NCBI GenBank assembly: GCA_016705365.1
Contig: JADIYI010000008.1
Span: forward strand, 559,787-623,786
Length of the DNA: 64,000 nt
Direction of reading: 5' to 3'
Source of the DNA: Gammaproteobacteria bacterium
Lineage (GTDB): Bacteria > Pseudomonadota > Gammaproteobacteria > Pseudomonadales > UBA5518
Part shown: piece by piece, positions 1-64,000 of the stretch
Layout of the letters: every line of letters begins with the position of its first letter
Numbering within the stretch: position 1 is the stretch's first letter
Made by a program: the position numbers and the translations under genes
Notes under the pieces: model-generated
Told to the model about the DNA's origin: nothing
What the model saw: the letters and a program-made list of their open reading frames with translations, nothing else
The model's database searches: none

Positions 1-51
1 ATTTCCAATGCGCTCGGCGGCAACCCCTACGCCGTGCAACCGCGCCGCTAA
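1..51 (+). CDS. 3' end of an unidentified CDS (partial, runs off window)
   Basis: Frame 1 is open from the window edge to TAA at 49-51 (...ISNALGGNPYAVQPRR*). Too short to assign. Confidence 0.3.
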   Translation: MSNALGGNPYAVQPRR

Positions 52-55
52 GCAG

Positions 56-88
56 CGTGAAGCCGCAGCCTTTCGCTACGGCTTCACG
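56..88 (+). terminator. Stem-loop after the partial CDS (possible terminator)
   Basis: Perfect 10-bp inverted repeat CGTGAAGCCG (56-65) / CGGCTTCACG (79-88) with a 13-nt loop. No U-tract follows, so intrinsic-terminator function is uncertain. Confidence 0.3.
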
Positions 89-114
89 AATTCATCAATG
101 ATCAGGAGTTGTAC

Positions 115-2853
115 ATGAGTGGAACCGGCATGATTTCCGATGGCTTTTCCATCCCGGATGCGCGCGCCGACCATTGGGCCCAGGCAGCGATAGTCGGTCG
201 TGCCTGGGCTGCGGCCGTGGCACGTGGCGAGGACGCCGGGAAACTCTGCGATGCCGCGCGCAGCGCGCTGGCGGAAATCGTCACGCTGGAGGATTTCTTT
301 GCGTTTCCCGGGCTGCGTCTCATGCAGACTCTTCAGGAGCGGCTGCAGGGCGCCGATGCCGGTGGATTTGCCGCGCTGGCCCAGCGTGTCAACGAAGGCC
401 TTGCCTCGGGTGCCTATCGCCATGATGCCGTACTGTGGGAGCCGGGCGAAGAGTCCGAGGTCACCCTGGCGGAATTTCTGCCGCCATCGTTCGATCACGA
501 GGACAGTCACCGCCCCTATTTCGAGGTATTGATCGTCGCCGCGGCCGACACCTCGCATTTCGAGCACAACCGCCGGGAACTCAGGCGCCTGCGCCGCGCC
601 GATGATCCGTTCATCTACGAAGTGCTGCAAGCGGGCAGTTTCGAGGACGCGATCCTCGCGACCCTGGCGAATCCCGACCTGCAGGCGGTCGTGATCGGCG
701 ACGGTTTCGGGTTCCGTTCGAGTCGCGACGCTCCCGGCTTGCGTGAGGCCCTGGCACGCACCAATCCATTCGATCCCGCGGCTCTCGATGTGCGCGACTA
801 CGGGCTCAAGCTGGCCTCGACGCTGAAAAGCCTGCGTCCGGAACTGGATATCTATTTTCTCACCGAGCGCGGGCCGGAACTGCTCGCCGCGCAACCGGAA
901 GCCGAGGCGATCCGGCGCATTTTCTACGGTCGCGAAGAAATCATGGAAATGCACCTGGCCCTGCTCGACGGGGTCGGCGAGCGTTACGAAACGCCGTATT
1001 TCGACAACCTCAAACGCTACAGCCGCAAACCCGTCGGCACTTTTCATGCGCTCCCCGTTGCCCGCGGCAAATCGATTTTCCGCTCGCACTGGATCCGTGA
1101 CATGGGCCAGTTCTACGGCATCAACCTGTTCATGGCCGAATCGTCCGCCACCACCGGCGGACTCGACAGCCTGCTCGAGCCGACCGGCAACATCAAGCGC
1201 GCGCAGGAACTGGCGGCGCGCGCTTTCGGTGCCGAGCACGCCTATTTCGTCACCAACGGCACCTCGACCTCGAACAAGATCGTGCTGCAGGCGCTGCTCG
1301 CCCCCGGCGATATCGTGCTGATCGATCGCAATTGCCACAAGTCGCACCATTACGCCATGGTGCTCTCCGGCGCGCAGCCACTGTATCTCGAGGCCTATCC
1401 GATGACGGCCTACTCGATGTACGGAGCCGTGCCGCTGCGCGCCATCAAGCAGGCCCTGCTGGCATTGAAAGCCGAAGGCAAGCTCGACCGCGTGCGCATG
1501 GTGGACCTGACCAACTGCACCTTCGACGGCCACATGTACAATCCGCGGCTGGTGATGGAGCAGTGTCTGGCGATCAAGCCCGATCTGATTTTCGTGTGGG
1601 ACGAGGCCTGGTTCGGCTTCGCCCGTTTCTCGCCTTTCCATCGCCTGCGTACCGGGATGTTCGCGGCCGCCGCACTCGGACAGCGTTATGCCAGCGCTGC
1701 CTACCGGGAGGAATATGCGGCGTTTCGCGCCGAGGCCGGTGAACTCGACCCGGCGGACCCGCGGCTGCTCGACATGCACCTGCTGCCGGATCCGGATCTG
1801 GTGCGCATCCGCGTCTATGGCACCCAGTCGACCCACAAGTCGATGTCCGCGCTGCGCCAGGGTTCGATGATCCTGGTACACGATCAGGACTTCGCGCAGG
1901 TGCACGGCGCGTTCGAGGAAGCGTTCTTCACGCATACCTCGACCTCTCCGAACCTGCAGATCATTGCCTCGCTCGATCTGGCGCGCCGGCAGATGGAACT
2001 CGAAGGCTACGGCCTGGTGTCGCGCTCGACCGATCTCGCGTTGCGCATCCGCCGCCAGGTCAATGGCAACCCGCAGATCGCGCAATACTTTCGCGTGCTC
2101 AGCCCGGAGGAGATGGTGCCCGCCGCGCATCGCGCATCGGGCATCCGCGACTACGGCCCGCCGCACGGCAACTGGCAACAGATGGCGAGCGCCTGGAATC
2201 ACGACGAGATTGCACTCGATCCGACCCGCCTGACCCTGGTTTGCGGCACGGCCGGCTACGATGGCACCGCGTTCAAGGGCTTGCTGGCCGAGCGCTATGA
2301 CATCCAGCTCAACAAGACCTCGCGCAACAGCATCCTGCTGCAGACGAATATCAACAACACGCGCAGCGATGTAGCGCATATCGTGCGCGTGCTGGCCGAA
2401 ATCGCCCGCGATATCGACAAGCAACTGCGCCGTGGCGGCGCGGCCGCGCGGGCAGAATTCGCGGCAAGAGTAAAAGCACTGATGGAAGACGTGCCGGACC
2501 TGCCGAACTTCAGCAGTTTCCATGATGCGTTTCGCGAGGATCCGGGCAGCGCGACCACCGAGGGTCATATGCGCGAGGCTTTCTACAGCGCCTATCGCGC
2601 CGACCAGTGCGAGTATCTGGCGGTGAATTCGCCGGAAATGGACCGCCGTCTGGAGCAGGGGCCGCAGGTCATCGCCGCCGATTTCGTGATTCCCTATCCA
2701 CCCGGATTTCCGATCATGGTGCCCGGGCAGGTGATCACGGCCGATACCATCACCTTCATGCGCGAGCTGGATGTCAAGGAAATCCACGGCTACCACGCCG
2801 CCCAGGGACTGCGCATACTCAAACCGGAAGTACTCGCGGCGCGCAAGCGCTGA
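115..2853 (+). CDS. PLP-dependent Orn/Lys/Arg decarboxylase family protein with extra N-terminal region
   Basis: Long ORF. AGGAG at 104-108 favours ATG 115 over TTG 109. Major-domain motifs FHALPVARGKS, YFVTNGTSTSNK and the PLP-lysine motif GTQSTHKSMSAL are present. A CheY-like wing segment is visible (YFEVLIVAA...AVVIGDGF). G/C-dominated third codon positions. Confidence 0.9.
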   Translation: MSGTGMISDGFSIPDARADHWAQAAIVGRAWAAAVARGEDAGKLCDAARSALAEIVTLEDFFAFPGLRLMQTLQERLQGADAGGFAALAQRVNEGLASGAYRHDAVLWEPGEESEVTLAEFLPPSFDHEDSHRPYFEVLIVAAADTSHFEHNRRELRRLRRADDPFIYEVLQAGSFEDAILATLANPDLQAVVIGDGFGFRSSRDAPGLREALARTNPFDPAALDVRDYGLKLASTLKSLRPELDIYFLTERGPELLAAQPEAEAIRRIFYGREEIMEMHLALLDGVGERYETPYFDNLKRYSRKPVGTFHALPVARGKSIFRSHWIRDMGQFYGINLFMAESSATTGGLDSLLEPTGNIKRAQELAARAFGAEHAYFVTNGTSTSNKIVLQALLAPGDIVLIDRNCHKSHHYAMVLSGAQPLYLEAYPMTAYSMYGAVPLRAIKQALLALKAEGKLDRVRMVDLTNCTFDGHMYNPRLVMEQCLAIKPDLIFVWDEAWFGFARFSPFHRLRTGMFAAAALGQRYASAAYREEYAAFRAEAGELDPADPRLLDMHLLPDPDLVRIRVYGTQSTHKSMSALRQGSMILVHDQDFAQVHGAFEEAFFTHTSTSPNLQIIASLDLARRQMELEGYGLVSRSTDLALRIRRQVNGNPQIAQYFRVLSPEEMVPAAHRASGIRDYGPPHGNWQQMASAWNHDEIALDPTRLTLVCGTAGYDGTAFKGLLAERYDIQLNKTSRNSILLQTNINNTRSDVAHIVRVLAEIARDIDKQLRRGGAAARAEFAARVKALMEDVPDLPNFSSFHDAFREDPGSATTEGHMREAFYSAYRADQCEYLAVNSPEMDRRLEQGPQVIAADFVIPYPPGFPIMVPGQVITADTITFMRELDVKEIHGYHAAQGLRILKPEVLAARKR

Positions 2854-2888
2854 CGGGTAGTTGGCATCGCAGGCGGGAGACACAATCA

Positions 2889-4583
2889 ATGTGGCAGTGG
2901 TTCGCGGATACCTTGCGGAGCAATCCCGAGATCGCGATATTCCTCACCCTCGGACTTGGCTTCTGGGCGGGGAAATTCAAGTTCGGTTCGTTCAGCCTGG
3001 GAGTCGTGACCAGTACCCTGCTCGCGGGTGTGCTCGTTGGCCAGCTCGGCATCACGATCTCTGCCCACGTCAAATCCACGTTCTTTCTGATGTTCCTGTT
3101 CGCGGTGGGATATGGCGTCGGACCGCAGTTTTTCCGTGGTCTGAAGGGTGACGGTGTTCCGCAGGTATTGTTCGCGCTGATGCAGTGCGTGGCGGTGCTG
3201 CTTACCGCGGCAGGCGTCGGCTATCTGCTCGGCTACGACGCCGGCGGCACGGCTGGCCTGCTGGCCGGTGCCAGCACCATCTCCGCGGTACTCGGCGTCG
3301 CCACCGACAGCATCAACCAGCTCGCGCTCGACGCCTCCGGGAAGAAGGCGATGCTCGATGCGATGCCGGTTGCCTACGCGGTGACCTACCTGTTCGGCAC
3401 CGCCGGGTCGGCGTGGCTTCTCGCCACCCTCGGGCCGAAGATCCTCGGCGTGGATATCGCCGAGGAGTGCCGCAAGTACGAGGCCGAGATGGGCGGTGCG
3501 CTGGCCGACGATCCCGACCGTCTTTCCGGTTACACGACATTCGTGTTGCGTGCTTACCGGCTCACCGACCCGAGCTGGGTCGGGCGCACGGTCGCCGAAT
3601 TCGAGGCCAGCTTCGTCGGCCAGAGAGTGTTCGTCGAGCGTCTGCGCCAGGACGGTGAACTGCTCGATCCGGCTCCCGAGCTGGTGCTGCGACAGGACGC
3701 GATCATCGCCATCGCCGGGCGGCGAGAGGTCGTGCTCGAGCGCGCCCTGCAGCTTGGCGTCGAAGTCGATGACCGCGAGTTGCTCGACCTCGAGATCGAG
3801 CGGCTCGACGTCGTGATCACGCGCAAGGAGGTTGCCGGCCTGTCGCTGCAGGAACTCGCGACCGGCGGGCTCGGTGACAACCTGCGCGGTGTGTTCTTGC
3901 GCAAGATCCTGCGCACCGGGGTCGAGATGCCGATCACCATGGGCTTCAGGCTGGAGCGTGGCGACACGCTCACGCTGGTGGGTCCGCGTACCCACGTCGA
4001 TCGCGTGGTGCCGCAGATGGGCTATGCCGATCGTCCCACCGACGAGACCGATATGGTCGTGATGGGTGCGGGTATCGTGATCGGTGCGCTGATCGGCGCG
4101 CTGACATTCCGCCTCGGCGGCGTGCCTCTCAGCCTGAGTACCAGTGGCGGTGCGCTGATCGCGGGGCTGGTATGCGGCTGGTTGCGTTCCGTGGATCGTA
4201 CCTATGGCCGCATCCCCGGCCCGGCTTTGTGGGTGTTCAACAATATCGGGTTGAATGTTTTCATTGCAGTGGTGGGCATCAGCGCCGGCCCGGGGTTCGT
4301 CGCCGGACTCAAGGCGCAGGGTCTCGAGCTGTTCCTCGCCGGTATCGTGGTGACCACCGTACCCCTGATCATCGGCCTGCTCGCCGGGAAATACCTGTTT
4401 CGCATGAAGGCGCCGATCATCCTCGGCGCCTGTGCCGGCGCACGCACCACCACGGCCGCGCTCGGCGCAATCGAAGAGGAGGCGAAGAGCAAGGTTCCGG
4501 CCCTTGGCTATACCGTGACCTATGCAGTCGGCAATACGCTGCTGACCGTGTGGGGCGTGGCAATCGTATTGCTGATGAGCTGA
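2889..4583 (+). CDS. AspT/YidE/YbjL (AAEx, aspartate:alanine exchanger) family transporter with two central RCK_C/TrkA-C domains
   Basis: ATG at 2889 (MWQWFADTLRSNPEIAIFLTLGLGFWAGKFKFGSFSLG...) lies 35 nt after the decarboxylase stop. The ORF-track start at 2607 overlaps the decarboxylase and is rejected. Hydrophobic halves flank two soluble RCK_C-like segments. About 564 aa, as for YidE/YbjL. Confidence 0.85.
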   Translation: MWQWFADTLRSNPEIAIFLTLGLGFWAGKFKFGSFSLGVVTSTLLAGVLVGQLGITISAHVKSTFFLMFLFAVGYGVGPQFFRGLKGDGVPQVLFALMQCVAVLLTAAGVGYLLGYDAGGTAGLLAGASTISAVLGVATDSINQLALDASGKKAMLDAMPVAYAVTYLFGTAGSAWLLATLGPKILGVDIAEECRKYEAEMGGALADDPDRLSGYTTFVLRAYRLTDPSWVGRTVAEFEASFVGQRVFVERLRQDGELLDPAPELVLRQDAIIAIAGRREVVLERALQLGVEVDDRELLDLEIERLDVVITRKEVAGLSLQELATGGLGDNLRGVFLRKILRTGVEMPITMGFRLERGDTLTLVGPRTHVDRVVPQMGYADRPTDETDMVVMGAGIVIGALIGALTFRLGGVPLSLSTSGGALIAGLVCGWLRSVDRTYGRIPGPALWVFNNIGLNVFIAVVGISAGPGFVAGLKAQGLELFLAGIVVTTVPLIIGLLAGKYLFRMKAPIILGACAGARTTTAALGAIEEEAKSKVPALGYTVTYAVGNTLLTVWGVAIVLLMS

Positions 4584-4637
4584 GCCGGAGGCGAGAGTTG
4601 CAACTGATTTTTTGATCGTAAATCCAGGAGTCCCAAC

Positions 4638-6023
4638 ATGAAAGAACTGATATTGCCGCATCGCGGAACGGTTTCCCGCCCCCACGCAGCCCTCGCGGTG
4701 ATGTTGTCGGTGCTTGCGCTGCCATTGTCGGCCCACGCCGACGATGTCGCGGACCTGAGACGCGAGCTCGAGGCCTCGCGCGCCGCGATCGAGCGCCTGG
4801 AACAGCGCATCCTCGATCTCGAATCCGCGCGCACGGCTCCCGCCGCCGCAGCGATGGCTCCGGCCGTTGCCACGGCGCCGGCAGTAGCGCCGGCAGCCGC
4901 GACGCAGCCCTCCAACGATGCCAAACTCGATGTCTACGGTTTCGTGCAGCTCGACACGATCTACGATTTCAATCAGTCCGACCCCAACTGGAAGGACGCG
5001 CTGCGCGTCTCGAAGATCCCGATCAACTGCCCCGACGACGCCGGCTGCGGCAAGGATGGCGAGACCGTTTTCGGGGTGCGCCAGACACGCATCGGCGTGC
5101 GCGGCAAGATCCCGACGGAAATTGGCGAGCTGAACACCAAGCTCGAATTCGAACTGTTCGGCGTAGGTGCCGACGAAGGGAAGACCACGCCGAGGCTGCG
5201 CCATGCCTGGGCGGAGCTCGGCGAATTCGGCGCCGGCCAGACCTGGTCGCTGTTCATGGATCCGGACGTGTTCCCCAACACCATCGAGTACTGGGGTCCG
5301 ACCGGCATGATTTTCGTGCGTAACCCGCAGCTGCGCTGGACGCCGTACCGCACGGCAGGCCAGCAGTTTGCGATCGCCCTGGAATCGCCGTCCTCGGCAC
5401 TGGACACCGGCAAGATCTCCGACATCGACCCCGACGATAACCCGCTGTCGATCCAGAGCGAGAACAACCTGCCCGACCTGACCGCGCAGTGGCGCTCGAG
5501 CGGTGACTGGGGCCATGTGCAACTGGCCGGCATCGTGCGCTCGGTGGGATTCGAGACCGCCAACACCGCCAATGGCAATCCCTCGGGCGAGGAAACCGGC
5601 TGGGGCTTGAATGGCAGCGCCAGCATTGCGGTCACCGGACGCGACAAGCTGCACCTGCAGCTCGCCTATGGCGAGGGCATCGCGAGTTATATCAACGATG
5701 GCGGCAGCGACCTTGCACCGAACGACGATCTCACGGGTGCGGAACTGCTTCCGTTGCTGGGCGCACTTGCCTATTACGACCACTACTGGAGCGAGCGCTG
5801 GAGCAGCAGCATCGGCTGGAGCATCGCGGAACAGGACACCACCCGAGGACAGTACGGCAGCGCCTACGAAAGCGCGCAGTATGGCAACCTGAACCTGTTG
5901 TACTATCCCGCGCCGGGGATCATGATCGGTGGCGAGCTGATGTATGGCGAACTGGAGCTGAAGGACGGCAGCACGGCCGATGATACGCGCATGCAGATGT
6001 CCTTCAAGTACAGCTTCGACTGA
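4638..6023 (+). CDS. DcaP-like trimeric outer-membrane porin (signal peptide, N-terminal coiled coil, beta-barrel)
   Basis: AGGAG at 4626-4630. Signal peptide ends ...LSAHA/DD. Heptad-like DVADLRRELEASRAAIERLEQRILDLESA, then an Ala/Pro linker, then alternating aromatic beta-strand pattern (KLDVYGFVQLDTIYDF ... MQMSFKYSFD). Confidence 0.6.
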   Translation: MKELILPHRGTVSRPHAALAVMLSVLALPLSAHADDVADLRRELEASRAAIERLEQRILDLESARTAPAAAAMAPAVATAPAVAPAAATQPSNDAKLDVYGFVQLDTIYDFNQSDPNWKDALRVSKIPINCPDDAGCGKDGETVFGVRQTRIGVRGKIPTEIGELNTKLEFELFGVGADEGKTTPRLRHAWAELGEFGAGQTWSLFMDPDVFPNTIEYWGPTGMIFVRNPQLRWTPYRTAGQQFAIALESPSSALDTGKISDIDPDDNPLSIQSENNLPDLTAQWRSSGDWGHVQLAGIVRSVGFETANTANGNPSGEETGWGLNGSASIAVTGRDKLHLQLAYGEGIASYINDGGSDLAPNDDLTGAELLPLLGALAYYDHYWSERWSSSIGWSIAEQDTTRGQYGSAYESAQYGNLNLLYYPAPGIMIGGELMYGELELKDGSTADDTRMQMSFKYSFD

Positions 6024-6031
6024 GGGTGCGG

Positions 6032-6060
6032 GGCTGATGCCGGCACGCCGGCAATCAGCC
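6032..6060 (+). terminator. Imperfect hairpin after the porin gene
   Basis: GGCTGATGCCGG / CCGGCAATCAGCC pair with one bulge, 9 nt after the stop codon. No U-tract. Confidence 0.3.
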
Positions 6061-6151
6061 TGATATCGGCATCGCCGTGCGATCGCGCTCCTTTGTGCAT
6101 GTTCGCGTCGCAGCCACCCGGTTTGGTAACTCCCGGTAATCGATGGGGTAA

Positions 6152-7816
6152 GTGAAAGTGCAATCAGGATCGTTGGTGATCGATTTTCTGCGGACCAACC
6201 CCGTCTTTACCCTGTTCATCATTCTTGGCGGTGGTTATCTGCTGGGGCGGTTGCGCATCGGGCCGGTTTCGCTCGGGCCCGTCGCCGGCGCGCTGCTCGT
6301 GTCCCTGGTGTTCGGGCAATTCGGGTTCAAGGTCAGCGAAGGTGCCCAGTCCGTAGGTTTCGCGCTGTTTATTTTCGCGGTTGGCTACCAGGCGGGGCCG
6401 CGCTTTTTCGAAGTGCTGAAAACCCAGGGGCTGCAGTACCTGGCGCTGGCACTGTTCGTGGCCGGTACCGGCGGAGCCATTGCGATCGCGGCCGGCCGGC
6501 TGCTCGATCTGCCTTTTGGTGGCACGGCGGGACTGCTCGCCGGCGCGATGACCACTACCCCCACGCTCGCTGCGGCGCAGGACGCGGTCCGTTCGGGCAT
6601 CGTGGCGCTGCCCGAAGGGGCAAGCGCGGACAGCGTGCTCGCCACTATCGCCTCGAGCTATGCGATCACCTATATCGTGGGTCTGCTTGGCATCATTGCG
6701 ACGATACGCATGCTGCCGCGCGTGGTCGGCGTCGACCTGGCCGCGGAAGCGGCAAAGATGGAAGAAGCGGGCAAACCGCAGCGTGGCGGTCAATTGCAGG
6801 CACGCGCCTATCGTGTCACCCGCCCCGAGGCATGCGAGCCCACGGTCAGGATGATTCGCGCCCGCTTCTGGGACGCGATGTCGGTCACGAAGTTGTTGCG
6901 CAACGGCGAATGGGTGCGTCTCGGCGACGATGAGCACCTGCAGCTTGGCGACGAGCTCCACGCTTATGGTGACTCGAGCTTTTTCCGCGGTGGAGTCGAA
7001 GAACTGGGGGAAGAAATTCCCGTTTCGCCCGAAATCGACATGTCTGCGGACTATACCCACGTCGTCATCGCGCGCCGTGGCGCGGTCGGCAAGACGATCG
7101 CGGAACTCAATCTCGCGCGCAACCACGGACTCGTCGTCACCGAGGTGCGGCGTGATGGTGTTCGGCTTCCGCTCAGCAGTCACCTGCGTCTGCAGCGCAG
7201 CGATGTGCTGAGCGTGGCAGGACCCAAGCCGGGCTTGCGAGAGATGCAGGAAGTCCTCGGCCCGGTGGAGTCGGGCATTGCCGAGACTGATATGGCGACG
7301 TTTGCGTTTGGCATTGCGCTCGGTGCCCTGATCGGCGTTTTCGCCATCAATGTGGGCGGGGTGCCGATCGGACTGGGCATGGCCGGGGGCTTGCTCGGCT
7401 CCGGGATTTTCGTGGGCTGGTTCAATGCCATTCGGCCGACCTTCGGCAGGTTTCCCGAGGCCGCGCGGTGGATACTGATGGAATTCGGGTTGATGATCTT
7501 TATCGTTGGCGTCGGCTTGCAGGCCGGTGGCCAGATCGTCGCGACTTTTGCAAAAGCGGGCCCGGCGCTGGTCCTGGCCGCGATCCTGGTGGTCGCGGGA
7601 CCAGCCCTGCTCGGTTATGTCTTTGGTCGCAAGGTGTTGCGCCTGCATCCGGTGCTGCTGCTTGGTGCGCTCACCGGTGCGATGACCAGCGCGGCCGCCA
7701 TGGCGCTGGTCAATCGCGAGGCAAAGAGCGCGATACCGGCACTTGGTTATACCGGAACCTACGCCTTCGCCAACGTGATCCTCACGGTCGCCGGCACGCT
7801 GATCATGTTCGTATGA
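6152..7816 (+). CDS. Second AspT/YidE/YbjL (AAEx) family transporter paralogue with RCK_C domains
   Basis: 554-aa ORF with a GTG start (6152 or 6158; uncertain). Same architecture as 2889-4583 (LGGGYLLGRLRIGPVSLGPVAG...; FAVGYQAGPRFF; C-terminal GYTGTYAFANVILTVAG mirrors GYTVTYAVGNTLLTVWG). Confidence 0.85.
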   Translation: MKVQSGSLVIDFLRTNPVFTLFIILGGGYLLGRLRIGPVSLGPVAGALLVSLVFGQFGFKVSEGAQSVGFALFIFAVGYQAGPRFFEVLKTQGLQYLALALFVAGTGGAIAIAAGRLLDLPFGGTAGLLAGAMTTTPTLAAAQDAVRSGIVALPEGASADSVLATIASSYAITYIVGLLGIIATIRMLPRVVGVDLAAEAAKMEEAGKPQRGGQLQARAYRVTRPEACEPTVRMIRARFWDAMSVTKLLRNGEWVRLGDDEHLQLGDELHAYGDSSFFRGGVEELGEEIPVSPEIDMSADYTHVVIARRGAVGKTIAELNLARNHGLVVTEVRRDGVRLPLSSHLRLQRSDVLSVAGPKPGLREMQEVLGPVESGIAETDMATFAFGIALGALIGVFAINVGGVPIGLGMAGGLLGSGIFVGWFNAIRPTFGRFPEAARWILMEFGLMIFIVGVGLQAGGQIVATFAKAGPALVLAAILVVAGPALLGYVFGRKVLRLHPVLLLGALTGAMTSAAAMALVNREAKSAIPALGYTGTYAFANVILTVAGTLIMFV

Positions 7817-7864
7817 GGGGCTGCGGCAACTGATCCGCGGCCATGCCGTACCGTGGATGGCACA

Positions 7865-8932
7865 TCAGTTACCGGCTGCTCTTATCTCGCTTGCCAGTTG
7901 CACCAGCTCGCCGGGCGACACGAAACTCTGGGCACGCAGCTCGCCGCCGTACTTGTGCACGACCTCCCTGAAATGGCGCTCCCAGACGTTTTCGAACAAA
8001 ACGATGATCGCGGTGTGATCCGGAAGCAACTTCGCTGCTATCGAATGAATGTCATCCACCGTCAGACCGAAATCGCCCGCTGCGGCAGCACGGATTGCAG
8101 ATTCGATGTGGTCGGCCGTGGACTCCGCGGCACCTGCCCGGCGGCTCGCGATCATGGCCAGCAGCGCGTTGATTTCCGGTGCGTCGTCGGCGTTCTCGAG
8201 CCGGCCGCCCTCCATCGCCGAAATTTTGCCGTTGGCATCCTTGCTCACCAGCACGAACGCATCCGGCCTGACTTCGCTGCTGGCCCAGAGCTCGCGCAGT
8301 TCGTCCATGAAATCGAACGGCAACAGCACGCCCGGAAAGTGCGTCACCATCAGGTTGAGCGAGCCCAGTTTGCCGAAGTCCATGCGCGGCAGCGCGGCGG
8401 GTGTCGTCGCTACTGCTGCCGGGCGTTCGCCGCGAATGAAGATGCCGAGATGATCGAGCACCGGGTTTGCCGCGGCCTCGCCACCCATGATCTGGTGCCA
8501 GTGCCGTTCGAATGTCTCGCGGGGAACAAAGGCCTTGCCCATGCGCAGGTAGGGATCCTGGAAATACACATGCTCATCGTCCACGCCGAGCACGACGATG
8601 TAATGGCCGTTGTCCCAGTCTTCCTCCGGGCGCAACGCGGAGCTGCGCTGACTGCGCCAGACCTGGGCCAGCGCGATCATCGGGTGACCAAAACGCCGGA
8701 CCTCGTCGAGGCTGAGGTTATCGCGCAGTTCCGCCTCGAGGCCCAGCGCCCGCACGCCGCGCACGATGTTCTCGGGATAGGAGCCGACGTCGGACGACGT
8801 GCCGATCAGCTTCATGATCGCGGTCTCGTCGAGCTCGCGCCCCCAATAGCCCAGTACCGCCTGCAGCGCCGATGCGCCGCAGGAATACTCGGTGATCTGG
8901 CGCGTTCTGGACAGCAGCTGGAAATTGCTCAT
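7865..8932 (-). CDS. C39-like (papain-fold) cysteine peptidase domain fused to a C-terminal domain of unknown function
   Basis: N-terminal triad-like motifs: EYSCGASALQAVLGYWG (Cys), WDNGHYIVVLGVDD (His), YFQDP (Asp). The C-terminal ~150 aa (LNLMVTHFPG...FVLVSKDANGKISAMEGG...AIIVLFENVWERHF) recalls a DUF6325-type domain. That recollection is unverified. Confidence 0.7.
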   Translation of the reverse strand: MSNFQLLSRTRQITEYSCGASALQAVLGYWGRELDETAIMKLIGTSSDVGSYPENIVRGVRALGLEAELRDNLSLDEVRRFGHPMIALAQVWRSQRSSALRPEEDWDNGHYIVVLGVDDEHVYFQDPYLRMGKAFVPRETFERHWHQIMGGEAAANPVLDHLGIFIRGERPAAVATTPAALPRMDFGKLGSLNLMVTHFPGVLLPFDFMDELRELWASSEVRPDAFVLVSKDANGKISAMEGGRLENADDAPEINALLAMIASRRAGAAESTADHIESAIRAAAAGDFGLTVDDIHSIAAKLLPDHTAIIVLFENVWERHFREVVHKYGGELRAQSFVSPGELVQLASEIRAAGN

Positions 8933-8977
8933 GATTCACGCTCCCGGACAATCAATTTGAGAATATAGGCAAAGGCC

Positions 8978-10195
8978 ATGAGTGAAAATACCCTGCATGC
9001 AGCGAACGACGGCGACTCGCCGCAGCTCGTTCCGGAGCTCGACAATTTTTCGCTCGTGCTCGGCGGGCCGCTGTACCAGCTGTTCCGCAGGCTGCGCCTC
9101 GAGGACCAGGCCGAGGATTATCTGAGGAGGCGTATTTTCGTCCTCGCCGGGATCGCCTGGATACCGCTGCTGCTGCTGTGCCTGGCAGAGGGAACGCTCT
9201 TTGGCGGGGTGGCAATCCCCTTCATCGGCGACATCGAGACCCATGTACGGTTCTTGCTGGCATTGCCGCTCCTGGTTGTTGCGGAGCTCGTCGTGCATCT
9301 GCGCATGCGTGGTATCGTGGCCCAGTTTCTCGAGCGAAGGCTCGTCTCGGGGCACACGCTGCGGCAATTTCGTGCCGCTCTCCTGTCGGCGATGGAGCTG
9401 CGCAATTCGACGCTCGCCGAGCTGTTGCTGCTGGCGATCATTGTCCCGGTCACCTACTACCTGCGGGCGGATTTTCTCGCTCCGGAGGTTCCAACCTGGT
9501 ACGCGCGGCTGGTCGAGGGCGGCAATATCACGCTTGCGGGATACTGGTACTGGTGGGTCAGCAATCCCCTGCTGCAATTCCTGGTACTGAGGTGGTACTT
9601 TCGCCTCTTCATCTGGGCGCGCTTCCTGTGGCGGGTTTCGCGAATCGAGCTTGCGCTGCTGCCAACGCACCCGGATCGTGCGGCGGGTCTCGGGTTCCTC
9701 GGTGAGAGCGCGTACGCACAGGCTCCGCTGCTTGCGGCCCACGGCGCCGCGGTTGCCGGACTCATCGCCAACCACATTTTTCATGAAGGGGCCTCGCTGG
9801 CGGCATTCAAGCTCGAGATCGTCCTGCTGGTCCTGATCCTGCTGTTCATGGTGCTGCTGCCGCTCTGCGTCTTTGCGCCCGCAATCCTCGCCGCAAAGCG
9901 ACAAGGGCTGCGCGAATACGGCCGCTTTGCCAGTCACTACATGCGCGAATTCGATCGCCGCTGGTTGCGCAGTTCGGACCACGACGGCGAGAGCATGCTC
10001 GGTTCGGGCGATATGCAGTCGCTGGCCGACCTCGGCACCGCGTTCTGCGTGATCCGGGAAATCAAGGCAGTACCCTTCGGGCGCGATACGCTGTGGATGC
10101 TGCTCGTTGCGACGCTGGCCCCCATCGCCCCTCTGGTTTTCACGATGATTCCTCTGGAGGAACTGCTCAACCGCCTGATCGGGGCGGTATTCTGA
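8978..10195 (+). CDS. Polytopic inner-membrane protein, unknown function
   Basis: 405-aa ORF with several long hydrophobic segments (IFVLAGIAWIPLLLLCLA, FLLALPLLVVAELVV, LEIVLLVLILLFMVLLPLCVFAPAILA, LWMLLVATLAPIAPLVF). Starts 45 bp from the divergent 8932 start. Coding-type codon bias. Confidence 0.6.
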   Translation: MSENTLHAANDGDSPQLVPELDNFSLVLGGPLYQLFRRLRLEDQAEDYLRRRIFVLAGIAWIPLLLLCLAEGTLFGGVAIPFIGDIETHVRFLLALPLLVVAELVVHLRMRGIVAQFLERRLVSGHTLRQFRAALLSAMELRNSTLAELLLLAIIVPVTYYLRADFLAPEVPTWYARLVEGGNITLAGYWYWWVSNPLLQFLVLRWYFRLFIWARFLWRVSRIELALLPTHPDRAAGLGFLGESAYAQAPLLAAHGAAVAGLIANHIFHEGASLAAFKLEIVLLVLILLFMVLLPLCVFAPAILAAKRQGLREYGRFASHYMREFDRRWLRSSDHDGESMLGSGDMQSLADLGTAFCVIREIKAVPFGRDTLWMLLVATLAPIAPLVFTMIPLEELLNRLIGAVF

Positions 10196-10219
10196 GCGGG
10201 CAGCGCCGGGCGGTCCGCC

Positions 10220-11032
10220 TCAGTAGCCCGGCGGCGCGTTGACGATGACATAGGTCACGCCGCTGTTGGCATAGGATTGTGAGTACCACGACGATCCGCA
10301 CCGGTAATAGCCAACGCCGCTCACGTTGTAGAACGTTGCCGAGCAGGGCAGGGTCGAGTAATAGACCGGTGCCGTTGCCGCGGCGACCACCGCTGCGGTG
10401 CCGACAACAGCGGCACCGACGATGATTGCCTCGGCGAGGTCGTCATTGTCCCAATCGTTGTCCCAGTCACCGTCGATTTCGTCGTCGTAGAAATCCTGCC
10501 GGTCTTCGCGGGCATCATCGGCGTGCTCCTGCCAGTCCTCGCGGTTCTGGTCCTGGTTGTCCTGGCGATCCTGCTGACGATCGCCGGCCGTGTCCTGGCG
10601 TTGGGTCTGCCTGTCTCCGCTGGTGTCCTGTCGCTGGGTCTGCCTGTCTCCGCTGGTGTCTTGTCGCTGGGTCTGGCGATCGGATGCGGCAACCTGCCCG
10701 TCCTGCCGGGTCTGGCTACGCTGGTCCGCTGCCCGCGCCTGCTGATTGCCCGGCTGCTGTGCGGCCTGCGTGCGCTGGGATGTTTGGGGGGGCCGCTGCT
10801 GCGATGTCTGCGGACGCTGGCTGCTTCGGCTGGAGGCGCTGCTGCGCTGGGAACCGCCGCGCGAGGAGAAGCCGCCATTTGCCGCCGGACCGCTGCGCGA
10901 GAATCCGCCGCCGCCCCGTCCACCACCACCACGTCCGCCGCCGCGCGCATCCGCCTCCTGCTGGATATAACCGGCCAGGATGAAAAGCATGGTCACCATG
11001 CAGGCGGCCCATTTGCGGGTGTGGCGGTTCAT
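10220..11032 (-). CDS. Secreted or membrane-anchored low-complexity protein: RGG block, S/Q/P block, DRQTQRQDTSG repeats, acidic D/E/W block, Gly/Ala/Val hydrophobic helix, Cys/Tyr-rich C-terminal domain
   Basis: ATG at 11032 overlaps the stop of the upstream DUF2092 gene (ATGA). Signal-like N-terminus MNRHTRKWAACMVTMLFILAGYI. Compositional blocks are read directly from the translation. Confidence 0.7.
   Translation of the reverse strand: MNRHTRKWAACMVTMLFILAGYIQQEADARGGGRGGGGRGGGGFSRSGPAANGGFSSRGGSQRSSASSRSSQRPQTSQQRPPQTSQRTQAAQQPGNQQARAADQRSQTRQDGQVAASDRQTQRQDTSGDRQTQRQDTSGDRQTQRQDTAGDRQQDRQDNQDQNREDWQEHADDAREDRQDFYDDEIDGDWDNDWDNDDLAEAIIVGAAVVGTAAVVAAATAPVYYSTLPCSATFYNVSGVGYYRCGSSWYSQSYANSGVTYVIVNAPPGY
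10591..10689. repeat. 33-bp tandem repeat, about 2.5-3 copies, inside the low-complexity CDS
   Basis: TGTCCTGGCGTTGGGTCTGCCTGTCTCCGCTGG (10591-10623) / TGTCCTGTCGCTGGGTCTGCCTGTCTCCGCTGG (10624-10656) / a diverged third copy. Encodes DRQTQRQDT(S/A)G on the minus strand. Confidence 0.85.
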
Positions 11033-11868
11033 GGTTGTTCTCCCTCGAGCGATTCGGCCGCCGGCGGCAGTGCGACCATGGAACCCATGCGGGCCAGGAA
11101 CTGGATTTTTCGCGCGTCCTTCGGCGGTTTGAAAGCGAACACTGCATCGACGGTGTCAGGCGCGAGATTCCAATCGACAAACTGGGCGCGAAACTGGGGC
11201 TGGCCCTTGTAATCCCGGTAAGTCAGCACGATGCGAAGCGGCAACGGCTGCGGGCCGTCGCTTACCCAGATCTGGAAATCCACGGTATCGCCGCGCGCAC
11301 TCAGATGATGCGCGGGGGCGCCGAAAATCGTCGTTGATTCGACATAATCGACCGTCTTTACGCGGCGCTCGAATGCGCGTGGCAGGCTTTCGGTCAGCAG
11401 CAGTGCAAGCGGCAGACGCATCTTCAGATCGCCAACGAAGGTTTTCAGCGCCGCGTCGATGTCTCCCGCCTGCTTGCTCTGTGCATAGACGTTCTCGTCA
11501 CCGCTGAACGCCGAGAGAGTCTTGCCGTCGAAGAGCAGCTGGTTTGTCTCGCCGTTGCTTTCCTCGACCTCGACGCGCAGATGGTCGGGCCGGCGAACCG
11601 TGATCCTGCGGATTGCGGCAAATTCGAGCTTTTCCCCCGTATCCTGCAAGGAGTCGTATGCGCTCAAGACGCGCATGCTGTAGCGCGGGGTCTTTGCCAT
11701 GAACTGCGCCATGCCCATGAGGATGGCGCGGGCATCCGGGGCGCTCGCCGTCGGCTCGGCGCCGGAAGCGACCGGCGCGTCCTCGGCGTAGCATTTGCCG
11801 CCGACCGTCGCCGCCAGCACGAGGGATGCGCAGAAAGAAAAAAACCTGTTCGATCGTTTGCGGTTCAT
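11029..11868 (-). CDS. DUF2092-type periplasmic protein (LolA-like fold)
   Basis: ATG at 11868 (MNRKRSNRFFSFCASLVLAATVGG, signal peptide). The ORF-track start at 11925 is rejected. Body (AILMGMAQFMAKTPRYSMRV...RITVRRPDHLRVEVE...LLFDGKTLS) resembles the DUF2092/LolA-like family as I recall it. Confidence 0.65.
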   Translation of the reverse strand: MNRKRSNRFFSFCASLVLAATVGGKCYAEDAPVASGAEPTASAPDARAILMGMAQFMAKTPRYSMRVLSAYDSLQDTGEKLEFAAIRRITVRRPDHLRVEVEESNGETNQLLFDGKTLSAFSGDENVYAQSKQAGDIDAALKTFVGDLKMRLPLALLLTESLPRAFERRVKTVDYVESTTIFGAPAHHLSARGDTVDFQIWVSDGPQPLPLRIVLTYRDYKGQPQFRAQFVDWNLAPDTVDAVFAFKPPKDARKIQFLARMGSMVALPPAAESLEGEQP

Positions 11869-11902
11869 CGGGTTCGACCTCGGGAAAATGTTATCTGGCA
11901 CT

Positions 11903-13582
11903 TCATGAAACGGCCTTGCGCGCAACGCTCGCCACCGCGGCTTCCACGGTCGCGAACATCCCGGCCGATCCCAGTGTCTCGGGGAGACTGGTACGGCGCA
12001 CGGCGCTCAGCGAAGTCGGGTTCAGCGCGGCCAGCACAAGGTTGATACCCCGAGCACGGAATCCGGCAGCCATTTCCACCAGTCCTTTCAGCGCGGTGTA
12101 TTCGAAATCCGGGATCGCGCCGCAGTCGAGAATCAGCGCCGTGGGCATTGCCGATTCCACCAGTTCGCGCAGCTTCTCGCCGACGTTCTGCGCATTGGCA
12201 AAGTAGACGCGGCCCTCGATACGCGCGATCAGGAGTCCTGGCGTCGATTCGTCCTCCCGGTGCTCCGCAGAGCGGGGGCGAAACACGTTGGTGCCCGGCT
12301 TGCGGCGCAGTTCGTAGACCATGGGGTTGTTTGCCTGATACATCAGGCTCAGCATCGACAGCAGCACGGCAACCAGGATTCCCTTCAAGGTCCCGAGAAA
12401 TATCACGCCGAGAAAGGCCGCGATGGCCCAGCGGAACTCGACTGCGCGGACTTTCAGGATTGCCCGCATCTCGCCGGGATCGATCAGGCCCACCGAATAG
12501 GCGATCACGACCGCAGCCAGCGTGGCATGCGGCATCTTGCCTATGATCGGAGCAAGAAAGAGCATCGTCGCCAGCGCGGTCAGGGCCGCGACCATCCCGG
12601 CAACCTGGCTTCTGGCGCCAGCCAGGGTGTTTATGGCGGTCTGCGATGTCCCGCCACCTCCCGGCATCGCGCCAAAAAAGCCGCCCACCACATTGCCCAT
12701 CCCGGTTGCCACCAGCTCCTGATCCGATACCACCCGGGCTTCACCCTCGCGGCGGAACGCGCGGGCCGCCGCGATGGTCTCGGTGAAGCTCATCAGCGCA
12801 ATGCCGAGCGCCGCCGGCCACAGCATCAGCAGCAGACTCCGGTCCGGGCTCGAGAACGCTGGCAGCCCGCCAGGAACGGTCCCGACGACACTGACGCCAG
12901 CGGCCTCCAGCCCCAGCAGTGACGAGGCGGCAATCGCCCCGCCAATGGCAATCACCGGCGCCGGCGCGCGCGGCAATACTTTGGCGACCAGCACCAGGCA
13001 TAACAGGGTGGCGACGGCAACCAGCAGCGTCGTCATCGAACTGTGAGGCAGCCCGGATGCGATCGCGAACAGGTCGCGCAGGAATCCGCTCTTGTCGATA
13101 TGCACGCCGAGTACCTTGGGCAACTGGTCGACGACGATGACGCAACCGATGCCGGCCTTGAAGCCGGTGAGCACCGGGTCGGAGATGAAGCTGGCGAGGA
13201 AACCGAGCCGCAGCACGCGCGCTGCCAGCAGCATCAGGCCAACCAGCAGCGAGAGTGTTGCGGTTGCCGTCAGCAGTGGGATATCCGGCTGCGCGGCGGC
13301 CACCTCCCCGAGCGCGGCGCCCGAAAGGATGGCGATGGTGGTGGTCGTGGTCACGCTCAGGGTCGCAGAGGTACCCAGCGGCACGTAGACGAGCGGCGGG
13401 ATGAACGCCGTGTACAGGCCCACCTGAAGCGGGAGGCCGGCGATCGCCGCATAGGCCATGGCCTTGGGAATCACCACGGCTGCCGCGGTCAGGCCCGCGA
13501 CGATGTCAGCTCCCAGCCAGCCCCGTCGGTAACGTGCGATCCAGCCGATCGCGGGGACGAGGCTCCTCGAGGTGCTGTTCAC
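11903..13582 (-). CDS. SulP-family anion transporter with C-terminal STAS domain
   Basis: GTG start preceded by GGGAGA. N-terminal WLGADIVAGLTAAAVVIPKAMAYAAIAGLPLQVGLYTAF is the SulP signature region. C-terminal STAS-like segment (LLIARIEGRVYFANAQNV...ILDCGAIPDFEYTALKGL). Confidence 0.9.
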   Translation of the reverse strand: MNSTSRSLVPAIGWIARYRRGWLGADIVAGLTAAAVVIPKAMAYAAIAGLPLQVGLYTAFIPPLVYVPLGTSATLSVTTTTTIAILSGAALGEVAAAQPDIPLLTATATLSLLVGLMLLAARVLRLGFLASFISDPVLTGFKAGIGCVIVVDQLPKVLGVHIDKSGFLRDLFAIASGLPHSSMTTLLVAVATLLCLVLVAKVLPRAPAPVIAIGGAIAASSLLGLEAAGVSVVGTVPGGLPAFSSPDRSLLLMLWPAALGIALMSFTETIAAARAFRREGEARVVSDQELVATGMGNVVGGFFGAMPGGGGTSQTAINTLAGARSQVAGMVAALTALATMLFLAPIIGKMPHATLAAVVIAYSVGLIDPGEMRAILKVRAVEFRWAIAAFLGVIFLGTLKGILVAVLLSMLSLMYQANNPMVYELRRKPGTNVFRPRSAEHREDESTPGLLIARIEGRVYFANAQNVGEKLRELVESAMPTALILDCGAIPDFEYTALKGLVEMAAGFRARGINLVLAALNPTSLSAVRRTSLPETLGSAGMFATVEAAVASVARKAVS

Positions 13583-13677
13583 TGTCGATCATCTCCCTTG
13601 AGCCTGCGTGTCGCGCGCAACGCACAGAACAAAACTCGTGTGCCGGGTCCCGGTGGCGGCACCGGCGGTTGCGCTAA

Positions 13678-14187
13678 TCAATATTTGACTGAGTAGCCCC
13701 GCGCTTCTATGCAGGCACCGTAAGCACTCTTGAACCCATCGAGCTGCGCCGCAGCTTGCTGCTGGGCCGATTGCTGCGCCTGCTGTGCCTGCTGTTCTTT
13801 CTGCTGGCGGTCGGTCGCACCGCCGCGCATGACGCCGAGGGTCGCGCCGATCGCGGCGCCCTTGCCCCCGTCATCGCCGGCGACCTCCCCGATGATCGCG
13901 CCACCGACAGCTCCGCGAGCCGCGCCACGCAGCCGCGACCCGCTTGCCTGCTGCTGAGCTGGAGCCGCCGCCGTCGCCGGCGGTGGATTGAGCGGATCGT
14001 AACCGGTCTGGCCCTTGGCCCAGCCGAAGCATTCGTAGTCGTCCTTGCCTTGTTGCTCCGCTGACTGGTCCTTCGCCGGGTAGATGTAAACCCCGACCGA
14101 CGAGGCGAGCGTATCCGCGTGCGTGCCTGCCGAAGCGACCGTGGCCAGCAGGGCCATCGCGGCAAAAGAAACAAATCGTGTATTCAT
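13678..14187 (-). CDS. Secreted glycine-zipper protein with Gln-rich tail
   Basis: ATG at 14187 (MNTRFVSFAAMALLATVASAG, signal peptide). The ORF-track start at 14469 is rejected. Glycine zipper GAARGAVGGAIIGEVAGDDGGKGAAIGATLG. Q-rich QQKEQQAQQAQQSAQQQ. Confidence 0.6.
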   Translation of the reverse strand: MNTRFVSFAAMALLATVASAGTHADTLASSVGVYIYPAKDQSAEQQGKDDYECFGWAKGQTGYDPLNPPPATAAAPAQQQASGSRLRGAARGAVGGAIIGEVAGDDGGKGAAIGATLGVMRGGATDRQQKEQQAQQAQQSAQQQAAAQLDGFKSAYGACIEARGYSVKY

Positions 14188-14288
14188 CAACAGCTCCTTG
14201 GGAGCATTGGGCAGCATCAGGGCAAATGCACCGGATATGACTTTTGCAACTGCACGCTTGGGTATCATGACGCGCTGGTGCGGAATCA

Positions 14289-15125
14289 CTAAAACGCTTC
14301 GGGAATCACCTTGGCGCCGGCCGGAAGCGAGGACTTTGTCCTGGCCACCTTGCGTTTTGGCAGTCTTACCTTGTCCGCTTTGACGGACTTGTACGGAATG
14401 CAGCTCAACAGGTGCGTGATCAGATTCAGACGCAGTCGCTTCTTGTCGTCGGAATTGGCCACGTACCATGGCGCGGATGTAGTGTCGGTAGCCTGCAGCA
14501 TTTCGTTGCGCGCCCTGGTGTAATCATCCCAGCGGGTGTAGGACTTGAGGTCCATCGGTGTCAGCTTCCAGATCTTGCGTTCGTCGTCGATGCGATCCAT
14601 CAGCCGGCGTGTCTGCTCGTCGGGACTGACTTCCAGCCAGTACTTGATGAGGATGATGCCCGACTGAACCATCGCCATTTCGACCAGCGGCACGCCAAGC
14701 AGGAAATGCTGCGCCTGCTCGTCCGTGCAAAACCCCATCACGCGCTCCACACCGGCACGGTTGTACCAGCTGCGGTCGAATATCACGACCTCTCCTGCCG
14801 AGGGAAAATGCTGCACGTATCGCTGCAGGTACATCTGGCTCTTCTCGCGCTCGGTTGGTGCAGGGAGTGCCACCACCCGGAATACCCTCGGGCTCACGCG
14901 CTCGGTGATCGCCTTGATGGTCCCGCCCTTGCCGGCACCGTCGCGGCCCTCGAACACGATGCACACCTTGGCGCCGGTTTTCTGCGCCCACTGTTGCACC
15001 TTCACCAGCTCGCCATGCAGCCGCTCGAGCTCCTTCTCGTACTCCTTGCGCTTCAGTTTTCCGTCCGGTTTCGCTTCAGCGCCCTTGGCGCGGCCGGGCT
15101 TGCCGCGATTGCCTTTCGTGGTCAT
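14289..15125 (-). CDS. ppk2: Polyphosphate kinase 2 (PPK2 family)
   Basis: GGAGG 6 nt upstream of ATG 15125. PPK2 Walker-A-type motif FEGRDGAGKGGTI, plus DRSWYNRAGVERVMGF and KIWKLTPMDL. Confidence 0.9.
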   Translation of the reverse strand: MTTKGNRGKPGRAKGAEAKPDGKLKRKEYEKELERLHGELVKVQQWAQKTGAKVCIVFEGRDGAGKGGTIKAITERVSPRVFRVVALPAPTEREKSQMYLQRYVQHFPSAGEVVIFDRSWYNRAGVERVMGFCTDEQAQHFLLGVPLVEMAMVQSGIILIKYWLEVSPDEQTRRLMDRIDDERKIWKLTPMDLKSYTRWDDYTRARNEMLQATDTTSAPWYVANSDDKKRLRLNLITHLLSCIPYKSVKADKVRLPKRKVARTKSSLPAGAKVIPEAF

Positions 15126-15144
15126 GATTCCTCCAGTGATCGAC

Positions 15145-15164
15145 GATTTTCCGCATGGAAAATC
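15145..15164. promoter_or_regulatory. Perfect palindrome GATTTTCC-GCAT-GGAAAATC in the ppk2 upstream region (candidate operator)
   Basis: 8-bp arms with a 4-bp spacer, 20 nt upstream of the ppk2 ATG, in the divergent intergenic region. Confidence 0.3.
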
Positions 15165-15355
15165 CGCTGCCGCGTTGTTTCGGGTCAAAACAGCCGCACC
15201 AAGCAGTTTTACGAGCGGTTTGCACAGGGTGCATTTCTAGCGGACTTCGATCGGCAATGCAATCGGAGATTGACAAGCTGCGACGAATGACGATTGAATC
15301 GAATTTTGCCGCGCAGGATCCACCAAGCAGCGGACCGGTATGGAGATCAGTTTTT

Positions 15356-15634
15356 ATGGCCGACCACGCTGATGACGGAGGCACCATCGTCGCTCTTCTC
15401 GATCGCTTCAGGTTGCAGCGCCTTCCCGCGGCGCTCGCGTTGAAGGAAAAGGTGGGCCGCGGTGAAAAGCTGAGCGACGCCGATCTCGAGTTTCTCGATC
15501 GCGTGCTCGAAGACATGCGCGATGGACAGCCGCTGGTGTCCCGCCATCCCGAGCTTGCGGCGCTTCTGGGCAAGGTTTCCGGCCTTTACAAGGAAATCAC
15601 CGACGCTGCGTTGGCAAACGAACAGGCCGGATGA
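15356..15634 (+). CDS. Small helical hypothetical protein (92 aa; start uncertain, alternatives 15257/15287)
   Basis: GGAGA 9 nt upstream of ATG 15356. Noticeably more T-ending codons than its neighbours. No family recognised. Confidence 0.45.
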   Translation: MADHADDGGTIVALLDRFRLQRLPAALALKEKVGRGEKLSDADLEFLDRVLEDMRDGQPLVSRHPELAALLGKVSGLYKEITDAALANEQAG

Positions 15635-15649
15635 ACGGCACTGCCGTGT

Positions 15650-16651
15650 CTATCGCAGGTACGATTTTGCCACGTTGAAGAAGTCCGTCTTTGCAGGCAA
15701 TGACCCGAACTCGATGTCGAGCAGCAAGATGACCGCCAGTCCGCCCCGGGAATCGCGCAGCTGTTGCAGGCTCATGGGGCGCGCGATCGAATCAGGCGTG
15801 GAGCGCAGCACGTTGCGGTGATCGAGAATCAGCGAGCGCGGTTCGATCCATAATTGCTGCTCTGCGGTGCCAAGCGCCGTCGTGAGCATCTGCAAATGCG
15901 TTTCCAGGGTTTCGGAATCGGCACCGATTGCATTGATCCCGGCCTCGATTTCCTCCAGCCGTCGTTCGAGTGCGGCGATATCCGGGGTTGCGGCATCCTC
16001 CTTGTCGAAATTCCAGCCAGCAGCCTTCAGCGTACTCAGTTTGCGTTTGAGCAGCGCGCGCTGCCCGCCCAGTTCCTGGCGGGAATCGCGGCGCTTGCCG
16101 ATCGCCTCGAGGACCTGTGCAAGCAGGTGATCGAAGGCGCGTCGCTTCAGCGCGCGCAGTGTTTCGGATGCGTCCGTGAACGGGTCCACGAGGCGATGCT
16201 CATCGAAACTGACAATGGTTTGCCGCACATCGCGTTTCATCATGCCCTCTTCCTGGTCGATGCCGAGGGTATGCTTTTCACTTATCTGTGCGACGAGCAG
16301 GGCGATATGGCGCGTGTTGGCTGCGCGCCGGGCCGCGTCGATGTTGCGATCGTTCGCGAGCACCTCGAGCATGCGCCGGGGGGAGGCGAACATCGCGCCC
16401 AGCAGCGGCTCGCCGCGATAACTCTCGCCGCTCACGACAACCGCTGCCGCCAAGCCATCGATCAGGCGCACGACATGATCGACGGCGTGCAGCACCGGCT
16501 CGCGCAGGCGTTTGCGATAGCCGCTCAGCGCGCGCAGCCGCGGATCGGTTCCGTCCACGGCGCGTTCTATCGCGGCTTCGACCAGTGATTCCGGATAGCC
16601 GGTGTCCTGCGTCGCGCGGCGCGCGAAAATCGACTGAAACAGGCTGAACAT
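15650..16651 (-). CDS. Hypothetical protein, 333 aa, predicted soluble with a coiled-coil-like central region
   Basis: Long ORF with coding-type codon bias. No motif recognised. Central segment RQELGGQRALLKRKLSTLKAAG...LERRLEEIEAGINAI. Confidence 0.6.
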   Translation of the reverse strand: MFSLFQSIFARRATQDTGYPESLVEAAIERAVDGTDPRLRALSGYRKRLREPVLHAVDHVVRLIDGLAAAVVVSGESYRGEPLLGAMFASPRRMLEVLANDRNIDAARRAANTRHIALLVAQISEKHTLGIDQEEGMMKRDVRQTIVSFDEHRLVDPFTDASETLRALKRRAFDHLLAQVLEAIGKRRDSRQELGGQRALLKRKLSTLKAAGWNFDKEDAATPDIAALERRLEEIEAGINAIGADSETLETHLQMLTTALGTAEQQLWIEPRSLILDHRNVLRSTPDSIARPMSLQQLRDSRGGLAVILLLDIEFGSLPAKTDFFNVAKSYLR

Positions 16652-16932
16652 AGGCTGCTCGATGCGTATCCATAGTTGACTGCAAATCGCCGGTCTTCAT
16701 GCTACCTGCTTTTTTGCAGACCGCCCAATTTGAGCGCACTCGCCAGGTATCGGGTCTGCGCGATCCGCTCTCCTCGCTGCCCTGGAAACGAAACCCCGTG
16801 CACGAGCTGTTTTTTTGTTCGCGAGCGCATCGCGTCGGGATATGACGTTATACTCGTGCGCTGGTTGCGTGGCCTGAAAAAACCGATGCGAAGTTCGGTG
16901 ACGTGCATCGTGGCAAGGGACCCGAAAGCTCC

Positions 16933-18726
16933 ATGAAGAATTCGATTCGCTACGGGGATTATTTGCGGGTACTCGGTGCCGGGCGCCAGCAGATCAGCCT
17001 GCGGGATGTGGTGCCGCCGGTGACGCGCGACGCCAGCGGTCAGCCGATCTCGGTGCCCCGTCCGAAACTCAAGCTCCATGGCTCCGAGATCGTCGGCCTG
17101 CTGAGGCCCTATGCGTATATCAGGTTTGCGGAGCAATTCAGGGCCGTGGTTCCGCTGGCGCTGTACCTTGCGCTGTTCCAGGTTCTGATCCTGCGTCAAC
17201 TGGTCGAGGACTCGTGGTTGATCACGGGCGGACTGTTCGCGGTGATCGTTGGCCTGATGTTGTTCATGGAGGGCCTGAAGCTCGGCCTGATGCCGTTCGG
17301 TGAACTCATAGGCCACACTCTTCCGCGCAAGTCGCCGCTGCCCCTGGTGCTGTTCATCACGCTGCTGCTCGGCATCGGCGTGACCTTCGCGGAGCCGGCC
17401 ATCGGCGCCTTGCAGGCGGCGGGACAGAACGTCTCGGCGGAACGCGCACCGTATCTCTGGGCGTTGCTCAACCAGTGGGTCGGGACACTGGTGCTGGTCG
17501 TCGGCGCCAGTGTCGGCCTGGCGGCCGTGCTGGGGACGCTGCGATTCCTCTATGGCTGGAGCCTGAAACCGCTGATCTATGCTTCGCTGTTGCCGATTCT
17601 CGGGCTGACGGTGTATGGCTCGACGGATCCCGAATTTGCCAAGGTCATGGGGCTTGCCTGGGATACCGGCGCCGTCACGACCGGACCGGTCACCGTGCCG
17701 CTGGTTCTTTCCCTGGGGATCGGAATTTCGGCGGCCGCGGGAAAGGGTGGTTCAGGTCTGTCGGGCTTTGGCATCGTGACCCTCGCCTCCCTGTTTCCGG
17801 TGCTCGGTGTGCTGTTGCTGGCGCTGTACGTGGCCGCCACTTCCGACCCCGCCGAGATCATCGCTTTTGCGGCGCATGCCGCAACCATAGTGGATACGGA
17901 CGCACTCCCCTGGTACGAGCGTAGCCCGGGACTCGAGGTGGTTCTGGGCATCAGGGCGATACTGCCGCTGGTGCTGTTCCTGTTCCTGATTCTCAAGCTG
18001 ATCCTGCGCCAGGATCTGCCGCGGCGAGGCGAAATGCTGCTGGGTATCGGGCTGACTATCGGCGGCATGTGCATCTTCAATATCGGTCTCACCTACGGGC
18101 TGTCGATGCTCGGTGCCGGCGCCGGTTCCCTGGTTCCGGCTGCCTTCATGGAAGTCCCGGCAGCCAGCGGATCGCCGCTGTATCTCTACCCGGTCGGCCT
18201 GAGCCTGGCGCTGGTGTTTGCCTGGCTGCTTGGCTTTGGAGCAACCCTGGCCGAACCCGCCCTGAACGCCCTCGGTGTCACCGCGGAACAGCTTACCAAC
18301 GGTTTTTTCCGCAAGCGCATGCTGATCACGTCGGTATCGCTCGGCGTCGCCTTTGGTATTGCGGCGGGAGTTGCGAAACTGGTGTTCGAACTGCCGCTGG
18401 TGTGGATGATAGTGCCGGCCTATCTGGTCGCTGCGTTCCTGACCTCGATCTCCTCGGAGGAGTTCGTCAACGTGGCATGGGACAGCGCGGGTGTGACCAC
18501 TGGTCCGATAACGGTACCGCTGGTGTTGGCGATGGGGCTGGGTTTCGGCAATGCCACGAATGCGGTCGAGGGTTTCGGGATCCTGTGTCTCGCCTCCATC
18601 GGACCGATCATCAGTGTGCTGCTGGCCGGCCAGCTGGCGCGGTTCAAGGCCGCCATGCAGGCCAGGGCAGCCAGCAGCGAACAAGAAGGCTCCGGTGGGG
18701 ACAATGAGGCGCAGGTACTGACATGA
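16933..18726 (+). CDS. Membrane protein made of two fused DUF1538 repeats
   Basis: ATG 16933 (GTG 16903 is possible). Internal duplication is visible (AWDTGAVTTGPVTVPLVLSLGIG vs AWDSAGVTTGPITVPLVLAMGLG; GFGIVTLASLFPVLG vs GFGILCLASIGPIIS). LFMEGLKLGLMPFG is DUF1538-like as I recall. Confidence 0.8.
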   Translation: MKNSIRYGDYLRVLGAGRQQISLRDVVPPVTRDASGQPISVPRPKLKLHGSEIVGLLRPYAYIRFAEQFRAVVPLALYLALFQVLILRQLVEDSWLITGGLFAVIVGLMLFMEGLKLGLMPFGELIGHTLPRKSPLPLVLFITLLLGIGVTFAEPAIGALQAAGQNVSAERAPYLWALLNQWVGTLVLVVGASVGLAAVLGTLRFLYGWSLKPLIYASLLPILGLTVYGSTDPEFAKVMGLAWDTGAVTTGPVTVPLVLSLGIGISAAAGKGGSGLSGFGIVTLASLFPVLGVLLLALYVAATSDPAEIIAFAAHAATIVDTDALPWYERSPGLEVVLGIRAILPLVLFLFLILKLILRQDLPRRGEMLLGIGLTIGGMCIFNIGLTYGLSMLGAGAGSLVPAAFMEVPAASGSPLYLYPVGLSLALVFAWLLGFGATLAEPALNALGVTAEQLTNGFFRKRMLITSVSLGVAFGIAAGVAKLVFELPLVWMIVPAYLVAAFLTSISSEEFVNVAWDSAGVTTGPITVPLVLAMGLGFGNATNAVEGFGILCLASIGPIISVLLAGQLARFKAAMQARAASSEQEGSGGDNEAQVLT

Positions 18727-19097
18727 ACGAAACCAAGATTACCTACGTTACGGATGTGTCGCTGATCACCTGCGTGGTTTCCGCCGGGCGCAGCGACGCA
18801 GTGATCAAGGCGGCACAGGATATGGGCGCGACCGGTGCTCTCGTGTATCACGCACGCGGGGTAGGCCCCCGCGAAAGGCTTGGATTGCTCGGCATCGCTA
18901 TTGAAGCGGAAAAGGAAGTCGTCAGTATCCTGGTCGCGAGCGACTACGAGGAAATCGTATTCGAGGCAATATACCGGGCCGGAGAGCTCCATGTGCCGGG
19001 AGCCGGCATGGCCTACATGACGCGCCTGGACAAGATGGCTACCTATATTCCCCGCGAAATTCTCCAGCGCGCACGCGGTCCCGAGGCCAGGGAATGA
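18723..19097 (+). CDS. PII-like (GlnB-superfamily fold) small signalling protein, paralogue 1
   Basis: ATGA start/stop overlap with the DUF1538 gene. Beta-alpha-beta pattern LITCVVSAGRSDAVIKAAQDMGATGALVYHARGVG...EKEVVSILVASDYEEIVFEAIYRAG...GAGMAYMTRL. Confidence 0.7.
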   Translation: MNETKITYVTDVSLITCVVSAGRSDAVIKAAQDMGATGALVYHARGVGPRERLGLLGIAIEAEKEVVSILVASDYEEIVFEAIYRAGELHVPGAGMAYMTRLDKMATYIPREILQRARGPEARE

Positions 19098-19501
19098 ACC
19101 CGCCGGGGCAGCTGCCCGTTCCCGGAGCGAAGGCGAAGCTCATCTATTGCCTCGTTCCCGACGATGGCAGCGAGCGGCGCTTGCTGCAGGAACTGCGCGA
19201 GCGCCATGGAATCACCCGCGCCAACAGCGTTTACTGCCGCGGTGTGTCGATTCCGCGCGGAAGCGCCGGGCGGCGCGGGAAAATGCCCGAGCCGCAACTC
19301 GTGCGCCTGCTGACGGTCGTGGTGGATACGGCGGAGGCAGACGCGATGTTCGATTTCATCTACGAATACGCCAATATCGGTCGCCCGGGAGGCGGCGCGG
19401 TATTCATGGCGCCGCTGTCGTTTGCGACACCGTTCCCGATGCCTGCGGATGTTGCCGACGAGTCGGGCCCGGATTCCCGGCACACGGCGGTATCCCGCTG
19501 A
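19094..19501 (+). CDS. PII-like small protein, paralogue 2 (divergent)
   Basis: ATGA overlap with the preceding gene. KLIYCLVPDDGSERRLLQELRERHGITRANSVYCRGV...VRLLTVVVDTAEADAMFDFIYEYANIGRPGGGAVFMAPL fits the same fold pattern. Confidence 0.6.
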   Translation: MNPPGQLPVPGAKAKLIYCLVPDDGSERRLLQELRERHGITRANSVYCRGVSIPRGSAGRRGKMPEPQLVRLLTVVVDTAEADAMFDFIYEYANIGRPGGGAVFMAPLSFATPFPMPADVADESGPDSRHTAVSR

Positions 19502-19513
19502 GGGAGACACGCA

Positions 19514-19519
19514 TATAAT
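19514..19519 (+). promoter_or_regulatory. Consensus -10 hexamer TATAAT upstream of 19592 CDS
   Basis: Perfect TATAAT in GC-rich context, 73 nt upstream of the start. No convincing -35. Confidence 0.3.
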
Positions 19520-19591
19520 CACCCGCTGGCGGCGGGCACTTCGCTGACTGTCGTCAATCATCACGCTACAGACAAACAAGGAGCAAGAACG

Positions 19592-20182
19592 GTGCGAATG
19601 TACAAGATTGTAATGGGAGCCCTGGTGGCGGCCCTGTTGGCGGGTCCGGTTGCCGCTCAAACCGGCATGGTTGCCGCGGGCTCCGCGCCCGGAAAGGCAA
19701 GCGTGGCAGAAACGGTCGAGGTTCAAGGCACTATCGCTGCGATAGACTCCGAAACGCGCGCCGTGACACTCAAAGGCGAGAACGGCAAGGAAGTCAGCGT
19801 GGAGGCAGGCCCCGAGGTCAGGAATTTCGCACAACTGAAGGTCGGTGATACCGTCACGATCACGATGACGCAGGCGTTGACCCTGGAGCTCAAGAAGGGA
19901 AGCACTGCCGTGGTATCGCGTACCGACGATGCTGCCGGTGCGCGGGCTGCCGAGGGCGAACAGCCGGGTGGTGTGATCGGGCGCAAAGTCACGATCATGG
20001 CCGAGGTCACGGCTGTCGACGCAGAGACCCGCTCGGTCACGCTGCAGGGACCCAAGCAGAGCGTCGAGCTGACGGTCAAGGATCCTGCGCAATTCGCGCT
20101 GATCAGCGTGGGTGACCGTATCGAGGCAACCTATGTGGAAGCGGCCGCCGTCTCCGTCGAGCCAGTCAAGCAGAAGGACTGA
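19592..20182 (+). CDS. Secreted protein with two tandem small beta-barrel-like repeats (CusF-like topology, no Met/His ligands)
   Basis: AAGGAG at 19578-19583. GTG 19592 or ATG 19598. Signal peptide ...LLAGPVAAQ. Internal repeat VEVQGTIAAIDSETRAVTLKGENGKEVSVEAGPEVRNFAQLKVGDTVTI vs VTIMAEVTAVDAETRSVTLQGPKQSVELTVKDPAQFALISVGDRIEA. Confidence 0.65.
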   Translation: MRMYKIVMGALVAALLAGPVAAQTGMVAAGSAPGKASVAETVEVQGTIAAIDSETRAVTLKGENGKEVSVEAGPEVRNFAQLKVGDTVTITMTQALTLELKKGSTAVVSRTDDAAGARAAEGEQPGGVIGRKVTIMAEVTAVDAETRSVTLQGPKQSVELTVKDPAQFALISVGDRIEATYVEAAAVSVEPVKQKD

Positions 20183-20202
20183 GCAGCCCATCATGCCGTG
20201 TG

Positions 20203-20277
20203 GCAGTCACCGGGTGCGCGGCATCCCGTGACTGCGCGCGATTCCAGTCACCGCATACCGGGGTGACACTGCGCGCC
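20203..20277. terminator. Two tandem related hairpins between convergent genes (bidirectional terminator / REP-like pair)
   Basis: GCAGTCAC(c)GGG...CCCGTGACTGC (20203-20235) and GTCACC...GGTGAC (20247-20267). Both units share CAGTCACC...GTGAC(AC)TGCGCGC. Confidence 0.45.
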
Positions 20278-20284
20278 ATCGCAC

Positions 20285-21004
20285 TCAAACCTGTCCGAAT
20301 TCCTCGAGCCGCTCTTCGATCCAGGTCTGCATCGCCCGGGTAAGCTGCGCCGCGTCCGTGCCCGCATGAGACCAGGGCTTGCTGATCACGACATTTATCA
20401 TGCCCGGCGTCTTGGTGATACGTCGTGGTGGCCAGCAGCTTCCGGCATCGTGCGCCACGCAGACGATATCGACGCCGGCACGAATCGCCAGTTGCGCCGC
20501 GCTGCGCGTGAAGCGCAGTTTCTGTCCGGCCTCGACGCGAGTGCCTTCGGGAAAGATCAGCACCCCGCAGCCCTGCGCCAGCCGCTCGGCGCCGTCCTCG
20601 ACGACCTGCTTCAGCGCCGCACGGGGATTGTCGCGGTCGATCGCTATCGGGCGCATCATCGCCAGAGCCCAGCCAAAAAACGGAATCCGCAGCAGTTCAC
20701 GCTTGAGCAGGATGCACAATTGCGGAAACAGCGTGGCCAGAAAGATCGTCTCCCAACTGCTCTGGTGATTACTGACCACCACGCAGGCTGTTGCAGGCAG
20801 ATTCTCGAGCCCGCTGATGCGATGGCGTATGCCGCACACCAGTCTCAGCCAGCGCAGCGCGAAACGGTTCCAGACCATCAACAGGCGGTAGCGTTGCGGA
20901 TAATCGAGAAGCGGCGCGAGCAGCAACATCAGTGCGCCGTAAGCGATCACCGATGCGCCGTAGCCGAGATAAAACACCAGCGAGCGCACAAGGTACACGC
21001 TCAT
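20285..21004 (-). CDS. plsC: 1-acyl-sn-glycerol-3-phosphate acyltransferase
   Basis: ATG 21004 (MSVYLVRSLVFYLGY). The ORF-track start at 21133 is rejected. Acyltransferase motifs VVSNHQSSWET (H-X4-E) and LIFPEGTR. Confidence 0.85.
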   Translation of the reverse strand: MSVYLVRSLVFYLGYGASVIAYGALMLLLAPLLDYPQRYRLLMVWNRFALRWLRLVCGIRHRISGLENLPATACVVVSNHQSSWETIFLATLFPQLCILLKRELLRIPFFGWALAMMRPIAIDRDNPRAALKQVVEDGAERLAQGCGVLIFPEGTRVEAGQKLRFTRSAAQLAIRAGVDIVCVAHDAGSCWPPRRITKTPGMINVVISKPWSHAGTDAAQLTRAMQTWIEERLEEFGQV

Positions 21005-21020
21005 TGCAAGCCGCGAGTGC

Positions 21021-21197
21021 TCAGTGGCCACCGATGCGCCCTCCCGCGGCCCCGCCCACGATCGCGAAGCCGGCGCGGTGCAGGTCCGCAATCGCCTCGA
21101 TGCTGCCCGCAACCCGCTGCCATTCGCCGGCACTGCGGATATATTCCGCGCAATCCTGGTTGATCACCCCGTCACGATCCAGGTTCACGAATCTCAT
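21021..21197 (-). pseudogene. gmhB: Truncated gmhB (D,D-heptose 1,7-bisphosphate phosphatase) remnant, 58 codons
   Basis: ATG 21197 overlaps the glyS stop (ATGA). [47 protein letters not shown] matches the HAD motif-I N-terminus of GmhB. It then reads GGAAGGRIGGH* and stops 17 nt before the plsC start. About 125 expected residues are absent. Confidence 0.55.
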
Positions 21198-23272
21198 GTG
21201 CTGACTGCCAGCAGCGAAATATCCGCGACCGCCAGAAACGCGTTGCGCAGCTGCCCGAGCAACGCCAGCCGATTGAGACGCAGGGCATCGTCCTCGCAGG
21301 CGACGAGCACTTGTTCAAAAAAGTCATCGATTGGGGTCCTCAGCTGCGCGAGAACCCGCAGCACCCCGGCGTAATCACCGTTTTCCAGCATCGGCGCACT
21401 GTCCTGCATTCCCCGCTCGAGCGCCTGCGCCAGCTCGAGTTCCGCGGGTTCCCGCAGCAGTTGTTGCGCGAGTACCGTGCTGCCATCGGCACCTTGCTTG
21501 GCCAGGATGTTTGCGACCCGTTTGTTGGCGATGGCGAGTGCCGCGGCCTCCGGCAACTCCGCGAACGCCGCGACCGCGCGCACCCGGCGGTCGAAATCGA
21601 GCGCCCGGGTGATGCCGCGTGCCTGCACCGCGAGAAAACACTCCACACTGATGCCCGCATCGCTGTAGAGCGCACGAAACCGCTCCAGCATGTATTCGCG
21701 CACGCTGTCGACTACCGAGGCACGCTGCGCCAGCGTTGCGAAACCCTCGGCCGCATGCTCGAGCAGCGGTTGCAGGTCCAGCGGCAGTTGCCGCTCGAGC
21801 AGCGTGCGCAGCACGCCGAGCGCGGCGCGGCGCAGCGCAAACGGATCCTTCGAGCCGGTGGGCGGCTGGCCGATGCCGAAGATTCCCGTCAGCGTGTCGA
21901 TGCGATCGGCGATCGCGAGCACCTGTCCGAGCGTGCTCTGCGCCAGCTCGTCGCCGGCATGGCGCGGCAGGTATTGCTCGGTGAGCGCGCGCGCAACCGC
22001 CGGATCCTCGCCATCGTGCAGGGCGTAATAGCTGCCCATGACACCTTGCAGTTCGGCGAATTCCTGCACCATCTCGGACACCAGGTCGGACTTGCTGATC
22101 CGGGCCGCACGCGCACACAGCGCCGGATCGGCGCCGAGTTCGGTACCGATCCATTGTGCGAGCCGCGCCACGCGCTCGGTCTTGTCCCAGACGCTGCCGA
22201 GATCTTTCTGGAACACGATGCTGCGCAGGCGCTCGCGCCGTTCCAGCAGTGATACCTGCTGATCCTGCCCGAAGAAAAACGCGGCGTCGGCAAGGCGCGG
22301 CCGGATCACCCGTTCATTGCCCTCGATGACTTTCGCGGGATCGCGGCTGTCGATGTTCGCGACGGTAATGAAACAGGGAAGCAGGGCGCCATCGGTAGCC
22401 GTCACATGAAAATATTTCTGGTGCCGCTTCATGGAGGAAACCAGCGCTTCGGCGGGCACCGCGAGAAAGCGGCTCTCGAACCGTCCGGCCAGTGCCCGCG
22501 GCCACTCCACGAGGCTGCATACTTCCTCGAGCAGCTCATCATCGACGACGGCCTGGCCGCCGAGCTCGACGGCTTTGGCGTGAACCTGGCGGGCGATGGA
22601 CTGTTTGCGTGCCTCGTAGTCCGCCACCACCGAACCGCGCCGCAGCAGCAGCTCTTCGTATGCGGAAGCGGTATCGAGCGTGATCCGCGCCTCGCCGTGC
22701 ACCCGATGTCCGCGTGTCTCGCGTCCGGTTGCGATGCCGAGCAACGTTCCCGGCACCACGGTGGCACCATGGAGCAGCACCACCCAGTGCGCGGGGCGCA
22801 CGAATTCCGCACGCCTTGCGCCCCAGCGCATGCGGCGCGCGATCGGCAACGCGCCGAGTGCCGCCTCAACCAAGGCCGGCAGCAGCATGGCACTCGCTTG
22901 CCCCGCGATATTCTGCCGTGATACGAGACGCTCGCCGCGCTCGCCTGGTGTGCGTTCCAAGGTCTCGAATGCAACGCCGCAGCCGCGGGCGAAACCCAAC
23001 GCCGCCTTGCTTGGTTTGCCGTCCTGATCATAGGCCGCGCTCAGTGCCGGTCCGAGCTTTTCGAGTACCGTATCGGCCTGCAGCGCGGCCACCGATTCGA
23101 TCAGTACCGCGAGCCGGCGCGGCGTCGCAAACCAGCGCGATGTGCCGTGCACAATGTTGTGTGTGTCGAGTTGTGCCAGCAGCTCGCATTCGAAGGCTTC
23201 GCCGAGCGTGCGCAGGCTGCCCGGAGGCAGTTCCTCGGTGCCGATTTCGACCAGCAATGCGTCCATGCTCAT
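21194..23272 (-). CDS. glyS: Glycine--tRNA ligase beta subunit
   Basis: 692 aa. [18 protein letters not shown]-terminus and overall GlyS similarity. Start overlaps the glyQ stop. Confidence 0.95.
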
Positions 23273-24219
23273 GCGTTGCTCTCCGCGGCCTGCATTTCCC
23301 TGCGTAGTTCCTCCGTCGCGAGCGGAAATCCGAGCGCCTTGCGCATCGCGAAATAGCTCTGTGCAACTGCGCGCGCCAGCGTGCGCACGCGCAGGATGAA
23401 GCGCTGGCGCTCGGTGACCGATATCGCCTGGCGCGCATCGAGCAGATTGAAGGTGTGCGAAGCCTTCAGCACCTGTTCGTAAGCGGGCAAAGGCAGGTTT
23501 TCGCCGATCAGGCGCAGTGCTTCGCTTTCGTGCTTGTCGAAACAGCCGAACAGGAACGCGACGTCGGCCTGCTCGAAGTTGTAGCGTGACATTTCGACTT
23601 CATTCTGGTGAAAAACGTCGCCGTAGCTGACCGGGCCATCCGGTCCCTGCGCCCAGAGCAGATCGTAGATGCTGTCGACGCCCTGCAGATACATCGCGAT
23701 GCGCTCGATGCCATAGGTGATCTCACCGGTCACCGGGTAGCATTCGAGCCCCCCGACCTGCTGGAAATAGGTGAACTGGGTGACCTCCATGCCGTTCAGC
23801 CAAACCTCCCAGCCAAGCCCCCAGGCGCCCAGCGTCGGCGACTCCCAGTTGTCCTCGACGAAACGGATGTCGTGCACGGAGGGGTCGATGCCGAGCACGC
23901 GCAACGATTCGATATAGCGGTCCTGGATATCCGCGGGCGAGGGTTTCATCGCCACCTGGAACTGGTAGTAATGCTGCAGACGATTGGGGTTTTCTCCGTA
24001 GCGGCCGTCTTTCGGTCGGCGCGAGGGCTGAACGTAGGCGGCGTTCCAGGTCTCGGGGCCAATCGCGCGCAGAAAAGTCGCCGGATGAAAGGTACCTGCA
24101 CCAACCTCCATATCGAGCGGCTGCAGGATCACGCAACCCTGCGCGGACCAGAATTGCTGCAAGGCCAGGATCAGATCCTGGAAGCTCGCGGGGGCGGTGG
24201 GCGAAATTGCAGAAGCCAT
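23269..24219 (-). CDS. glyQ: Glycine--tRNA ligase alpha subunit
   Basis: ATG 24219. [44 protein letters not shown] is highly conserved GlyQ sequence. Confidence 0.95.
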
Positions 24220-24308
24220 GGCGTGCTCGCGGTAGGGGCGCAAAAAGAAGGCTTATTATAAGGATATGAAACAGGACGGACGACACAACGCGGACGCAAA
24301 AACCGGCA

Positions 24309-24467
24309 ATAAGCTGGCTCGAGGGTGAAGAGAACGCCCGCGCCGCCCGGGCGGAAGGGAAAGGCCTGCTGGTGCTGGCACCGCATCTCGGCAACCGGGA
24401 ACGGCTGAGCCTGGTGCTGGGTGAACTCGGTCCGACCAGGGGCCGGAAGCCGGCAATGTATTCGCCG
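24309..24467 (+). pseudogene. Fragment of an LpxL/HtrB-type lipid A (lysophospholipid) acyltransferase
   Basis: The frame containing the 24372 ORF reads ISWLEGEENARAARAEGKGLLVLAPHLGNRERLSLVLGELGP...AMYSP. This is comparable to the LpxL region ...GMEHI...KRGILLVGIHFLTLELG...GVYRP (H-X4-E motif). There is no start codon or N-terminal TM segment, and similarity is lost before trkH. Confidence 0.4.
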
Positions 24468-24577
24468 ATTTCTTTGCGGTTCCGGCCTGGACGTCGACGT
24501 GGGCACATGGGTTGTTGCAACTTGCCCGGTGCGCCGCCGGCGCGGCAAACGAACGCCGGACTGAACCGGCGCAGGGA

Positions 24578-26038
24578 TCAATCGCGCCAGAATGCGGGCG
24601 TGAACAGCACCAGCAGGGTAAAGATCTCGAGTCGCCCGAGCAGCATCGACAGGCACAACAGCCATTTTACCGGCGCCTCCATGTCGAAGTAGTGCAACGC
24701 CACCTCGCCGAGCCCGGGACCGAGGTTGTTGAGCGTCGCGGCGACTGCGGAGAACGCGGTGAGAAAGTCGAGCTTGGCCAGCAAGAGTGCAAACAGGATC
24801 ACCAGGAACGTCAGCACATAGACCGCAAGAAAGCTCCAGACCGCGATGATCACCCGGTCGGGAATGGTGCGCGATCCAAGCCGCACCGGCAGCACCGCGC
24901 GCGGATGCACCAGCTGGCGCAGTTCACGCAGTCCCTGCTTGCCGATCAGCAGCATGCGAACCGCCTTGATCCCGCCGGCGGTGGATCCGCTGCATCCGCC
25001 CATGCAGGCAAACAGCAACAGCAGCAGCGGCGCGAAGGCGGGCCAGTCGAGGAAATGCCCGGTAGTGAAACCCGTGGTGGTGACCACTGACACCACATGG
25101 AACACTCCCTGCAGCACCCCGTCGGCGGGCCCGTGCGAGCCGGCGCCGAGCAAGGTCGCCGCAGTCAGTACCGACAGCACCGCGATCACCGTCAGAAAGA
25201 ACCGTGCTTCCGGGTCGCTGGCATAAAAGCGCAACGAGCGCTGACGCCAGCACAGGTAGTGAAGCGCGAAATTCAGTGCCGCAAGCACCATGAACACGAT
25301 GCTGATCACTACAATCAGCGGGTTGTCGAAGTGACCCAGGTTCGCATCATGGGTGGAAAATCCACCGACCGAGACCGTCGAGAAGCTGTGTGCCACCGCG
25401 TCGAAGACATCCATGCCCGCCAGCCAATAGGCCAGTGCGCAGCAAGCCGTGAGCGCCAGATAGATCAGGAACAGCTGGCCAGCCGTGCCCAGGATGCGTG
25501 GCGTGAGCTTGTTGCTCTTCATGGCGCCGGGTGTTTCCGCCTGGTAGAGCTGCATCCCGCCGACGCCGAGCAGCGGCAGGATCGCGATCGCGATCACGAT
25601 GGTGCCGATGCCACCGAGCCATTGCAGCTGCTGGCGGTAATACAGTACCGAGCGCGGCAGTGTGTCGAGTGCGTCGATCACGGTGGCTCCGGTCGTGGTA
25701 AGGCCCGATACCGACTCGAACAGGGCGTTGCTCAGATCGAGTTGCGGCTCGGGAACCAGCAGCAACGGCAGCGCTCCGAATCCACCGAGCACCACCCAGA
25801 ACAGCGTGGCGATCACGAACCCGTCGCGGGTGCGCAGCTCGGTGCGCGCGCCTCGGCTGGGTACCCACAGGGCGCCACCGCACGCCGTGGTGATCAGGAA
25901 TCCCAGCGCCAAGGCGGGCCCTGCGCCGTCGCGATCGATCAGGGAAATCGCCAGCGGCACGAGCAGCGTCAGGCCGAACAGGATCAGCAACAAGCCGAGC
26001 AGATGACAGATAAGCGCAAAACGCGTGGTACGACGCAT
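24578..26038 (-). CDS. trkH: Trk-system potassium uptake protein TrkH
   Basis: 486-aa polytopic protein with TrkH-like repeats (SGLTTTGATV, SVGGFSTHD, TTTGFTTGHF, GGCSGSTAGGIK). Confidence 0.9.
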   Translation of the reverse strand: MRRTTRFALICHLLGLLLILFGLTLLVPLAISLIDRDGAGPALALGFLITTACGGALWVPSRGARTELRTRDGFVIATLFWVVLGGFGALPLLLVPEPQLDLSNALFESVSGLTTTGATVIDALDTLPRSVLYYRQQLQWLGGIGTIVIAIAILPLLGVGGMQLYQAETPGAMKSNKLTPRILGTAGQLFLIYLALTACCALAYWLAGMDVFDAVAHSFSTVSVGGFSTHDANLGHFDNPLIVVISIVFMVLAALNFALHYLCWRQRSLRFYASDPEARFFLTVIAVLSVLTAATLLGAGSHGPADGVLQGVFHVVSVVTTTGFTTGHFLDWPAFAPLLLLLFACMGGCSGSTAGGIKAVRMLLIGKQGLRELRQLVHPRAVLPVRLGSRTIPDRVIIAVWSFLAVYVLTFLVILFALLLAKLDFLTAFSAVAATLNNLGPGLGEVALHYFDMEAPVKWLLCLSMLLGRLEIFTLLVLFTPAFWRD

Positions 26039-26043
26039 GGTGT

Positions 26044-27417
26044 TCAGAAGAAACTGAAGCCGACCTGGAACAGTTTTTCCACCTCTCGCGTGCGGCTCTT
26101 GTCGACCAGGAACAGGATCACGTGGTCACCGCTTTCGACCAGCACGTAACGGTGTGCAATCAGCACCTTCTCGCCGCGCACGATCGCGCCGATGGTCGCT
26201 CCCTCGGGCAGCTTGATCTCGCCAAGGGTTCTGCCCACCACCTTCGAGTTGCTGGCATCGCCGTGGGCGACGATCTCGAGCGCTTCGGCGGCACCGCGTC
26301 GCAGGCGGTAGACGTTGGTCATGTGGCCGCGGCGCACATGTGTCAGCAGGCTGCCGATCGTGACCAGTTGCGGCGATACCGCGATGTCGATATCCACGCC
26401 CTGCACCAGGTCGACGTAGGCGGGATTGCCGATCAGGGTGATGACCTTGGTGGCGCCGAGTCGTTTGGCGAGCAGCGAGGACATGATGTTTATCTCGTCG
26501 TCGTTGGTCAGCGCGCAGAATACATCCGTGTCCTGGATGTTCCCGGAGATCAGCAGCTCGCGATCCGAGGCGCTGCCCTTGAGCGCAATGCCATGGTGCA
26601 GACGTTCGCTCAGCAGGTTGCAACGCTCGGGGTGCATCTCGATGACCTTCACGTTGTAGCGCGACTCGATGGTCTCCGCGAGACGCATGCCGATGTTTCC
26701 GCCACCCGCGATCATCACTCGCCTGTAGGGTTTGTCGGCGCCTCGCATCTCGGCCATGACCTGCAGAATGTGCTCGCGCGCGGCAATGAAAAACACGTCA
26801 TCGTCGGCCTCGATGACGGTGTTGCCTTCGGGGATGATCGGGCGGTTGCGACGAAAGATCGCGGCAACGCGGGTATCGGCCTGCGGCATGCGCTTGCGGA
26901 TTTCGGCCAGCTGTTGCCCGACCATCGGTGCGCCGTGCTGCGCCTTGACCCCGACCAGCCGCACCCTTCCTTCGGCGAAATCGAGCACCTGTAGCGAGCC
27001 CGGCAGGTCGATCAGGCGCTCGACGGCGTTGGTCACCAGCTGCTCGGGGCTGATGATCACATCGATCGGGATCGCTTCCTTGCAGAACAGCGCTCCTTTC
27101 TGGGTATAGGAATGGCTGCGGATGCGCGCAATGCGGGTGGGTGTGCGAAACAGGGTGCAGGCCACCTGGCAGGCGACCATGTTGACCTCGTCGCTGTTGG
27201 TGACGGCAATCAGCATCTCGGCATCCTGGGCGCCGGCCCGCGCCAGCACCCCGGGGTGCGATCCGTGTCCCGATACGGTCCCGATATCGAGACGGTCCTG
27301 CAGTTCGCGCAGCCGATTGCTGTCCTTGTCGATCAGCGTGATGTCGTTTTTCTCGCTGGCGAGATGTTCGGCCAGCGTACCACCCACCTGCCCGGCTCCG
27401 ACGATGATTATCTTCAT
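26044..27417 (-). CDS. trkA: Trk-system potassium uptake protein TrkA (two NAD-binding plus RCK_C modules)
   Basis: MKIIIVGAGQVGGTLAEHL and a second Rossmann motif VMIAGGGNIGMRLA. 457 aa. Confidence 0.95.
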   Translation of the reverse strand: MKIIIVGAGQVGGTLAEHLASEKNDITLIDKDSNRLRELQDRLDIGTVSGHGSHPGVLARAGAQDAEMLIAVTNSDEVNMVACQVACTLFRTPTRIARIRSHSYTQKGALFCKEAIPIDVIISPEQLVTNAVERLIDLPGSLQVLDFAEGRVRLVGVKAQHGAPMVGQQLAEIRKRMPQADTRVAAIFRRNRPIIPEGNTVIEADDDVFFIAAREHILQVMAEMRGADKPYRRVMIAGGGNIGMRLAETIESRYNVKVIEMHPERCNLLSERLHHGIALKGSASDRELLISGNIQDTDVFCALTNDDEINIMSSLLAKRLGATKVITLIGNPAYVDLVQGVDIDIAVSPQLVTIGSLLTHVRRGHMTNVYRLRRGAAEALEIVAHGDASNSKVVGRTLGEIKLPEGATIGAIVRGEKVLIAHRYVLVESGDHVILFLVDKSRTREVEKLFQVGFSFF

Positions 27418-27509
27418 GACGCGAGTGCCTTGTGCCCTGGGAAGTAACGGGGTGAGAACAGTCTATCCATTGACCGGGCGCGATTCAGCCTGAAAATGCC
27501 CCGGGAGTC

Positions 27510-28808
27510 TCAGGCCCCCGTATCCTTGAGCAGGCGCGCGTAATAGAAGCCGTCCTGGGCTCCGCTTGCTGGCAACAACTGACGACCGTGAACGCGGGCG
27601 ATTCCCCAGGGCACATCGATGGGCAGTTCGCGCGCATCGGGCGTGGAACCGAGAAAGGCCGCCACCAGCTGCTCGTTTTCCGTCGGCAGCACCGAGCAGG
27701 TGCAATACAACAGCATGCCGCCCGGCGCCAGGCATGGCCACAAGGCATCGAGGATCCGGCGCTGCAGTGCACTGGCCTCGACGATCTGGCGTGGCGTGCG
27801 CAACATCTTGATATCGGGGTGGCGGCGGATCACGCCACTGCCCGAGCAGGGCGCATCGACCAGGATTCTCCCGAAATGACGACCATCCCACCAGGATGCC
27901 GGCGCCGTAGCATCGGCGCACACCACGTCGGCTCGCAGACCCAGCCGTTGCAGATTCTGTTGTACCCGTTCCAGGCGCGCGGCGCTGTTGTCGAGCGCCA
28001 TCAGCTCGATGCCGCCGCTGCGCTCGAGCAGCTGACAACTCTTGCCACCGGGTGCGGCGCAGGCATCGAGCACGCGCTGTGGGGAATGGCAGTCGAGCAG
28101 ATCGGCGGGCAACTGCGCGGCCTCGTCCTGCACGCTGACCAGCCCGTCGGCGAATCCCGGCAGCGCCATGACATCCACCGCCTGCTCCAGCACCACCGCA
28201 TCGGGTGCAAGCGCGCCGGCACGTGATTGCAGCCCGGCGGCGCGCGCAGTCTCCATCCAGGCCGCGCGCGTGGTACGCGAGCGGTTGATGCGCAGGCTCA
28301 TCGGTGCCGGCTCGTTGTTGGCCTCGATTATCGCGGCATGCTGTTCCGGCCAGGCCTGCGCCAGCGCCTCGTACAGCCAGCGTGGATGGGCGCAACGCTG
28401 CGCGGCATCGAGATTGCGCAGCAGTTCTTCGCCACGTAGCTGGAACTGGCGCAGCACCGCGTTGGTCAGCCCGCCGGCCCACGGCTTTCCGAGCTGCCGG
28501 CAGGCGGCCACGGTCTCGCTCACGGCGGCGTGATCCGGTACCCGCATGTAGCGCATCTGGTAAAGCCCGATCAGCAGCAGCGCATGCACATCGGCATCGC
28601 GGCTCTTGAATGCCTTTTTGAGCAGCTGCACCAACACGCCGTCGAGTTCGAAAAACCGGCGGCAGACACCGAACGCCATCTCGCGCGCCATTGCACGGTC
28701 GCGGCCTTCGAGTTTTCCCGGCGCCTGCGCCAGCGCCTCGTCGAGCGTGAGCCGGGCGGCAATGACCAGTGCCAGTGCCCTGGCTGCCGAACTGCGTGGC
28801 GAGCTCAC
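27510..28808 (-). CDS. rsmB: 16S rRNA (cytosine967-C5)-methyltransferase
   Basis: GTG 28808 overlaps the fmt stop (GTGA). NusB-like N-terminal domain. SAM-MTase motifs DACAAPGGKS, ILVDAPCSGSGVIRRHPD, LLYCTCS. The ORF-track start at 29021 is rejected. Confidence 0.9.
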   Translation of the reverse strand: MSSPRSSAARALALVIAARLTLDEALAQAPGKLEGRDRAMAREMAFGVCRRFFELDGVLVQLLKKAFKSRDADVHALLLIGLYQMRYMRVPDHAAVSETVAACRQLGKPWAGGLTNAVLRQFQLRGEELLRNLDAAQRCAHPRWLYEALAQAWPEQHAAIIEANNEPAPMSLRINRSRTTRAAWMETARAAGLQSRAGALAPDAVVLEQAVDVMALPGFADGLVSVQDEAAQLPADLLDCHSPQRVLDACAAPGGKSCQLLERSGGIELMALDNSAARLERVQQNLQRLGLRADVVCADATAPASWWDGRHFGRILVDAPCSGSGVIRRHPDIKMLRTPRQIVEASALQRRILDALWPCLAPGGMLLYCTCSVLPTENEQLVAAFLGSTPDARELPIDVPWGIARVHGRQLLPASGAQDGFYYARLLKDTGA

Positions 28809-29782
28809 ACGGTTGCGCCGCCAAGCACGGTTCCGGGACGAAACCACTCGCCGCGTCCGTTGAGCAGCGCGGGGACGTCCATGACCTTGCCACCGGCAAG
28901 TTGCAGTCGCTGCAGTCGCAGCGCGTCCTTGCCACAGGCGACCAGGATTCCGTCGCGGCCACTTTGCAGCACGGTGCCCGGCGCCCCGCCGAGCGAGGGG
29001 GTTTCGGCGCTTGCCTGCCATACCCGCAGCACCTGGTCCGCGACGGTGGTGTGACAGACGTTCAGCGGATTGAACGCGCGTACCCGGCGCTCCAGCGTCT
29101 GCGCATCGGCATGCCAGTCGATCAGCGACTCATCACGGTGCAGCTTGTTGGCATAGGTAGCCAGGGAGTCATCCTGCGCAAGCGCTTGGCTGCGCCCGCC
29201 GAACAGCTCCTCCAGCGCCTCGACGAGCGCGGCGGCTCCGAGCGTGCCAAGCCGATCGCGCAAGGTGCCACCGGTGTCGTGGGCACCGATCGGACAGCGG
29301 CGCACCAGCAGCAACGCACCGGTATCGAGGCCTTCGTTCATCTGCATGATGGTCACGCCCGTCTCGTGATCCCCGGCCTCGATGGCACGCTCTATCGGCG
29401 CCGCTCCACGCCAGCGTGGCAGGATCGAGGCGTGCACATTGATACAGCCGAGGCGCGGAATCGACAGCACCGCCGCAGGCAGAATCAGGCCATAGGCCGC
29501 AACGATCAACAGATCGGGTTGCAGTTCCGCGAGCCCGGCCCGGGCCGCCGGATCACGCAGCGAGGCCGGCTGATGAACCGGCAGACCGCGCTCGAGCGCC
29601 AGCCGCTTGACCGGCGAATGCAGCAACTGCCGGCCCCGCCCGGCCGGGCGATCGGGCTGGGTAAATACCGCGCTGATCGGATACGCGGTGTGTTCGAGCA
29701 GTGCGCGCAGGATCTGCTCGGCGAATTCCGGAGTTCCGGCAAAGACGATGCGCGGTGGGTTCACCGAAGCGGGGCGGCCCAT
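28805..29782 (-). CDS. fmt: Methionyl-tRNA formyltransferase
   Basis: ATG 29782. RIVFAGTPEFAEQILRALL, NVHASILPRWRGAAPIERAI. Confidence 0.95.
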   Translation of the reverse strand: MGRPASVNPPRIVFAGTPEFAEQILRALLEHTAYPISAVFTQPDRPAGRGRQLLHSPVKRLALERGLPVHQPASLRDPAARAGLAELQPDLLIVAAYGLILPAAVLSIPRLGCINVHASILPRWRGAAPIERAIEAGDHETGVTIMQMNEGLDTGALLLVRRCPIGAHDTGGTLRDRLGTLGAAALVEALEELFGGRSQALAQDDSLATYANKLHRDESLIDWHADAQTLERRVRAFNPLNVCHTTVADQVLRVWQASAETPSLGGAPGTVLQSGRDGILVACGKDALRLQRLQLAGGKVMDVPALLNGRGEWFRPGTVLGGATV

Positions 29783-29787
29783 CGGGT

Positions 29788-30294
29788 TCAGGCCGGCTGA
29801 CGCTGAAGTTTTTCGAGCTTGCCGCGAATCCGCTGACGCTTCAGTGCCGACAGGTAATCGACGAAAAGCTTGCCGTTCAGGTGATCGAGCTCGTGTTGAA
29901 TGCACACGGCCAACAGGCCGTCGGGGTGCAACTCGAAGGGCTGCCCGTGGCGATCGAGTGCGTTGACGATGATGTTCTCCGGACGCATCACCGCTTCCTG
30001 GAAGCCGGGTACCGACAGGCAGCCTTCGACATACTCGCGCAGTTCACCCTCCAGCACCTGCACCTTGGGGTTGATGAACACGAGCGGCTGGCTGTCGTCT
30101 TCCGAAATATCCATCACCACCACGCGCTTGTGCACGTTGACCTGGGTTGCGGCCAGCCCGATCCCGGGGGCGGCATACATGGTCTCGAACATGTCGTCGA
30201 TCAATTGGCGGATGCTGGCATCGACTTGTCGCACCGGCGCCGCGATGGTACGCAGCCGGGGGTCCGGAAACTCGAGTATGTTCAGAATGCTCAT
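29788..30294 (-). CDS. def: Peptide deformylase
   Basis: ATG 30294. [26 protein letters not shown] motifs. Confidence 0.95.
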
Positions 30295-30490
30295 AAATCT
30301 GCCCCTGATTCTGGCTCCGCCAGCCCTGTCGCGTGACCGCGCTCGCGATGGCGGCACACAGTATAAAGGTCCAATGCGTCACGCGCAGGCTAATGGCCGC
30401 TTTGGCTATACGCATTTTGCCCAGCTTTGACTACACTTTGGCCAAGCCGTTTCCCATGGCGGGGCGGTCGATGTTCGAAAGGACCAAGCG

Positions 30491-31522
30491 ATGAATAAAT
30501 TTTTGCTCGGAATCTTGGCCTGCGCGGTGCTGGCTCTGCAGGCAATGGCCGCGGATCCGGTGGCGCTCCGATCGGACCATCCGGATGAGTACGTGGTCAA
30601 GCGGGGCGATACGCTGTGGGATATATCGGGGCGCTTCCTGGAGAAGCCGTGGCTTTGGCCCGAAATCTGGCAGGTGAACCCGCAGATTGCCAATCCGCAC
30701 CTGATCTATCCGGGTGATCGACTCAGCCTCATCTACGTCGACGGGCGTCCCTGGCTGGCGCTCAATCGTGGCGTCGGTGGTGTGGTCAAGCTCAGCCCCG
30801 AAGTGCGCTCCAGCGCGCTCGATAACGCGATCCCGGCCATCCCGCTCGAGGAAATCAATGCCTTTCTGACCCGCAGCCGCATCGTCGGGAGCACCGAGCT
30901 CGATGAGGCGCCGTATGTGCTGGCGGGTGCCGGCGGTCACGTGGTGACCGGCGCCGGTGACAATCTTTATGCGCGCGGAGGCAGTTTCCCGCCCGGTGAG
31001 CGCAGTTTCGGTATTTTCCGGGCCGGGCAGGTGTTCGTTGACCCGGTGACGAACGAGTTGCTTGGCAAGGAAGCGGTCGAGATCGGTGCCGTCAAGATGA
31101 CGGATCTCGAGAGCGGCATGGCGACCCTGGCCGTGAACAAGAGCAACGAGGAGATTCGCGCCGGTGATCGCCTGCTGCCGATGGTCGAGCAGAAGATTAC
31201 CGCGACTTTCTTCCCGAGTGCACCGGAGTCCGAAATCTCCGGTGTAATCCTGGCCGTTGAAGGCGGCGTCACGCAAATCGGTCATCTGGATGTAGTTGCG
31301 ATCAATCGCGGCGCGCGCGAGGGTCTGAAAGAGGGTAACGTGCTGGAAATCAGCAAGCGCGGTGGAATGGTGAACGACCCGGTGACCAATGAGGCGGTGC
31401 AATTGCCCGCTACCCGTGCCGGGTTGCTGATGGTTTTCCGCACTTTCGAAAAGATGAGCTACGGTCTGATATTGCATGCGACGCAACCACTCGCGGTGAT
31501 GGATACCGTCGCCAACCCATGA
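30491..31522 (+). CDS. tsaP: LysM-domain periplasmic protein, TsaP-like
   Basis: Signal peptide. LysM motif YVVKRGDTLWDISGRFLEKPWLWPEIWQVNPQIANPHLIYPGDRLSL. The def-divergent, dprA-upstream position matches what I recall from Pseudomonas and Neisseria. Confidence 0.65.
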   Translation: MNKFLLGILACAVLALQAMAADPVALRSDHPDEYVVKRGDTLWDISGRFLEKPWLWPEIWQVNPQIANPHLIYPGDRLSLIYVDGRPWLALNRGVGGVVKLSPEVRSSALDNAIPAIPLEEINAFLTRSRIVGSTELDEAPYVLAGAGGHVVTGAGDNLYARGGSFPPGERSFGIFRAGQVFVDPVTNELLGKEAVEIGAVKMTDLESGMATLAVNKSNEEIRAGDRLLPMVEQKITATFFPSAPESEISGVILAVEGGVTQIGHLDVVAINRGAREGLKEGNVLEISKRGGMVNDPVTNEAVQLPATRAGLLMVFRTFEKMSYGLILHATQPLAVMDTVANP

Positions 31523-31604
31523 ATCGAGGGAGCCCCACCCGGGGCTCCGACGCTTGAATGGCCGGCAGGATGCTGGCTGAAACCGACGGCAGGGAGGCCG
31601 TGTC

Positions 31605-32729
31605 ATGCTCGAAGCTGAAATCTGCAATCACCTGAGTTTACTGGCGCTGCCCGGTGCGGGAGCCGTCAGCGTGCTGCGTTTGCTGCGCACCGGTGGTTCG
31701 GCGTCCGCCGCGCTGGAACTCGATGCGCCAGCGCTGCAGGCGCTGGGCTTGCGCGGCGAGACCATCGCGGCGCTGCTGACGTTGCGCGGCATGCCCGACC
31801 CCGCCTCCAGTGCGCCCTGCGCCTGGCTGGTGCGCAACGAGGTCGAGCTGATCAGCGTGAACGATCCCCGCTATCCACCACTGCTCGCCGCCATTGCCTG
31901 CCCGCCACCGGTGTTGTTCGTGCAGGGGGATCCCGCGCTGTTGCTGCAGCCCCAGGTCGCGATGGTGGGCAGCCGCCGGCCGACGCCCAGTGGGCGCGAA
32001 GCCGCACGCACAATTGCCGGCGAGCTATCGAAGTATGGGCTTACTATCACCAGCGGGCTTGCCATTGGAATAGACGCAGAAAGCCATGAGGGCGCGTTGA
32101 GGGGCGGTGGGCATACTGTCGCGGTAATGGGTACGGGTTCCGACCAGATCTACCCGACGCGTCATCGCGGCCTGGCCGCACGGATCCTGGCAGACGGCGG
32201 AGCGCTGGTCAGCGAGTTTGCGCCGGGTGCTCGCCTGGAGCCGGCGAACTTTCCGCGCCGCAACCGCATCATCAGCGGACTCAGCCTCGGTGTGCTGGTG
32301 GTCGAGGCGGCACTGCCCAGCGGTTCGCTGCTGACCGCGCGTTATGCCGGTGAGCAGAACCGCGAAGTCATGGCGGTACCTGGACCGATACGCAGCCCCG
32401 TCAGCCGTGGCTGCCATGAACTGCTGCGCCAGGGCGCTGCCCTGGTCGAGGGAGCCGACGATGTGCTGGCAGCGCTGGGTGATCGCTTCCGCCCGCTGCT
32501 GGGTTCGGACCGGATCGCCGCCGCAACCAGCACCACGGTGCTGCCCCCCGGGTCGTTGTCCGCGGAGGAGCGACGCGTGCTCGATGCGACCGGGTACGAA
32601 GTTACCACGCTCGACACGGTGAGCGAACGCGCAGGCCTGAGTGCCGCTGCGGTCGGCGCTGCCGTCACCCGGCTGGAATTGCGCGGCCTGATCGTAGCCT
32701 GTGTGGGCGGGTACGCCCGTGCGCCCTAG
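31605..32729 (+). CDS. dprA: DNA-processing protein DprA (Smf)
   Basis: AGGGAGG 7 nt upstream. [13 protein letters not shown]...[16 protein letters not shown]...[13 protein letters not shown]. Confidence 0.9.
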
Positions 32730-32836
32730 TCCGCGCCAGGAGCCTGTCGAACCCGGCAGGCTGCCGAGGGTCCGCTTGTGGAGTCCGGGTTATTGCTGTA
32801 AGTTTTCGCCCCTTTTTTGCTTGCCGAGGTATCACG

Positions 32837-33343
32837 ATGAACCAGCCGTTCGTCGCCGTGTTGATGGGTTCGGATTCCGATCTGCCGGTCATGGAAGCGG
32901 CCTTCACTACGCTCAAGGCACTTGGCATAGCGCTCGAGGCGCGGGTCACGTCCGCACACCGGACGCCGGCCGCGACAATCGAGTATGTCCAAGACGCCGA
33001 TCGGCGTGGCTGCGGGGTATTCATCGCCGCCGCCGGCATGGCCGCGCATCTTGCCGGGGCCGTTGCCGCCAATACCGTGAAGCCGGTCATCGGGGTACCA
33101 ATCGGTACCTCTCTCGAGGGGCTCGACGCGCTTTTGTCCACCGTGCAGATGCCGGGCGGGATACCGGTTGCGACGGTTGCCATCGGCAAGGCAGGCGCCA
33201 AGAATGCCGCCTATCTCGCGGCGCAAATCCTGGCACTCGGCGATGCCGCGCTGGCGGCGCGCCTGGTCGCGGATCGGGACGCCAATTCCACGGCGCTGGC
33301 CGGGAAGAACCGGGCGCTACAGGAGCGCCTGAAGGAACTGTGA
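32837..33343 (+). CDS. purE: N5-carboxyaminoimidazole ribonucleotide mutase (class I PurE)
   Basis: [22 protein letters not shown] (class I signature), [16 protein letters not shown]. Confidence 0.9.
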
Positions 33344-33906
33344 CCGCGCCCGGTCCGCAGCAGCTTGACCGGGCCGTCAGCGTGTTGCGCGCGGGCGGCG
33401 TGATCGCCTGCGCTACCGAGGGAGTCTGGGGACTTGCCTGCGATCCCGGCAACGAGGCAGCGGTGCGACGCATTCTGGCGCTGAAAGGCCGCGAGGCGGA
33501 CAAGGGGCTGATTCTGGTTGCGGGCGGACTCGCGCAGGTAGAGTCCTGTTTGCGCCATGTTCCGGCTGACAGGCTGGCCGAGATTCATGACAGCTGGCCC
33601 GGTCCCGTCACCTGGATCGTGCCGCATCACGGCGAACTGCCGGTGTGGATTACCGGCGCACACCCGGGAGTGGCGATTAGAGTAAGCGATCACTTGCAGC
33701 TTAGGGCGCTCTGTCTTGGTTTTGGTGGTGCAATCGTATCGACTTCCGCCAATCCGCAGGGCATGGCGCCGGCGCGCAGTGCGCAGACGGTACGACGCTA
33801 TTTCGGGGACCGGATCGATTATCTGCTCCCGGGTGCGCTCGGCGGGCGCCGCAAGCCGAGTGAAATCCGCGATGCGCTGAGCGGCCGGATTCTGCGCCCC
33901 GGTTAA
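33340..33906 (+). CDS. tsaC: Threonylcarbamoyl-AMP synthase (YrdC/RimN type)
   Basis: GTG 33340 overlaps the purE stop (GTGA). [40 protein letters not shown]. The N-terminal 213 codons of the 401-aa track ORF overlap purE out of frame and are rejected. Confidence 0.85.
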
Positions 33907-36127
<2,221 letters not shown>

Positions 36128-36131
<4 letters not shown>

Positions 36132-36349
36132 ACAGCCTGCGACGATTCATTGCGGGAGCCGTTTGTCCGGCCTGCAAGCTGCAGGACAAGCTCTTCGTTT
36201 ACGTGCTCGAGGACAGCAATGTCTGCGAATGCGTTGCCTGCGGGTTTCGCGACGCCCAGAGCCGCACGGCCGACCCGGGAAGCGAGGAATATCAACGTCG
36301 CCTGGGTGGCACAACGGATACGGCTGTGGTGCGGATCGTGGAGCCCTGA
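36128..36349 (+). CDS. YheV-like zinc-ribbon protein (DUF2387)
   Basis: ATGA overlap with the aroE::GNAT stop. CPACKLQDKL...CECVACGF gives two CxxC pairs. 73 aa. Confidence 0.6.
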
Positions 36350-36428
36350 TTCGCCGCAGGGCTGCGCCAAACGATATGCCCCCACAAAAAAGTCCACCCG
36401 GGGGGTTCTCGCGCCAACGAGAATGAAT

Positions 36429-36437
36429 TGTTATACT
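36429..36437 (+). promoter_or_regulatory. Extended -10 element TGTTATACT upstream of coxB
   Basis: TGnTATACT lies 172 nt upstream of the coxB ATG. It is preceded by the inverted repeat TTCTCG-N6-CGAGAA (36406-36423). Confidence 0.3.
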
Positions 36438-36608
36438 CCCAGCGTGGTGCCGCGCGTGCGATGCCGCTGGAGCGCGATCCAGCGTGGTTCCGACCGAGCA
36501 AGACCTTGTTCAGCGCCAGCCAGAAATCTTGTCAGCGACCTTCCGGTCGTTGGTTGAATACGCCCGCCTGCCGGGGCAAATACCTACAATACGGGAGATT
36601 GAGGAGAC

Positions 36609-37763
36609 ATGTTGCGAGCAGCCAAACGACTCCGCCTGATGTCCTCCGCCACCTTCGGTACAGCCTGTTCGATGGCCAGTGCCAGCCTGATGGCGGAAGA
36701 GGTTGCGCGATCATCGGTCAACATGAGCCAGGGAGCGACGGAAGTCAGCCACAAGATTTACGCACTGCACATGTATTCGCTGTGGCTCTGCGTGCTCATC
36801 GGCGTAGTGGTGTTTGCGGTGATGTTCTATTCGATTTTCGCACACCGGAAATCGCGCGGCGCGGTAGCGGCACAGTTCCACGAGAGTACCAAACTCGAGG
36901 TCATGTGGACCCTGGTTCCGTTCGTGATCCTGATTACATTGGCGGTACCGGCGACCTCGACGCTGCTCGAAATCTACGATGCCGACGACGCCGGTCTCGA
37001 TGTGATGATCACCGGTTATCAATGGAAGTGGAAATACGAATATCTCGGGCAGGGCGTGAGCTTTTTTTCCAACCTGCGCACTACCGACGATGAAATTCAC
37101 AACAAGGCGCCCAAGGGTGAACACTACCTGCTCGAGGTTGACGAGCCGCTGGTCATCCCGGTCGGGACGAAGGTGCGGTTCCTGATAACCTCCGCGGACG
37201 TGATCCACTCGTGGTGGGTTCCGCAGCTGGCGGTCAAGAAGGACGCAATTCCCGGCTTCGTCAACGCGTCGTGGACCCGCATTCCCGAACCCGGTATCTA
37301 CCGTGGCCAGTGTGCCGAGTTGTGCGGCAAGAACCACGGTTTCATGCCGATCGTGGTCAGTGCGGTTGCGCAAGACGAATTCAAGGATTGGCTGGCGCAG
37401 CGCAAGGTGGAAGCCGAGCAGGAGCGCACACTGATGGCTCAGACCTTCACGATGGACGAATTGATGGCGCGGGGTGAAGCGGTTTACACCAAGACTTGCG
37501 CTGCCTGTCATATGCCGACCGGCATGGGCGTACCCGGTGCATTCCCCGCGCTGAAAGGCAGCGCCATCGCGACCGGTCCGCTGGACGGGCATCTCGATAT
37601 CGTCGTCAACGGCAAGCAGGGCACCGCGATGGCGGCGTTCGGCGCGCAGTTCAACGAGATCGACCTCGCTGCGGTCATCACCTACGAACGCAACAGCTGG
37701 GGCAACAACATGGGTGACATGTTGCAGCCGATCGATGTTGCCAAGTTCAAGAAAGCCAAGTAA
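36609..37763 (+). CDS. coxB: Cytochrome c oxidase (aa3-type) subunit II with C-terminal cytochrome c domain
   Basis: GAGGAG RBS. CuA site HSWWVP...CAELCGKNHGFM. Heme c motif CAACHMP. Confidence 0.95.
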   Translation: MLRAAKRLRLMSSATFGTACSMASASLMAEEVARSSVNMSQGATEVSHKIYALHMYSLWLCVLIGVVVFAVMFYSIFAHRKSRGAVAAQFHESTKLEVMWTLVPFVILITLAVPATSTLLEIYDADDAGLDVMITGYQWKWKYEYLGQGVSFFSNLRTTDDEIHNKAPKGEHYLLEVDEPLVIPVGTKVRFLITSADVIHSWWVPQLAVKKDAIPGFVNASWTRIPEPGIYRGQCAELCGKNHGFMPIVVSAVAQDEFKDWLAQRKVEAEQERTLMAQTFTMDELMARGEAVYTKTCAACHMPTGMGVPGAFPALKGSAIATGPLDGHLDIVVNGKQGTAMAAFGAQFNEIDLAAVITYERNSWGNNMGDMLQPIDVAKFKKAK

Positions 37764-37778
37764 TTCAGGAGCCACGCC

Positions 37779-39338
37779 ATGGGCGCAGATCATCACGGTC
37801 CCGCAAAAGGAATTACCCGCTGGTTCTTCACGACCAACCACAAGGATATCGGCACGCTGTACCTCTGGTTCAGCTTCTGCATGTTCCTTGTCGGTGGTAC
37901 TTTCGCACTGGTCATCCGCGCCGAGCTGTTCCAGCCCGGCCTGCAGATCGTGCAGCCGGAATTTTTCAACCAGATGACCACCATGCATGGCCTGGTGATG
38001 GTGTTCGGCGCGATCATGCCCGCCTGGGTCGGGCTCGGAAACTGGATGATTCCGATAATGATCGGCGCACCCGACATGGCGCTGCCGCGCATGAACAACT
38101 GGAGCTTCTGGATCCTGCCGTTCGCGTTCGCGATGCTGGTTTCCACCCTGTTCATGCCGGGCGGGGCGCCCAACTTCGGCTGGACGTTCTATGCGCCGTT
38201 GTCCACCACCTATGCGCCACCATCGGTCACGTTCTTCATTTTCGGCGTGCACCTGATGGGCATGTCCTCGATCATGGGCTCCATCAATATCATCGCTACC
38301 ATCATGAACCTGCGTGCTCCCGGCATGACCTACATGAAGATGCCGATGTTCGTGTGGACCTGGTTCATCACGGCATTCCTGCTGCTTGCGGTGATGCCGG
38401 TTCTCGCCGGTGCGGTCACGATGATGCTGTTCGATATCCACTTCGGCACCAGCTTCTTCAGCGCTGCCGGCGGCGGGGACCCGGTGCTGTTCCAGCACGT
38501 GTTCTGGTTCTTCGGTCATCCCGAGGTCTACATCATGATCCTGCCGGCATTCGGCGTGGTGAGTGAAGTGCTGCCGACTTTTGCCCGCAAGCCCCTGTTC
38601 GGCTACAGCTCGATGGTCTACGCGACGGCTTCGATTGCGTTCCTGAGCTTCCTGGTCTGGGCTCACCACATGTTCACGGTGGGCATGCCGATCGCCGGCG
38701 AGTTGTTCTTCATGTATGCGACCCTGCTGATCGCGGTGCCGACGGGCGTGAAGGTGTTCAACTGGGTCACCACCATGTTCCGCGGCTCGATGACGTTCGA
38801 GACGCCGATGCTGTTCGCGATTGCGTTCATCATCCTGTTCACCATCGGTGGCTTCTCCGGGGTGATGCTGGCGCTGGCGCCGCTGGATTTCCAGTACCAG
38901 GACACCTATTTCGTGGTCGCGCATTTCCACTATGTGCTCGTACAGGGAGCGCTCTTCGCTCTCTATTGCGGCGTCTACTACTGGTTGCCGAAGTGGACCG
39001 GCCACATGTACGACGAGAGCCTCAGCAAGGCGCATTTCTGGATGACGTTCATCGGCGTGAACACCGCGTTCTTCCCGATGCACTTCGTCGGACTGGCCGG
39101 CATGCCGCGTCGTATCCCCGATTACGCCCTGCAGTTTGCGGATTTCAACATGCTGTCCAGCATCGGGGCCTATATCACCGGGTTCTCGCAGCTGATATTC
39201 GTGGTGGTGGTGATCAAGTGCATCAGGGGCGGACGACAGGCCACCGACAAGGTGTGGGAAGGATCGCATGGTCTCGAGTGGTCGATACCCTCGCCGGCGC
39301 CCTATCACACCTTCGCGGTGCCGCCGCAGATCAACTAG
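37779..39338 (+). CDS. coxA: Cytochrome c oxidase subunit I
   Basis: WFFTTNHKDIGTLYL, GHPEVYILILPAFG, WAHHMFTVG, HFHYVL. Confidence 0.97.
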   Translation: MGADHHGPAKGITRWFFTTNHKDIGTLYLWFSFCMFLVGGTFALVIRAELFQPGLQIVQPEFFNQMTTMHGLVMVFGAIMPAWVGLGNWMIPIMIGAPDMALPRMNNWSFWILPFAFAMLVSTLFMPGGAPNFGWTFYAPLSTTYAPPSVTFFIFGVHLMGMSSIMGSINIIATIMNLRAPGMTYMKMPMFVWTWFITAFLLLAVMPVLAGAVTMMLFDIHFGTSFFSAAGGGDPVLFQHVFWFFGHPEVYIMILPAFGVVSEVLPTFARKPLFGYSSMVYATASIAFLSFLVWAHHMFTVGMPIAGELFFMYATLLIAVPTGVKVFNWVTTMFRGSMTFETPMLFAIAFIILFTIGGFSGVMLALAPLDFQYQDTYFVVAHFHYVLVQGALFALYCGVYYWLPKWTGHMYDESLSKAHFWMTFIGVNTAFFPMHFVGLAGMPRRIPDYALQFADFNMLSSIGAYITGFSQLIFVVVVIKCIRGGRQATDKVWEGSHGLEWSIPSPAPYHTFAVPPQIN

Positions 39339-39350
39339 GGTCAAACAGGC

Positions 39351-39911
39351 ATGTCCATGGGTACAACCCGCAAAACGGCGTTGTGGCTGACGGCGGTCGC
39401 CGTGGGTATGTTCGGTTTTGGTTTTGCGCTGGTACCGCTCTATGACGTGTTTTGCGAGGCGATCGGCATCAGCCGCGAGAACATCAATTCGCTGAGCGAA
39501 TATGTGCCGGAGGCTGCGGTCGTGGATACCGGCCGCAGCGTCAGGGTGCAGTTCATCGCCACCAATGATGGCACGATGCCGTGGGAGTTCCATCCCCATG
39601 AATTCGAGATCAGGGTGAACCCGGGCGCCGCCAACACGACGACATTTTTTGCCCGTAACCCGGCCCCGAGACCGATGGTCGCGCAGGCCATCCCCAGCAT
39701 CGATCCGGCCGAAGCAGCGCAGTACTTCCACAAGACCGAATGTTTCTGCTTCACGCAGCAGTCGCTCGCCCCGGGTGAGTCGCTGGACATGCCGTTGCAG
39801 TTCATCGTGGACCAGGCGCTGCCTGCAAGCATAAAGACGATCACGCTTTCCTACACGCTGTTTGACGTGACCGGAAAGCAGCCTGACAGCCAGGTTACGG
39901 CCGTCAACTGA
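39351..39911 (+). CDS. ctaG: Cytochrome c oxidase assembly protein CtaG/Cox11
   Basis: N-terminal TM segment plus the copper-binding CFCF motif (KTECFCFTQQ). Confidence 0.9.
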   Translation: MSMGTTRKTALWLTAVAVGMFGFGFALVPLYDVFCEAIGISRENINSLSEYVPEAAVVDTGRSVRVQFIATNDGTMPWEFHPHEFEIRVNPGAANTTTFFARNPAPRPMVAQAIPSIDPAEAAQYFHKTECFCFTQQSLAPGESLDMPLQFIVDQALPASIKTITLSYTLFDVTGKQPDSQVTAVN

Positions 39912-39956
39912 GCGATAATTCGGCTACCCGACATACACAAGGAATTCAAGGGAGAC

Positions 39957-40904
39957 ATGGATATGGCAAGTGGAACCGGCGGACACCAGAGCTACTACGT
40001 GCCGGAGCAGAGCAAGTTTCCTTTCCTGGCGACGATCGGGCTGGGCATGGCGATCCTGGGCGGCGGGCTGACGCTGAACAACCACACTTTCCACGGCACG
40101 GGCGGCATCTCCTGGCTGTTGCCGCTTGGCTTCGTGATATTGATCGCGGTGCTTTGGAACTGGTTTTCCAGCGTGATCCGCGAAAACATGGCGGGTCTCG
40201 CGAGCCCTCAGCTGAAAAGATCCTATGTGCTGGGAATGCAGTGGTTCATTTTTTCCGAAGTGATGTTCTTCTTCGCGTTCTTTTTCACGCTCGCTTATGT
40301 GCGGCTTTTCGTGGTGCCGTGGCTGGGTGGTGAAGGCGATCATGGCCTGGCGGGAAAATACCTCTGGGAGGGCTTTCATGCCAGCTGGCCAATGACCCAG
40401 ACGCCGCAGGAAGCGCTGGCCGCGACTGGTGGAAAGCAACTGATGGCTTCCGGCACTTTCACCGCGGCAAAGGAATTCGTGAGCTGGAACGGGATTCCGC
40501 TGCTGAACACGATTTTACTGGTGAGTTCCAGCGTCACGGTGCATTTCGCGCATATGGCGCTCAAGGCCAACAAGCGCAGCGCACTGAGCCTGTGGCTTGC
40601 GATCACGCTGATCCTCGGCTTTTCCTTCGTCGGTTTCCAGGCCCTTGAGTATCATCATGCTTATACCGAGCTCGGTCTGACTCTGGGCTCTGGCATCTAC
40701 GGCTCGACATTCTTCCTGCTCACCGGCTTTCACGGCTTCCACGTCTGTCTTGGCGCAATCATGCTGACGGTGATGTTCCTGCGCGCGAGCGCCAAGGGCC
40801 ACTTCATGCCGGAAGACCATTTCGGATTCGAGGCCGCGTCCTGGTACTGGCACTTCGTCGATGTGGTGTGGATCTGCCTGTTCCTGTTCGTCTACATCCT
40901 GTAA
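39957..40904 (+). CDS. coxC: Cytochrome c oxidase subunit III
   Basis: Seven-helix pattern. FFLLTGFHGFHVCLG, AASWYWHFVDVVWI. Confidence 0.9.
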   Translation: MDMASGTGGHQSYYVPEQSKFPFLATIGLGMAILGGGLTLNNHTFHGTGGISWLLPLGFVILIAVLWNWFSSVIRENMAGLASPQLKRSYVLGMQWFIFSEVMFFFAFFFTLAYVRLFVVPWLGGEGDHGLAGKYLWEGFHASWPMTQTPQEALAATGGKQLMASGTFTAAKEFVSWNGIPLLNTILLVSSSVTVHFAHMALKANKRSALSLWLAITLILGFSFVGFQALEYHHAYTELGLTLGSGIYGSTFFLLTGFHGFHVCLGAIMLTVMFLRASAKGHFMPEDHFGFEAASWYWHFVDVVWICLFLFVYIL

Positions 40905-40919
40905 TCCGTGTCTTTCACG

Positions 40920-40950
40920 GGCAAGGCCGGTGCCGCGCGCTGGCCTTGCC
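40920..40950. terminator. Bidirectional hairpin between convergent coxC and the DUF2909 gene
   Basis: Perfect 9-bp stem GGCAAGGCC / GGCCTTGCC with a 13-nt loop. Confidence 0.5.
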
Positions 40951-40954
40951 GTTG

Positions 40955-41203
40955 CTATTTGTCGGGGGTAGCGGTTTTCGAGGCGCTGATTGCGGCATCC
41001 CAGGGTGCCTTCGAGCGTAGCTGGCCACTGTAGAATCCGTAGCCGATGACTGCTACCAGGGTGACCGCAAGCGTCACGCGTATGCCAAGCGAATTCAGCG
41101 TGCGTCGTGTACGCCCCTGGTCCTTGACCAGGAATACCAGGCCACTGGCGAGGCTGACGAGCAGCAGCACGAACAGGATCACGATTACGGGCTTGATCCA
41201 CAT
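40955..41203 (-). CDS. Twin-transmembrane small protein (DUF2909-like), oxidase-cluster associated
   Basis: 82 aa with two hydrophobic helices (PVIVILFVLLLVSLASGLVFLV; VTLAVTLVAVIGYGFY). The position matches the Pseudomonas cox cluster as I recall. Confidence 0.6.
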   Translation of the reverse strand: MWIKPVIVILFVLLLVSLASGLVFLVKDQGRTRRTLNSLGIRVTLAVTLVAVIGYGFYSGQLRSKAPWDAAISASKTATPDK

Positions 41204-41246
41204 ATTCCGATTGTTCCGTGGTTATCGAGGCGGCGAGTATAACCCG

Positions 41247-42032
41247 ATGAGTAGCGAGCCACCCTGCGAGGAAGCGCCTGTGAGCGAACTGGCGGGCGGC
41301 CTGCGGTTCAATACCAAGTTTGCCGCCCTGGTGATAGTGCTGTTCCCGGCACTCATGGGTCTCGCCGGCTGGCAGATGTGGCGCAGCCAAGAGAAAGCCG
41401 TGATGCTTGCGGTGGTCGAGGCGCGCAGTCAGCAGGCGCCAATCCGGGTCTCCCTGTTGCAGGATTCGACACGCTCCGGGCTGGATCGCCTGCCGGTCGA
41501 GTTGCGCGGGCACTATCTGCAGGGCCGGGATTTCCTGCTCGACAACCGCGTCCTGCGCGGCACGGTAGGTTACGAGCTGATCACGCCGTTTCAGGATCGT
41601 GATGGCACGGTGGCTTTTGTGAATCGTGGCTGGCGTGCCGCGCTGCGCACCCGCGAGCAATTGCCGGTGCCCGAGATCATCGAGCAGGAAGTGCAATTGA
41701 TCGGCGACGTGTATGCGCCCGAGGATCTGCGGCGGCTGCGCTCCGCTGCGAGCGGTGGCTGGCCTTGCATTCTACAGGCCGTGGATATCGCCGAGATGGC
41801 GCGTATCGCGGGCGTGGAGGCCTTTCCTTACCTGGTGCGCCTGCGTTCGGAACAGCCAGGCGTGCGCGATGCGCACTGGGAAACCGTGAACATCGCGCCC
41901 GAGCGCCACGTTGCGTATGCGGCGCAATGGTTTTTCATGGGGCTCGCATTGCTGCTGGTGTTCCTGCTGGGCGGCACCAATGTCCGCGAGTGGTATACGA
42001 ATAATCACGGGGGTGGCAAGCGTCATGGTTGA
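41247..42032 (+). CDS. SURF1-family cytochrome oxidase biogenesis protein
   Basis: ATG 41247 (the track start at 41046 is rejected). LGLAGWQMWR, GYELITPF, VNRGW, C-terminal TM segment with YAAQWFFMGL. Confidence 0.8.
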   Translation: MSSEPPCEEAPVSELAGGLRFNTKFAALVIVLFPALMGLAGWQMWRSQEKAVMLAVVEARSQQAPIRVSLLQDSTRSGLDRLPVELRGHYLQGRDFLLDNRVLRGTVGYELITPFQDRDGTVAFVNRGWRAALRTREQLPVPEIIEQEVQLIGDVYAPEDLRRLRSAASGGWPCILQAVDIAEMARIAGVEAFPYLVRLRSEQPGVRDAHWETVNIAPERHVAYAAQWFFMGLALLLVFLLGGTNVREWYTNNHGGGKRHG

Positions 42033-42654
42033 TCCGATCGAGCCAGACGGGAAAGCACTGCGGGCGAGCCGGATCAAGCTGGCGTTGATGTTCCTGTTGC
42101 CGTTGCTCGCGATCGGGCTGTCGACGCTGGTCTATTACACCGGCACCGGGATACCGCGAGCCACCACCAACAAGGGGGTGCTGCTGATACCGCCGCGCCC
42201 GATCGACGAGCTGAAGCTGAGCGACCGGGCCCGGCAACCCTGGCATCATGCGCAAAGCGCTCAGGGATGGGGGTTGTTGACGGTGGGCGCCGGTGATTGT
42301 GCCGATTCCTGCCGGGAGAGGTTGTACCTGACGCGCCAGATTCGCCTCGCGCTCGGCAAGGACACGCACCGGATCAGCCGTTATTACCTGATGACGGACG
42401 AGACACCGGAGCGGGGTTTTGCCGATTATCTGGCCGCGGAACACCCGGATCTGCAGTTGCTGCACGTCGATCGGCCCGCGCTGCAGGCCTGGCTGGGGTT
42501 GGCAAGCGACCCCGATCCGCTCGCCGGGCAGCCGATCTTCATCGTCGACCCGGCGGGTTTTGCGATGATGTATTACCTGCCAACCCATGCCGGAGCCGAG
42601 ACGATTTCCGATCTGCGCTTCCTGCTCGAGCATTCGCGCGAAAAAGTGCGTTGA
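42025..42654 (+). CDS. Membrane-anchored hypothetical protein of the cox biogenesis cluster (CxxxC, thioredoxin-like?)
   Basis: ATG 42025 overlaps the SURF1 end by 8 nt. One N-terminal TM segment. [15 protein letters not shown]. Confidence 0.55.
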
Positions 42655-42734
42655 AACATGCACCTCCGGCGGCATCACTATCCGTTACAATAGCCGGCCA
42701 GCAGATTACGCGATCACGCGTTTGGCAAAAAATC

Positions 42735-43646
42735 ATGGAAACGACTCTCGCGCAGCGCCCGCTATGGCGCGATTACCTCGAACTCTGCAAGCCGAACGTG
42801 GTTGCGTTGATGATGCTCACGGCGGTCATCGGCATGATGCTTGCCACGCCCGGCATGGTTCCCTGGCAGGCACTGATATTCGGCAATCTCGGCATCGCGC
42901 TGTGCGCGGCGTCCGCGGCGGCGGTGAACCATCTGGTCGACCGACGGATCGACGCGGTGATGGTGCGTACCAGCAATCGTCCGTTGGCACGAGGGCGCGT
43001 CGATACCCGCCACGCGGTGCTGTTTGCCTGCACGACCGGGGTGGTTGGCATGCTGATCCTGGTCGTGCTGGTCAATCCGCTCACCGCCTGGCTGACGCTG
43101 GCCTCGCTGATCGGTTATGCGTTCATCTATACCTATTACCTCAAACGTGCCACTCCGCAGAATATCGTGATCGGCGGACTGGCTGGCGCCGCGCCCCCGC
43201 TGCTCGGCTGGACGGCGGTAACCAACGAAGTGCATGGTTACGGCTTGCTGCTGGTGTTGATCATCTTTGCCTGGACGCCGCCGCATTTCTGGGCACTGGC
43301 CATCCACCGCAGGGAAGAATATGCCAAGGTCGATATTCCGATGCTGCCGGTCACCCACGGCGAGCGGCACACCGCCCTGCATATCCTGCTGTATACCCTG
43401 ATCCTGTTCGCGGTCACGCTGTTGCCTTTTGCGACCGGCATGAGCGGTCCGTTGTACCTCGTGGGAGCTGTGGGCCTCGGTTTCGGCTTCCTGTACTGGG
43501 CGATCGTGCTGATGACCGGCAGGAACCCGCGGGCACCGATGGAAACATTCAAGTACTCGATCATCTACCTGATGGCGTTGTTCCTGGTCATGCTGGCGGA
43601 TCACTACATCTACCCGCGCCCGATGGCCCTGCTATTGGCTTCCTGA
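42735..43646 (+). CDS. ctaB: Protoheme IX farnesyltransferase (heme O synthase)
   Basis: ATG 42735 (the track start at 42297 is rejected). [41 protein letters not shown]. Confidence 0.9.
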
Positions 43647-43656
43647 GATATCCGCC

Positions 43657-44316
43657 TTGAGCATCACGAAATCACAACGCCGCAAGATCCGGCTCACGGC
43701 GCTCGGGCTCTCGTTGCTGGCATTGCTGGTGGTTGTGATGTTCGTGCGCCAGTTCATGAATCCGGAGCACCTCGATCCGCAGTGGCTGCAGCTGCACGGC
43801 ACGGTATTGTTCGATACGCCGCGCAGCTTCGACACGCTGCAGCTGCGCGATCAAAACGACCAGCCGTTCGACGGTGCGGCCTTCCGCGGTTCATGGAGCG
43901 TGGTGTTCTTTGGCTTCACGTTCTGTCCCGATGTGTGCCCGACCACTCTCAGCCTGCTCGGCGAGGTGCAGAAGATGCTCAAGCCGGCGACCGATGGGCG
44001 GGCGCCACTCGCCTTCTACATGGTCTCGGTGGATCCCGCACGCGACACGCCGGCGCAGCTCAAGCCCTATCTCGAGCACTTCGGCAGCGAGTTCACCGGG
44101 CTTACCGGCGATTTTCCCGACATCCACCGTTTTGCCACGCAACTCAACATCCCGTTCCGCAAGGCCGTGCTCGATGACGCCAATTACAGCGTGGACCATT
44201 CCGCGAACCTGGTGCTGATCAATCCGCGCGGCCACTATGCCGGGTACATGACGCCGCCGTTTGACAAGGAGCGGATGGTGCGCGTGCTCGAATTACTGCG
44301 CACGCGAGGGTCCTGA
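43657..44316 (+). CDS. SCO1/SenC copper chaperone
   Basis: N-terminal TM segment. FGFTFCPDVCPTTL CxxxC motif and a downstream His (VDHSANLVLINP). Confidence 0.85.
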   Translation: MSITKSQRRKIRLTALGLSLLALLVVVMFVRQFMNPEHLDPQWLQLHGTVLFDTPRSFDTLQLRDQNDQPFDGAAFRGSWSVVFFGFTFCPDVCPTTLSLLGEVQKMLKPATDGRAPLAFYMVSVDPARDTPAQLKPYLEHFGSEFTGLTGDFPDIHRFATQLNIPFRKAVLDDANYSVDHSANLVLINPRGHYAGYMTPPFDKERMVRVLELLRTRGS

Positions 44317-44319
44317 ACC

Positions 44320-45105
44320 TCAGCGTGCCCGTGCGAGTCCGTGGCACAACGCAAACAATGTGCATGCGGCAACCACCACCGAAGGGCCGGCCGGCGTATC
44401 TGCGTACCAGGACATCAGCAGTCCGGCCACGACGGATAACGAACCCAGCACCGCGCCGCCCGCGGCCATCTGCTCCGGTGAGCGCGCGAAAGCCCGCGCT
44501 GCTGCCGGCGGGATCACCAGCAGTGCCGTGACCAGCAGCACGCCGACCACGTTCATCGCCACCGCGATCAACGCGGCGATGGCAAGCATCTGCAGCAGCT
44601 TCAGGCGCTCGACGGCAATGCCCTCGATCTGTGCCAGCTCCTCGTCAACGGCAATCGCCAGCCATGGACGCCAGAACAGCGCACCGAGCAGTGCGGCAAT
44701 GAAACCCACCCCGTAGACCAGCTGCAATTCGTTCGCGCCAACCGCAAGCAAATCGCCGAACAGGTAACTTTCGATATTGGCGCGGCGCGGCGCCAGCACC
44801 GTAACCGCGATGATGCCGGCGGCGAGAGTGCCGTGCGCGATCACGCCAAGCAGGGTGTCCGAGCCGAGTAGCCGCGTGCGCTGGAGCCGCGCGAAAGCCA
44901 CCGCAACCATGGCGCAAAGCAGCAATGCCGCGAGCGTGATATCGATACCGAGAAACAGCCCGAGTGCAATCCCGAGCAGCGCTGAATGCGACAGCGTGTC
45001 ACCGAAAAAAGCCATCCGTCGCCACACCAGGAAGCAGCCCAGCGCACCGGCAATCGTGGCCACGCCGATACCTGCGGCCAGGGCCCGCAGCAGGAACTCA
45101 TCCAT
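44320..45105 (-). CDS. znuB: Zinc ABC transporter permease
   Basis: 261-aa polytopic ABC-3 type permease. Sits in an operon with znuC and zur. Confidence 0.85.
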
Positions 45106-45850
45106 GCGGATGCTCCACTACCTGCCCGTGCATATCGTGTTGGTGATCATGGTGGTGCGTGTAGAGCGCAATCTCCGAGCTGACCTGTTTGCCGAACAGT
45201 TGCAGAAATGCGGGGTGGGTGCTCACTACCTCCGGCTTGCCCGCGCAACAGACGTGCCGATTCAGGCACAGCACGGTATCGGTGGCGGCCATCACCAGGT
45301 GCAGATCGTGGGAAATCATCAGCACCGCACAGCGATGACGATGGCGCACCGCGTCGATCAGCGCATACAGCTCCGCTTGCCCGTTGACATCCACACCCTG
45401 TACCGGCTCGTCGAGTACCAGCAATTGCGGGTTGCGCAACAGCGCGCGCGCCAGCAACACGCGCTGGAACTCGCCCCCGGATACACCGGCAAGCGGTGTC
45501 CCGAGCAGCGCGCTCACGCCGACTTCCGCCGCCACCTCGGCGAGTCGCTGCGGATTGCGTTCGGCAATCCGCAGGAAGCGCTCCACGCTGAGCGGCAGCG
45601 CCGGGTCGATCTGCAATTTTTGTGGCATGTAGCCCACGCGCAGACCGGGGCGGCGCCAGATGGTGCCGGTGGAGGGAGATGCAAGGCCTATCAGCAGACG
45701 TAACAGGGTCGTCTTGCCGGCGCCGTTGGGGCCGATCACGGTCAGGATCTCGCCAACGTGCAGGCGCAGCGAGACATTTTCGAGCACCAGGTCGGGGCCG
45801 ATCCGGAAACCGATGGCGCGCGCTTCGAGCAGGAATTCCGGGTCGGTCAT
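45098..45850 (-). CDS. znuC: Zinc ABC transporter ATP-binding protein
   Basis: ATG 45850 overlaps the zur stop (ATGA). Walker [12 protein letters not shown], signature LSGGEFQR, Walker B LLVLDEP. His-rich C-terminus [10 protein letters not shown]. Confidence 0.9.
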
Positions 45851-46362
45851 GGGGCGGAGCAACCGGGGCACAGGCCGAGAACTTCCAGCGCGACCGACTC
45901 GACCCGAAAACCGACCCGTTTGCCGAGGCGTCGGATGGCGCTGCCGATCGCCGGCTGCATCGATTCGAGCGTGCTGCCGCAGCCGCGGCAGATATACAGC
46001 TGGTGGTCATGCGGCTCGGCACCGACCTGGCAGCCCACATAGGCATTCAGCGTCGCAACGCGGTGCACGAACCCCTGCTCGCGCAGAAACTCGAGGGCGC
46101 GGTAAACCGTGGGCGGACCCGGCATGCGCCGCGCGGCGTCACGTGTGCCGAGCTTTTCGAGCAGCGCATACGCCCCGATCGGACGATGACTCTGCCACAC
46201 CAGCCGCAACACCTCCTCGCGCAACGCCGTAAGCCGTGCGCCACGCTCGCGGCAGGCTCCGCGCGCCTCGGCAATCGCGCGCTGCACGCAGCGTCGATGG
46301 TCGTGAACGGCAAACGCCATCTGTGGCGTCGCCGTGCTGGTGGTCGCGGCCCGGTTGTTCAT
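45847..46362 (-). CDS. zur: Fur-family zinc uptake regulator
   Basis: Winged-helix region ([13 protein letters not shown]...[15 protein letters not shown]). CxxC pairs ICRGCG and LCPGC. Confidence 0.85.
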
Positions 46363-46365
46363 CGC

Positions 46366-46378
46366 GTTATATTATAAC
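46366..46378. promoter_or_regulatory. Zur-box-like perfect palindrome GTTATA-T-TATAAC
   Basis: Lies between the divergent zur-znuCB and znuA starts. Matches the core of the proteobacterial Zur box (GTTATAwTATAAC). Confidence 0.6.
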
Positions 46379-46395
46379 TTTTGGCATCGAGGTCC

Positions 46396-47274
46396 ATGCT
46401 CATGTTGCGAGCCCGCAGGTGCCGCCTGGTGCTGGCACTGCTGTGCATGACGATGCGCGCGCACGCCGACGAGCCGCTGCCGCTGGTGCTCAGCAGCATC
46501 CGGCCGCTGCACCTGATCGTGCTGGCGCTCGCCGGTGATCGGGTCGAGGCGCGCGAGTTCCCGGGGATTGGCGCGTCGCCACATGACTTCGTGGTGCGCC
46601 CGTCGGCAATCCGCCTCCTCGAGTCCGCACGAGTGGTATTCTGGATCGGGCCCGAGCTCGAGCGCCCGCTTGCCGAGTTGCTCGAGCGTATGCCCGGGCG
46701 CCGCGATATCGCGTTGTTGCCGCGGATGCCGCCCGCCGCGATTGCCGCCGATGCCGATCCGCACGTGTGGCTCGATCCACGGCTGGCCGTGGCGATCGCG
46801 GAATCGATGGCCGCAGTGCTGATCGAGCGTGGTATCGCCGAGGAGCCGCTGCTGCAGTCCCGGCTCGAGGCCTTCATTGCCTCGATGGAGAGCGCCGAAT
46901 GGAACATGCGCCAGGAGTTGAACGGACTCGAGCGGGTGCCTTTCATGGTGATGCATGACGGTTATGGCTATTTTGTGCGTCGTTTCAGTCTGAACCAGGT
47001 GTTGGCTCTCGGTCCGGACGCCGAGCGCCAGCCGGGTGCACGGGCGGTGTCGCGGATGCGCCAGAGCGCGCTCGACAGCGCCGCGGTGTGCCTGCTGCGC
47101 GAGAGCAACAGCAACCGGCGTCTTGCGGATTTGCTGGCCGAGGGCACCGCGATGCGTATTCGCGAAGTCGACCCGCTGGCCTTGTCGCTGGCGGCGGACG
47201 ATGCGGATTTCGCGGCGTTTCTGACCGACTTCACCCGCACTGTCGCCGGTTGCCTGCGTGGGCCGGCGTCATGA
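46396..47274 (+). CDS. znuA: Zinc ABC transporter substrate-binding protein
   Basis: Start is uncertain (TTG 46381, ATG 46396 or 46402). Signal peptide ...MRAHA/DE. Metal-ligand regions GASPHDF and DPHVWLDP. Confidence 0.8.
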
Positions 47275-47296
47275 ACCCAGCTCCGAAGGCCTTCCA

Positions 47297-50026
47297 ATGA
47301 ACCAGACCGCTACGCCCCCCAGCCTGATTCTGGTCGATGGCTCCTCCTATCTGTACCGTGCATTCCATGCGTTGCCGCCGCTGGCCACGGCCAGTGGCCG
47401 TCCCACCGGTGCGGTGCGCGGCGTGATCGGCATGCTGCGCAAACTCTGCCAGCAATACCCGGACACCCCGGTGGTCGTGGTGTTCGATGCCAAGGGCAGG
47501 ACTTTCCGCGACGATATCTTCGCCGAGTACAAGGCCAACCGACCACCGATGCCGGAAGAGCTGCGCGCGCAGATCGAGCCGGTGCATGCGATCGTGCGCG
47601 CAATGGGACTGCCGCTGCTGTGCGTGCCGGGGGTCGAGGCCGACGATGTGATCGGCACCCTGGCCGCAAGAGTCAGCGCTGATGGCGGACAGGTGCTGAT
47701 CTCCACCGGCGACAAGGATATCGCCCAGCTGGTGAGCGAACGTGTCACGCTGATCAACACCATGAGCGATACCCGTCTCGACGAGACGGGGGTGCGCGAG
47801 AAGTTCGGCATCGCGCCGGGGCAGATGGTCGACCTGCTGGCGCTGATGGGCGACAAGGTCGACAACATTCCCGGGGTGCCGGGCGTGGGGGAAAAAACCG
47901 CGCTGGCATTGCTGCAGGGTCTTGGCAGTCTCGATGCGATCTACGCCGACCTCGATGCGGTTGCCGGCGTCGCGGTGCGTGGTGCGGGACGTCTCGGCGC
48001 GAAGCTCGCGGCGCAACGCGAGCAGGCCATGCTGTCACGCGAGCTGGCCACGATCCGCACCGATGTGCCGCTCGGTACCGAGGCCGATGCGTTGCACAAT
48101 CGCGAACCCGATCGCGAGGCGCTGGGCAAATGGTACCGTGATCTCGAGTTCAACAGCTGGCTCGCGGAGCTGGCGGCCGGCGCGGAGAGCGCTGCCACTT
48201 CGGCGGCGCCGGCGCCCGCGGCGAATTACGAAACCGTGCTCGATCGCAAGGCGCTGGATCGCTGGGTCGCAACCCTGGCCTCGGTACCGCTGTTTGCGGT
48301 GGATACCGAGACCACGGCGCTGGACTACATGCGCGCGCGGGTGGTGGGCGTGTCGCTTGCGGTCGAGCCCGGGCACGCTGCCTATATCCCCTTCGGCCAC
48401 GACTATCTGGGGGCACCCGAGCAGCTGACGGAGCGTGAGGTGCTCGAGGCCCTGCGTCCGCTGCTCGAGGCCGAGACGCCGCGGAAGGTCGGGCAGAACC
48501 TGAAGTACGATCGCAGTGTACTGCTCAACCATGGCATCGAGCTCGCGGGCATCGCCTACGATACGATGCTCGAATCCTATGTGCTGGACTCGGTGGGATC
48601 GCGCCATGACATGGACTCGCTGGCGCTCAAGCACCTCGATTACCGCACGACCTCATTCGAGGAGGTGGCGGGCAAGGGCGCCAAACAGATCAGTTTCAAC
48701 CAGGTGAACCTGGACCAGGCGACACCCTATGCCGCCGAAGATGCCGACATCACCCTGCGCCTGCACCAGGCGTTGTGGCCGCAACTCGAATCCGCGCCCG
48801 CCCTGTGCCGCGTGTTCACCGAGATAGAAATGCCGCTGGTGCCGGTGCTGTCGCGTCTCGAGCGCCACGGGGCGCTGGTCGATGGCGCGCTGCTGGCGGT
48901 ACAGAGTCGCGAGCTTGGAGAACGGCTGCTGGAGATCGAGGCACGCGCTTTCGAGGTCGCGGGGCAGCGCTTCAATCTCGGTTCGCCCAAACAGCTGCAG
49001 GACATCCTGTTCGACAAGCTCGGGCTGCCGCAGATCGGCAAGACACCTACCGGCCAGCCGTCCACCGCGGAGCCGGTGTTGCAGGAGCTGGCGGAAAATT
49101 ACGAACTGCCGCGGGTGATTCTCGAGTACCGCGGGCTCAGCAAGCTGAAGTCGACCTACACCGACCGCCTGCCCGAACAGATCAACCCCGCGACCCACCG
49201 GGTACACACCTCGTACCAGCAGGCAGTCACCGCGACCGGCAGGCTGTCCTCGACCGATCCCAATCTGCAGAACATTCCGGTGCGCACCGCCGAGGGGCGG
49301 CGCATCCGGCAGGCTTTCATCGCGCCCCCGGGGTGGCGCCTCCTGGCGGCCGACTATTCGCAGATCGAATTGCGCATCATGGCGCACCTGTCGGGCGATC
49401 GCGGTTTGATCGAGGCGTTTCGCAACGGGCTCGATGTGCACCGCGCTACCGCGGCAGAGGTGTTCGGGATGGACATCGCGGCGGTCACGGACGATCAGCG
49501 CCGTAGCGCCAAGGCGATCAACTTTGGTTTGATCTACGGCATGTCCGCGTTCGGGCTGGCGCGGCAGCTCGGGGTTGGCCGCCAGGAGGCGCAAGCCTGG
49601 ATGGACCGCTATTTTGCCCGCTATCCGGGCGTGCAGTGTTATATGGACGAGATCCGTCGCAAGGCCGCCGACGAGGGATTCGTCGAGACCCTGTTCGGCC
49701 GCAGGCTCTATCTGCCCGATATCCGTTCGCGCAATCCCAACAGCCGCCAGGCAGCGGAGCGCACCGCGATCAATGCGCCGATGCAGGGCAGCGCAGCCGA
49801 TATCATCAAGCGCGCGATGATCGGGGTGGACCAGTGGCTGCGGGGCGATGAGGTGCCGGCGTGCATGGTCATGCAGGTGCATGACGAGCTCGTGTTCGAG
49901 GTGCGCGAGGATGTGGTAGCCGAGGTCACGGCGCGGGTGCGTGCGCTGATGTCAGGGGCTGCCGGTCTCGAGGTCGAACTGGTGGTCGATGTCGGGACCG
50001 GGTGCAACTGGGACGAGGCTCACTGA
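47297..50026 (+). CDS. polA: DNA polymerase I
   Basis: ATG 47297. 5'-nuclease ([16 protein letters not shown]), 3'-5' exonuclease (FAVDTETT) and polymerase motifs ([35 protein letters not shown]). Confidence 0.97.
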
Positions 50027-50646
50027 GCGCCGTCGCAGGGCGGCGTGTACCATTTGTCGAGCACGGCGCGCGCCTCATCGACCCCGGCGCCGCTCAGTGC
50101 CGAGAATAGCTGTACCGTTGCACCCGGGAACCAGCCGAGGTTCCGGCGCACGCCGAGCAGCGTTGCCTTGGCTGGGCCGCGTGCGAGCTTGTCGGACTTG
50201 GTGAGCAGCACGTGCAGCGCGATGTTGCTGCGCGCCACCCATTCGATCAGCGTGATGTCCTGCTCCTTCAGCGGGTGACGCGCGTCCATCAGCAACACGA
50301 TGCCCGCCAGCGAACGTCTTGCGCCAAGATAGGATTCGACCAGCTTGCCCCACTGCTTGCGCATCTCGATCGGCACCTTGGCAAAGCCGTAACCGGGCAG
50401 ATCGACCAGGCGCAGGCTCTCCGCGAGACTGAAAAAGTTGATCTGCTGCGTGCGCCCCGGCGTCTTGCTCGCCCGCGCCAGCTTGCGATGATCGCAGATC
50501 GCATTGATCGCGCTCGATTTGCCCGCGTTCGAGCGCCCCGCAAATGCCACCTCGATGCCCTGGTCGGGCGGGCACTGGGACACCCGCGCGGCACTCAGAA
50601 TGAAGCTGGCGCCACGATAATCCGGCGGCGCAAAACGATGGGACAA
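50020..50646 (-). CDS. engB: Ribosome-biogenesis GTPase EngB/YihA
   Basis: G1 [10 protein letters not shown]3 DLPGYG, G4 TKSDK. The stop overlaps the polA stop region by 7 nt (convergent). Confidence 0.9.
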
Positions 50647-50682
50647 AGGCCAATTCCTCCAATTTCCGTTAGCGGGCCGCTT

Positions 50683-50691
50683 TGTTATACT
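50683..50691 (+). promoter_or_regulatory. Extended -10 element TGTTATACT upstream of the cytochrome c5 gene
   Basis: Same 9-mer as upstream of coxB, about 99 nt before ATG 50790. Confidence 0.3.
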
Positions 50692-50789
50692 GCGCGCGCC
50701 TGATTCGGTAAGCAGTCTAGCATGTGGTCTGGAGCGGCCCTGCGGAGGCCATCGAATCGGTTTCCACCCGCTATCCTATGGAGTACTTC

Positions 50790-51086
50790 ATGAAGAATTT
50801 CGCACTTGGCACCCTGCTGCTGGCATCCTCGATGGCCTACGCCGACCGCAGCGCCGACGAGATTTATCCGAACACCTGCGGCGTCTGTCATGGCGCTGGT
50901 GTCGCCGGCGCTCCGACAGCCCATGATGCCACCCTGTGGCAGCCGCGCTTTGACGCCAAGGGCATGGATGGCCTTATGGAAAGTGTGCACAACGGTCTGA
51001 ACGCGATGCCGGCCAAGGGCATGTGCATGGATTGCACCGATACCGAGTACAAGGCGCTGATCGAATTCATGATGAAGGCGTCCTGA
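50790..51086 (+). CDS. Cytochrome c5-family monoheme cytochrome
   Basis: GGAG 6 nt upstream of ATG 50790. Signal peptide. CGVCHG heme site. A later CMDC pair is typical of c5. Confidence 0.8.
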   Translation: MKNFALGTLLLASSMAYADRSADEIYPNTCGVCHGAGVAGAPTAHDATLWQPRFDAKGMDGLMESVHNGLNAMPAKGMCMDCTDTEYKALIEFMMKAS

Positions 51087-51120
51087 GTATTTCGCCCGTT
51101 TTCCCGCTGATTGCAAAGGA

Positions 51121-51735
51121 TTGATTACCGTGATCAAGACCATGGTTTGGGTGATGGCTGCAACCCTGTTTGCGGCCAATGCGCTGGCGGCCGGCAATGC
51201 CGACGCCGGCAAGAGCAAGACGGTTGCCTGCGGCGCCTGTCACGGCGCTGACGGCAACAGCCTCGCTCCTGCGTTTCCCAAGCTGGCGGGGCAGCATCCG
51301 GGTTACCTGCTGAAACAGCTGAAGGACATCAAGGGCGGCGCACGCAGCGTACCCGCGATGACCGGGCAGCTGGATGCGCTGAACGACCAGGACCTCGCCG
51401 ACATCGCTGCCTACTATGGTGCGCAAAAGGCAACGCCGGGCATGGCCAAGGAGGAGCGGGTGGAACTCGGAGAGAGTGTTTATCGTGCCGGTGTCCGCGA
51501 CAAGGGGGTGGCTGCCTGCACCGCTTGTCATTCGCCGATTGGCGCGGGCAATGCGGCGGCACGCTTCCCGTCCTTGAGTGGGCAGCATGCCGACTACATT
51601 GCGGCGTCGCTGCGCGCCTTCCGCAATGACGAGCGCACCAATGATGGTGATACCCGCATCATGCGCGATGTCGCGAGCCGCCTGAGTGACAAGGAAGTCG
51701 ATGCCGTTGCGAGCTACGCCTCGGGATTGCATTGA
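51121..51735 (+). CDS. Cytochrome c4 (diheme)
   Basis: Two CxxCH sites (CGACHG, CTACHS). Signal peptide. Start is TTG 51121 or ATG 51142. Confidence 0.85.
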   Translation: MITVIKTMVWVMAATLFAANALAAGNADAGKSKTVACGACHGADGNSLAPAFPKLAGQHPGYLLKQLKDIKGGARSVPAMTGQLDALNDQDLADIAAYYGAQKATPGMAKEERVELGESVYRAGVRDKGVAACTACHSPIGAGNAAARFPSLSGQHADYIAASLRAFRNDERTNDGDTRIMRDVASRLSDKEVDAVASYASGLH

Positions 51736-51841
51736 TCCCAGGGCTGGCTTCGGGTGGTAATTTGCCACTCGGCGCACCCGCATCGGAAACCCGGTCCAAT
51801 CACGGTTGTCGAAAGCCCGGACTGTTCGAGGAGCCAGGGGT

Positions 51842-52489
51842 ATGAAGCGATTTCTTGCAATGGGTCTGCTGTTGCTGTTGCCGTTGGCGACGCTGGCTGC
51901 CGATACTGCGCCGGCGTTCGTGGAAGGCAAGCAGTACGAGCGTATTCCCGAGCCGGTGCGCACCGCCGACCCGGCACGCATCGAGGTCGTGGAGGTGTTC
52001 TGGTACGGATGCATCCATTGCTTCCATCTCGATCCGCTGATCAAGGATTGGCAGAAGACACTGCCTGCGGATGTCGACTTCCATCGCTCGCCGGCGATCT
52101 GGAACAAGCCGATGGCGATTCACGCCCAGGCGTTCTATGCAGCCCAGGCGCTCGGTGTGCTCGACAAGGTGCACGATCGGCTGTTTGCCGCACTGAACGT
52201 GGACCGCAGGAAGCTCGATACCGAAGATGAACTTGCCGCGTTCTTCGCCGAGCAGGGAGTCAAGGAACAGGATTTTCGCAAGGCATTCAGTTCGTTCGGT
52301 GTCGAGAACAGCGTCAAGCAGGCAGATGCACGGGCACGCAGTTACCGGATCACCGGAACGCCGGAACTGGTCGTGAACGGCAAGTACCGGATTTCAGCCA
52401 AGACCGCCGGCAGTCCCGAAGCGATGCTGAAAGTCGTTGATTTCCTGGTTGCGCAGGAGCGGGCGGCACGTCCCAAGTCCAGCCCCTGA
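51842..52489 (+). CDS. dsbA: Thiol:disulfide interchange protein DsbA
   Basis: ATG 51842 with a signal peptide. Active site FWYGCIHCFHL. C-terminal GTPELVVNGKY. Confidence 0.85.
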   Translation: MKRFLAMGLLLLLPLATLAADTAPAFVEGKQYERIPEPVRTADPARIEVVEVFWYGCIHCFHLDPLIKDWQKTLPADVDFHRSPAIWNKPMAIHAQAFYAAQALGVLDKVHDRLFAALNVDRRKLDTEDELAAFFAEQGVKEQDFRKAFSSFGVENSVKQADARARSYRITGTPELVVNGKYRISAKTAGSPEAMLKVVDFLVAQERAARPKSSP

Positions 52490-52500
52490 GCCGGCGGCTT

Positions 52501-53256
52501 TCACGTCAGAGCGAGCAGGCCGCGCCAGGCGAGATGTAGCGCGAGCAGGCTCAGCATCCATCTCAGAGCCTGCCTGAACACGCGTTCGGGCAGATGGCCC
52601 AGCAAGCGGAGCCCGACCCAGGTTCCGCCGATACCGCTCGCGATCATCAGCAATGCGAGCAGCAGCCAGCCACGCCATTCAAAACCCGTGGCACCGAATA
52701 CCGCCAGCTTGAGCAGGTTGAGCCCGGTCATGCACGCCGCCGCGCTGGCCACGAACTGGTGACGGTTCAGGCCGAGCCGCTGGATGTAAGCGCCCACCAG
52801 CGGTCCGGTAGCTCCGACAAAAAGGCCGAGAAAGCTCGAGAAGGCGCCGAATAGGGCCATGCCCGTGGTCGAAGTGTTGCCGATGCGCGGCGTTGGCGAC
52901 CACACCATGTACAGCACGAAGACCGCGATACTGAGTTGTAGCCAGTCCATCGGCAAGCGGAACAGCAGCAGCGAACCGAGCAGCGCACCAACGATCCCGC
53001 CCGCCAGCAGCACCGCGGTCACGCGGCACACTACATGCTCGCGTGCCAGCAGTGCGCGTCCGCCATTGGAGCCGAGCTGCACGATGCCGTGCACCGGGAT
53101 CACGGCTGCCGCGGGCATTGTGGTCGCCATCACGGACAGCATCAGCAAGCCGCCCCCGGCGCCAAGCGCGGCGGTCAGGATCGAACTGACGAAGCTCAGC
53201 ACCACCAGCACGACAATACCGAGGTGGTCGAGCGCGGGGGTAATCGGGAGGTCCAT
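52501..53256 (-). CDS. TauE/SafE (DUF81) family anion exporter
   Basis: 251-aa polytopic protein. LGAGGGLLMLSVM and repeated Gly-rich helices are typical of TauE/SafE. Confidence 0.8.
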   Translation of the reverse strand: MDLPITPALDHLGIVVLVVLSFVSSILTAALGAGGGLLMLSVMATTMPAAAVIPVHGIVQLGSNGGRALLAREHVVCRVTAVLLAGGIVGALLGSLLLFRLPMDWLQLSIAVFVLYMVWSPTPRIGNTSTTGMALFGAFSSFLGLFVGATGPLVGAYIQRLGLNRHQFVASAAACMTGLNLLKLAVFGATGFEWRGWLLLALLMIASGIGGTWVGLRLLGHLPERVFRQALRWMLSLLALHLAWRGLLALT

Positions 53257-53398
53257 GACGCAGCAATCCCTCGAGCTTATTCGATAAAATGCAGACCCGG
53301 GTCTATGCTTGAGCTACTCGAAATTGTGTCGCGGAAACCACGGCTTCCGGGCACCGGAACAGCAGGTCCGCAAATCCTGCAGTGGATTTGTCGTAGCA

Positions 53399-53596
53399 AT
53401 GCGAAAACCCAAGCTCAACGAAGAAATCGTGCGCCGTATCGAAGACGCGCTGGACGAACGCAAGAGTGACCGGCGTCGCGACCGCGAGGAGCGCGAGCCG
53501 GCGCCGGAGCGGCGCAACCGCTCCCGACGCAAACAACGCGATTCGGCAGCACCGCGCGAAGGTGTCAGCCAGCCTGCCAGCCTTCCCGGCACCTGA
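53399..53596 (+). CDS. Possible small highly charged protein (65 aa)
   Basis: G/C-biased third positions support coding. No Shine-Dalgarno. A 7-bp hairpin (53371-53390) abuts the ATG. No family recognised. Confidence 0.35.
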   Translation: MRKPKLNEEIVRRIEDALDERKSDRRRDREEREPAPERRNRSRRKQRDSAAPREGVSQPASLPGT

Positions 53597-53620
53597 GCGC
53601 AGGCCGCGGATTCCTGATGC

Positions 53621-55003
53621 TCAGCTCGCGAGAAAGATCTTGCCGGGGTTGAGAATATTGCCCGGATCCAGAGCTCGTTTCAGGGTTTTCATCAGCGCAA
53701 TCTCCTGCGGCGAGCGACTGCACCCGAGCCAGGCGCGCTTATCGAGGCCGATACCGTGTTCGGCCGAAATCGAGCCACCGATACCGGAGAGTTCGCTGTA
53801 AACGAGTTTCTCCACCGCCTGCTTGAGCGCCGGATCATCGCTGCCGAGCGCGATCGCCAGATGCAGATTGCCGTCACCGAGGTGGCCGAAGGTGACCCAG
53901 CGCAGTTCTCCGAGCAACTCCCGCAGCGCCGCCGCGCAACGCTCGAGGTAGCTTTCCATCGCCGCGATCGGCAGGCTGATATCGAATATCGCCAGCGGCC
54001 ACAGCGTCACGACGGACTCGATATTGTCCCGTATGGCCCAGAATGCCTCGCGCTCCTTGCTGTTCTGGGCCAGCACCGCGTCCGTCAGCAGCCCGTTTTC
54101 CAGGGCCCGCCCAAGGGTTGCCAGGAATTGCTCGCCTTCGGCCTCCAGGTCCGCACCGGCCGATTCGATCAGCACATAGAAAGGATATTCGTCGGGCAGC
54201 GGAGGCTCGCCGAGGTGAGGGCCTTTGCAGGCAATGCGGTAATAGCTGTTCCACATCGCCTCGAAGGCGCTCATCCGCCCGCCCAGTTCCCGTTCGATGA
54301 AGGTCAGCAGCTCGATCAGTTTTTCCAGCGAATCGGTCGCTACCAGCGCCGAATTGCGCGCCGGCATCAGTGGTCGCAACCGCAGTACCGCGCGGGTGAT
54401 GATCCCGAGAGTACCTTCGCTGCCAATGAACAAATGCTTGAGGTCGTAGCCGGTATTGTTTTTCAGCACCGCGTTCATCGAGGAAACCACGGTGCCGTCG
54501 GCGAGCACGGCTTCGAGCCCGAGCACCTGCTCGCGCATCATGCCGTAACGGATTACCTGGTTGCCGCCGGCGTTGGTCGCGATGTTGCCGCCGATGGTGG
54601 CGCTGCCGCGGGCGCCGAGATCGAGCGGCATCACCAGCGACTGCGCTTCGGCCGCCTCGTGCACTGCCTGCAAGGTCGCGCCAGCCTGCACCGTCATGGT
54701 GCGGCTACGCGCATCGAGCTGCTCGATGCGGTTCATGCGCTCCAGCGACAACGCGATCTCTCCCGGACCCGCCAGTGCTCCGCTGACCAGGCCGGTCTTG
54801 CCGCCCTCGGTTACAACCGGCTGGCCGGCGGCGTGGCACAAGCGCAGGATCGCGGATATTTCCCCTGTCGAGCGCGGGCGCAGCACCACCAGCGCAGCGC
54901 AATGATTCACCCCCCACGCGCCGCTGCGGCTGCGGGCTTCGTCTCCGCGCAATACGCCACCGGCACCCAACAGCTCGTGCAGTTGATCGATCAGTTCTGC
55001 CAT
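53621..55003 (-). CDS. FAD-linked oxidase (GlcD / D-2-hydroxyacid dehydrogenase-like)
   Basis: FAD_binding_4-type N-terminus (VVLRPRSTGEISAILRLC...PVVTEGGKTGLVSGA). C-terminal ISAEHGIGL and LDPGNILNPGK. Confidence 0.85.
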   Translation of the reverse strand: MAELIDQLHELLGAGGVLRGDEARSRSGAWGVNHCAALVVLRPRSTGEISAILRLCHAAGQPVVTEGGKTGLVSGALAGPGEIALSLERMNRIEQLDARSRTMTVQAGATLQAVHEAAEAQSLVMPLDLGARGSATIGGNIATNAGGNQVIRYGMMREQVLGLEAVLADGTVVSSMNAVLKNNTGYDLKHLFIGSEGTLGIITRAVLRLRPLMPARNSALVATDSLEKLIELLTFIERELGGRMSAFEAMWNSYYRIACKGPHLGEPPLPDEYPFYVLIESAGADLEAEGEQFLATLGRALENGLLTDAVLAQNSKEREAFWAIRDNIESVVTLWPLAIFDISLPIAAMESYLERCAAALRELLGELRWVTFGHLGDGNLHLAIALGSDDPALKQAVEKLVYSELSGIGGSISAEHGIGLDKRAWLGCSRSPQEIALMKTLKRALDPGNILNPGKIFLAS

Positions 55004-55016
55004 GGGCCGGGACTCC

Positions 55017-56582
55017 TCAAAATCCGAGATTCATCGCGGGCATCATCACTTCTATCAGACGTGGTCCGGGTTGCGTCATCGCGTCGCCGAACTGCGCGAA
55101 CAGTTCATCGGCGTTGGTGGCGCGTGTTGCCGTCACACCCATCGACTGCGCCAGCGTCACGAAATCGATATCGGGATTGCCGATATGCATCATGCCGCGC
55201 GCATTGCTGCCCATCGCGGTTGCACCGACCCGCAGGTATTCGAGTTGCAGGATCGCGTAATCGCGATTGGCAAACAGCAGCACGGTCACATCGAGCTTTT
55301 CCCGTGCCATGGTCCACAGTGCCTGGATCGTGTACATGGCGCTGCCATCACCCTCGAGGCAAACGATCTTGGCATCGGGAGCGGCAATCGCGGCACCGAC
55401 AGCCGCCGGCAGACCCCAGCCGATAGAGCCGCCGGTTTGCATGATCCACTGGTGCGAACGGGCCGAGGTGCAGCGTGGAAATACTTCCATCGCACCGGTG
55501 ATGCCCTCGTCGACGATGATCGCGCCTTCCGGCAGCAGCGCCGAAATCACATCACCGACCGTAGCCGTCGAGAGTGCACCGCCCGGCGCTGCCGCGGGCT
55601 GGTCGGGATTGCGCGCCACGTTGCTGCCGTCGGCATGCAATGCGTCCGCGAGCCGCTCCAGCGCATCCTGGCGATCATGAAAATCCTCCGCCAGCGTGAC
55701 GATTTCGCAATCGTCGTGATTGAGCCGACTGGGTACGCCAGGATAGGCGAAGAACGAGGCCGGAGCATTCACGCCGACCAGCACCATGCGGCGCACGGTC
55801 TTCAGATGGTCGATGGCAAACTCGGCGAGGTAGGGGATCTTTTCGTAACTCGGGCGCCCGCCTCCCCACGGAACGCGACTGGCAAAGGTTTCGACCGCGA
55901 GTCGTGCGCCGCAACTGGCCGCAATGCGGGCGGCGACCTCCAGTTCCGTATCGCTGATGTGCCCGCCGAGCAGGATCATCGCCGGCTCCCCGCAATCGAG
56001 CGCCTCGGCTGCACGCGCAATCGCATCGGCGTGCGCCTGGCGCGGTTTTGCCGGTGTCGGGGCCGCGGCCGGCCCGGGCGCGCTGTCGCCCCAGGAAACA
56101 TCCGCCGGCAGGATCAGGGTGGCGATCTGCCCCGGTGCGCTCAAGGCGGCGGCAACGGCCTGTGCCGCATCCGCTGGCAGGTGCTCGCTGGATGAGGAGG
56201 AGTGAACCCAGTGCGACATCGGCTTTGCCACCGCCACCACGTCGGATGTGAGCGGTGTGTCGTACTGCAGATGATAGGTCGCGTGATCGCCGACGATATT
56301 CACGATCGCCGCCTTGCCCTTCTTGGCGTTGTGCAGATTGGCAAGCCCGTTGCCAAGCCCGGGGCCCAGATGCAGCAGCGTGGCCGCCGGCTTGCCTGCG
56401 ATGCGTGAATAGCCGTCGGCGGCTCCGGTGACCACTCCTTCGAACAGCCCGAGCACGCAGCGCATTCCCGCAACCCGATCGAGTGCCGCCACGAAGTGCA
56501 TTTCCGATGTGCCGGGATTGGCAAAGCAGACTTCGACCCCCGAATCGATCAGGGTGCGCAACAGTGCTTCGGCTCCATTCAT
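55017..56582 (-). CDS. Thiamine-diphosphate enzyme, acetolactate synthase large-subunit-like
   Basis: MNGAEALLRTLIDSGVEVCFANPGTSEM N-terminal Pyr domain. ThDP-binding GDGSAMYTIQALWT...N motif. Confidence 0.85.
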   Translation of the reverse strand: MNGAEALLRTLIDSGVEVCFANPGTSEMHFVAALDRVAGMRCVLGLFEGVVTGAADGYSRIAGKPAATLLHLGPGLGNGLANLHNAKKGKAAIVNIVGDHATYHLQYDTPLTSDVVAVAKPMSHWVHSSSSSEHLPADAAQAVAAALSAPGQIATLILPADVSWGDSAPGPAAAPTPAKPRQAHADAIARAAEALDCGEPAMILLGGHISDTELEVAARIAASCGARLAVETFASRVPWGGGRPSYEKIPYLAEFAIDHLKTVRRMVLVGVNAPASFFAYPGVPSRLNHDDCEIVTLAEDFHDRQDALERLADALHADGSNVARNPDQPAAAPGGALSTATVGDVISALLPEGAIIVDEGITGAMEVFPRCTSARSHQWIMQTGGSIGWGLPAAVGAAIAAPDAKIVCLEGDGSAMYTIQALWTMAREKLDVTVLLFANRDYAILQLEYLRVGATAMGSNARGMMHIGNPDIDFVTLAQSMGVTATRATNADELFAQFGDAMTQPGPRLIEVMMPAMNLGF

Positions 56583-56704
56583 GGATTCACTCCCTGGCCG
56601 ACAGGCCGATCTTTAGCTGCTGGATGGTGGCAGATGCGGCGGTTTATCATAGCAACACCCCGCGTGCAACCGGCCGCTCCGGGCCTGCGTCCGTCGTTAC
56701 CACC

Positions 56705-57565
56705 TCAGTCCTCGGCATGGAGATGCATCAGGCCTTCCTGCACCGCGGTGGCGACCAGCCGTCCGTCCCGGGTGTAGATCGAGCCGATATTGAAACCCCT
56801 TCCTCCCGCCGCGCACGGACTGGCCAGGTGATAGTAGAGCCATTCGTCGGCCCGGAAATCGCCGTAGAACCACAGGCCATGGTCGATGCTCGCGGTCTGG
56901 ATTTCGGGGCTGTCGTAGCACAAGGCATGCGGCAGCAGCGCGGTCGACAGCAGGTAATTGTCGGACATGTAGGCGAGCAGCTCGGTGTGGGTGGCGGGAT
57001 TCTCCGCGAGTGCGCCGTTGGCGCGCATCCAGACGCCCATTCGTGCCGCGACATGGCGCGGGCTGGCCGGGTCTTCGCGCTCCACGATGCGGTAATCGAT
57101 CGCGTGGCGCCGCGGCGCCTTGAATCGCTCCGGGTGAACAGCAGCGAGGCGGGTATAGAAATCGAAATCGCTCTCGAGTTGATCGGGTCCCGGTACATCC
57201 GGCATCGGGTCCTGGTGCTGCAGCCCTTTTTCCGGCAACTTGTAGGAGATCGAGGTGCTGAAAATGGCGCGCCCCGCCTGCAGCGCAATCACCCGGCGGG
57301 TGCTGAAGCGTCGCCCGTCACGGATCGGATCGACCTCGTAGAGTATCGGTCGCGCCGGGTCTCCGGGGCGCAGAAAATAGGCGTGCAGCGAATGCACCCG
57401 GCGACTGCCTTCCACGGTGCACGAGGCCGAGTGCATCGCCTGCGCCAGCACTTGCCCGCCGTAGACACGTTTCTCGCGTCCGGCCGGCGTGGTGCCGCGA
57501 AACCGATAGGTATCGAGGTGCTCGACGGCAAGTACATCCAGCAATGCGTCCAGATCATCGCTCAC
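56705..57565 (-). CDS. tesB: Acyl-CoA thioesterase II
   Basis: GTG 57565 with AAGGAA 7 nt upstream gives 286 aa (ATG 57601 is the alternative). YGGQVLAQA, HSLHAYFLRPGD, DPIRDGRRFSTRRV. Confidence 0.85.
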   Translation of the reverse strand: MSDDLDALLDVLAVEHLDTYRFRGTTPAGREKRVYGGQVLAQAMHSASCTVEGSRRVHSLHAYFLRPGDPARPILYEVDPIRDGRRFSTRRVIALQAGRAIFSTSISYKLPEKGLQHQDPMPDVPGPDQLESDFDFYTRLAAVHPERFKAPRRHAIDYRIVEREDPASPRHVAARMGVWMRANGALAENPATHTELLAYMSDNYLLSTALLPHALCYDSPEIQTASIDHGLWFYGDFRADEWLYYHLASPCAAGGRGFNIGSIYTRDGRLVATAVQEGLMHLHAED

Positions 57566-57620
57566 TGCGTGTTTCCTTTCCCGGTGTTGGTGGCGGGCCA
57601 TTTTATGCGCTGGATTATGG

Positions 57621-57643
57621 TATCACCCGACAATTTGGTGATA
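57621..57643. promoter_or_regulatory. Inverted repeat TATCACC-N9-GGTGATA in the tesB / acyl-CoA dehydrogenase divergent region (candidate operator)
   Basis: Perfect 7-bp arms, centred in the 125-bp divergent intergenic region. Confidence 0.35.
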
Positions 57644-57690
57644 ACGTTGCGCCCTTTCCGGATTCCCGTCCAACAAGAGGACGTCACAGC

Positions 57691-58890
57691 ATGACGGCAC
57701 TCGACGATTTCAGGCGCGACACGCGCGCGTGGCTCGAACAGAATTGTCCGCAATCGCTGCGCAAGACCGGCGTTGGCGACATGCTGTCGGATGCCGACAG
57801 TTGCTGGGGTGGACGCAAATGGAAATTCACCAGCGAAGACCAGCGACTGTGGCTGCAGCGCATGGGCGAGCGCGGCTGGACTGCACCGGAATGGCCACGC
57901 GAATACGCCGGCGGTGGTCTCGGTCGGGCCGAGGCCAGGGTCCTGCGCGAAGAGATGGCGCGCATCCAGGCCTGGTCGCCACTCGAGAGCTTTGGCATCT
58001 CGATGCTCGGGCCTGCGCTGATGAAATACGGCACCGAGGAGCAGAAAAGGCGGTTTTTGCCACCGATCGTGCGCGGCGAGATCCGCTGGTGTCAGGGATA
58101 CAGCGAGCCCAATGCCGGTTCCGACCTGGCCGGGTTGCAGACGCGCGCCGAAGACAAGGGAGACCATTACCTGGTCAACGGGCAGAAGGTGTGGACTTCC
58201 TATGCCGACAAGGCCGATTGGATATTCTGCCTGGTGCGCACCGACACCCAGGCCGCAAAGCCACAGCAGGGCATCAGCTTCCTGCTGTTTGACATGGGGT
58301 CCCCGGGCGTAAGCACGCGGCCCATTTTGCTGATCAGCGGCGCCTCGCCTTTCTGCGAGACCTTTTTTGACAATGTCCGGGTACCCAAGGAGCAGCTCGT
58401 CGGTGAGCTGAACAAGGGTTGGGACATTGCCAAGTACCTGCTCACCCACGAACGGGAAATGATCAGTGGCGCATTTGGCGTGGCCGGTGCCGGACAGGAG
58501 ACCGTGCCGGAGATTGCAACGCGCCTCCAGGGCTTGCGCGAGGGAAGGCTCGCCGACGCGGGCTTGCGTCGGGACATCGCGCGGCTCGAGCTCGACGCCG
58601 AGGCCTTTGCCCTGACGCTAGAGCGCCTGCGCGATGAAGCAAAGGCCGGTGTCGGCACCGGTGCGGCCTCGTCGATGCTCAAGTATTACGGCACGGAACT
58701 GAACAAGCAGCGCCAGGAAGTGCTGATGGCGATTCATGGCGGCGACGCACTCGACTGGGAAAGCGAGCATGCCGGGAATGGCTTCGTTGCACGAACCTGG
58801 CTGCGCAGCAAGGGCAACTCCATCGAGGGCGGCACCTCGGAGGTGCAGCTCAATATCATCGCCAAGCGCATCCTCGGTTTGCCGGGATAA
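57691..58890 (+). CDS. Acyl-CoA dehydrogenase (catalytic-Glu-bearing, putative alpha subunit)
   Basis: AAGAGGA RBS, ATG 57691 (the track start at 57544 is rejected). WCQGYSEPNAGSDLA, VNGQKVWTS. C-terminal IEGGTSEVQ retains the catalytic Glu position. Confidence 0.85.
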   Translation: MTALDDFRRDTRAWLEQNCPQSLRKTGVGDMLSDADSCWGGRKWKFTSEDQRLWLQRMGERGWTAPEWPREYAGGGLGRAEARVLREEMARIQAWSPLESFGISMLGPALMKYGTEEQKRRFLPPIVRGEIRWCQGYSEPNAGSDLAGLQTRAEDKGDHYLVNGQKVWTSYADKADWIFCLVRTDTQAAKPQQGISFLLFDMGSPGVSTRPILLISGASPFCETFFDNVRVPKEQLVGELNKGWDIAKYLLTHEREMISGAFGVAGAGQETVPEIATRLQGLREGRLADAGLRRDIARLELDAEAFALTLERLRDEAKAGVGTGAASSMLKYYGTELNKQRQEVLMAIHGGDALDWESEHAGNGFVARTWLRSKGNSIEGGTSEVQLNIIAKRILGLPG

Positions 58891-58899
58891 GGAGCACGC

Positions 58900-60030
58900 A
58901 TGTCGCTGGTATACAACGAAGACGAAAGGATGCTGCAGGATGCGGCGCGAAGTTTCCTTGGCGAGCGGGCGCCGGTAGCGGCGCTGCGCAAGCTGCGCGA
59001 TACGCGTGATCCCGACGGCTTCTCGCGTGAACTGTGGGCCAGCATGGTCGAGATGGGCTGGGCCGGGATCCTGGTTCCCGAAGAGTATGGCGGCCTGGGC
59101 TTCGCACATGCCGGCGCCGGCATACTCTGCGAGCAGGCAGGCCGCACGCTGACCAACTCACCGCTGTTCTCCACCGCGATACTCGGTGCCACGTTGCTGC
59201 GCCTGGCGGGATCGGACGCGCAGAAAAAACGGCTGCTGCCACAAATTGCCGCCGGGAAGGTACTGCTCGCGCTGGCGCTCGATGAGTCGGCCCGCCACGA
59301 TCCCGCGGCAATCGATCTCGTGGCGGAACCGCAGGGCGACGGGTTTGTGCTGAACGGCGCCAAGCGCCTGGTGCTGGACGGTCATGTTGCGGACACGCTG
59401 GTGGTCGCGGCGCGTGGTGCCGGCGCCGGTGACGGCGTTTCGCTGCTGCTGGTCGATGCGCATGCTGTCGGGGTGCAAATCGAGCGCACCATCATGGTCG
59501 ATACGCGCAATGCGGCCCGCATCGAATTCAGCGCCGTGAAGGTGCCGCGCGAGGCCCTGCTCGGTGAATGGCGCGGTGGCGCGACGGCGCTCGCCCAGGC
59601 GCTCGATGTCGGGCATATTTGCCTGGCGGCGGAACTGCTGGGTATTGCCGAGGAGGCATTTGCCCGAACCCTCGACTACCTCAGGCAGCGCAGACAGTTC
59701 GGCAAGCTGATCGGCGAATTCCAGGCGCTGCAGCACCGCGCCGCGATACTGTTCTGCGAGATCGAGTTGTGCCGTTCGGCGGTGATGCGCGCGTTGCGGG
59801 CGATAGACGAACAGCATCCGCGGCTCGCGGCGTTTGCAAGCCTCGCCAAGGCGAGGGCCTGTGAAACCGCCACGCTGGCCGTCAACGAGGCGGTGCAGAT
59901 GCATGGCGGCATCGGCATGACCGACGAGTTCGACATCGGGCTGTTCATGAAGCGCGCGGCCAGCGCGCGGCAGATTTTCGGTGATGCGCATTTCCACACC
60001 GATCGTTACGCCACACTGGCCGGTTACTGA
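58900..60030 (+). CDS. Acyl-CoA dehydrogenase-fold protein lacking the canonical catalytic Glu (putative beta subunit)
   Basis: Starts 9 nt after the previous stop. ACAD fold (LVPEEYGGLGF..., QFGKLIGEFQALQH). The position equivalent to YEGT reads IFGDAHFH. Confidence 0.8.
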   Translation: MSLVYNEDERMLQDAARSFLGERAPVAALRKLRDTRDPDGFSRELWASMVEMGWAGILVPEEYGGLGFAHAGAGILCEQAGRTLTNSPLFSTAILGATLLRLAGSDAQKKRLLPQIAAGKVLLALALDESARHDPAAIDLVAEPQGDGFVLNGAKRLVLDGHVADTLVVAARGAGAGDGVSLLLVDAHAVGVQIERTIMVDTRNAARIEFSAVKVPREALLGEWRGGATALAQALDVGHICLAAELLGIAEEAFARTLDYLRQRRQFGKLIGEFQALQHRAAILFCEIELCRSAVMRALRAIDEQHPRLAAFASLAKARACETATLAVNEAVQMHGGIGMTDEFDIGLFMKRAASARQIFGDAHFHTDRYATLAGY

Positions 60031-60083
60031 GATCCGGTGCGCGATACGCACCGGCAGATTCAATTGCAAAAGGAGAATCAAGC

Positions 60084-61298
60084 ATGGACCTGGGAATCAG
60101 CGCCCGGCTGCGGCCGATACTCGATGAGGTAAAGCGCTTCATCGACAACGAGATCCTGCCGCTCGAGCACGAGTTTCTTGCCGAGGTGGACAAGGGCGAC
60201 CGCTGGTCGTTCACGCCGCGGCAGACCGAAATCCTCGAGACCCTCAAGAGCAAGGCGCGCGAGCGCGGTTTGTGGAACTTCTTTCTCACCGGTCACGAGG
60301 ATGGTCACGGCCTGAATACGGTCGAATATGCCTATATCGCCGAGGAAACCGGCAAGTCCCATCTGGCGCCGGAGGTGTTCAACTGCAGCGCGCCCGATAC
60401 CGGGAACATGGAAGTGCTGGCGCGCTACGGCACGCCGGAGCAGAAGCAGCGCTGGCTGGTGCCGCTGCTGGCCGGCGAGATCCGTTCTGCCTACGTGATG
60501 ACGGAGCCCGACAGCGCGTCCTCGGATGCCACCAATATCAGCGCCAGCGCGGTGCTGGAAGGCGATGAGTGGGTGATCAATGGTGACAAGATCTGGATTT
60601 CCGGTGCCGGCGATCCGCGCTGCAAGATCCAGATCGTGATGGTCAAGAGCAACCCGCAGGCTGCGCGGCACGCGCAGCATTCGCAGATCCTGGTGCCGAT
60701 GGACACTCCCGGCGTCGAAGTGCTGCGCCCGATGATGGTGTTCGCCACCGACGACGCGCCGCACGGACATATGCATATGCGCTTCAACAATGTGCGGGTG
60801 CCGCGCGCGAACATCATCGCCGGCGAAGGCCGTGGTTTCGAGGTCGCGCAGGGCCGCCTCGGGCCGGGACGCATTCACCATTGCATGCGCGCGATCGGTC
60901 AGGCCGAACGGGCGCTCGAACTGATGTGCCGGCGCGGCCTGTCGCGCACGGCCTTTGGCAAGCCGCTGGTCAAGCTCGGCGCCAATTACGACATCATCGC
61001 CAAGGCGCGCATGGATATCGAAATGGCGCGATTGCTGTGCCTGAAGACTGCCTACCTGATGGATACCCAGGGTATTCAGGAATCCCAGCACTGGATCTCG
61101 ATGATCAAGACCGTGGCGCCCACGGTCGCGCTCAACGTGATCGACGAGGCGATACAGATGCACGGTGGCCTGGGAATTTCCCAGGATACACCGCTTGCGG
61201 GAATGTACATGGCAGCGCGCACCCTGCGCTTTGCCGACGGACCCGATGCCGTGCATCGCATGGTGGTGGCGCGCCGGGAACTGCGCGCCTACCGCTGA
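60084..61298 (+). CDS. Acyl-CoA dehydrogenase (FadE / ACAD10-11-like subgroup)
   Basis: AAGGAGA RBS. YVMTEPDSASSDATN, INGDKIWISG. C-terminal RFADGPDAVH is typical of this subgroup. Confidence 0.85.
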   Translation: MDLGISARLRPILDEVKRFIDNEILPLEHEFLAEVDKGDRWSFTPRQTEILETLKSKARERGLWNFFLTGHEDGHGLNTVEYAYIAEETGKSHLAPEVFNCSAPDTGNMEVLARYGTPEQKQRWLVPLLAGEIRSAYVMTEPDSASSDATNISASAVLEGDEWVINGDKIWISGAGDPRCKIQIVMVKSNPQAARHAQHSQILVPMDTPGVEVLRPMMVFATDDAPHGHMHMRFNNVRVPRANIIAGEGRGFEVAQGRLGPGRIHHCMRAIGQAERALELMCRRGLSRTAFGKPLVKLGANYDIIAKARMDIEMARLLCLKTAYLMDTQGIQESQHWISMIKTVAPTVALNVIDEAIQMHGGLGISQDTPLAGMYMAARTLRFADGPDAVHRMVVARRELRAYR

Positions 61299-61327
61299 AC
61301 TATCCGCGACCAGACAAGGAGCAATAC

Positions 61328-61795
61328 ATGACTGCAGCGCTGACCAGGGACAATGCGCACGGCCTGATCGGCAGCGAACTCGGAGTCTCCGAGTGGTTCA
61401 CGATCGACCAGGCGCGGATCAACGCATTTGCCGATACCACGGTGGACCACCAGTTCATCCATGTCGATCCCGAGCGCGCGGCACAGTCGCCGTTCGGGAC
61501 CACGATCGCGCACGGCTTTCTGACCCTGTCGCTGCTGCCGCATTTCATGAGCAGCGTTGCGGTCGGGATGGAAGGCGCGGTGATGGGGCTGAACTACGGC
61601 TTCGACAGGATTCGCTTTCTCGCTCCGGTCAAGGTCGACAGCCGGGTACGCGCACGGGTGAAACTTGCCGATTTCCAGGAGAAGGCACCCGGTCAGTACC
61701 TGATAAAACAGGAGATCACCGTGGAGATCGAGAACGAGCCGAAACCCGCACTGGTTGCCGAATGGCTTACGATGGTCATGACCGGCCCCCGCTAA
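61328..61795 (+). CDS. MaoC-like (R)-specific enoyl-CoA hydratase
   Basis: AAGGAG RBS, ATG 61328. Hydratase-2 motif FIHVDPERAAQSPFGTTIAHGF. Confidence 0.8.
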   Translation: MTAALTRDNAHGLIGSELGVSEWFTIDQARINAFADTTVDHQFIHVDPERAAQSPFGTTIAHGFLTLSLLPHFMSSVAVGMEGAVMGLNYGFDRIRFLAPVKVDSRVRARVKLADFQEKAPGQYLIKQEITVEIENEPKPALVAEWLTMVMTGPR

Positions 61796-61822
61796 GCGTA
61801 ACTTGAAGGAGATTTTGACGGC

Positions 61823-62740
61823 ATGAGCATTCGATTCGACGCAAAGGTGGCGATCGTGACCGGCGCCGGTACCGGTCTGGGGCGCTCGCACGCACTCGCG
61901 CTTGCGGCGCGTGGTGCGAAAGTCGTGGTGAACGATCTCGGCGGTGCCCGCGATGGCACCGGTGGCTCGGTCACGGCGGCACAGGCGGTGGTGGAGGAGA
62001 TTCGCGCGGCGGGCGGCGAAGCCATGGCCAATGGCGCCAATGTCGCGGTATATGCGCAGGTGCAGGAAATGGTCGATGAGGCCATGAAGGCATGGGGGCG
62101 GGTCGATATCCTGGTCAACAACGCCGGCATCCTGCGCGACAAATCGTTCAGCAAGATGGCGATCGATGATTTCCGCGCGGTGATGGACGTGCATCTGTTC
62201 GGCTCCGTGCACTGCACCAAGGCGGTGTGGGAGATCATGCGCGCGCAGCAGTACGGCCGTATCGTGATGACGACGTCGTCGAGCGGCCTGTATGGAAACT
62301 TCGGGCAGAGCAATTACGGCGCGGCAAAGATGGCCGTGGTCGGCTTCATGAATACGCTGGTGCTCGAGGGCGAGAAATACGGTATCCGCGTCAACGCGCT
62401 GGCGCCGGCGGCCGGCACGCGCATGACCGAGGGATTGTTCGACCAGAAGGTCTTCGACCTGCTGACCCCCGAAGCCGTGACGGCCGGTTTGCTGGTGCTG
62501 TGCGCGGAACAAGCGCCGAACCGGCTGATTCTCGCGGCCGGAGCGGGTGGATATGCCAGTGCTCATATCTACGAGACACAGGGTGTGCATCTGATGGCGG
62601 CGGACCAGACGCCCGAGAACGTGCTCGCATCGCTCGAGCAGATCAACCAGCGCGCGGGCCAGGAGGAATACACCGGCGGATTCCAGCAGAGCTTCAAGTT
62701 TGTTGGCAGGGCGGCCAAGGCCTTGGGCATCGAGCTCTGA
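61823..62740 (+). CDS. SDR-family 3-hydroxyacyl-CoA dehydrogenase (MFE-2 N-terminal-domain type)
   Basis: TGAGTGLGRSHA cofactor motif, NNAGI, catalytic S...YGAAK. Confidence 0.85.
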   Translation: MSIRFDAKVAIVTGAGTGLGRSHALALAARGAKVVVNDLGGARDGTGGSVTAAQAVVEEIRAAGGEAMANGANVAVYAQVQEMVDEAMKAWGRVDILVNNAGILRDKSFSKMAIDDFRAVMDVHLFGSVHCTKAVWEIMRAQQYGRIVMTTSSSGLYGNFGQSNYGAAKMAVVGFMNTLVLEGEKYGIRVNALAPAAGTRMTEGLFDQKVFDLLTPEAVTAGLLVLCAEQAPNRLILAAGAGGYASAHIYETQGVHLMAADQTPENVLASLEQINQRAGQEEYTGGFQQSFKFVGRAAKALGIEL

Positions 62741-62802
62741 CCGGACAGGCACCAGCTCGCGGGTTTGGTGAAAATTCTATTTTTTGACGGAGAACCAGGC
62801 AA

Positions 62803-63984
62803 ATGACAGACGCAGTAATCGTATCCGCGGCGCGCACCCCGATCGGCAAGGCCTATCGTGGTTTGTTCAACAACACCGAGGCCCCGACCATGGGCGGCCA
62901 CGCGATCCGCGCGGCGGTCGAGCGCGCCGGCGTCGATCCTGCCGAGATCGATGACGTGATCATGGGGTGTGCGATGCCCCAGGGAACCACCAGCCTGAAT
63001 ATCGGGCGGATGGCGGCGCTGGCGGGTGGACTGCCGGTCAGCGTCAGCGGCATGACGATGGATCGTCAATGCTCCTCGGGCTTGATGGCGATTGCGACGG
63101 CAGCCAAGCAGATTATGCATGACGGCATGCGGGTCACGGTGGGTGCGGGCCTGGAGCAGATCAGCCTGGTGCAGAACGAACACCAGAATACGTTCCGGCG
63201 GGTCGATCCGCGGCTCAAGGAGATGCACGCCAACGTGTATATGCCGATGCTGCAGACGGCGGAAGTGGTTGCCAAACGCTACGGTATCTCGCGCGAGCGC
63301 CAGGACGAGTACTCCCTGCAAAGCCAGCAGCGCACCGCCGCGGCGCAGCAGGCCGGGAAATTCGCCGAGGAGATCATTGCGGTCACCGCGAGCGTCGCGG
63401 TCAAGGACAAGCAGAGCGGCGAAGTGAGCTACAAGGACGTGACGCTGGCGCTCGACGAGGGCAATCGCGCGGACACCAACGCCGCGGGTCTCGCCAGCCT
63501 CAAGCCGATCATCGAGAGTGGTTTCATTACAGCTGGCAATGCCAGTCAGCTGTCCGACGGTGCCGCCGCCTGCGTGCTGATGGACGGCAAACTGGCTGCG
63601 CAGCGCGGCCTGGCACCGATGGGCATCTACCGCGGTATTGCGGTGGCGGGTTGCGAACCTGACGAAATGGGTATCGGTCCGGTGTTCGCGGTACCGAAAT
63701 TGCTCAGGCAGCACGGGCTGAAGATCGACGATATCGGGCTGTGGGAGCTCAACGAGGCGTTCGCGGTGCAGGTGATCTATTGCCGTGACCGGCTCGGTAT
63801 CCCGGACGAAAAGCTCAACGTGAACGGCGGTGCGATATCGATCGGTCACCCCTACGGCATGAGCGGCGCGCGCATGGTCGGGCATGCCCTGCGCGAGGGC
63901 AAGCGGCGTGGCGTCAAATACGTCGTGGTCACCATGTGCGTCGGCGGCGGCATGGGCGCCGCGGGACTGTTCGAGGTCTGCTGA
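62803..63984 (+). CDS. Acetyl-CoA C-acyltransferase (3-ketoacyl-CoA thiolase)
   Basis: Active-site [43 protein letters not shown]. Confidence 0.95.
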
Positions 63985-64000
63985 GCAGGCACGGCGTGCC

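Follow-up and report, generated by a model that had tools for sequence, protein, structure and literature searches.

The window, a stretch of 64,000 nucleotides, corresponds to the source contig (L001) from position 9887 onward (0 mismatches in 12 kb), and its edge cuts a cluster of seven genes lying on one strand in the order asdA, ansB, glsA, long-form decarboxylase, aaex1, dcaP-like and aaex2. Within the window are four complete plus-strand genes: the long-form decarboxylase (DC, 912 aa, positions 115-2853, starting 114 bp inside the window), which is of the Rv2531c type and is predicted to be an L-glutamate decarboxylase; AAEx1, an AspT-type exchanger of 564 aa (2889-4583); a DcaP-like outer-membrane porin of 461 aa (4638-6023); and AAEx2, a second AAEx paralogue of 546 aa (6176-7816). 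They are separated by 35, 54 and 128 bp, the last gap being 152 bp if AAEx2 starts at the GTG at 6176, which has AGGA 6 nt upstream and is also the start in public gene calls (the GTG at 6152 would give 554 aa). This spacing and the domain content (a decarboxylase, two AAEx proteins and a coiled-coil plus beta-barrel outer-membrane protein) agree with an earlier note on this DNA, and a domain search of the four genes found no regulator among them, again as that note had said.

The same note had supposed that an AsdA-type partner was absent, but a canonical asdA lies three genes upstream of the DC gene, beyond the window. It encodes an aspartate 4-decarboxylase (L001 5989-7680, plus strand; 733 bits on NF006755, cut-off 321, and 723 bits on TIGR03801) and is followed by ansB for a type II asparaginase (L001 7755-8837, plus strand, also outside the window; TIGR00520, 436.6 bits) and glsA for a glutaminase A of 340 aa (L001 8915-9937, plus strand; 430.8 bits on NF009020, cut-off 395), of which only the 3′ end, positions 1-51, falls in the window. 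These three genes share the strand of the DC gene and lie immediately 5′ of it, spaced by 63-77 bp; asdA itself is preceded by a gap of 297 bp. Asparaginase and glutaminase both carry Sec-type signal peptides (the glutaminase N-terminus reads MRVPMISRLFVLALALAIGAGAQA/AEQ), here and in four other loci (L049, L087, L088 and L089), and both amidohydrolases are thus predicted to be exported. Promoter and terminator scans of the locus gave chance-level hits only, so operon structure is judged from spacing only, and no RNA element tying the cluster genes together was recognised; on that spacing, the seven genes are presumably co-transcribed.

Family and substrate of the long-form decarboxylase

The DC matches Pfam OKR_DC_1 (240.8 bits) and OKR_DC_1_C, and public annotation calls its homologues 'arginine decarboxylase'. 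From this one could take it, as the earlier note did, for a basic-amino-acid-type enzyme wired to anion exchangers, that is, a lysine, ornithine or arginine decarboxylase of polyamine synthesis or acid resistance in an odd position. We regard this as very improbable, since the DC scores 5-8 times below the cut-offs of all NCBIfam Ldc, Adi and Spe models (e.g. 199 vs 968), the cluster contains no APC-type cadB, adiC or potE gene, and two pocket arginines missing from LdcI are present in the DC as R581 and K721. The CadA-CadB, AdiA-AdiC and SpeF-PotE systems do have in common with the cluster the OKR_DC_1 fold family and the pairing of a decarboxylase with an antiporter, but their enzymes have three domains, form decamers and act on basic substrates, with APC antiporters, and the DC falls below every Cad, Adi and Spe cut-off. 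Rather than with SpeC/LdcC-type enzymes, it groups with Rv2531c of Mycobacterium tuberculosis, by far its best PDB match (9n0n/9n0o, E 2e-224; next match 4e-55), to which it is 49% identical (BLASTP, 695 bits). An AF2 model of the DC superposes on 9n0o with a TM score of 0.89 (E 1.5e-64; matches to AdiA/LdcI reach about 1e-27), and its N-terminal part forms a four-helix bundle and a receiver-like domain, as in the four-domain Rv2531c type. Rv2531c, described in 2026, converts L-glutamate to GABA and is inactive on lysine, ornithine and arginine, and its deletion abolishes GABA labelling (PMC13506015); it is a long-form 'cloaked' glutamate decarboxylase (PDB 9N0N/9N0O/9N0P; PMC13506015, PMC12329521). 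Kinship with such an enzyme removes the conflict between cationic and anionic substrates. The substrate of the DC is, most simply, L-glutamate, as suggested by homology and by the adjacency of glsA; this would then be the unusual substrate that the earlier note expected.

H408, K409, K575, R581, T610 and N733 of the DC correspond to H405, K406, K570, R576, T606 and N731 of Rv2531c, so that the PLP lysine and pocket residues are the same, and the one change among the reported active-site residues is conservative, K721 in place of R718. All 81 family members examined have these active-site residues unchanged, with Arg or Lys at position 718, and hence the residues cannot tell AAEx-linked enzymes apart from those of the Rv2531c clade. 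Lys occupies position 718 throughout the AAEx-linked clade, and in some unlinked members too. The AAEx-linked decarboxylases form one clade, separate from the Rv2531c-type branch. The apparent affinity of Rv2531c for glutamate is very poor (K0.5 about 509 mM, kcat/K0.5 136 M-1 s-1; PMC13506015), so some members of the family may have a better substrate than glutamate. Another acidic substrate for the AAEx-linked clade, whether aspartate decarboxylated at the alpha position to beta-alanine or cysteine sulfinate/cysteate, with the AspT-type carrier exchanging the pair, is therefore a possibility to be weighed: the sole characterised homologue is only 49% identical, position 718 is Lys across the clade, and the DC has AspT-type carriers as constant neighbours and AsdA as a frequent one. 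We nonetheless think it unlikely, because R576, the modelled ligand of the gamma-carboxylate, is invariant along with the other pocket residues, because a glutaminase and not a second asparaginase stays beside the DC gene through rearrangements, and because the match between DC and Rv2531c corresponds to an alignment score of about 203, above the threshold of 185 that separates the arginine, lysine and ornithine enzymes in a published network.

Exchangers and outer-membrane porin

AAEx1 has two Asp-Al_Ex domains and a TrkA_C domain, passes the cut-off of the AspT model TIGR03802 (658.7 bits vs 546.95), and finds AspT of T. halophilus in the PDB (E 2.6e-54), of which it keeps T130, S132, Y167 and T496; its HP2 motif is GARTTT, that of T. 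halophilus AspT GADTLS. AAEx2 has the same Pfam domains and remains below the TIGR03802 cut-off (413 bits), and it groups with a homologue from Haliea (73% identical; L087) in a clade of its own; elsewhere its homologues show just a loose linkage to DC genes. AspT exchange is electrogenic, Asp1- against Ala0 (PMC9508256), and a glutamate exporter is reportedly among the members of the AAEx family (PMC9527358). The substrates that the two exchangers transport, and the assignment of each substrate/product pair to one of them, are putative.

The porin, with a signal peptide (N-terminus ...AALAVMLSVLALPLSAHA/DDVADLRRELEASRAAIERLEQRILDLES), an N-terminal coiled coil and a beta-barrel, matches Pfam DcaP (62 bits, cut-off 27) and Porin_2 (24.7 bits). 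It resembles A. baumannii DcaP (PDB 6eus) in these features and over the whole barrel (residues 75-460), but the similarity is low (E 5e-10), and its gene lies in an amino-acid decarboxylation cluster and not in a dicarboxylate catabolic one.

Conservation of the gene neighbourhood

We split the neighbourhoods by identity to the window DC, at least 54% (38 loci, from Proteobacteria, Acidobacteriota, Verrucomicrobiota and Methylomirabilota) versus less than 54% (37 loci, the Rv2531c-type branch, mostly Actinomycetota, with a few Proteobacteria, one Flavobacteriales and one Anaerolineales locus). In the first group an AAEx gene lies on the same strand within 500 bp in 31 loci, and 35 loci have any AAEx gene within 10 kb, with AsdA in 18 and a DcaP-like gene in 8; all four counts are 0 in the second. 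An adjacency found in 31 of 38 loci from four phyla is more than chance. DcaP-like genes adjoin that for the DC in several lineages (L049, L088, L012, L013, L017, L020 and L047). Three loci (L049, L088 and L089) share six of the functions in a changed order, dcaP-glsA-DC-aaex1-asdA-ansB, with AAEx1 orthologues (73-79% identical) between DC and AsdA, glsA kept beside the DC gene and ansB beside asdA. Adjacency of glsA to the DC gene is confined to gammaproteobacterial loci, apart from some Arthrobacter-group loci (Arthrobacter, Paenarthrobacter) where it is 4 kb away. That the genes merely happen to stand together without shared function is the least probable reading: scans for regulators, promoters, terminators and RNA elements yielded nothing tying them, but the contrast of 31/38 with 0/37, the recurrence of six functions in another order and the short intergenic gaps (35-152 bp) contradict it.

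A more serious objection is that two unrelated systems lie side by side, asdA-ansB with AAEx1 for Asp:Ala exchange, and the DC as a cytoplasmic GABA-shunt enzyme that has no antiporter of its own and whose GABA is catabolised, not exported. AAEx1 could indeed serve AsdA alone, as it passes the AspT equivalog cut-off, an AAEx gene sits between DC and AsdA in many loci, and Rv2531c feeds the GABA shunt without a neighbouring transporter, an AAEx gene being present in 0 of the 37 loci of its branch. Yet DC-AAEx adjacency holds where AsdA is missing within 10 kb, with clade A (L025, L028, L031, L039, L043, L048) as well as clade B exchangers (L007, L008, L021, L024, L029, L030), the AAEx-linked decarboxylases form one clade, and no gabT/gabD-like family came up among those clusters of recurrent neighbours that were annotated, which were only some of them. 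We hold this arrangement of independent systems to be doubtful. In the literature searched we found no description of a DC, AAEx and porin combination, so that the pairing of this decarboxylase with an AspT-family exchanger, conserved across phyla, is as far as we found undescribed. The earlier note, too, had been unable to match the combination to a described system.

A candidate decarboxylation and antiport module

Taken together, we think it somewhat probable that the seven genes form a module in which asparagine and aspartate are converted to alanine, and glutamine and glutamate to GABA, decarboxylation being coupled to antiport across the envelope. The envelope-spanning module envisaged earlier gains support as a functionally coupled unit from the co-conservation of DC, AAEx and porin. 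The outer membrane would be crossed by way of the DcaP-like porin, which would admit small amino acids of the acidic or amide type; in the periplasm, the type II asparaginase would convert Asn to Asp and NH3, and glutaminase A Gln to Glu and NH3; the AAEx antiporters would import Asp(1-) and Glu(1-) and export the neutral products; and in the cytoplasm AsdA would turn Asp into Ala and CO2, and the Rv2531c-type decarboxylase Glu into GABA and CO2. Each cycle would consume one cytoplasmic proton and move net charge, and by analogy with AspD-AspT and GadB-GadC the physiological role may be generation of proton-motive force and/or pH buffering.

With AspD/AsdA-AspT of T. halophilus (TIGR03801 and TIGR03802) the cluster shares a canonical AsdA, an AAEx above the AspT cut-off and, as proposed, electrogenic precursor/product exchange, but it has in addition another, non-homologous decarboxylase, a further AAEx paralogue, a porin of the outer membrane and a pair of amidohydrolases predicted to be exported, and in this genome AAEx1 directly adjoins the long-form DC instead of AsdA. 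Unlike Rv2531c, which acts in a cytoplasmic GABA shunt, the window DC belongs to a separate clade in which an AAEx gene nearly always comes next after that for the decarboxylase. The proposed chemistry of glutamine to glutamate to GABA, with antiport and proton consumption, resembles that of GadB-GadC with YbaS/GlsA in the glutamate/glutamine-dependent acid resistance of E. coli (PMC12915299), but neither component is homologous, the DC having a KOR fold that is not GadB-type and the carrier being AAEx and not APC, and the glutaminase of the cluster is predicted to be exported, not cytoplasmic.

On the opposite strand of the window, at 11903-13582, is a SulP/STAS anion transporter (Pfam Sulfate_transp 279 bits plus a STAS domain). 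It recurs as a neighbour of the module and could tentatively be an accessory part: orthologues 55-58% identical lie less than 10 kb from the DC gene in L049, L089 and L012, and a SulP and PPK2 pair stands beside an AAEx2 homologue in L090.

Extent of the gene cluster

The earlier note had described four same-strand genes at 115-7816, and gene coordinates, gaps and Pfam assignments bear this description out. On the + strand lie the gene for a long-form decarboxylase of the Orn/Lys/Arg fold (DC; 115-2853, 912 aa; Pfam OKR_DC_1 at 240.8 bits plus a weak OKR_DC_1_C match), that for an AspT-family (aspartate:alanine exchanger, AAEx) carrier (AAEx1; 2889-4583, 564 aa; two Pfam Asp-Al_Ex domains and TrkA_C), a DcaP-like porin gene (4638-6023, 461 aa), and the gene for a second carrier with the same Pfam matches (AAEx2; 6152-7816 or 6176-7816, 554 or 546 aa). 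They are separated by 35, 54, and 128 or 152 bp, the last depending on the AAEx2 start (6152 vs 6176). The DC protein is present on 23 public contigs, and the source contig L001, which shows 0 mismatches with the window in 12 kb (window position 1 = L001 9887), carries three further genes upstream of DC on the same strand: asdA, lying outside the window (L001 5989-7680), ansB, for a type II asparaginase (L001 7755-8837; TIGR00520 436.6 bits, cut-off 314.3), and glsA, for glutaminase A (L001 8915-9937, its 3' end being window 1-51; NF009020 430.8 bits, cut-off 395). The asdA/ansB/glsA/DC gaps are 74, 77 and 63 bp, and the unit therefore reads asdA-ansB-glsA-DC-aaex1-dcaP-aaex2. Since AsdA, a bifunctional aspartate transaminase/aspartate 4-decarboxylase, passes its equivalog cut-offs (NF006755 733 bits against 321, TIGR03801 723 bits against 435.1), the AsdA-type partner that had been thought replaced turns out to be present upstream in canonical form.

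The same-strand run stops at 7816 because the following gene, encoding a C39-peptidase-like protein (7865-8932), is on the opposite (-) strand; the remainder of the window holds ordinary chromosomal genes (glyS, trkAH, rsmB, polA, cox). On the other side, an AT-richer region of 297 bp (L001 5692-5988) lies between asdA and an unrelated acyl-CoA operon. Neither a sigma-70-like promoter nor an Rfam element was detected in this region; across L001 5500-19000 promoter and terminator counts equalled the shuffle expectation, with all + strand terminator-like sites being intragenic, and scanning all 22.7 kb of the locus against Rfam, with E values up to 0.1 allowed, gave zero matches. A hairpin-like sequence in the 297-bp region (A6GCT...AGCT8) is a possible terminator for the acyl-CoA operon that lies before it. 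We are confident that the cluster consists of these seven genes, which are presumably co-transcribed.

Both amidases are predicted to be exported, as the ansB and glsA products start with typical Sec signal peptides (...AVAAVASA/AP and ...AIGAGAQA/AE), and so do the AnsB and GlsA orthologues of related loci. The E. coli glutaminase GlsA/YbaS is cytoplasmic. In related loci glsA was located at about 8860-9881 (L049) and at 8958-9977 in a Nevskiales MAG (L088), in which GlsA has a possible lipobox (VIGC) beside the signal peptide. The GlsA of Arthrobacter/Paenarthrobacter (L074, L080, L084), encoded 4 kb from their DC, is without a signal peptide.

The assignment of the porin to the DcaP type holds as well. 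It scores 62 bits for Pfam DcaP (PF19577; gathering threshold 27) and also matches Porin_2, carries a signal peptide followed by a heptad-like, coiled-coil N-terminal segment (DVADLRRELEASRAAIERLEQRILDLES), and matches A. baumannii DcaP (6EUS) across the barrel at E 5e-10 (residues 75-460). According to the 2019 DcaP structure paper, DcaP reportedly passes anionic and dicarboxylate solutes.

Identity of the decarboxylase

The closest solved relative of DC is Rv2531c, the long-form glutamate decarboxylase of M. tuberculosis (PDB 9N0N/9N0O/9N0P), at E 2e-224, the runner-up being at 4e-55. BLASTP aligns 758 aa of the two proteins at 49% identity (695 bits), equivalent to an EFI-type score of ~203 (-log10(2^-695 x 912 x 947)), an approximation of the EFI score that covers Rv2531c residues 132-902 only; this exceeds the threshold of 185 at which the published similarity network separates Arg, Lys and Orn enzymes (PMC13506015). 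The AF2 model of DC (mean pLDDT 71.5) has helices at 13-36, 42-59, 67-78 and 82-98 (pLDDT about 90) and an alpha/beta domain from residue 135. Foldseek returned 9n0o as the top match of the model (TM 0.89, E 1.5e-64, 905 aligned columns), with AdiA, LdcI and Odc at about 1e-27 and TM about 0.55. By its length, model helices and Foldseek matches, DC belongs to the long-form, Rv2531c-type subfamily of the KOR fold.

A reading of DC as a basic-amino-acid (Lys/Arg/Orn) decarboxylase, which is the one carried by public annotation, where thousands of metagenomic DC homologues are named 'arginine decarboxylase', is rejected on the basis of family scores and of the characterised homologue Rv2531c. DC falls below every Lys/Arg/Orn NCBIfam cut-off by a factor of 5-8 (LdcC 199 against 968, CadA 176 against 1056, AdiA 160 against 1167, SpeC 153 against 794, SpeF 153 against 1310), and a Pfam match to the OKR_DC_1_N wing domain is absent from DC, which places it outside the canonical class.

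Active-site residues singled out in Rv2531c are H405, K406, R576, T606, R718 and N731, together with the PLP lysine K570 (PMC13506015). DC has identical residues at H408, K409, R581, T610, N733 and K575 (equivalent to H405, K406, R576, T606, N731 and K570), and K721 replaces R718. The six are invariant at covered positions in all 81 aligned relatives, and no clade-specific active-site difference was found among these: only position 718 varies, being R or K, and not strictly clade-wise. Rv2531c converts L-Glu to GABA in vitro in a Mg2+-requiring reaction, is inactive on Lys, Orn and Arg, and is responsible in vivo for nearly all of the label that passes from glutamate to GABA; its K0.5 for glutamate of about 0.5 M (PMC13506015) calls for caution regarding the substrate specificity of other clades. 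The clade of AAEx-linked decarboxylases could thus be imagined to act on another acidic substrate, for example by converting Asp to beta-alanine, which we consider improbable since the glutamate-pocket residues are retained in DC and since glsA is linked to it. Judged from its sequence relatives, DC probably acts on glutamate, and the adjacency of glsA lends indirect support to a conversion of L-Glu into GABA. As Rv2531c homology and active-site residues point to a family taking an acidic amino acid, the conflict between cationic and dicarboxylate substrates seen in the earlier note disappears.

Conservation of the pairing with AAEx carriers

A scan of one genome per species yielded a set of 80 loci with 10-kb flanks, in which the proteins encoded by the seven genes were then searched for; neighbourhood counts use only those loci in which DC has 3 kb or more of flank on each side, split at 54% DC identity. 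An AAEx gene lies on the same strand within 500 bp of DC in 31 of the 38 loci in which DC is at least 54% identical, and any AAEx within 10 kb in 35; two or more AAEx genes are found in 19, AsdA in 18 and a DcaP-like gene in eight. All five counts are zero in the 37 loci with a less similar DC. The association of DC with AAEx genes is thus conserved in the first of these groups, and chance juxtaposition of the genes is rejected. The first group includes Alpha-, Beta- and Gammaproteobacteria, Acidobacteriota, a Chthoniobacterales MAG and Methylomirabilis. To the second belong Actinomycetota (among them Mycobacterium, the branch of Rv2531c), Delftia, Rhodoferax, one MAG each of Flavobacteriales and Anaerolineales, and a small number of further MAGs of Proteobacteria. 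In a neighbour-joining tree, the AAEx-linked decarboxylases form a single clade.

Gene order varies around this pairing: dcaP-glsA-DC-(x)-aaex1-asdA-ansB in L049, L088 and L089, DC-aaex1 (broken)-aaex2-asdA-ansB in a Haliea MAG (L087), and dcaP-DC-aaex-asdA or aaex-asdA-dcaP-DC in Terriglobia (L012, L013, L017, L020). Across the rearrangements of the closest relatives glsA keeps beside DC and ansB beside asdA, as would be expected if Gln is turned via Glu into GABA, and Asn via Asp into Ala. The Haliea aaex1 orthologue is broken over three reading frames (L087 12776-14248) and glsA of L089 is in three called fragments (9122-9939), either of which could reflect MAG assembly or sequencing errors, or gene decay. 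In the Nevskiales MAG a gene for a 915-aa GH63/MGH1-like glycoside hydrolase with no obvious connection to the module lies between DC and aaex1 (L088 12769-15516).

In a tree of 57 AAEx proteins from the related loci, two main clades account for the gene right after DC, apart from a few loci with a third, related type. Clade A comprises AAEx1-like carriers, which are above the TIGR03802 cut-off and have the HP2 motif GARTTT; clade B (TIGR03802 395 bits, below the cut-off; HP2 motif GARSHSGP) is the type of Lysobacter (such as L007 and L008), Bradyrhizobium, Roseomonas and Methylomirabilis, where AsdA is lacking. AAEx1 itself reaches 658.7 bits and AAEx2 413.1 bits, the equivalog cut-off being 546.95, and this equivalog is, we assume, defined as the carrier encoded together with aspartate 4-decarboxylase. 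AsdA is indeed encoded in the cluster of AAEx1, three genes upstream of DC, and directly adjoins the AAEx1 orthologues in L049, L088 and L089. An ordinary AsdA-AspT system standing beside a separate, cytoplasmic GABA-shunt DC might be proposed from this, yet it seems unlikely because DC and AAEx are adjacent also where AsdA is lacking: a clade A carrier follows DC with no AsdA within 10 kb in L025, L028, L031, Alcaligenes (L039), Comamonas kerstersii (L043) and Acetobacter (L048). The DC-AAEx pair therefore appears to be the conserved core and AsdA a frequent addition, and we think it likely, with good confidence, that the AAEx adjoining DC is its functional partner. A rule of one carrier per decarboxylase fails, since clade A adjoins DC with or without AsdA; within the 10-kb flanks of L049, L088 and L089 there is one AAEx for both decarboxylases.

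The T. halophilus AspT structure identified T130, S132, Y167, L431, T496 and S498 as L-Asp-binding residues (PMC12462496). At the five positions other than L431, AAEx1 keeps T130, S132, Y167 and T496 and has Thr for S498; an Arg precedes the T496 position, where T. halophilus AspT has Asp, and a tie of this HP2 Arg to the substrate is speculation. AAEx2 (HP1 AMTTTPT, HP2 GAMTSA) and the Haliea gene form a clade of their own. The AAEx2 homologues of other loci show no more than a loose association with DC, and are found beside SulP and PPK2 genes 7 kb from a DC-aaex pair (L090), in tandem with an AAEx1-type gene but no DC (L093), alone (L091) and near a glutaminase (L092). AAEx2 was rejected as the dedicated partner of DC because its homologues stand alone, as the tandem partner of an AAEx1-type gene where DC is absent, or close to a canonical OKR decarboxylase with an APC carrier. 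The last case is L091 17863-21659, near a 64%-identical AAEx2 homologue, where a canonical three-domain OKR decarboxylase (OKR_DC_1_N) lies beside an APC AA_permease; this is the classical decarboxylase-APC pairing, and both architectures occur in related genomes.

A putative envelope-spanning module

In the model that we propose, the porin would be the entry for Asn, Gln, Asp or Glu, and AnsB and GlsA would deamidate in the periplasm, so that NH3 is freed outside the cytoplasm. The AAEx carriers would swap Asp(1-) or Glu(1-) for Ala(0) or GABA(0), and cytoplasmic AsdA and long-form DC would decarboxylate, each consuming one proton. The module would thereby contribute to proton-motive force, to pH homeostasis or to both, by analogy with AspD-AspT and with GadB-GadC plus YbaS; AspT exchange is reported to be electrogenic (PMC9508256). 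The model as a whole, from porin and periplasmic deamidation to antiport and two decarboxylations, is one we favour with moderate confidence; the parts, their order and families, the export signals and the conservation are observed, while substrates, transport direction and physiological role are inferred. Each part is of a known kind. What appears to be new is a putative glutamate branch using two components non-homologous to GadB-GadC, to which the AsdA branch, a porin and the exported amidases have been joined in this lineage. The cluster falls outside the GadB-GadC acid resistance system, to which its likeness is functional only; domains of a GadB-type (group II) decarboxylase or an APC-family GadC are absent from the seven genes and flanks.

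More tentatively, the AspT-type AAEx carriers, which automatic annotation now names aspartate:alanine antiporters, might be the missing exchangers of a second GAD system, with glutamate:GABA or dual Asp/Glu : Ala/GABA specificity, a suggestion whose chances we put slightly short of even. If true, this system, with both components non-homologous to GadB-GadC, would be widespread among Proteobacteria, Acidobacteriota, Verrucomicrobiota and Methylomirabilota of soil and water. In some Gammaproteobacteria it would have taken in AsdA, a porin of its own and the exported asparaginase and glutaminase, giving one envelope-spanning module that uses Asn and Gln as a source of energy or of pH buffering. 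Long-form glutamate decarboxylase activity was published in August 2026, solely as that of a cytoplasmic GABA-shunt enzyme (PMC13506015), and transporters, operons and gene context are absent from the enzymology and cryo-EM papers on Rv2531c (PMC13506015, PMC12329521). The pairing with AAEx, if functional, would give these enzymes a second context, decarboxylation-driven antiport. Exchange of glutamate for GABA would be novel among AAEx carriers, the activities characterised in the papers covered being Asp:Ala exchange and succinate export only, with a glutamate exporter mentioned in PMC9527358. Full-text searches, with subscription journals mostly outside their scope, found nothing joining AspT/AAEx to GABA or glutamate decarboxylase, an absence that is no proof. 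GABA rises at low pH in some organisms that have neither GadB/GadC nor a known antiporter, such as Castellaniella MT123, which encodes an annotated 'Arg/Lys/Orn decarboxylase' (PMC12915299); for such organisms the module is a testable candidate.

Several genes recur near the module. The C39-peptidase-like gene that follows AAEx2 (355 aa, stand-alone, no ABC transporter domains) is back to back with a + strand gene at 8978-10195 for a 405-aa multi-pass membrane protein matching neither Pfam nor NCBIfam. The latter is found near DC elsewhere only in L008 (40% identity) and L009 (54%), and with recurrence at two loci being too sparse, neither protein was retained as a module part. Among 46 loci with an AAEx-linked DC, a LuxR-type response regulator lies within 7 kb in 17, a histidine kinase with a periplasmic ABC_sub_bind-like domain is nearby in 11 and PPK2 in 15 (example genes of these kinds: L021 4588-5229, L027 5009-6871, L019 17139-18056, L088 2584-3483, L089 113-1012). 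Many of these loci are from Bradyrhizobium, and the counts are therefore phylogenetically redundant; the first two genes could encode the regulators that the cluster itself lacks. A SulP/STAS anion transporter gene lies near the module in the window (11903-13582, - strand) and elsewhere (L049 4951-6714, L089 5649-7340, L012 1578-2771, L090 11688-13409), with orthologues 55-58% identical in two gammaproteobacterial loci and one Terriglobia locus. This SulP could be a bicarbonate or dicarboxylate carrier tied to the decarboxylations. In L090 a SulP and PPK2 pair adjoins the AAEx2 homologue, and in two Bradyrhizobium loci devoid of AAEx (L022, L023) a more distant SulP (30% identity) is directly upstream of DC.

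Follow-up and report, generated by a model that had tools for sequence, protein, structure and literature searches.

The analyzed window is a 64,000-nucleotide stretch of gammaproteobacterial DNA, in which an ORF call recovered three consecutive ORFs as delimited in a preceding sequence-only reading of the same stretch. The first encodes a membrane protein built of two fused DUF1538 domains, and the other two encode small PII-like proteins, here designated PIIa and PIIb. The features of the locus and its surroundings are as follows:

11903–13582, minus strand: SulP-family permease with a STAS domain (Pfam, NCBIfam), approx. 3 kb upstream of the module
15650–16651, minus strand: divergent gene (333 aa) bordering the leader
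16652–16932, plus strand: 5′ intergenic leader, G+C 0.58, with a GGGA Shine-Dalgarno motif approx. 12 nt before ATG 16933
16933–18726, plus strand: fused double-DUF1538 membrane protein (597 aa), UmpA-like N half and UmpB-like C half, 7+7 predicted transmembrane segments
16933–17136, plus strand: N-terminal extension (residues 1–68), K/R-rich (mean K+R of 10.4 across 81 homologs), predicted to be cytoplasmic
17158–17826, plus strand: DUF1538 domain 1 (residues 76–298), with invariant Glu154 (AEP motif) and Asp244 (AWDTGAVTTGP motif)
17950–18657, plus strand: DUF1538 domain 2 (residues 340–575), with invariant Glu441 (AEP) and Asp517 (AWDSAGVTTGP)
18723–19097, plus strand: PIIa, a PII-like protein of 124 aa, the core DUF1538-associated type
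18858–18911, plus strand: T-loop region of PIIa (residues 46–63), GVGPRERLGLLGIAIEAE, approx. 5 residues shorter than in GlnB
19094–19501, plus strand: PIIb, a divergent PII-like paralog of 135 aa
19244–19294, plus strand: predicted T-loop-like loop of PIIb (residues 51–67), delimited with low confidence by DSSP and pLDDT of an AF2 model

The membrane ORF can be read either as 597 aa from ATG 16933 or as 607 aa from GTG 16903. The ATG is favoured because the GGGA/GGAG Shine-Dalgarno approx. 12 nt upstream of it is common to related loci, and because homologs align from residue 1. The internal duplication of this protein was borne out: all six quoted motifs are present, and the two halves align with 35% identity over 209 aa (E 1e-18). 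Both start/stop codon overlaps that had been read from the DNA were also found, each in the form ATGA: the start codon of PIIa overlaps the stop codon of the transporter gene (18723–18726), and that of PIIb overlaps the stop codon of PIIa (19094–19097). Such overlaps suggest translational coupling of the three genes, which would fix the amounts of all three products. The DUF1538 transporter gene, PIIa and PIIb form a self-contained three-gene cassette.

Pfam reported only DUF1538 for the membrane protein (PF07556; E 3e-100, 334 bits against a cut-off of 22.6, in two stretches), and membership in the SbtA or Amt families was not found. The sequence-only reading held that DUF1538 has no experimentally defined substrate, which is wrong at the family level: curated NCBIfam models exist, and UmpAB of Halomonas zhaodongensis consists of two DUF1538 proteins for which pH-dependent Na+(Li+,K+)/H+ antiport was measured (PMC5484666). 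UmpA and UmpB function only jointly, as a heterodimer; the evidence comes from one study, which used heterologous complementation and everted vesicles with E. coli KNabc (PMC5484666). The cloned fragment carried a truncated ORF1 plus ORF2–4, with umpB as ORF4, and the paper names no PII genes (PMC5484666). Homologs of UmpAB occur in the genomes of saltwater cable bacteria, where they were proposed to serve adaptation to salinity.

The fused protein belongs to the same Pfam family on both of its halves, its N half resembles UmpA and its C half UmpB, in the gene order umpA-umpB, and approx. 7 membrane segments are predicted per domain in both systems. For the fused subfamily this function is putative, since the NCBIfam UmpA model (NF041627) matches residues 65–297 with 204 bits against an equivalog cut-off of 490, and the UmpB model (NF041628) matches residues 340–575 with 157 bits against a cut-off of 500. 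Judged by these scores, the protein is a homolog of UmpA/UmpB, not an equivalog, and because both values lie below half of the cut-offs, the substrate of the fused subfamily may differ from that of UmpAB. In contrast to UmpAB, which is made of two separate subunits and whose antiport was measured, the protein studied here is a putative antiporter, and it is a single chain of 597 aa with a conserved 68-residue N-terminal extension (invariant residues in alignment A3: Y7, G15–R18, E52, P59, Y60 and R64). Fusion of both domains within a single ORF is seen in the window and throughout the 80 related genome loci, whereas split forms occur in Methylocystis and Chelativorans. The membrane protein has 490 relatives in the genome scan and 2869 cluster representatives at E<=1e-3.

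Each DUF1538 domain, with its approx. 7 membrane segments, carries an invariant Glu, predicted to be membrane-embedded, in the AEP motif and an invariant Asp in the motif W-D-x-G-x-V-T-T-G-P. Both motifs are common to the whole family, distant members included, and the two invariant carboxylates per domain are consistent with cation or proton coupling. Homologous loops of domains 1 and 2 show a charge bias of opposite sign across the 81 homologs (loop 5′-6′ is the one exception), so the two halves probably face opposite ways in the membrane, in the style of an inverted repeat. AF2 gave a mediocre model of the protein (pLDDT 67), which had no significant Foldseek match to any solved transporter, with SbtA not among the best 50 matches listed; nor did the sequence match any PDB entry.

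Both small proteins were assigned to the PII superfamily, which confirms the PII-like pattern first noticed in the products of 18723–19501. As a single sequence, PIIa matched the Pfam P-II family (PF00543) with E 5e-4 and 20.8 bits, under the gathering score of 25. Its profile (80 sequences) matched exclusively PII structures in PDB (best E 2.9e-6), among them a PII chain of the NifI complex (9p1x, E 9e-6), and aligned residues 14–105 to residues 3–99 of GlnB. Some homologs of PIIa carry a precomputed PF00543 match, and NCBI annotates homologs as "P-II family nitrogen regulator". A single-sequence search with PIIb gave no Pfam match, and only 3/77 of its homologs matched PF00543 at E<=0.01. 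The PIIb profile (77 sequences) again matched only PII structures in PDB (best E 1.9e-4); its AF2 model (pLDDT 78) shows the order beta-alpha-beta, loop, beta-alpha-beta, and the best 50 Foldseek matches of this model in PDB are all PII/GlnK (prob 1.00). The two proteins share little sequence, as had been noted (approx. 20% identity), yet they are homologous by hhalign (99.1%, E 1e-18). PIIa and PIIb are PII-superfamily paralogs.

In canonical E. coli GlnB, the signatures are the modification site Y51 and the B-loop T-x3-G-D-G-K-I-F, and ATP and 2-oxoglutarate are contacted by R38/Q39, K58 and R101/R103. Compared with GlnB, PIIa retains the counterparts of G35, G37, K58, G87 and G89, with K64, right after the T-loop, aligned to K58. 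Replacements are I at Y51, A at D88 and M/L at K90; the modification site Y51 and the canonical ATP and 2-oxoglutarate contacts Q39 and K90 are replaced, and TYIP stands in place of R101–R103, a stretch that the HMM alignment stops short of. The T-loop of PIIa, described earlier as short or atypical, is near-invariant, with G46, R50, E51 and G54 at 100%. In PIIb the B-loop reads GRPGGG. An identity as canonical GlnB/GlnK was considered for both proteins and rejected, PIIa scoring below the PF00543 gathering score, PIIb giving no match, and signature residues being replaced.

The linkage of the three genes proved to be strictly conserved. PIIa lies directly downstream of the DUF1538 gene in 80/80 genome loci, and PIIb is present in each of the 79 loci whose downstream sequence is long enough (77 detected by tblastn, and L068 and L077 by profile; the contig of L079, which was left out, ends within PIIa). 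Among metagenomic PIIa loci, DUF1538 is directly upstream in 71/71 and PIIb is present in 70/70. The ATGA overlap is kept in approx. 75/79 transporter–PIIa junctions and approx. 52/76 PIIa–PIIb junctions. The proposal of a three-gene module held wherever the sequence allowed: of the outcomes named beforehand as refuting it, neither a failed PII placement nor a broken linkage was observed. In distant plasmid or chromid loci of Firmicutes and Alphaproteobacteria, DUF1538 is also paired with a PII gene (7/7), which encodes a tandem double PII in the former and a single PII in the latter, and which matches the PIIa profile at 52–87 bits; DUF1538–PII fusion proteins were not found among 150 representatives, a point against PII gating of the transporter. 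Carriers include chemo- and photoautotrophs (Chromatiaceae, Thiobacillus, Halothiobacillus, Sulfurovum, Nitrospina, Nitrosomonadales), as well as heterotrophic Pseudomonas and gut or anaerobic Firmicutes.

The remaining neighbours of the cassette differ from locus to locus, and no other conserved partner was found. The leader, which had been singled out as a 280-bp AT-rich region, has only a slightly lower G+C content (0.58 vs 0.61–0.67); it matched no Rfam family, contained no sigma-54 site, and showed no conservation among 10 related loci except for the Shine-Dalgarno site. On the 3′ side of PIIb, the TATAAT hexamer reported in front of a secreted barrel protein is indeed present (19513–19518), and in the 196-aa protein encoded downstream a signal-peptide-like N-terminus and two stretches similar to CusF (Pfam E 5.7e-8) were recognized, but a promoter scan called no site at the hexamer, and a relative of the CusF-like protein lies within 6 kb in only approx. 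6/80 loci. Neither the CusF-like gene nor the leader belongs to the conserved unit.

The one neighbour that recurs is a SulP permease (within 6 kb of the module in 16/80 loci), which makes it a possible functional associate and not a core part. In several Chromatiaceae loci (L012, L020, L022, L165) the SulP gene begins 5–8 bp after PIIb, and the SulP of the window is 61% identical to that of L165. NCBIfam classes these neighbouring proteins as generic sulP, not as BicA equivalogs. The commonest neighbour of the module is an anion-type permease and not a cation transporter, an observation that runs against a cation/proton function. SulP, PPK2 and other genes are recurrent near the module in Chromatiales. 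In L068 and L070 the module adjoins a CPA1 Na+/H+ exchanger that carries a cNMP-binding domain, and in L073 and L074 such an exchanger abuts the module and shares its strand, which is consistent with cation or proton coupling of the DUF1538 protein.

A DUF1538 antiporter and PII gating of transporters are each already known; the present locus joins a fused DUF1538 protein to two PII paralogs. A PII gene adjoins the transporter gene across taxa in every testable locus, and the analogy with GlnK-AmtB and SbtB-SbtA drawn in the sequence-only reading is a reasonable one. In AmtB-GlnK, the T-loop of PII blocks the transporter at its cytoplasmic exit. The cassette shares with that system its adjacent, co-transcribed transporter and PII genes, and differs from it in that the transporter is not an Amt protein, there are two paralogs, both score below the Pfam gathering score, Y51 and the B-loop residues D88 and K90 are replaced, and R101/R103 appear lost. 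As in SbtA-SbtB, a non-canonical PII-like protein is encoded beside a secondary transporter, and by analogy the T-loop would be the contact element and adenine nucleotides likely ligands. However, the SbtA family is unrelated to DUF1538, it has one PII-like partner instead of two, PIIa has no C-terminal R-loop and a shorter T-loop, and the substrate is bicarbonate there and probably a cation here.

Two divergent PII paralogs acting together are also known from NifI1-NifI2 of methanogens, which inhibit nitrogenase and, according to a preprint, build heterotrimeric PII complexes from two PII proteins, a precedent for the possible PII heterotrimer of the sequence-only reading. Their target, however, is a soluble enzyme and not a membrane transporter, and NifI binds ADP and 2-oxoglutarate, for which several canonical PII residues are replaced here. 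The 1:1 fusion of two PII domains in Firmicute relatives argues against a single mixed (2:1) trimer, because this ratio cannot fill a three-subunit ring.

In the reading that we prefer, and to which we give an even chance of being correct, the cassette encodes a cation/proton transporter of the UmpAB type, fused into one chain, and two PII-like proteins that gate it. The product of the first gene would be a secondary transporter, a covalent fusion of UmpA-like and UmpB-like DUF1538 domains, and by homology with UmpAB its most likely reaction would be monovalent cation (Na+, K+, Li+)/H+ antiport. By analogy with known PII systems, the PII-like proteins would dock on its cytoplasmic face, where the highly conserved T-loop of PIIa may open or plug the transporter depending on a small ligand, for which an adenine nucleotide is the likeliest candidate. 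Indirect support for such docking comes from the near-invariance of this loop.

PII gating could also hold for a protein that carries a substrate other than an alkali cation (a metabolite or another ion), the antiport of UmpAB being a side or subfamily-specific activity. The UmpA/UmpB scores far under the equivalog cut-offs, the identity of only 25–38% to distant DUF1538 proteins and the diversity of neighbours without a single theme all favour this idea, and the UmpAB laboratory reports Na+/H+ antiport, by the same assay, for several unrelated families. Positive evidence for any other substrate is absent, however, and the invariant Glu and Asp motifs, being common to the whole family including its distant members, suggest a common coupling chemistry. 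We consider a different substrate unlikely.

The position of the SulP permease (16/80 loci, directly behind PIIb in several Chromatiaceae), the many chemo- or photoautotrophic carriers and the precedent of SbtB-SbtA, a PII-like protein encoded beside its transporter, could also indicate that the DUF1538 protein carries an anion or inorganic carbon (bicarbonate or a sulfate-like oxyanion), with an SbtB-like PII pair sensing carbon/energy status. The protein has neither sequence nor fold similarity to SbtA (Pfam DUF1538 only; best 50 Foldseek matches listed), cation/proton antiport is the activity of the sole characterized DUF1538 member, the SulP proteins nearby are not BicA equivalogs, and heterotrophic Pseudomonas and gut or anaerobic Firmicutes carry the module too. 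Moreover, adjacency to SulP equally fits a Na+-cycling partner for a Na+-coupled anion symporter, and transport of an anion by the DUF1538 protein itself seems to us quite improbable.

Membrane sequestration is an established mode of PII action, AmtB-bound GlnK controlling DraG. That the DUF1538 protein is mainly a membrane anchor or sensor releasing PII-like proteins to other targets, its own gating not being the main output, is a very unlikely explanation, for although this precedent, the possible use of two distinct paralogs for two distinct outputs and the recurrence of SulP, PPK2 and other genes in Chromatiales speak for it, across phyla the cassette is found whole, self-contained and without any other conserved partner, its codon overlaps point to coupled translation, with the three products made in matched amounts, and no candidate target conserved across the loci was found.

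Under the preferred reading of a PII-gated cation/proton transporter, the module would couple ion and pH homeostasis to the energy or metabolic state of the cell. More tentatively, and with less than even odds, DUF1538 and its PII-like partners may represent a third widespread class of PII-controlled transporters, besides Amt-GlnK and SbtA-SbtB, distributed over several phyla: an inverted-repeat cation/proton antiporter plugged or opened by a heteromeric two-paralog assembly (a tandem chain in Firmicutes) that senses a ligand other than the canonical ATP/2-oxoglutarate pair. No paper linking DUF1538 to PII was found in the literature searched, and such a class appears to be undescribed. If it exists, Na+/K+/pH homeostasis would be directly linked to energy or second-messenger status. 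The retention of the trio in every related genome examined points to a widespread and so far unstudied PII control of a transporter.

The module consists of three genes that overlap end to start on the forward strand, with one further ORF lying antisense to its distal part:

16933-18726, + strand, fused DUF1538 membrane protein (597 aa when started at the ATG; a GTG at 16903, farther upstream, would give 607 aa)
18723-19097, + strand, PIIa, a PII-like protein of 124 aa, whose ATG is overlapped by the TGA stop of the first ORF
19094-19501, + strand, PIIb, a PII-like protein of 135 aa, whose ATG is overlapped by the TGA stop of PIIa
19043-20194, - strand, ORF of 383 aa, antisense to PIIb and to the following CusF-like gene

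The ATG at 16933 was favoured over the GTG at 16903, since a GGGA Shine-Dalgarno site located approx. 12 nt upstream of the ATG is shared with related loci, and homologs of the membrane protein align from residue 1. The 383-aa ORF runs antisense to conserved genes and is most likely spurious, of a kind common in G+C-rich DNA.

Pfam analysis revealed two DUF1538 stretches in the membrane protein (E 3e-100). When aligned over 209 aa, the two halves are 35% identical (E 1e-18), so the internal duplication noticed in the sequence-only reading is real. In comparisons with NCBIfam, the N-terminal half (residues 65-297) best matched UmpA (204 bits against an equivalog cut-off of 490) and the C-terminal half (residues 340-575) UmpB (157 against 500); with scores so far under the cut-offs, the protein is a fused relative rather than an UmpAB equivalog. 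UmpA and UmpB together make up a two-subunit Na+(Li+,K+)/H+ antiporter of Halomonas zhaodongensis, which is active in E. coli KNabc only when both genes are co-expressed; the heterodimer was shown by co-immunoprecipitation, and the antiport is pH-dependent (PMC5484666). The same reading knew of no experimentally defined substrate for DUF1538, which is incorrect for the family, as UmpAB antiport has been measured (PMC5484666). DUF1538 proteins from distant loci with split genes are 25-38% identical to both halves of the fused protein, which leaves the orthology of halves and subunits ambiguous.

In a genome scan, 490 relatives of the fused protein were collected, and the loci of the best 80 (58-81% identity) were analyzed; these derive from Chromatiaceae, Pseudomonas, Thiobacillus, Halothiobacillus, Sulfurovum, Nitrospina, Nitrosomonadales and others. 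Among these best 80 of 490, PIIa lies directly 3′ of the transporter gene in every case (80/80), and PIIb was found by tblastn in 77. A PIIb-type ORF was recovered by profile search in two of the tblastn misses (L068 and L077), while in the third (L079) the contig ends within PIIa. The ATGA overlap is conserved at approx. 75 of 79 transporter-PIIa junctions and approx. 52 of 76 PIIa-PIIb junctions. In a reverse test, a metagenome scan seeded with PIIa yielded 80 loci: DUF1538 was directly 5′ of PIIa in all 71 with enough upstream sequence, and PIIb was present in all 70 with enough downstream sequence. The linkage is thus borne out in both directions. Since the remaining neighbours differ between loci, the conserved unit is the three-gene cassette.

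The PII-like nature of the two small proteins, proposed from their beta-alpha-beta pattern, also held: profiles of PIIa (80 sequences) and PIIb (77 sequences) matched only PII structures in the PDB, with best hits of E 2.9e-6 (Archaeoglobus GlnB, aligned over the full domain) and E 1.9e-4, respectively. PIIa alone scored 20.8 bits with Pfam P-II, just under the threshold of 25, and its homologs are labelled P-II family regulators by NCBI and JGI. PIIb alone had no Pfam match and its homologs are mostly annotated as hypothetical; neither protein matched NCBIfam. When modelled with AF2 (pLDDT 78), PIIb shows the layout beta-alpha-beta, loop, beta-alpha-beta, and all top 50 Foldseek matches of the model are PII/GlnK. 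Profile-profile comparison revealed that PIIa and PIIb are paralogous (99.1%, E 1e-18).

Neither PIIa nor PIIb is a canonical GlnB or GlnK. In an alignment with E. coli GlnB, PIIa retains residues equivalent to G35, G37, K58, G87 and G89, has replacements at Y51, D88 and K90, and carries TYIP in its C-terminal stretch where GlnB has R101/R103. The T-loop of PIIa, with the pattern G-x-G-x-R-E-R-L-G-L-L-G-I-A-x-E-x-E-K, falls short of the GlnB loop by about five residues and is the most conserved part of the protein.

The association extends beyond this subfamily. In plasmid and chromid DUF1538 loci, well outside it, a PII gene is directly 3′ in 7/7 distinct loci. In Methylocystis and Chelativorans the DUF1538 genes are split and accompanied by a single PII, and Peptoclostridium, Paraclostridium, Acetoanaerobium, Vescimonas and Subdoligranulum encode a fused DUF1538 protein together with a protein of two tandem PII domains. 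These tandem proteins of Firmicutes have 217-224 aa in four genera (L081, 4054-4722; L084, 4775-5449; L167, 3054-3722; L169, 3064-3717), and the longest ORF in Subdoligranulum, which is unannotated, has 305 aa. In profile searches the single PIIs, like the C-terminal domains of the tandem proteins, score high with PIIa (52-87 bits) and low with PIIb, which indicates that PIIa is the core DUF1538-associated type and the second PII a more divergent partner. The tandem proteins thus have their domains in the opposite order to the PIIa and PIIb genes of the window. No DUF1538-PII fusion was found among 150 cluster representatives, and longer relatives of the fused protein have no additional Pfam domain. 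Low-complexity inserts rich in Ser and Asp occur in some of the long DUF1538 fusion proteins (774-991 aa; P0282, P0303), located in at least one case in loop 1′-2′. These proteins have a eukaryotic look, and the fused form may therefore extend beyond bacteria.

Every DUF1538 domain examined, distant ones included, keeps the Glu of an A-E-P motif and the Asp of a (W/F)-D-x-G-x-V-T-T-G-P motif. In the window protein these carboxylates are E154 and D244 in one half and E441 and D517 in the other, and we infer that they are candidate ion-coupling residues. Hydropathy analysis revealed seven hydrophobic segments in each half. Among 81 homologs, the net charge of homologous loops flips sign between the halves at 6/8 positions, which suggests an inverted-repeat (antiparallel) topology, with the first 7-TM domain N-in and the second inverted; loop 5′-6′ is out of step with this pattern. 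Were this topology true, split pairs of the UmpA/UmpB type would insert in opposite orientations. The AF2 model of the membrane protein is mediocre (pLDDT 67), and Foldseek found nothing significant for it in the PDB; no solved structure with detectable sequence similarity was found.

The region upstream of the cassette (16652-16932) is not conserved across 10 related loci. A riboswitch or leader RNA was rejected, as Rfam gave no match at gathering score in the window and nothing credible in the leader. A sigma-54 promoter was likewise rejected, with no site within two mismatches in the leader. The window differs in this respect from the Allochromatium-type locus L165, where the cassette is preceded by a GAF-domain sigma-54 activator gene (3368-5026) and has a sigma-54-like site, TGGTAAATTTTTTGCT (approx. 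5150-5165), approx. 40 nt 5′ of the ATG of the transporter gene; both are absent from the window.

The following genes flank the cassette in the window:

11903-13582, - strand, SulP permease with a STAS domain (also near the cassette in L012, L020, L022, L078 and L165)
14289-15188, - strand, PPK2
15155-15634, + strand, ORF of 159 aa, in one small unit with PPK2
15650-16651, - strand, 333-aa protein with no Pfam match, in the same unit
19592-20182, + strand, CusF-like protein of 196 aa; N-terminus signal-peptide-like, CusF-like stretches in two places

The gene order in the Allochromatium-type locus is GAF-sigma54 activator, DUF1538, PIIa, PIIb, SulP, AI-2E/UPF0118 and homologs of the 333-aa gene, the 159-aa ORF and PPK2, which shows that the upstream genes of the window are syntenic within Chromatiales but inverted. 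In L165 the PPK2 unit (11125-14307; 43-69% identity) is inverted relative to the cassette. In two further loci, Ppx/GppA phosphatases follow the cassette (L036 is named with this set); with the PPK2 unit, they hint at a possible link to polyphosphate metabolism. A TATAAT (19513-19518) lies 5′ of the CusF-like gene, relatives of which lie less than 6 kb from the cassette at roughly five further loci (L007, L008, L049, L055, L063). The CusF-like gene, PPK2, the 333-aa gene and PlsC were rejected as parts of the module, being conserved only in close relatives. TrkH and TrkA potassium-uptake genes (24578-27417, - strand; approx. 5 kb downstream) and an AspT/YidE-type transporter gene with a TrkA-C domain (6152-7816, + strand; approx. 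9 kb upstream) may be near the cassette by coincidence.

The SulP permease is the only recurrent neighbour (16/80 loci, best 80 of 490), and in several Chromatiaceae its gene begins 5-8 bp after PIIb. This adjacency may point to an anion as the substrate of the DUF1538 protein; the neighbouring SulP proteins belong to the generic sulP type and are equivalogs of neither BicA nor DauA, and the adjacency could equally reflect a shared Na+ cycle. Upstream, the cassette adjoins the gene of an 820-aa CPA1 Na+/H+ exchanger that also carries a cyclic-nucleotide-binding domain in L068, L070, L073 and L074 (approx. 3300-6000), in the latter two on the same strand and abutting. We rank an anion substrate lower; monovalent cation/H+ exchange, by homology with UmpAB, is the most likely activity.

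The cassette is best read as encoding a physical complex of transporter and regulators, given how strictly its genes co-occur, their overlapping start and stop codons, and the resemblance to AmtB-GlnK and SbtA-SbtB, in which a PII-type regulator is likewise paired with a transporter. A PIIa-PIIb heterotrimer, for which NifI1,2 is a precedent, would be possible within such a complex; the 1:1 tandem PII fusions of Firmicutes argue instead for two trimers or another assembly. None of the six papers on record for DUF1538 in the literature searched draws a link to PII. The parts already carry database labels ("DUF1538 domain-containing protein", "P-II family nitrogen regulator"); the novelty lies in reading them as one system and in the second PII paralog, which had no annotation.

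PII proteins belong to the most widely distributed signalling proteins and, to our knowledge, only a few of their transporter targets, chiefly AmtB and SbtA, have been worked out structurally. The hypothesis is directly testable, since the module occurs in culturable and in part genetically tractable bacteria (Pseudomonas, Allochromatium). If true, it would add a third, structurally unsolved transporter family whose pairing with PII is strictly conserved and spans phyla, and would place the poorly understood DUF1538/UmpAB family in a regulatory setting. Two paralogous PII subunits, or their tandem fusion, would then offer a natural system for heteromeric PII signalling, and the principle of PII as a transporter plug would reach ion and pH homeostasis.
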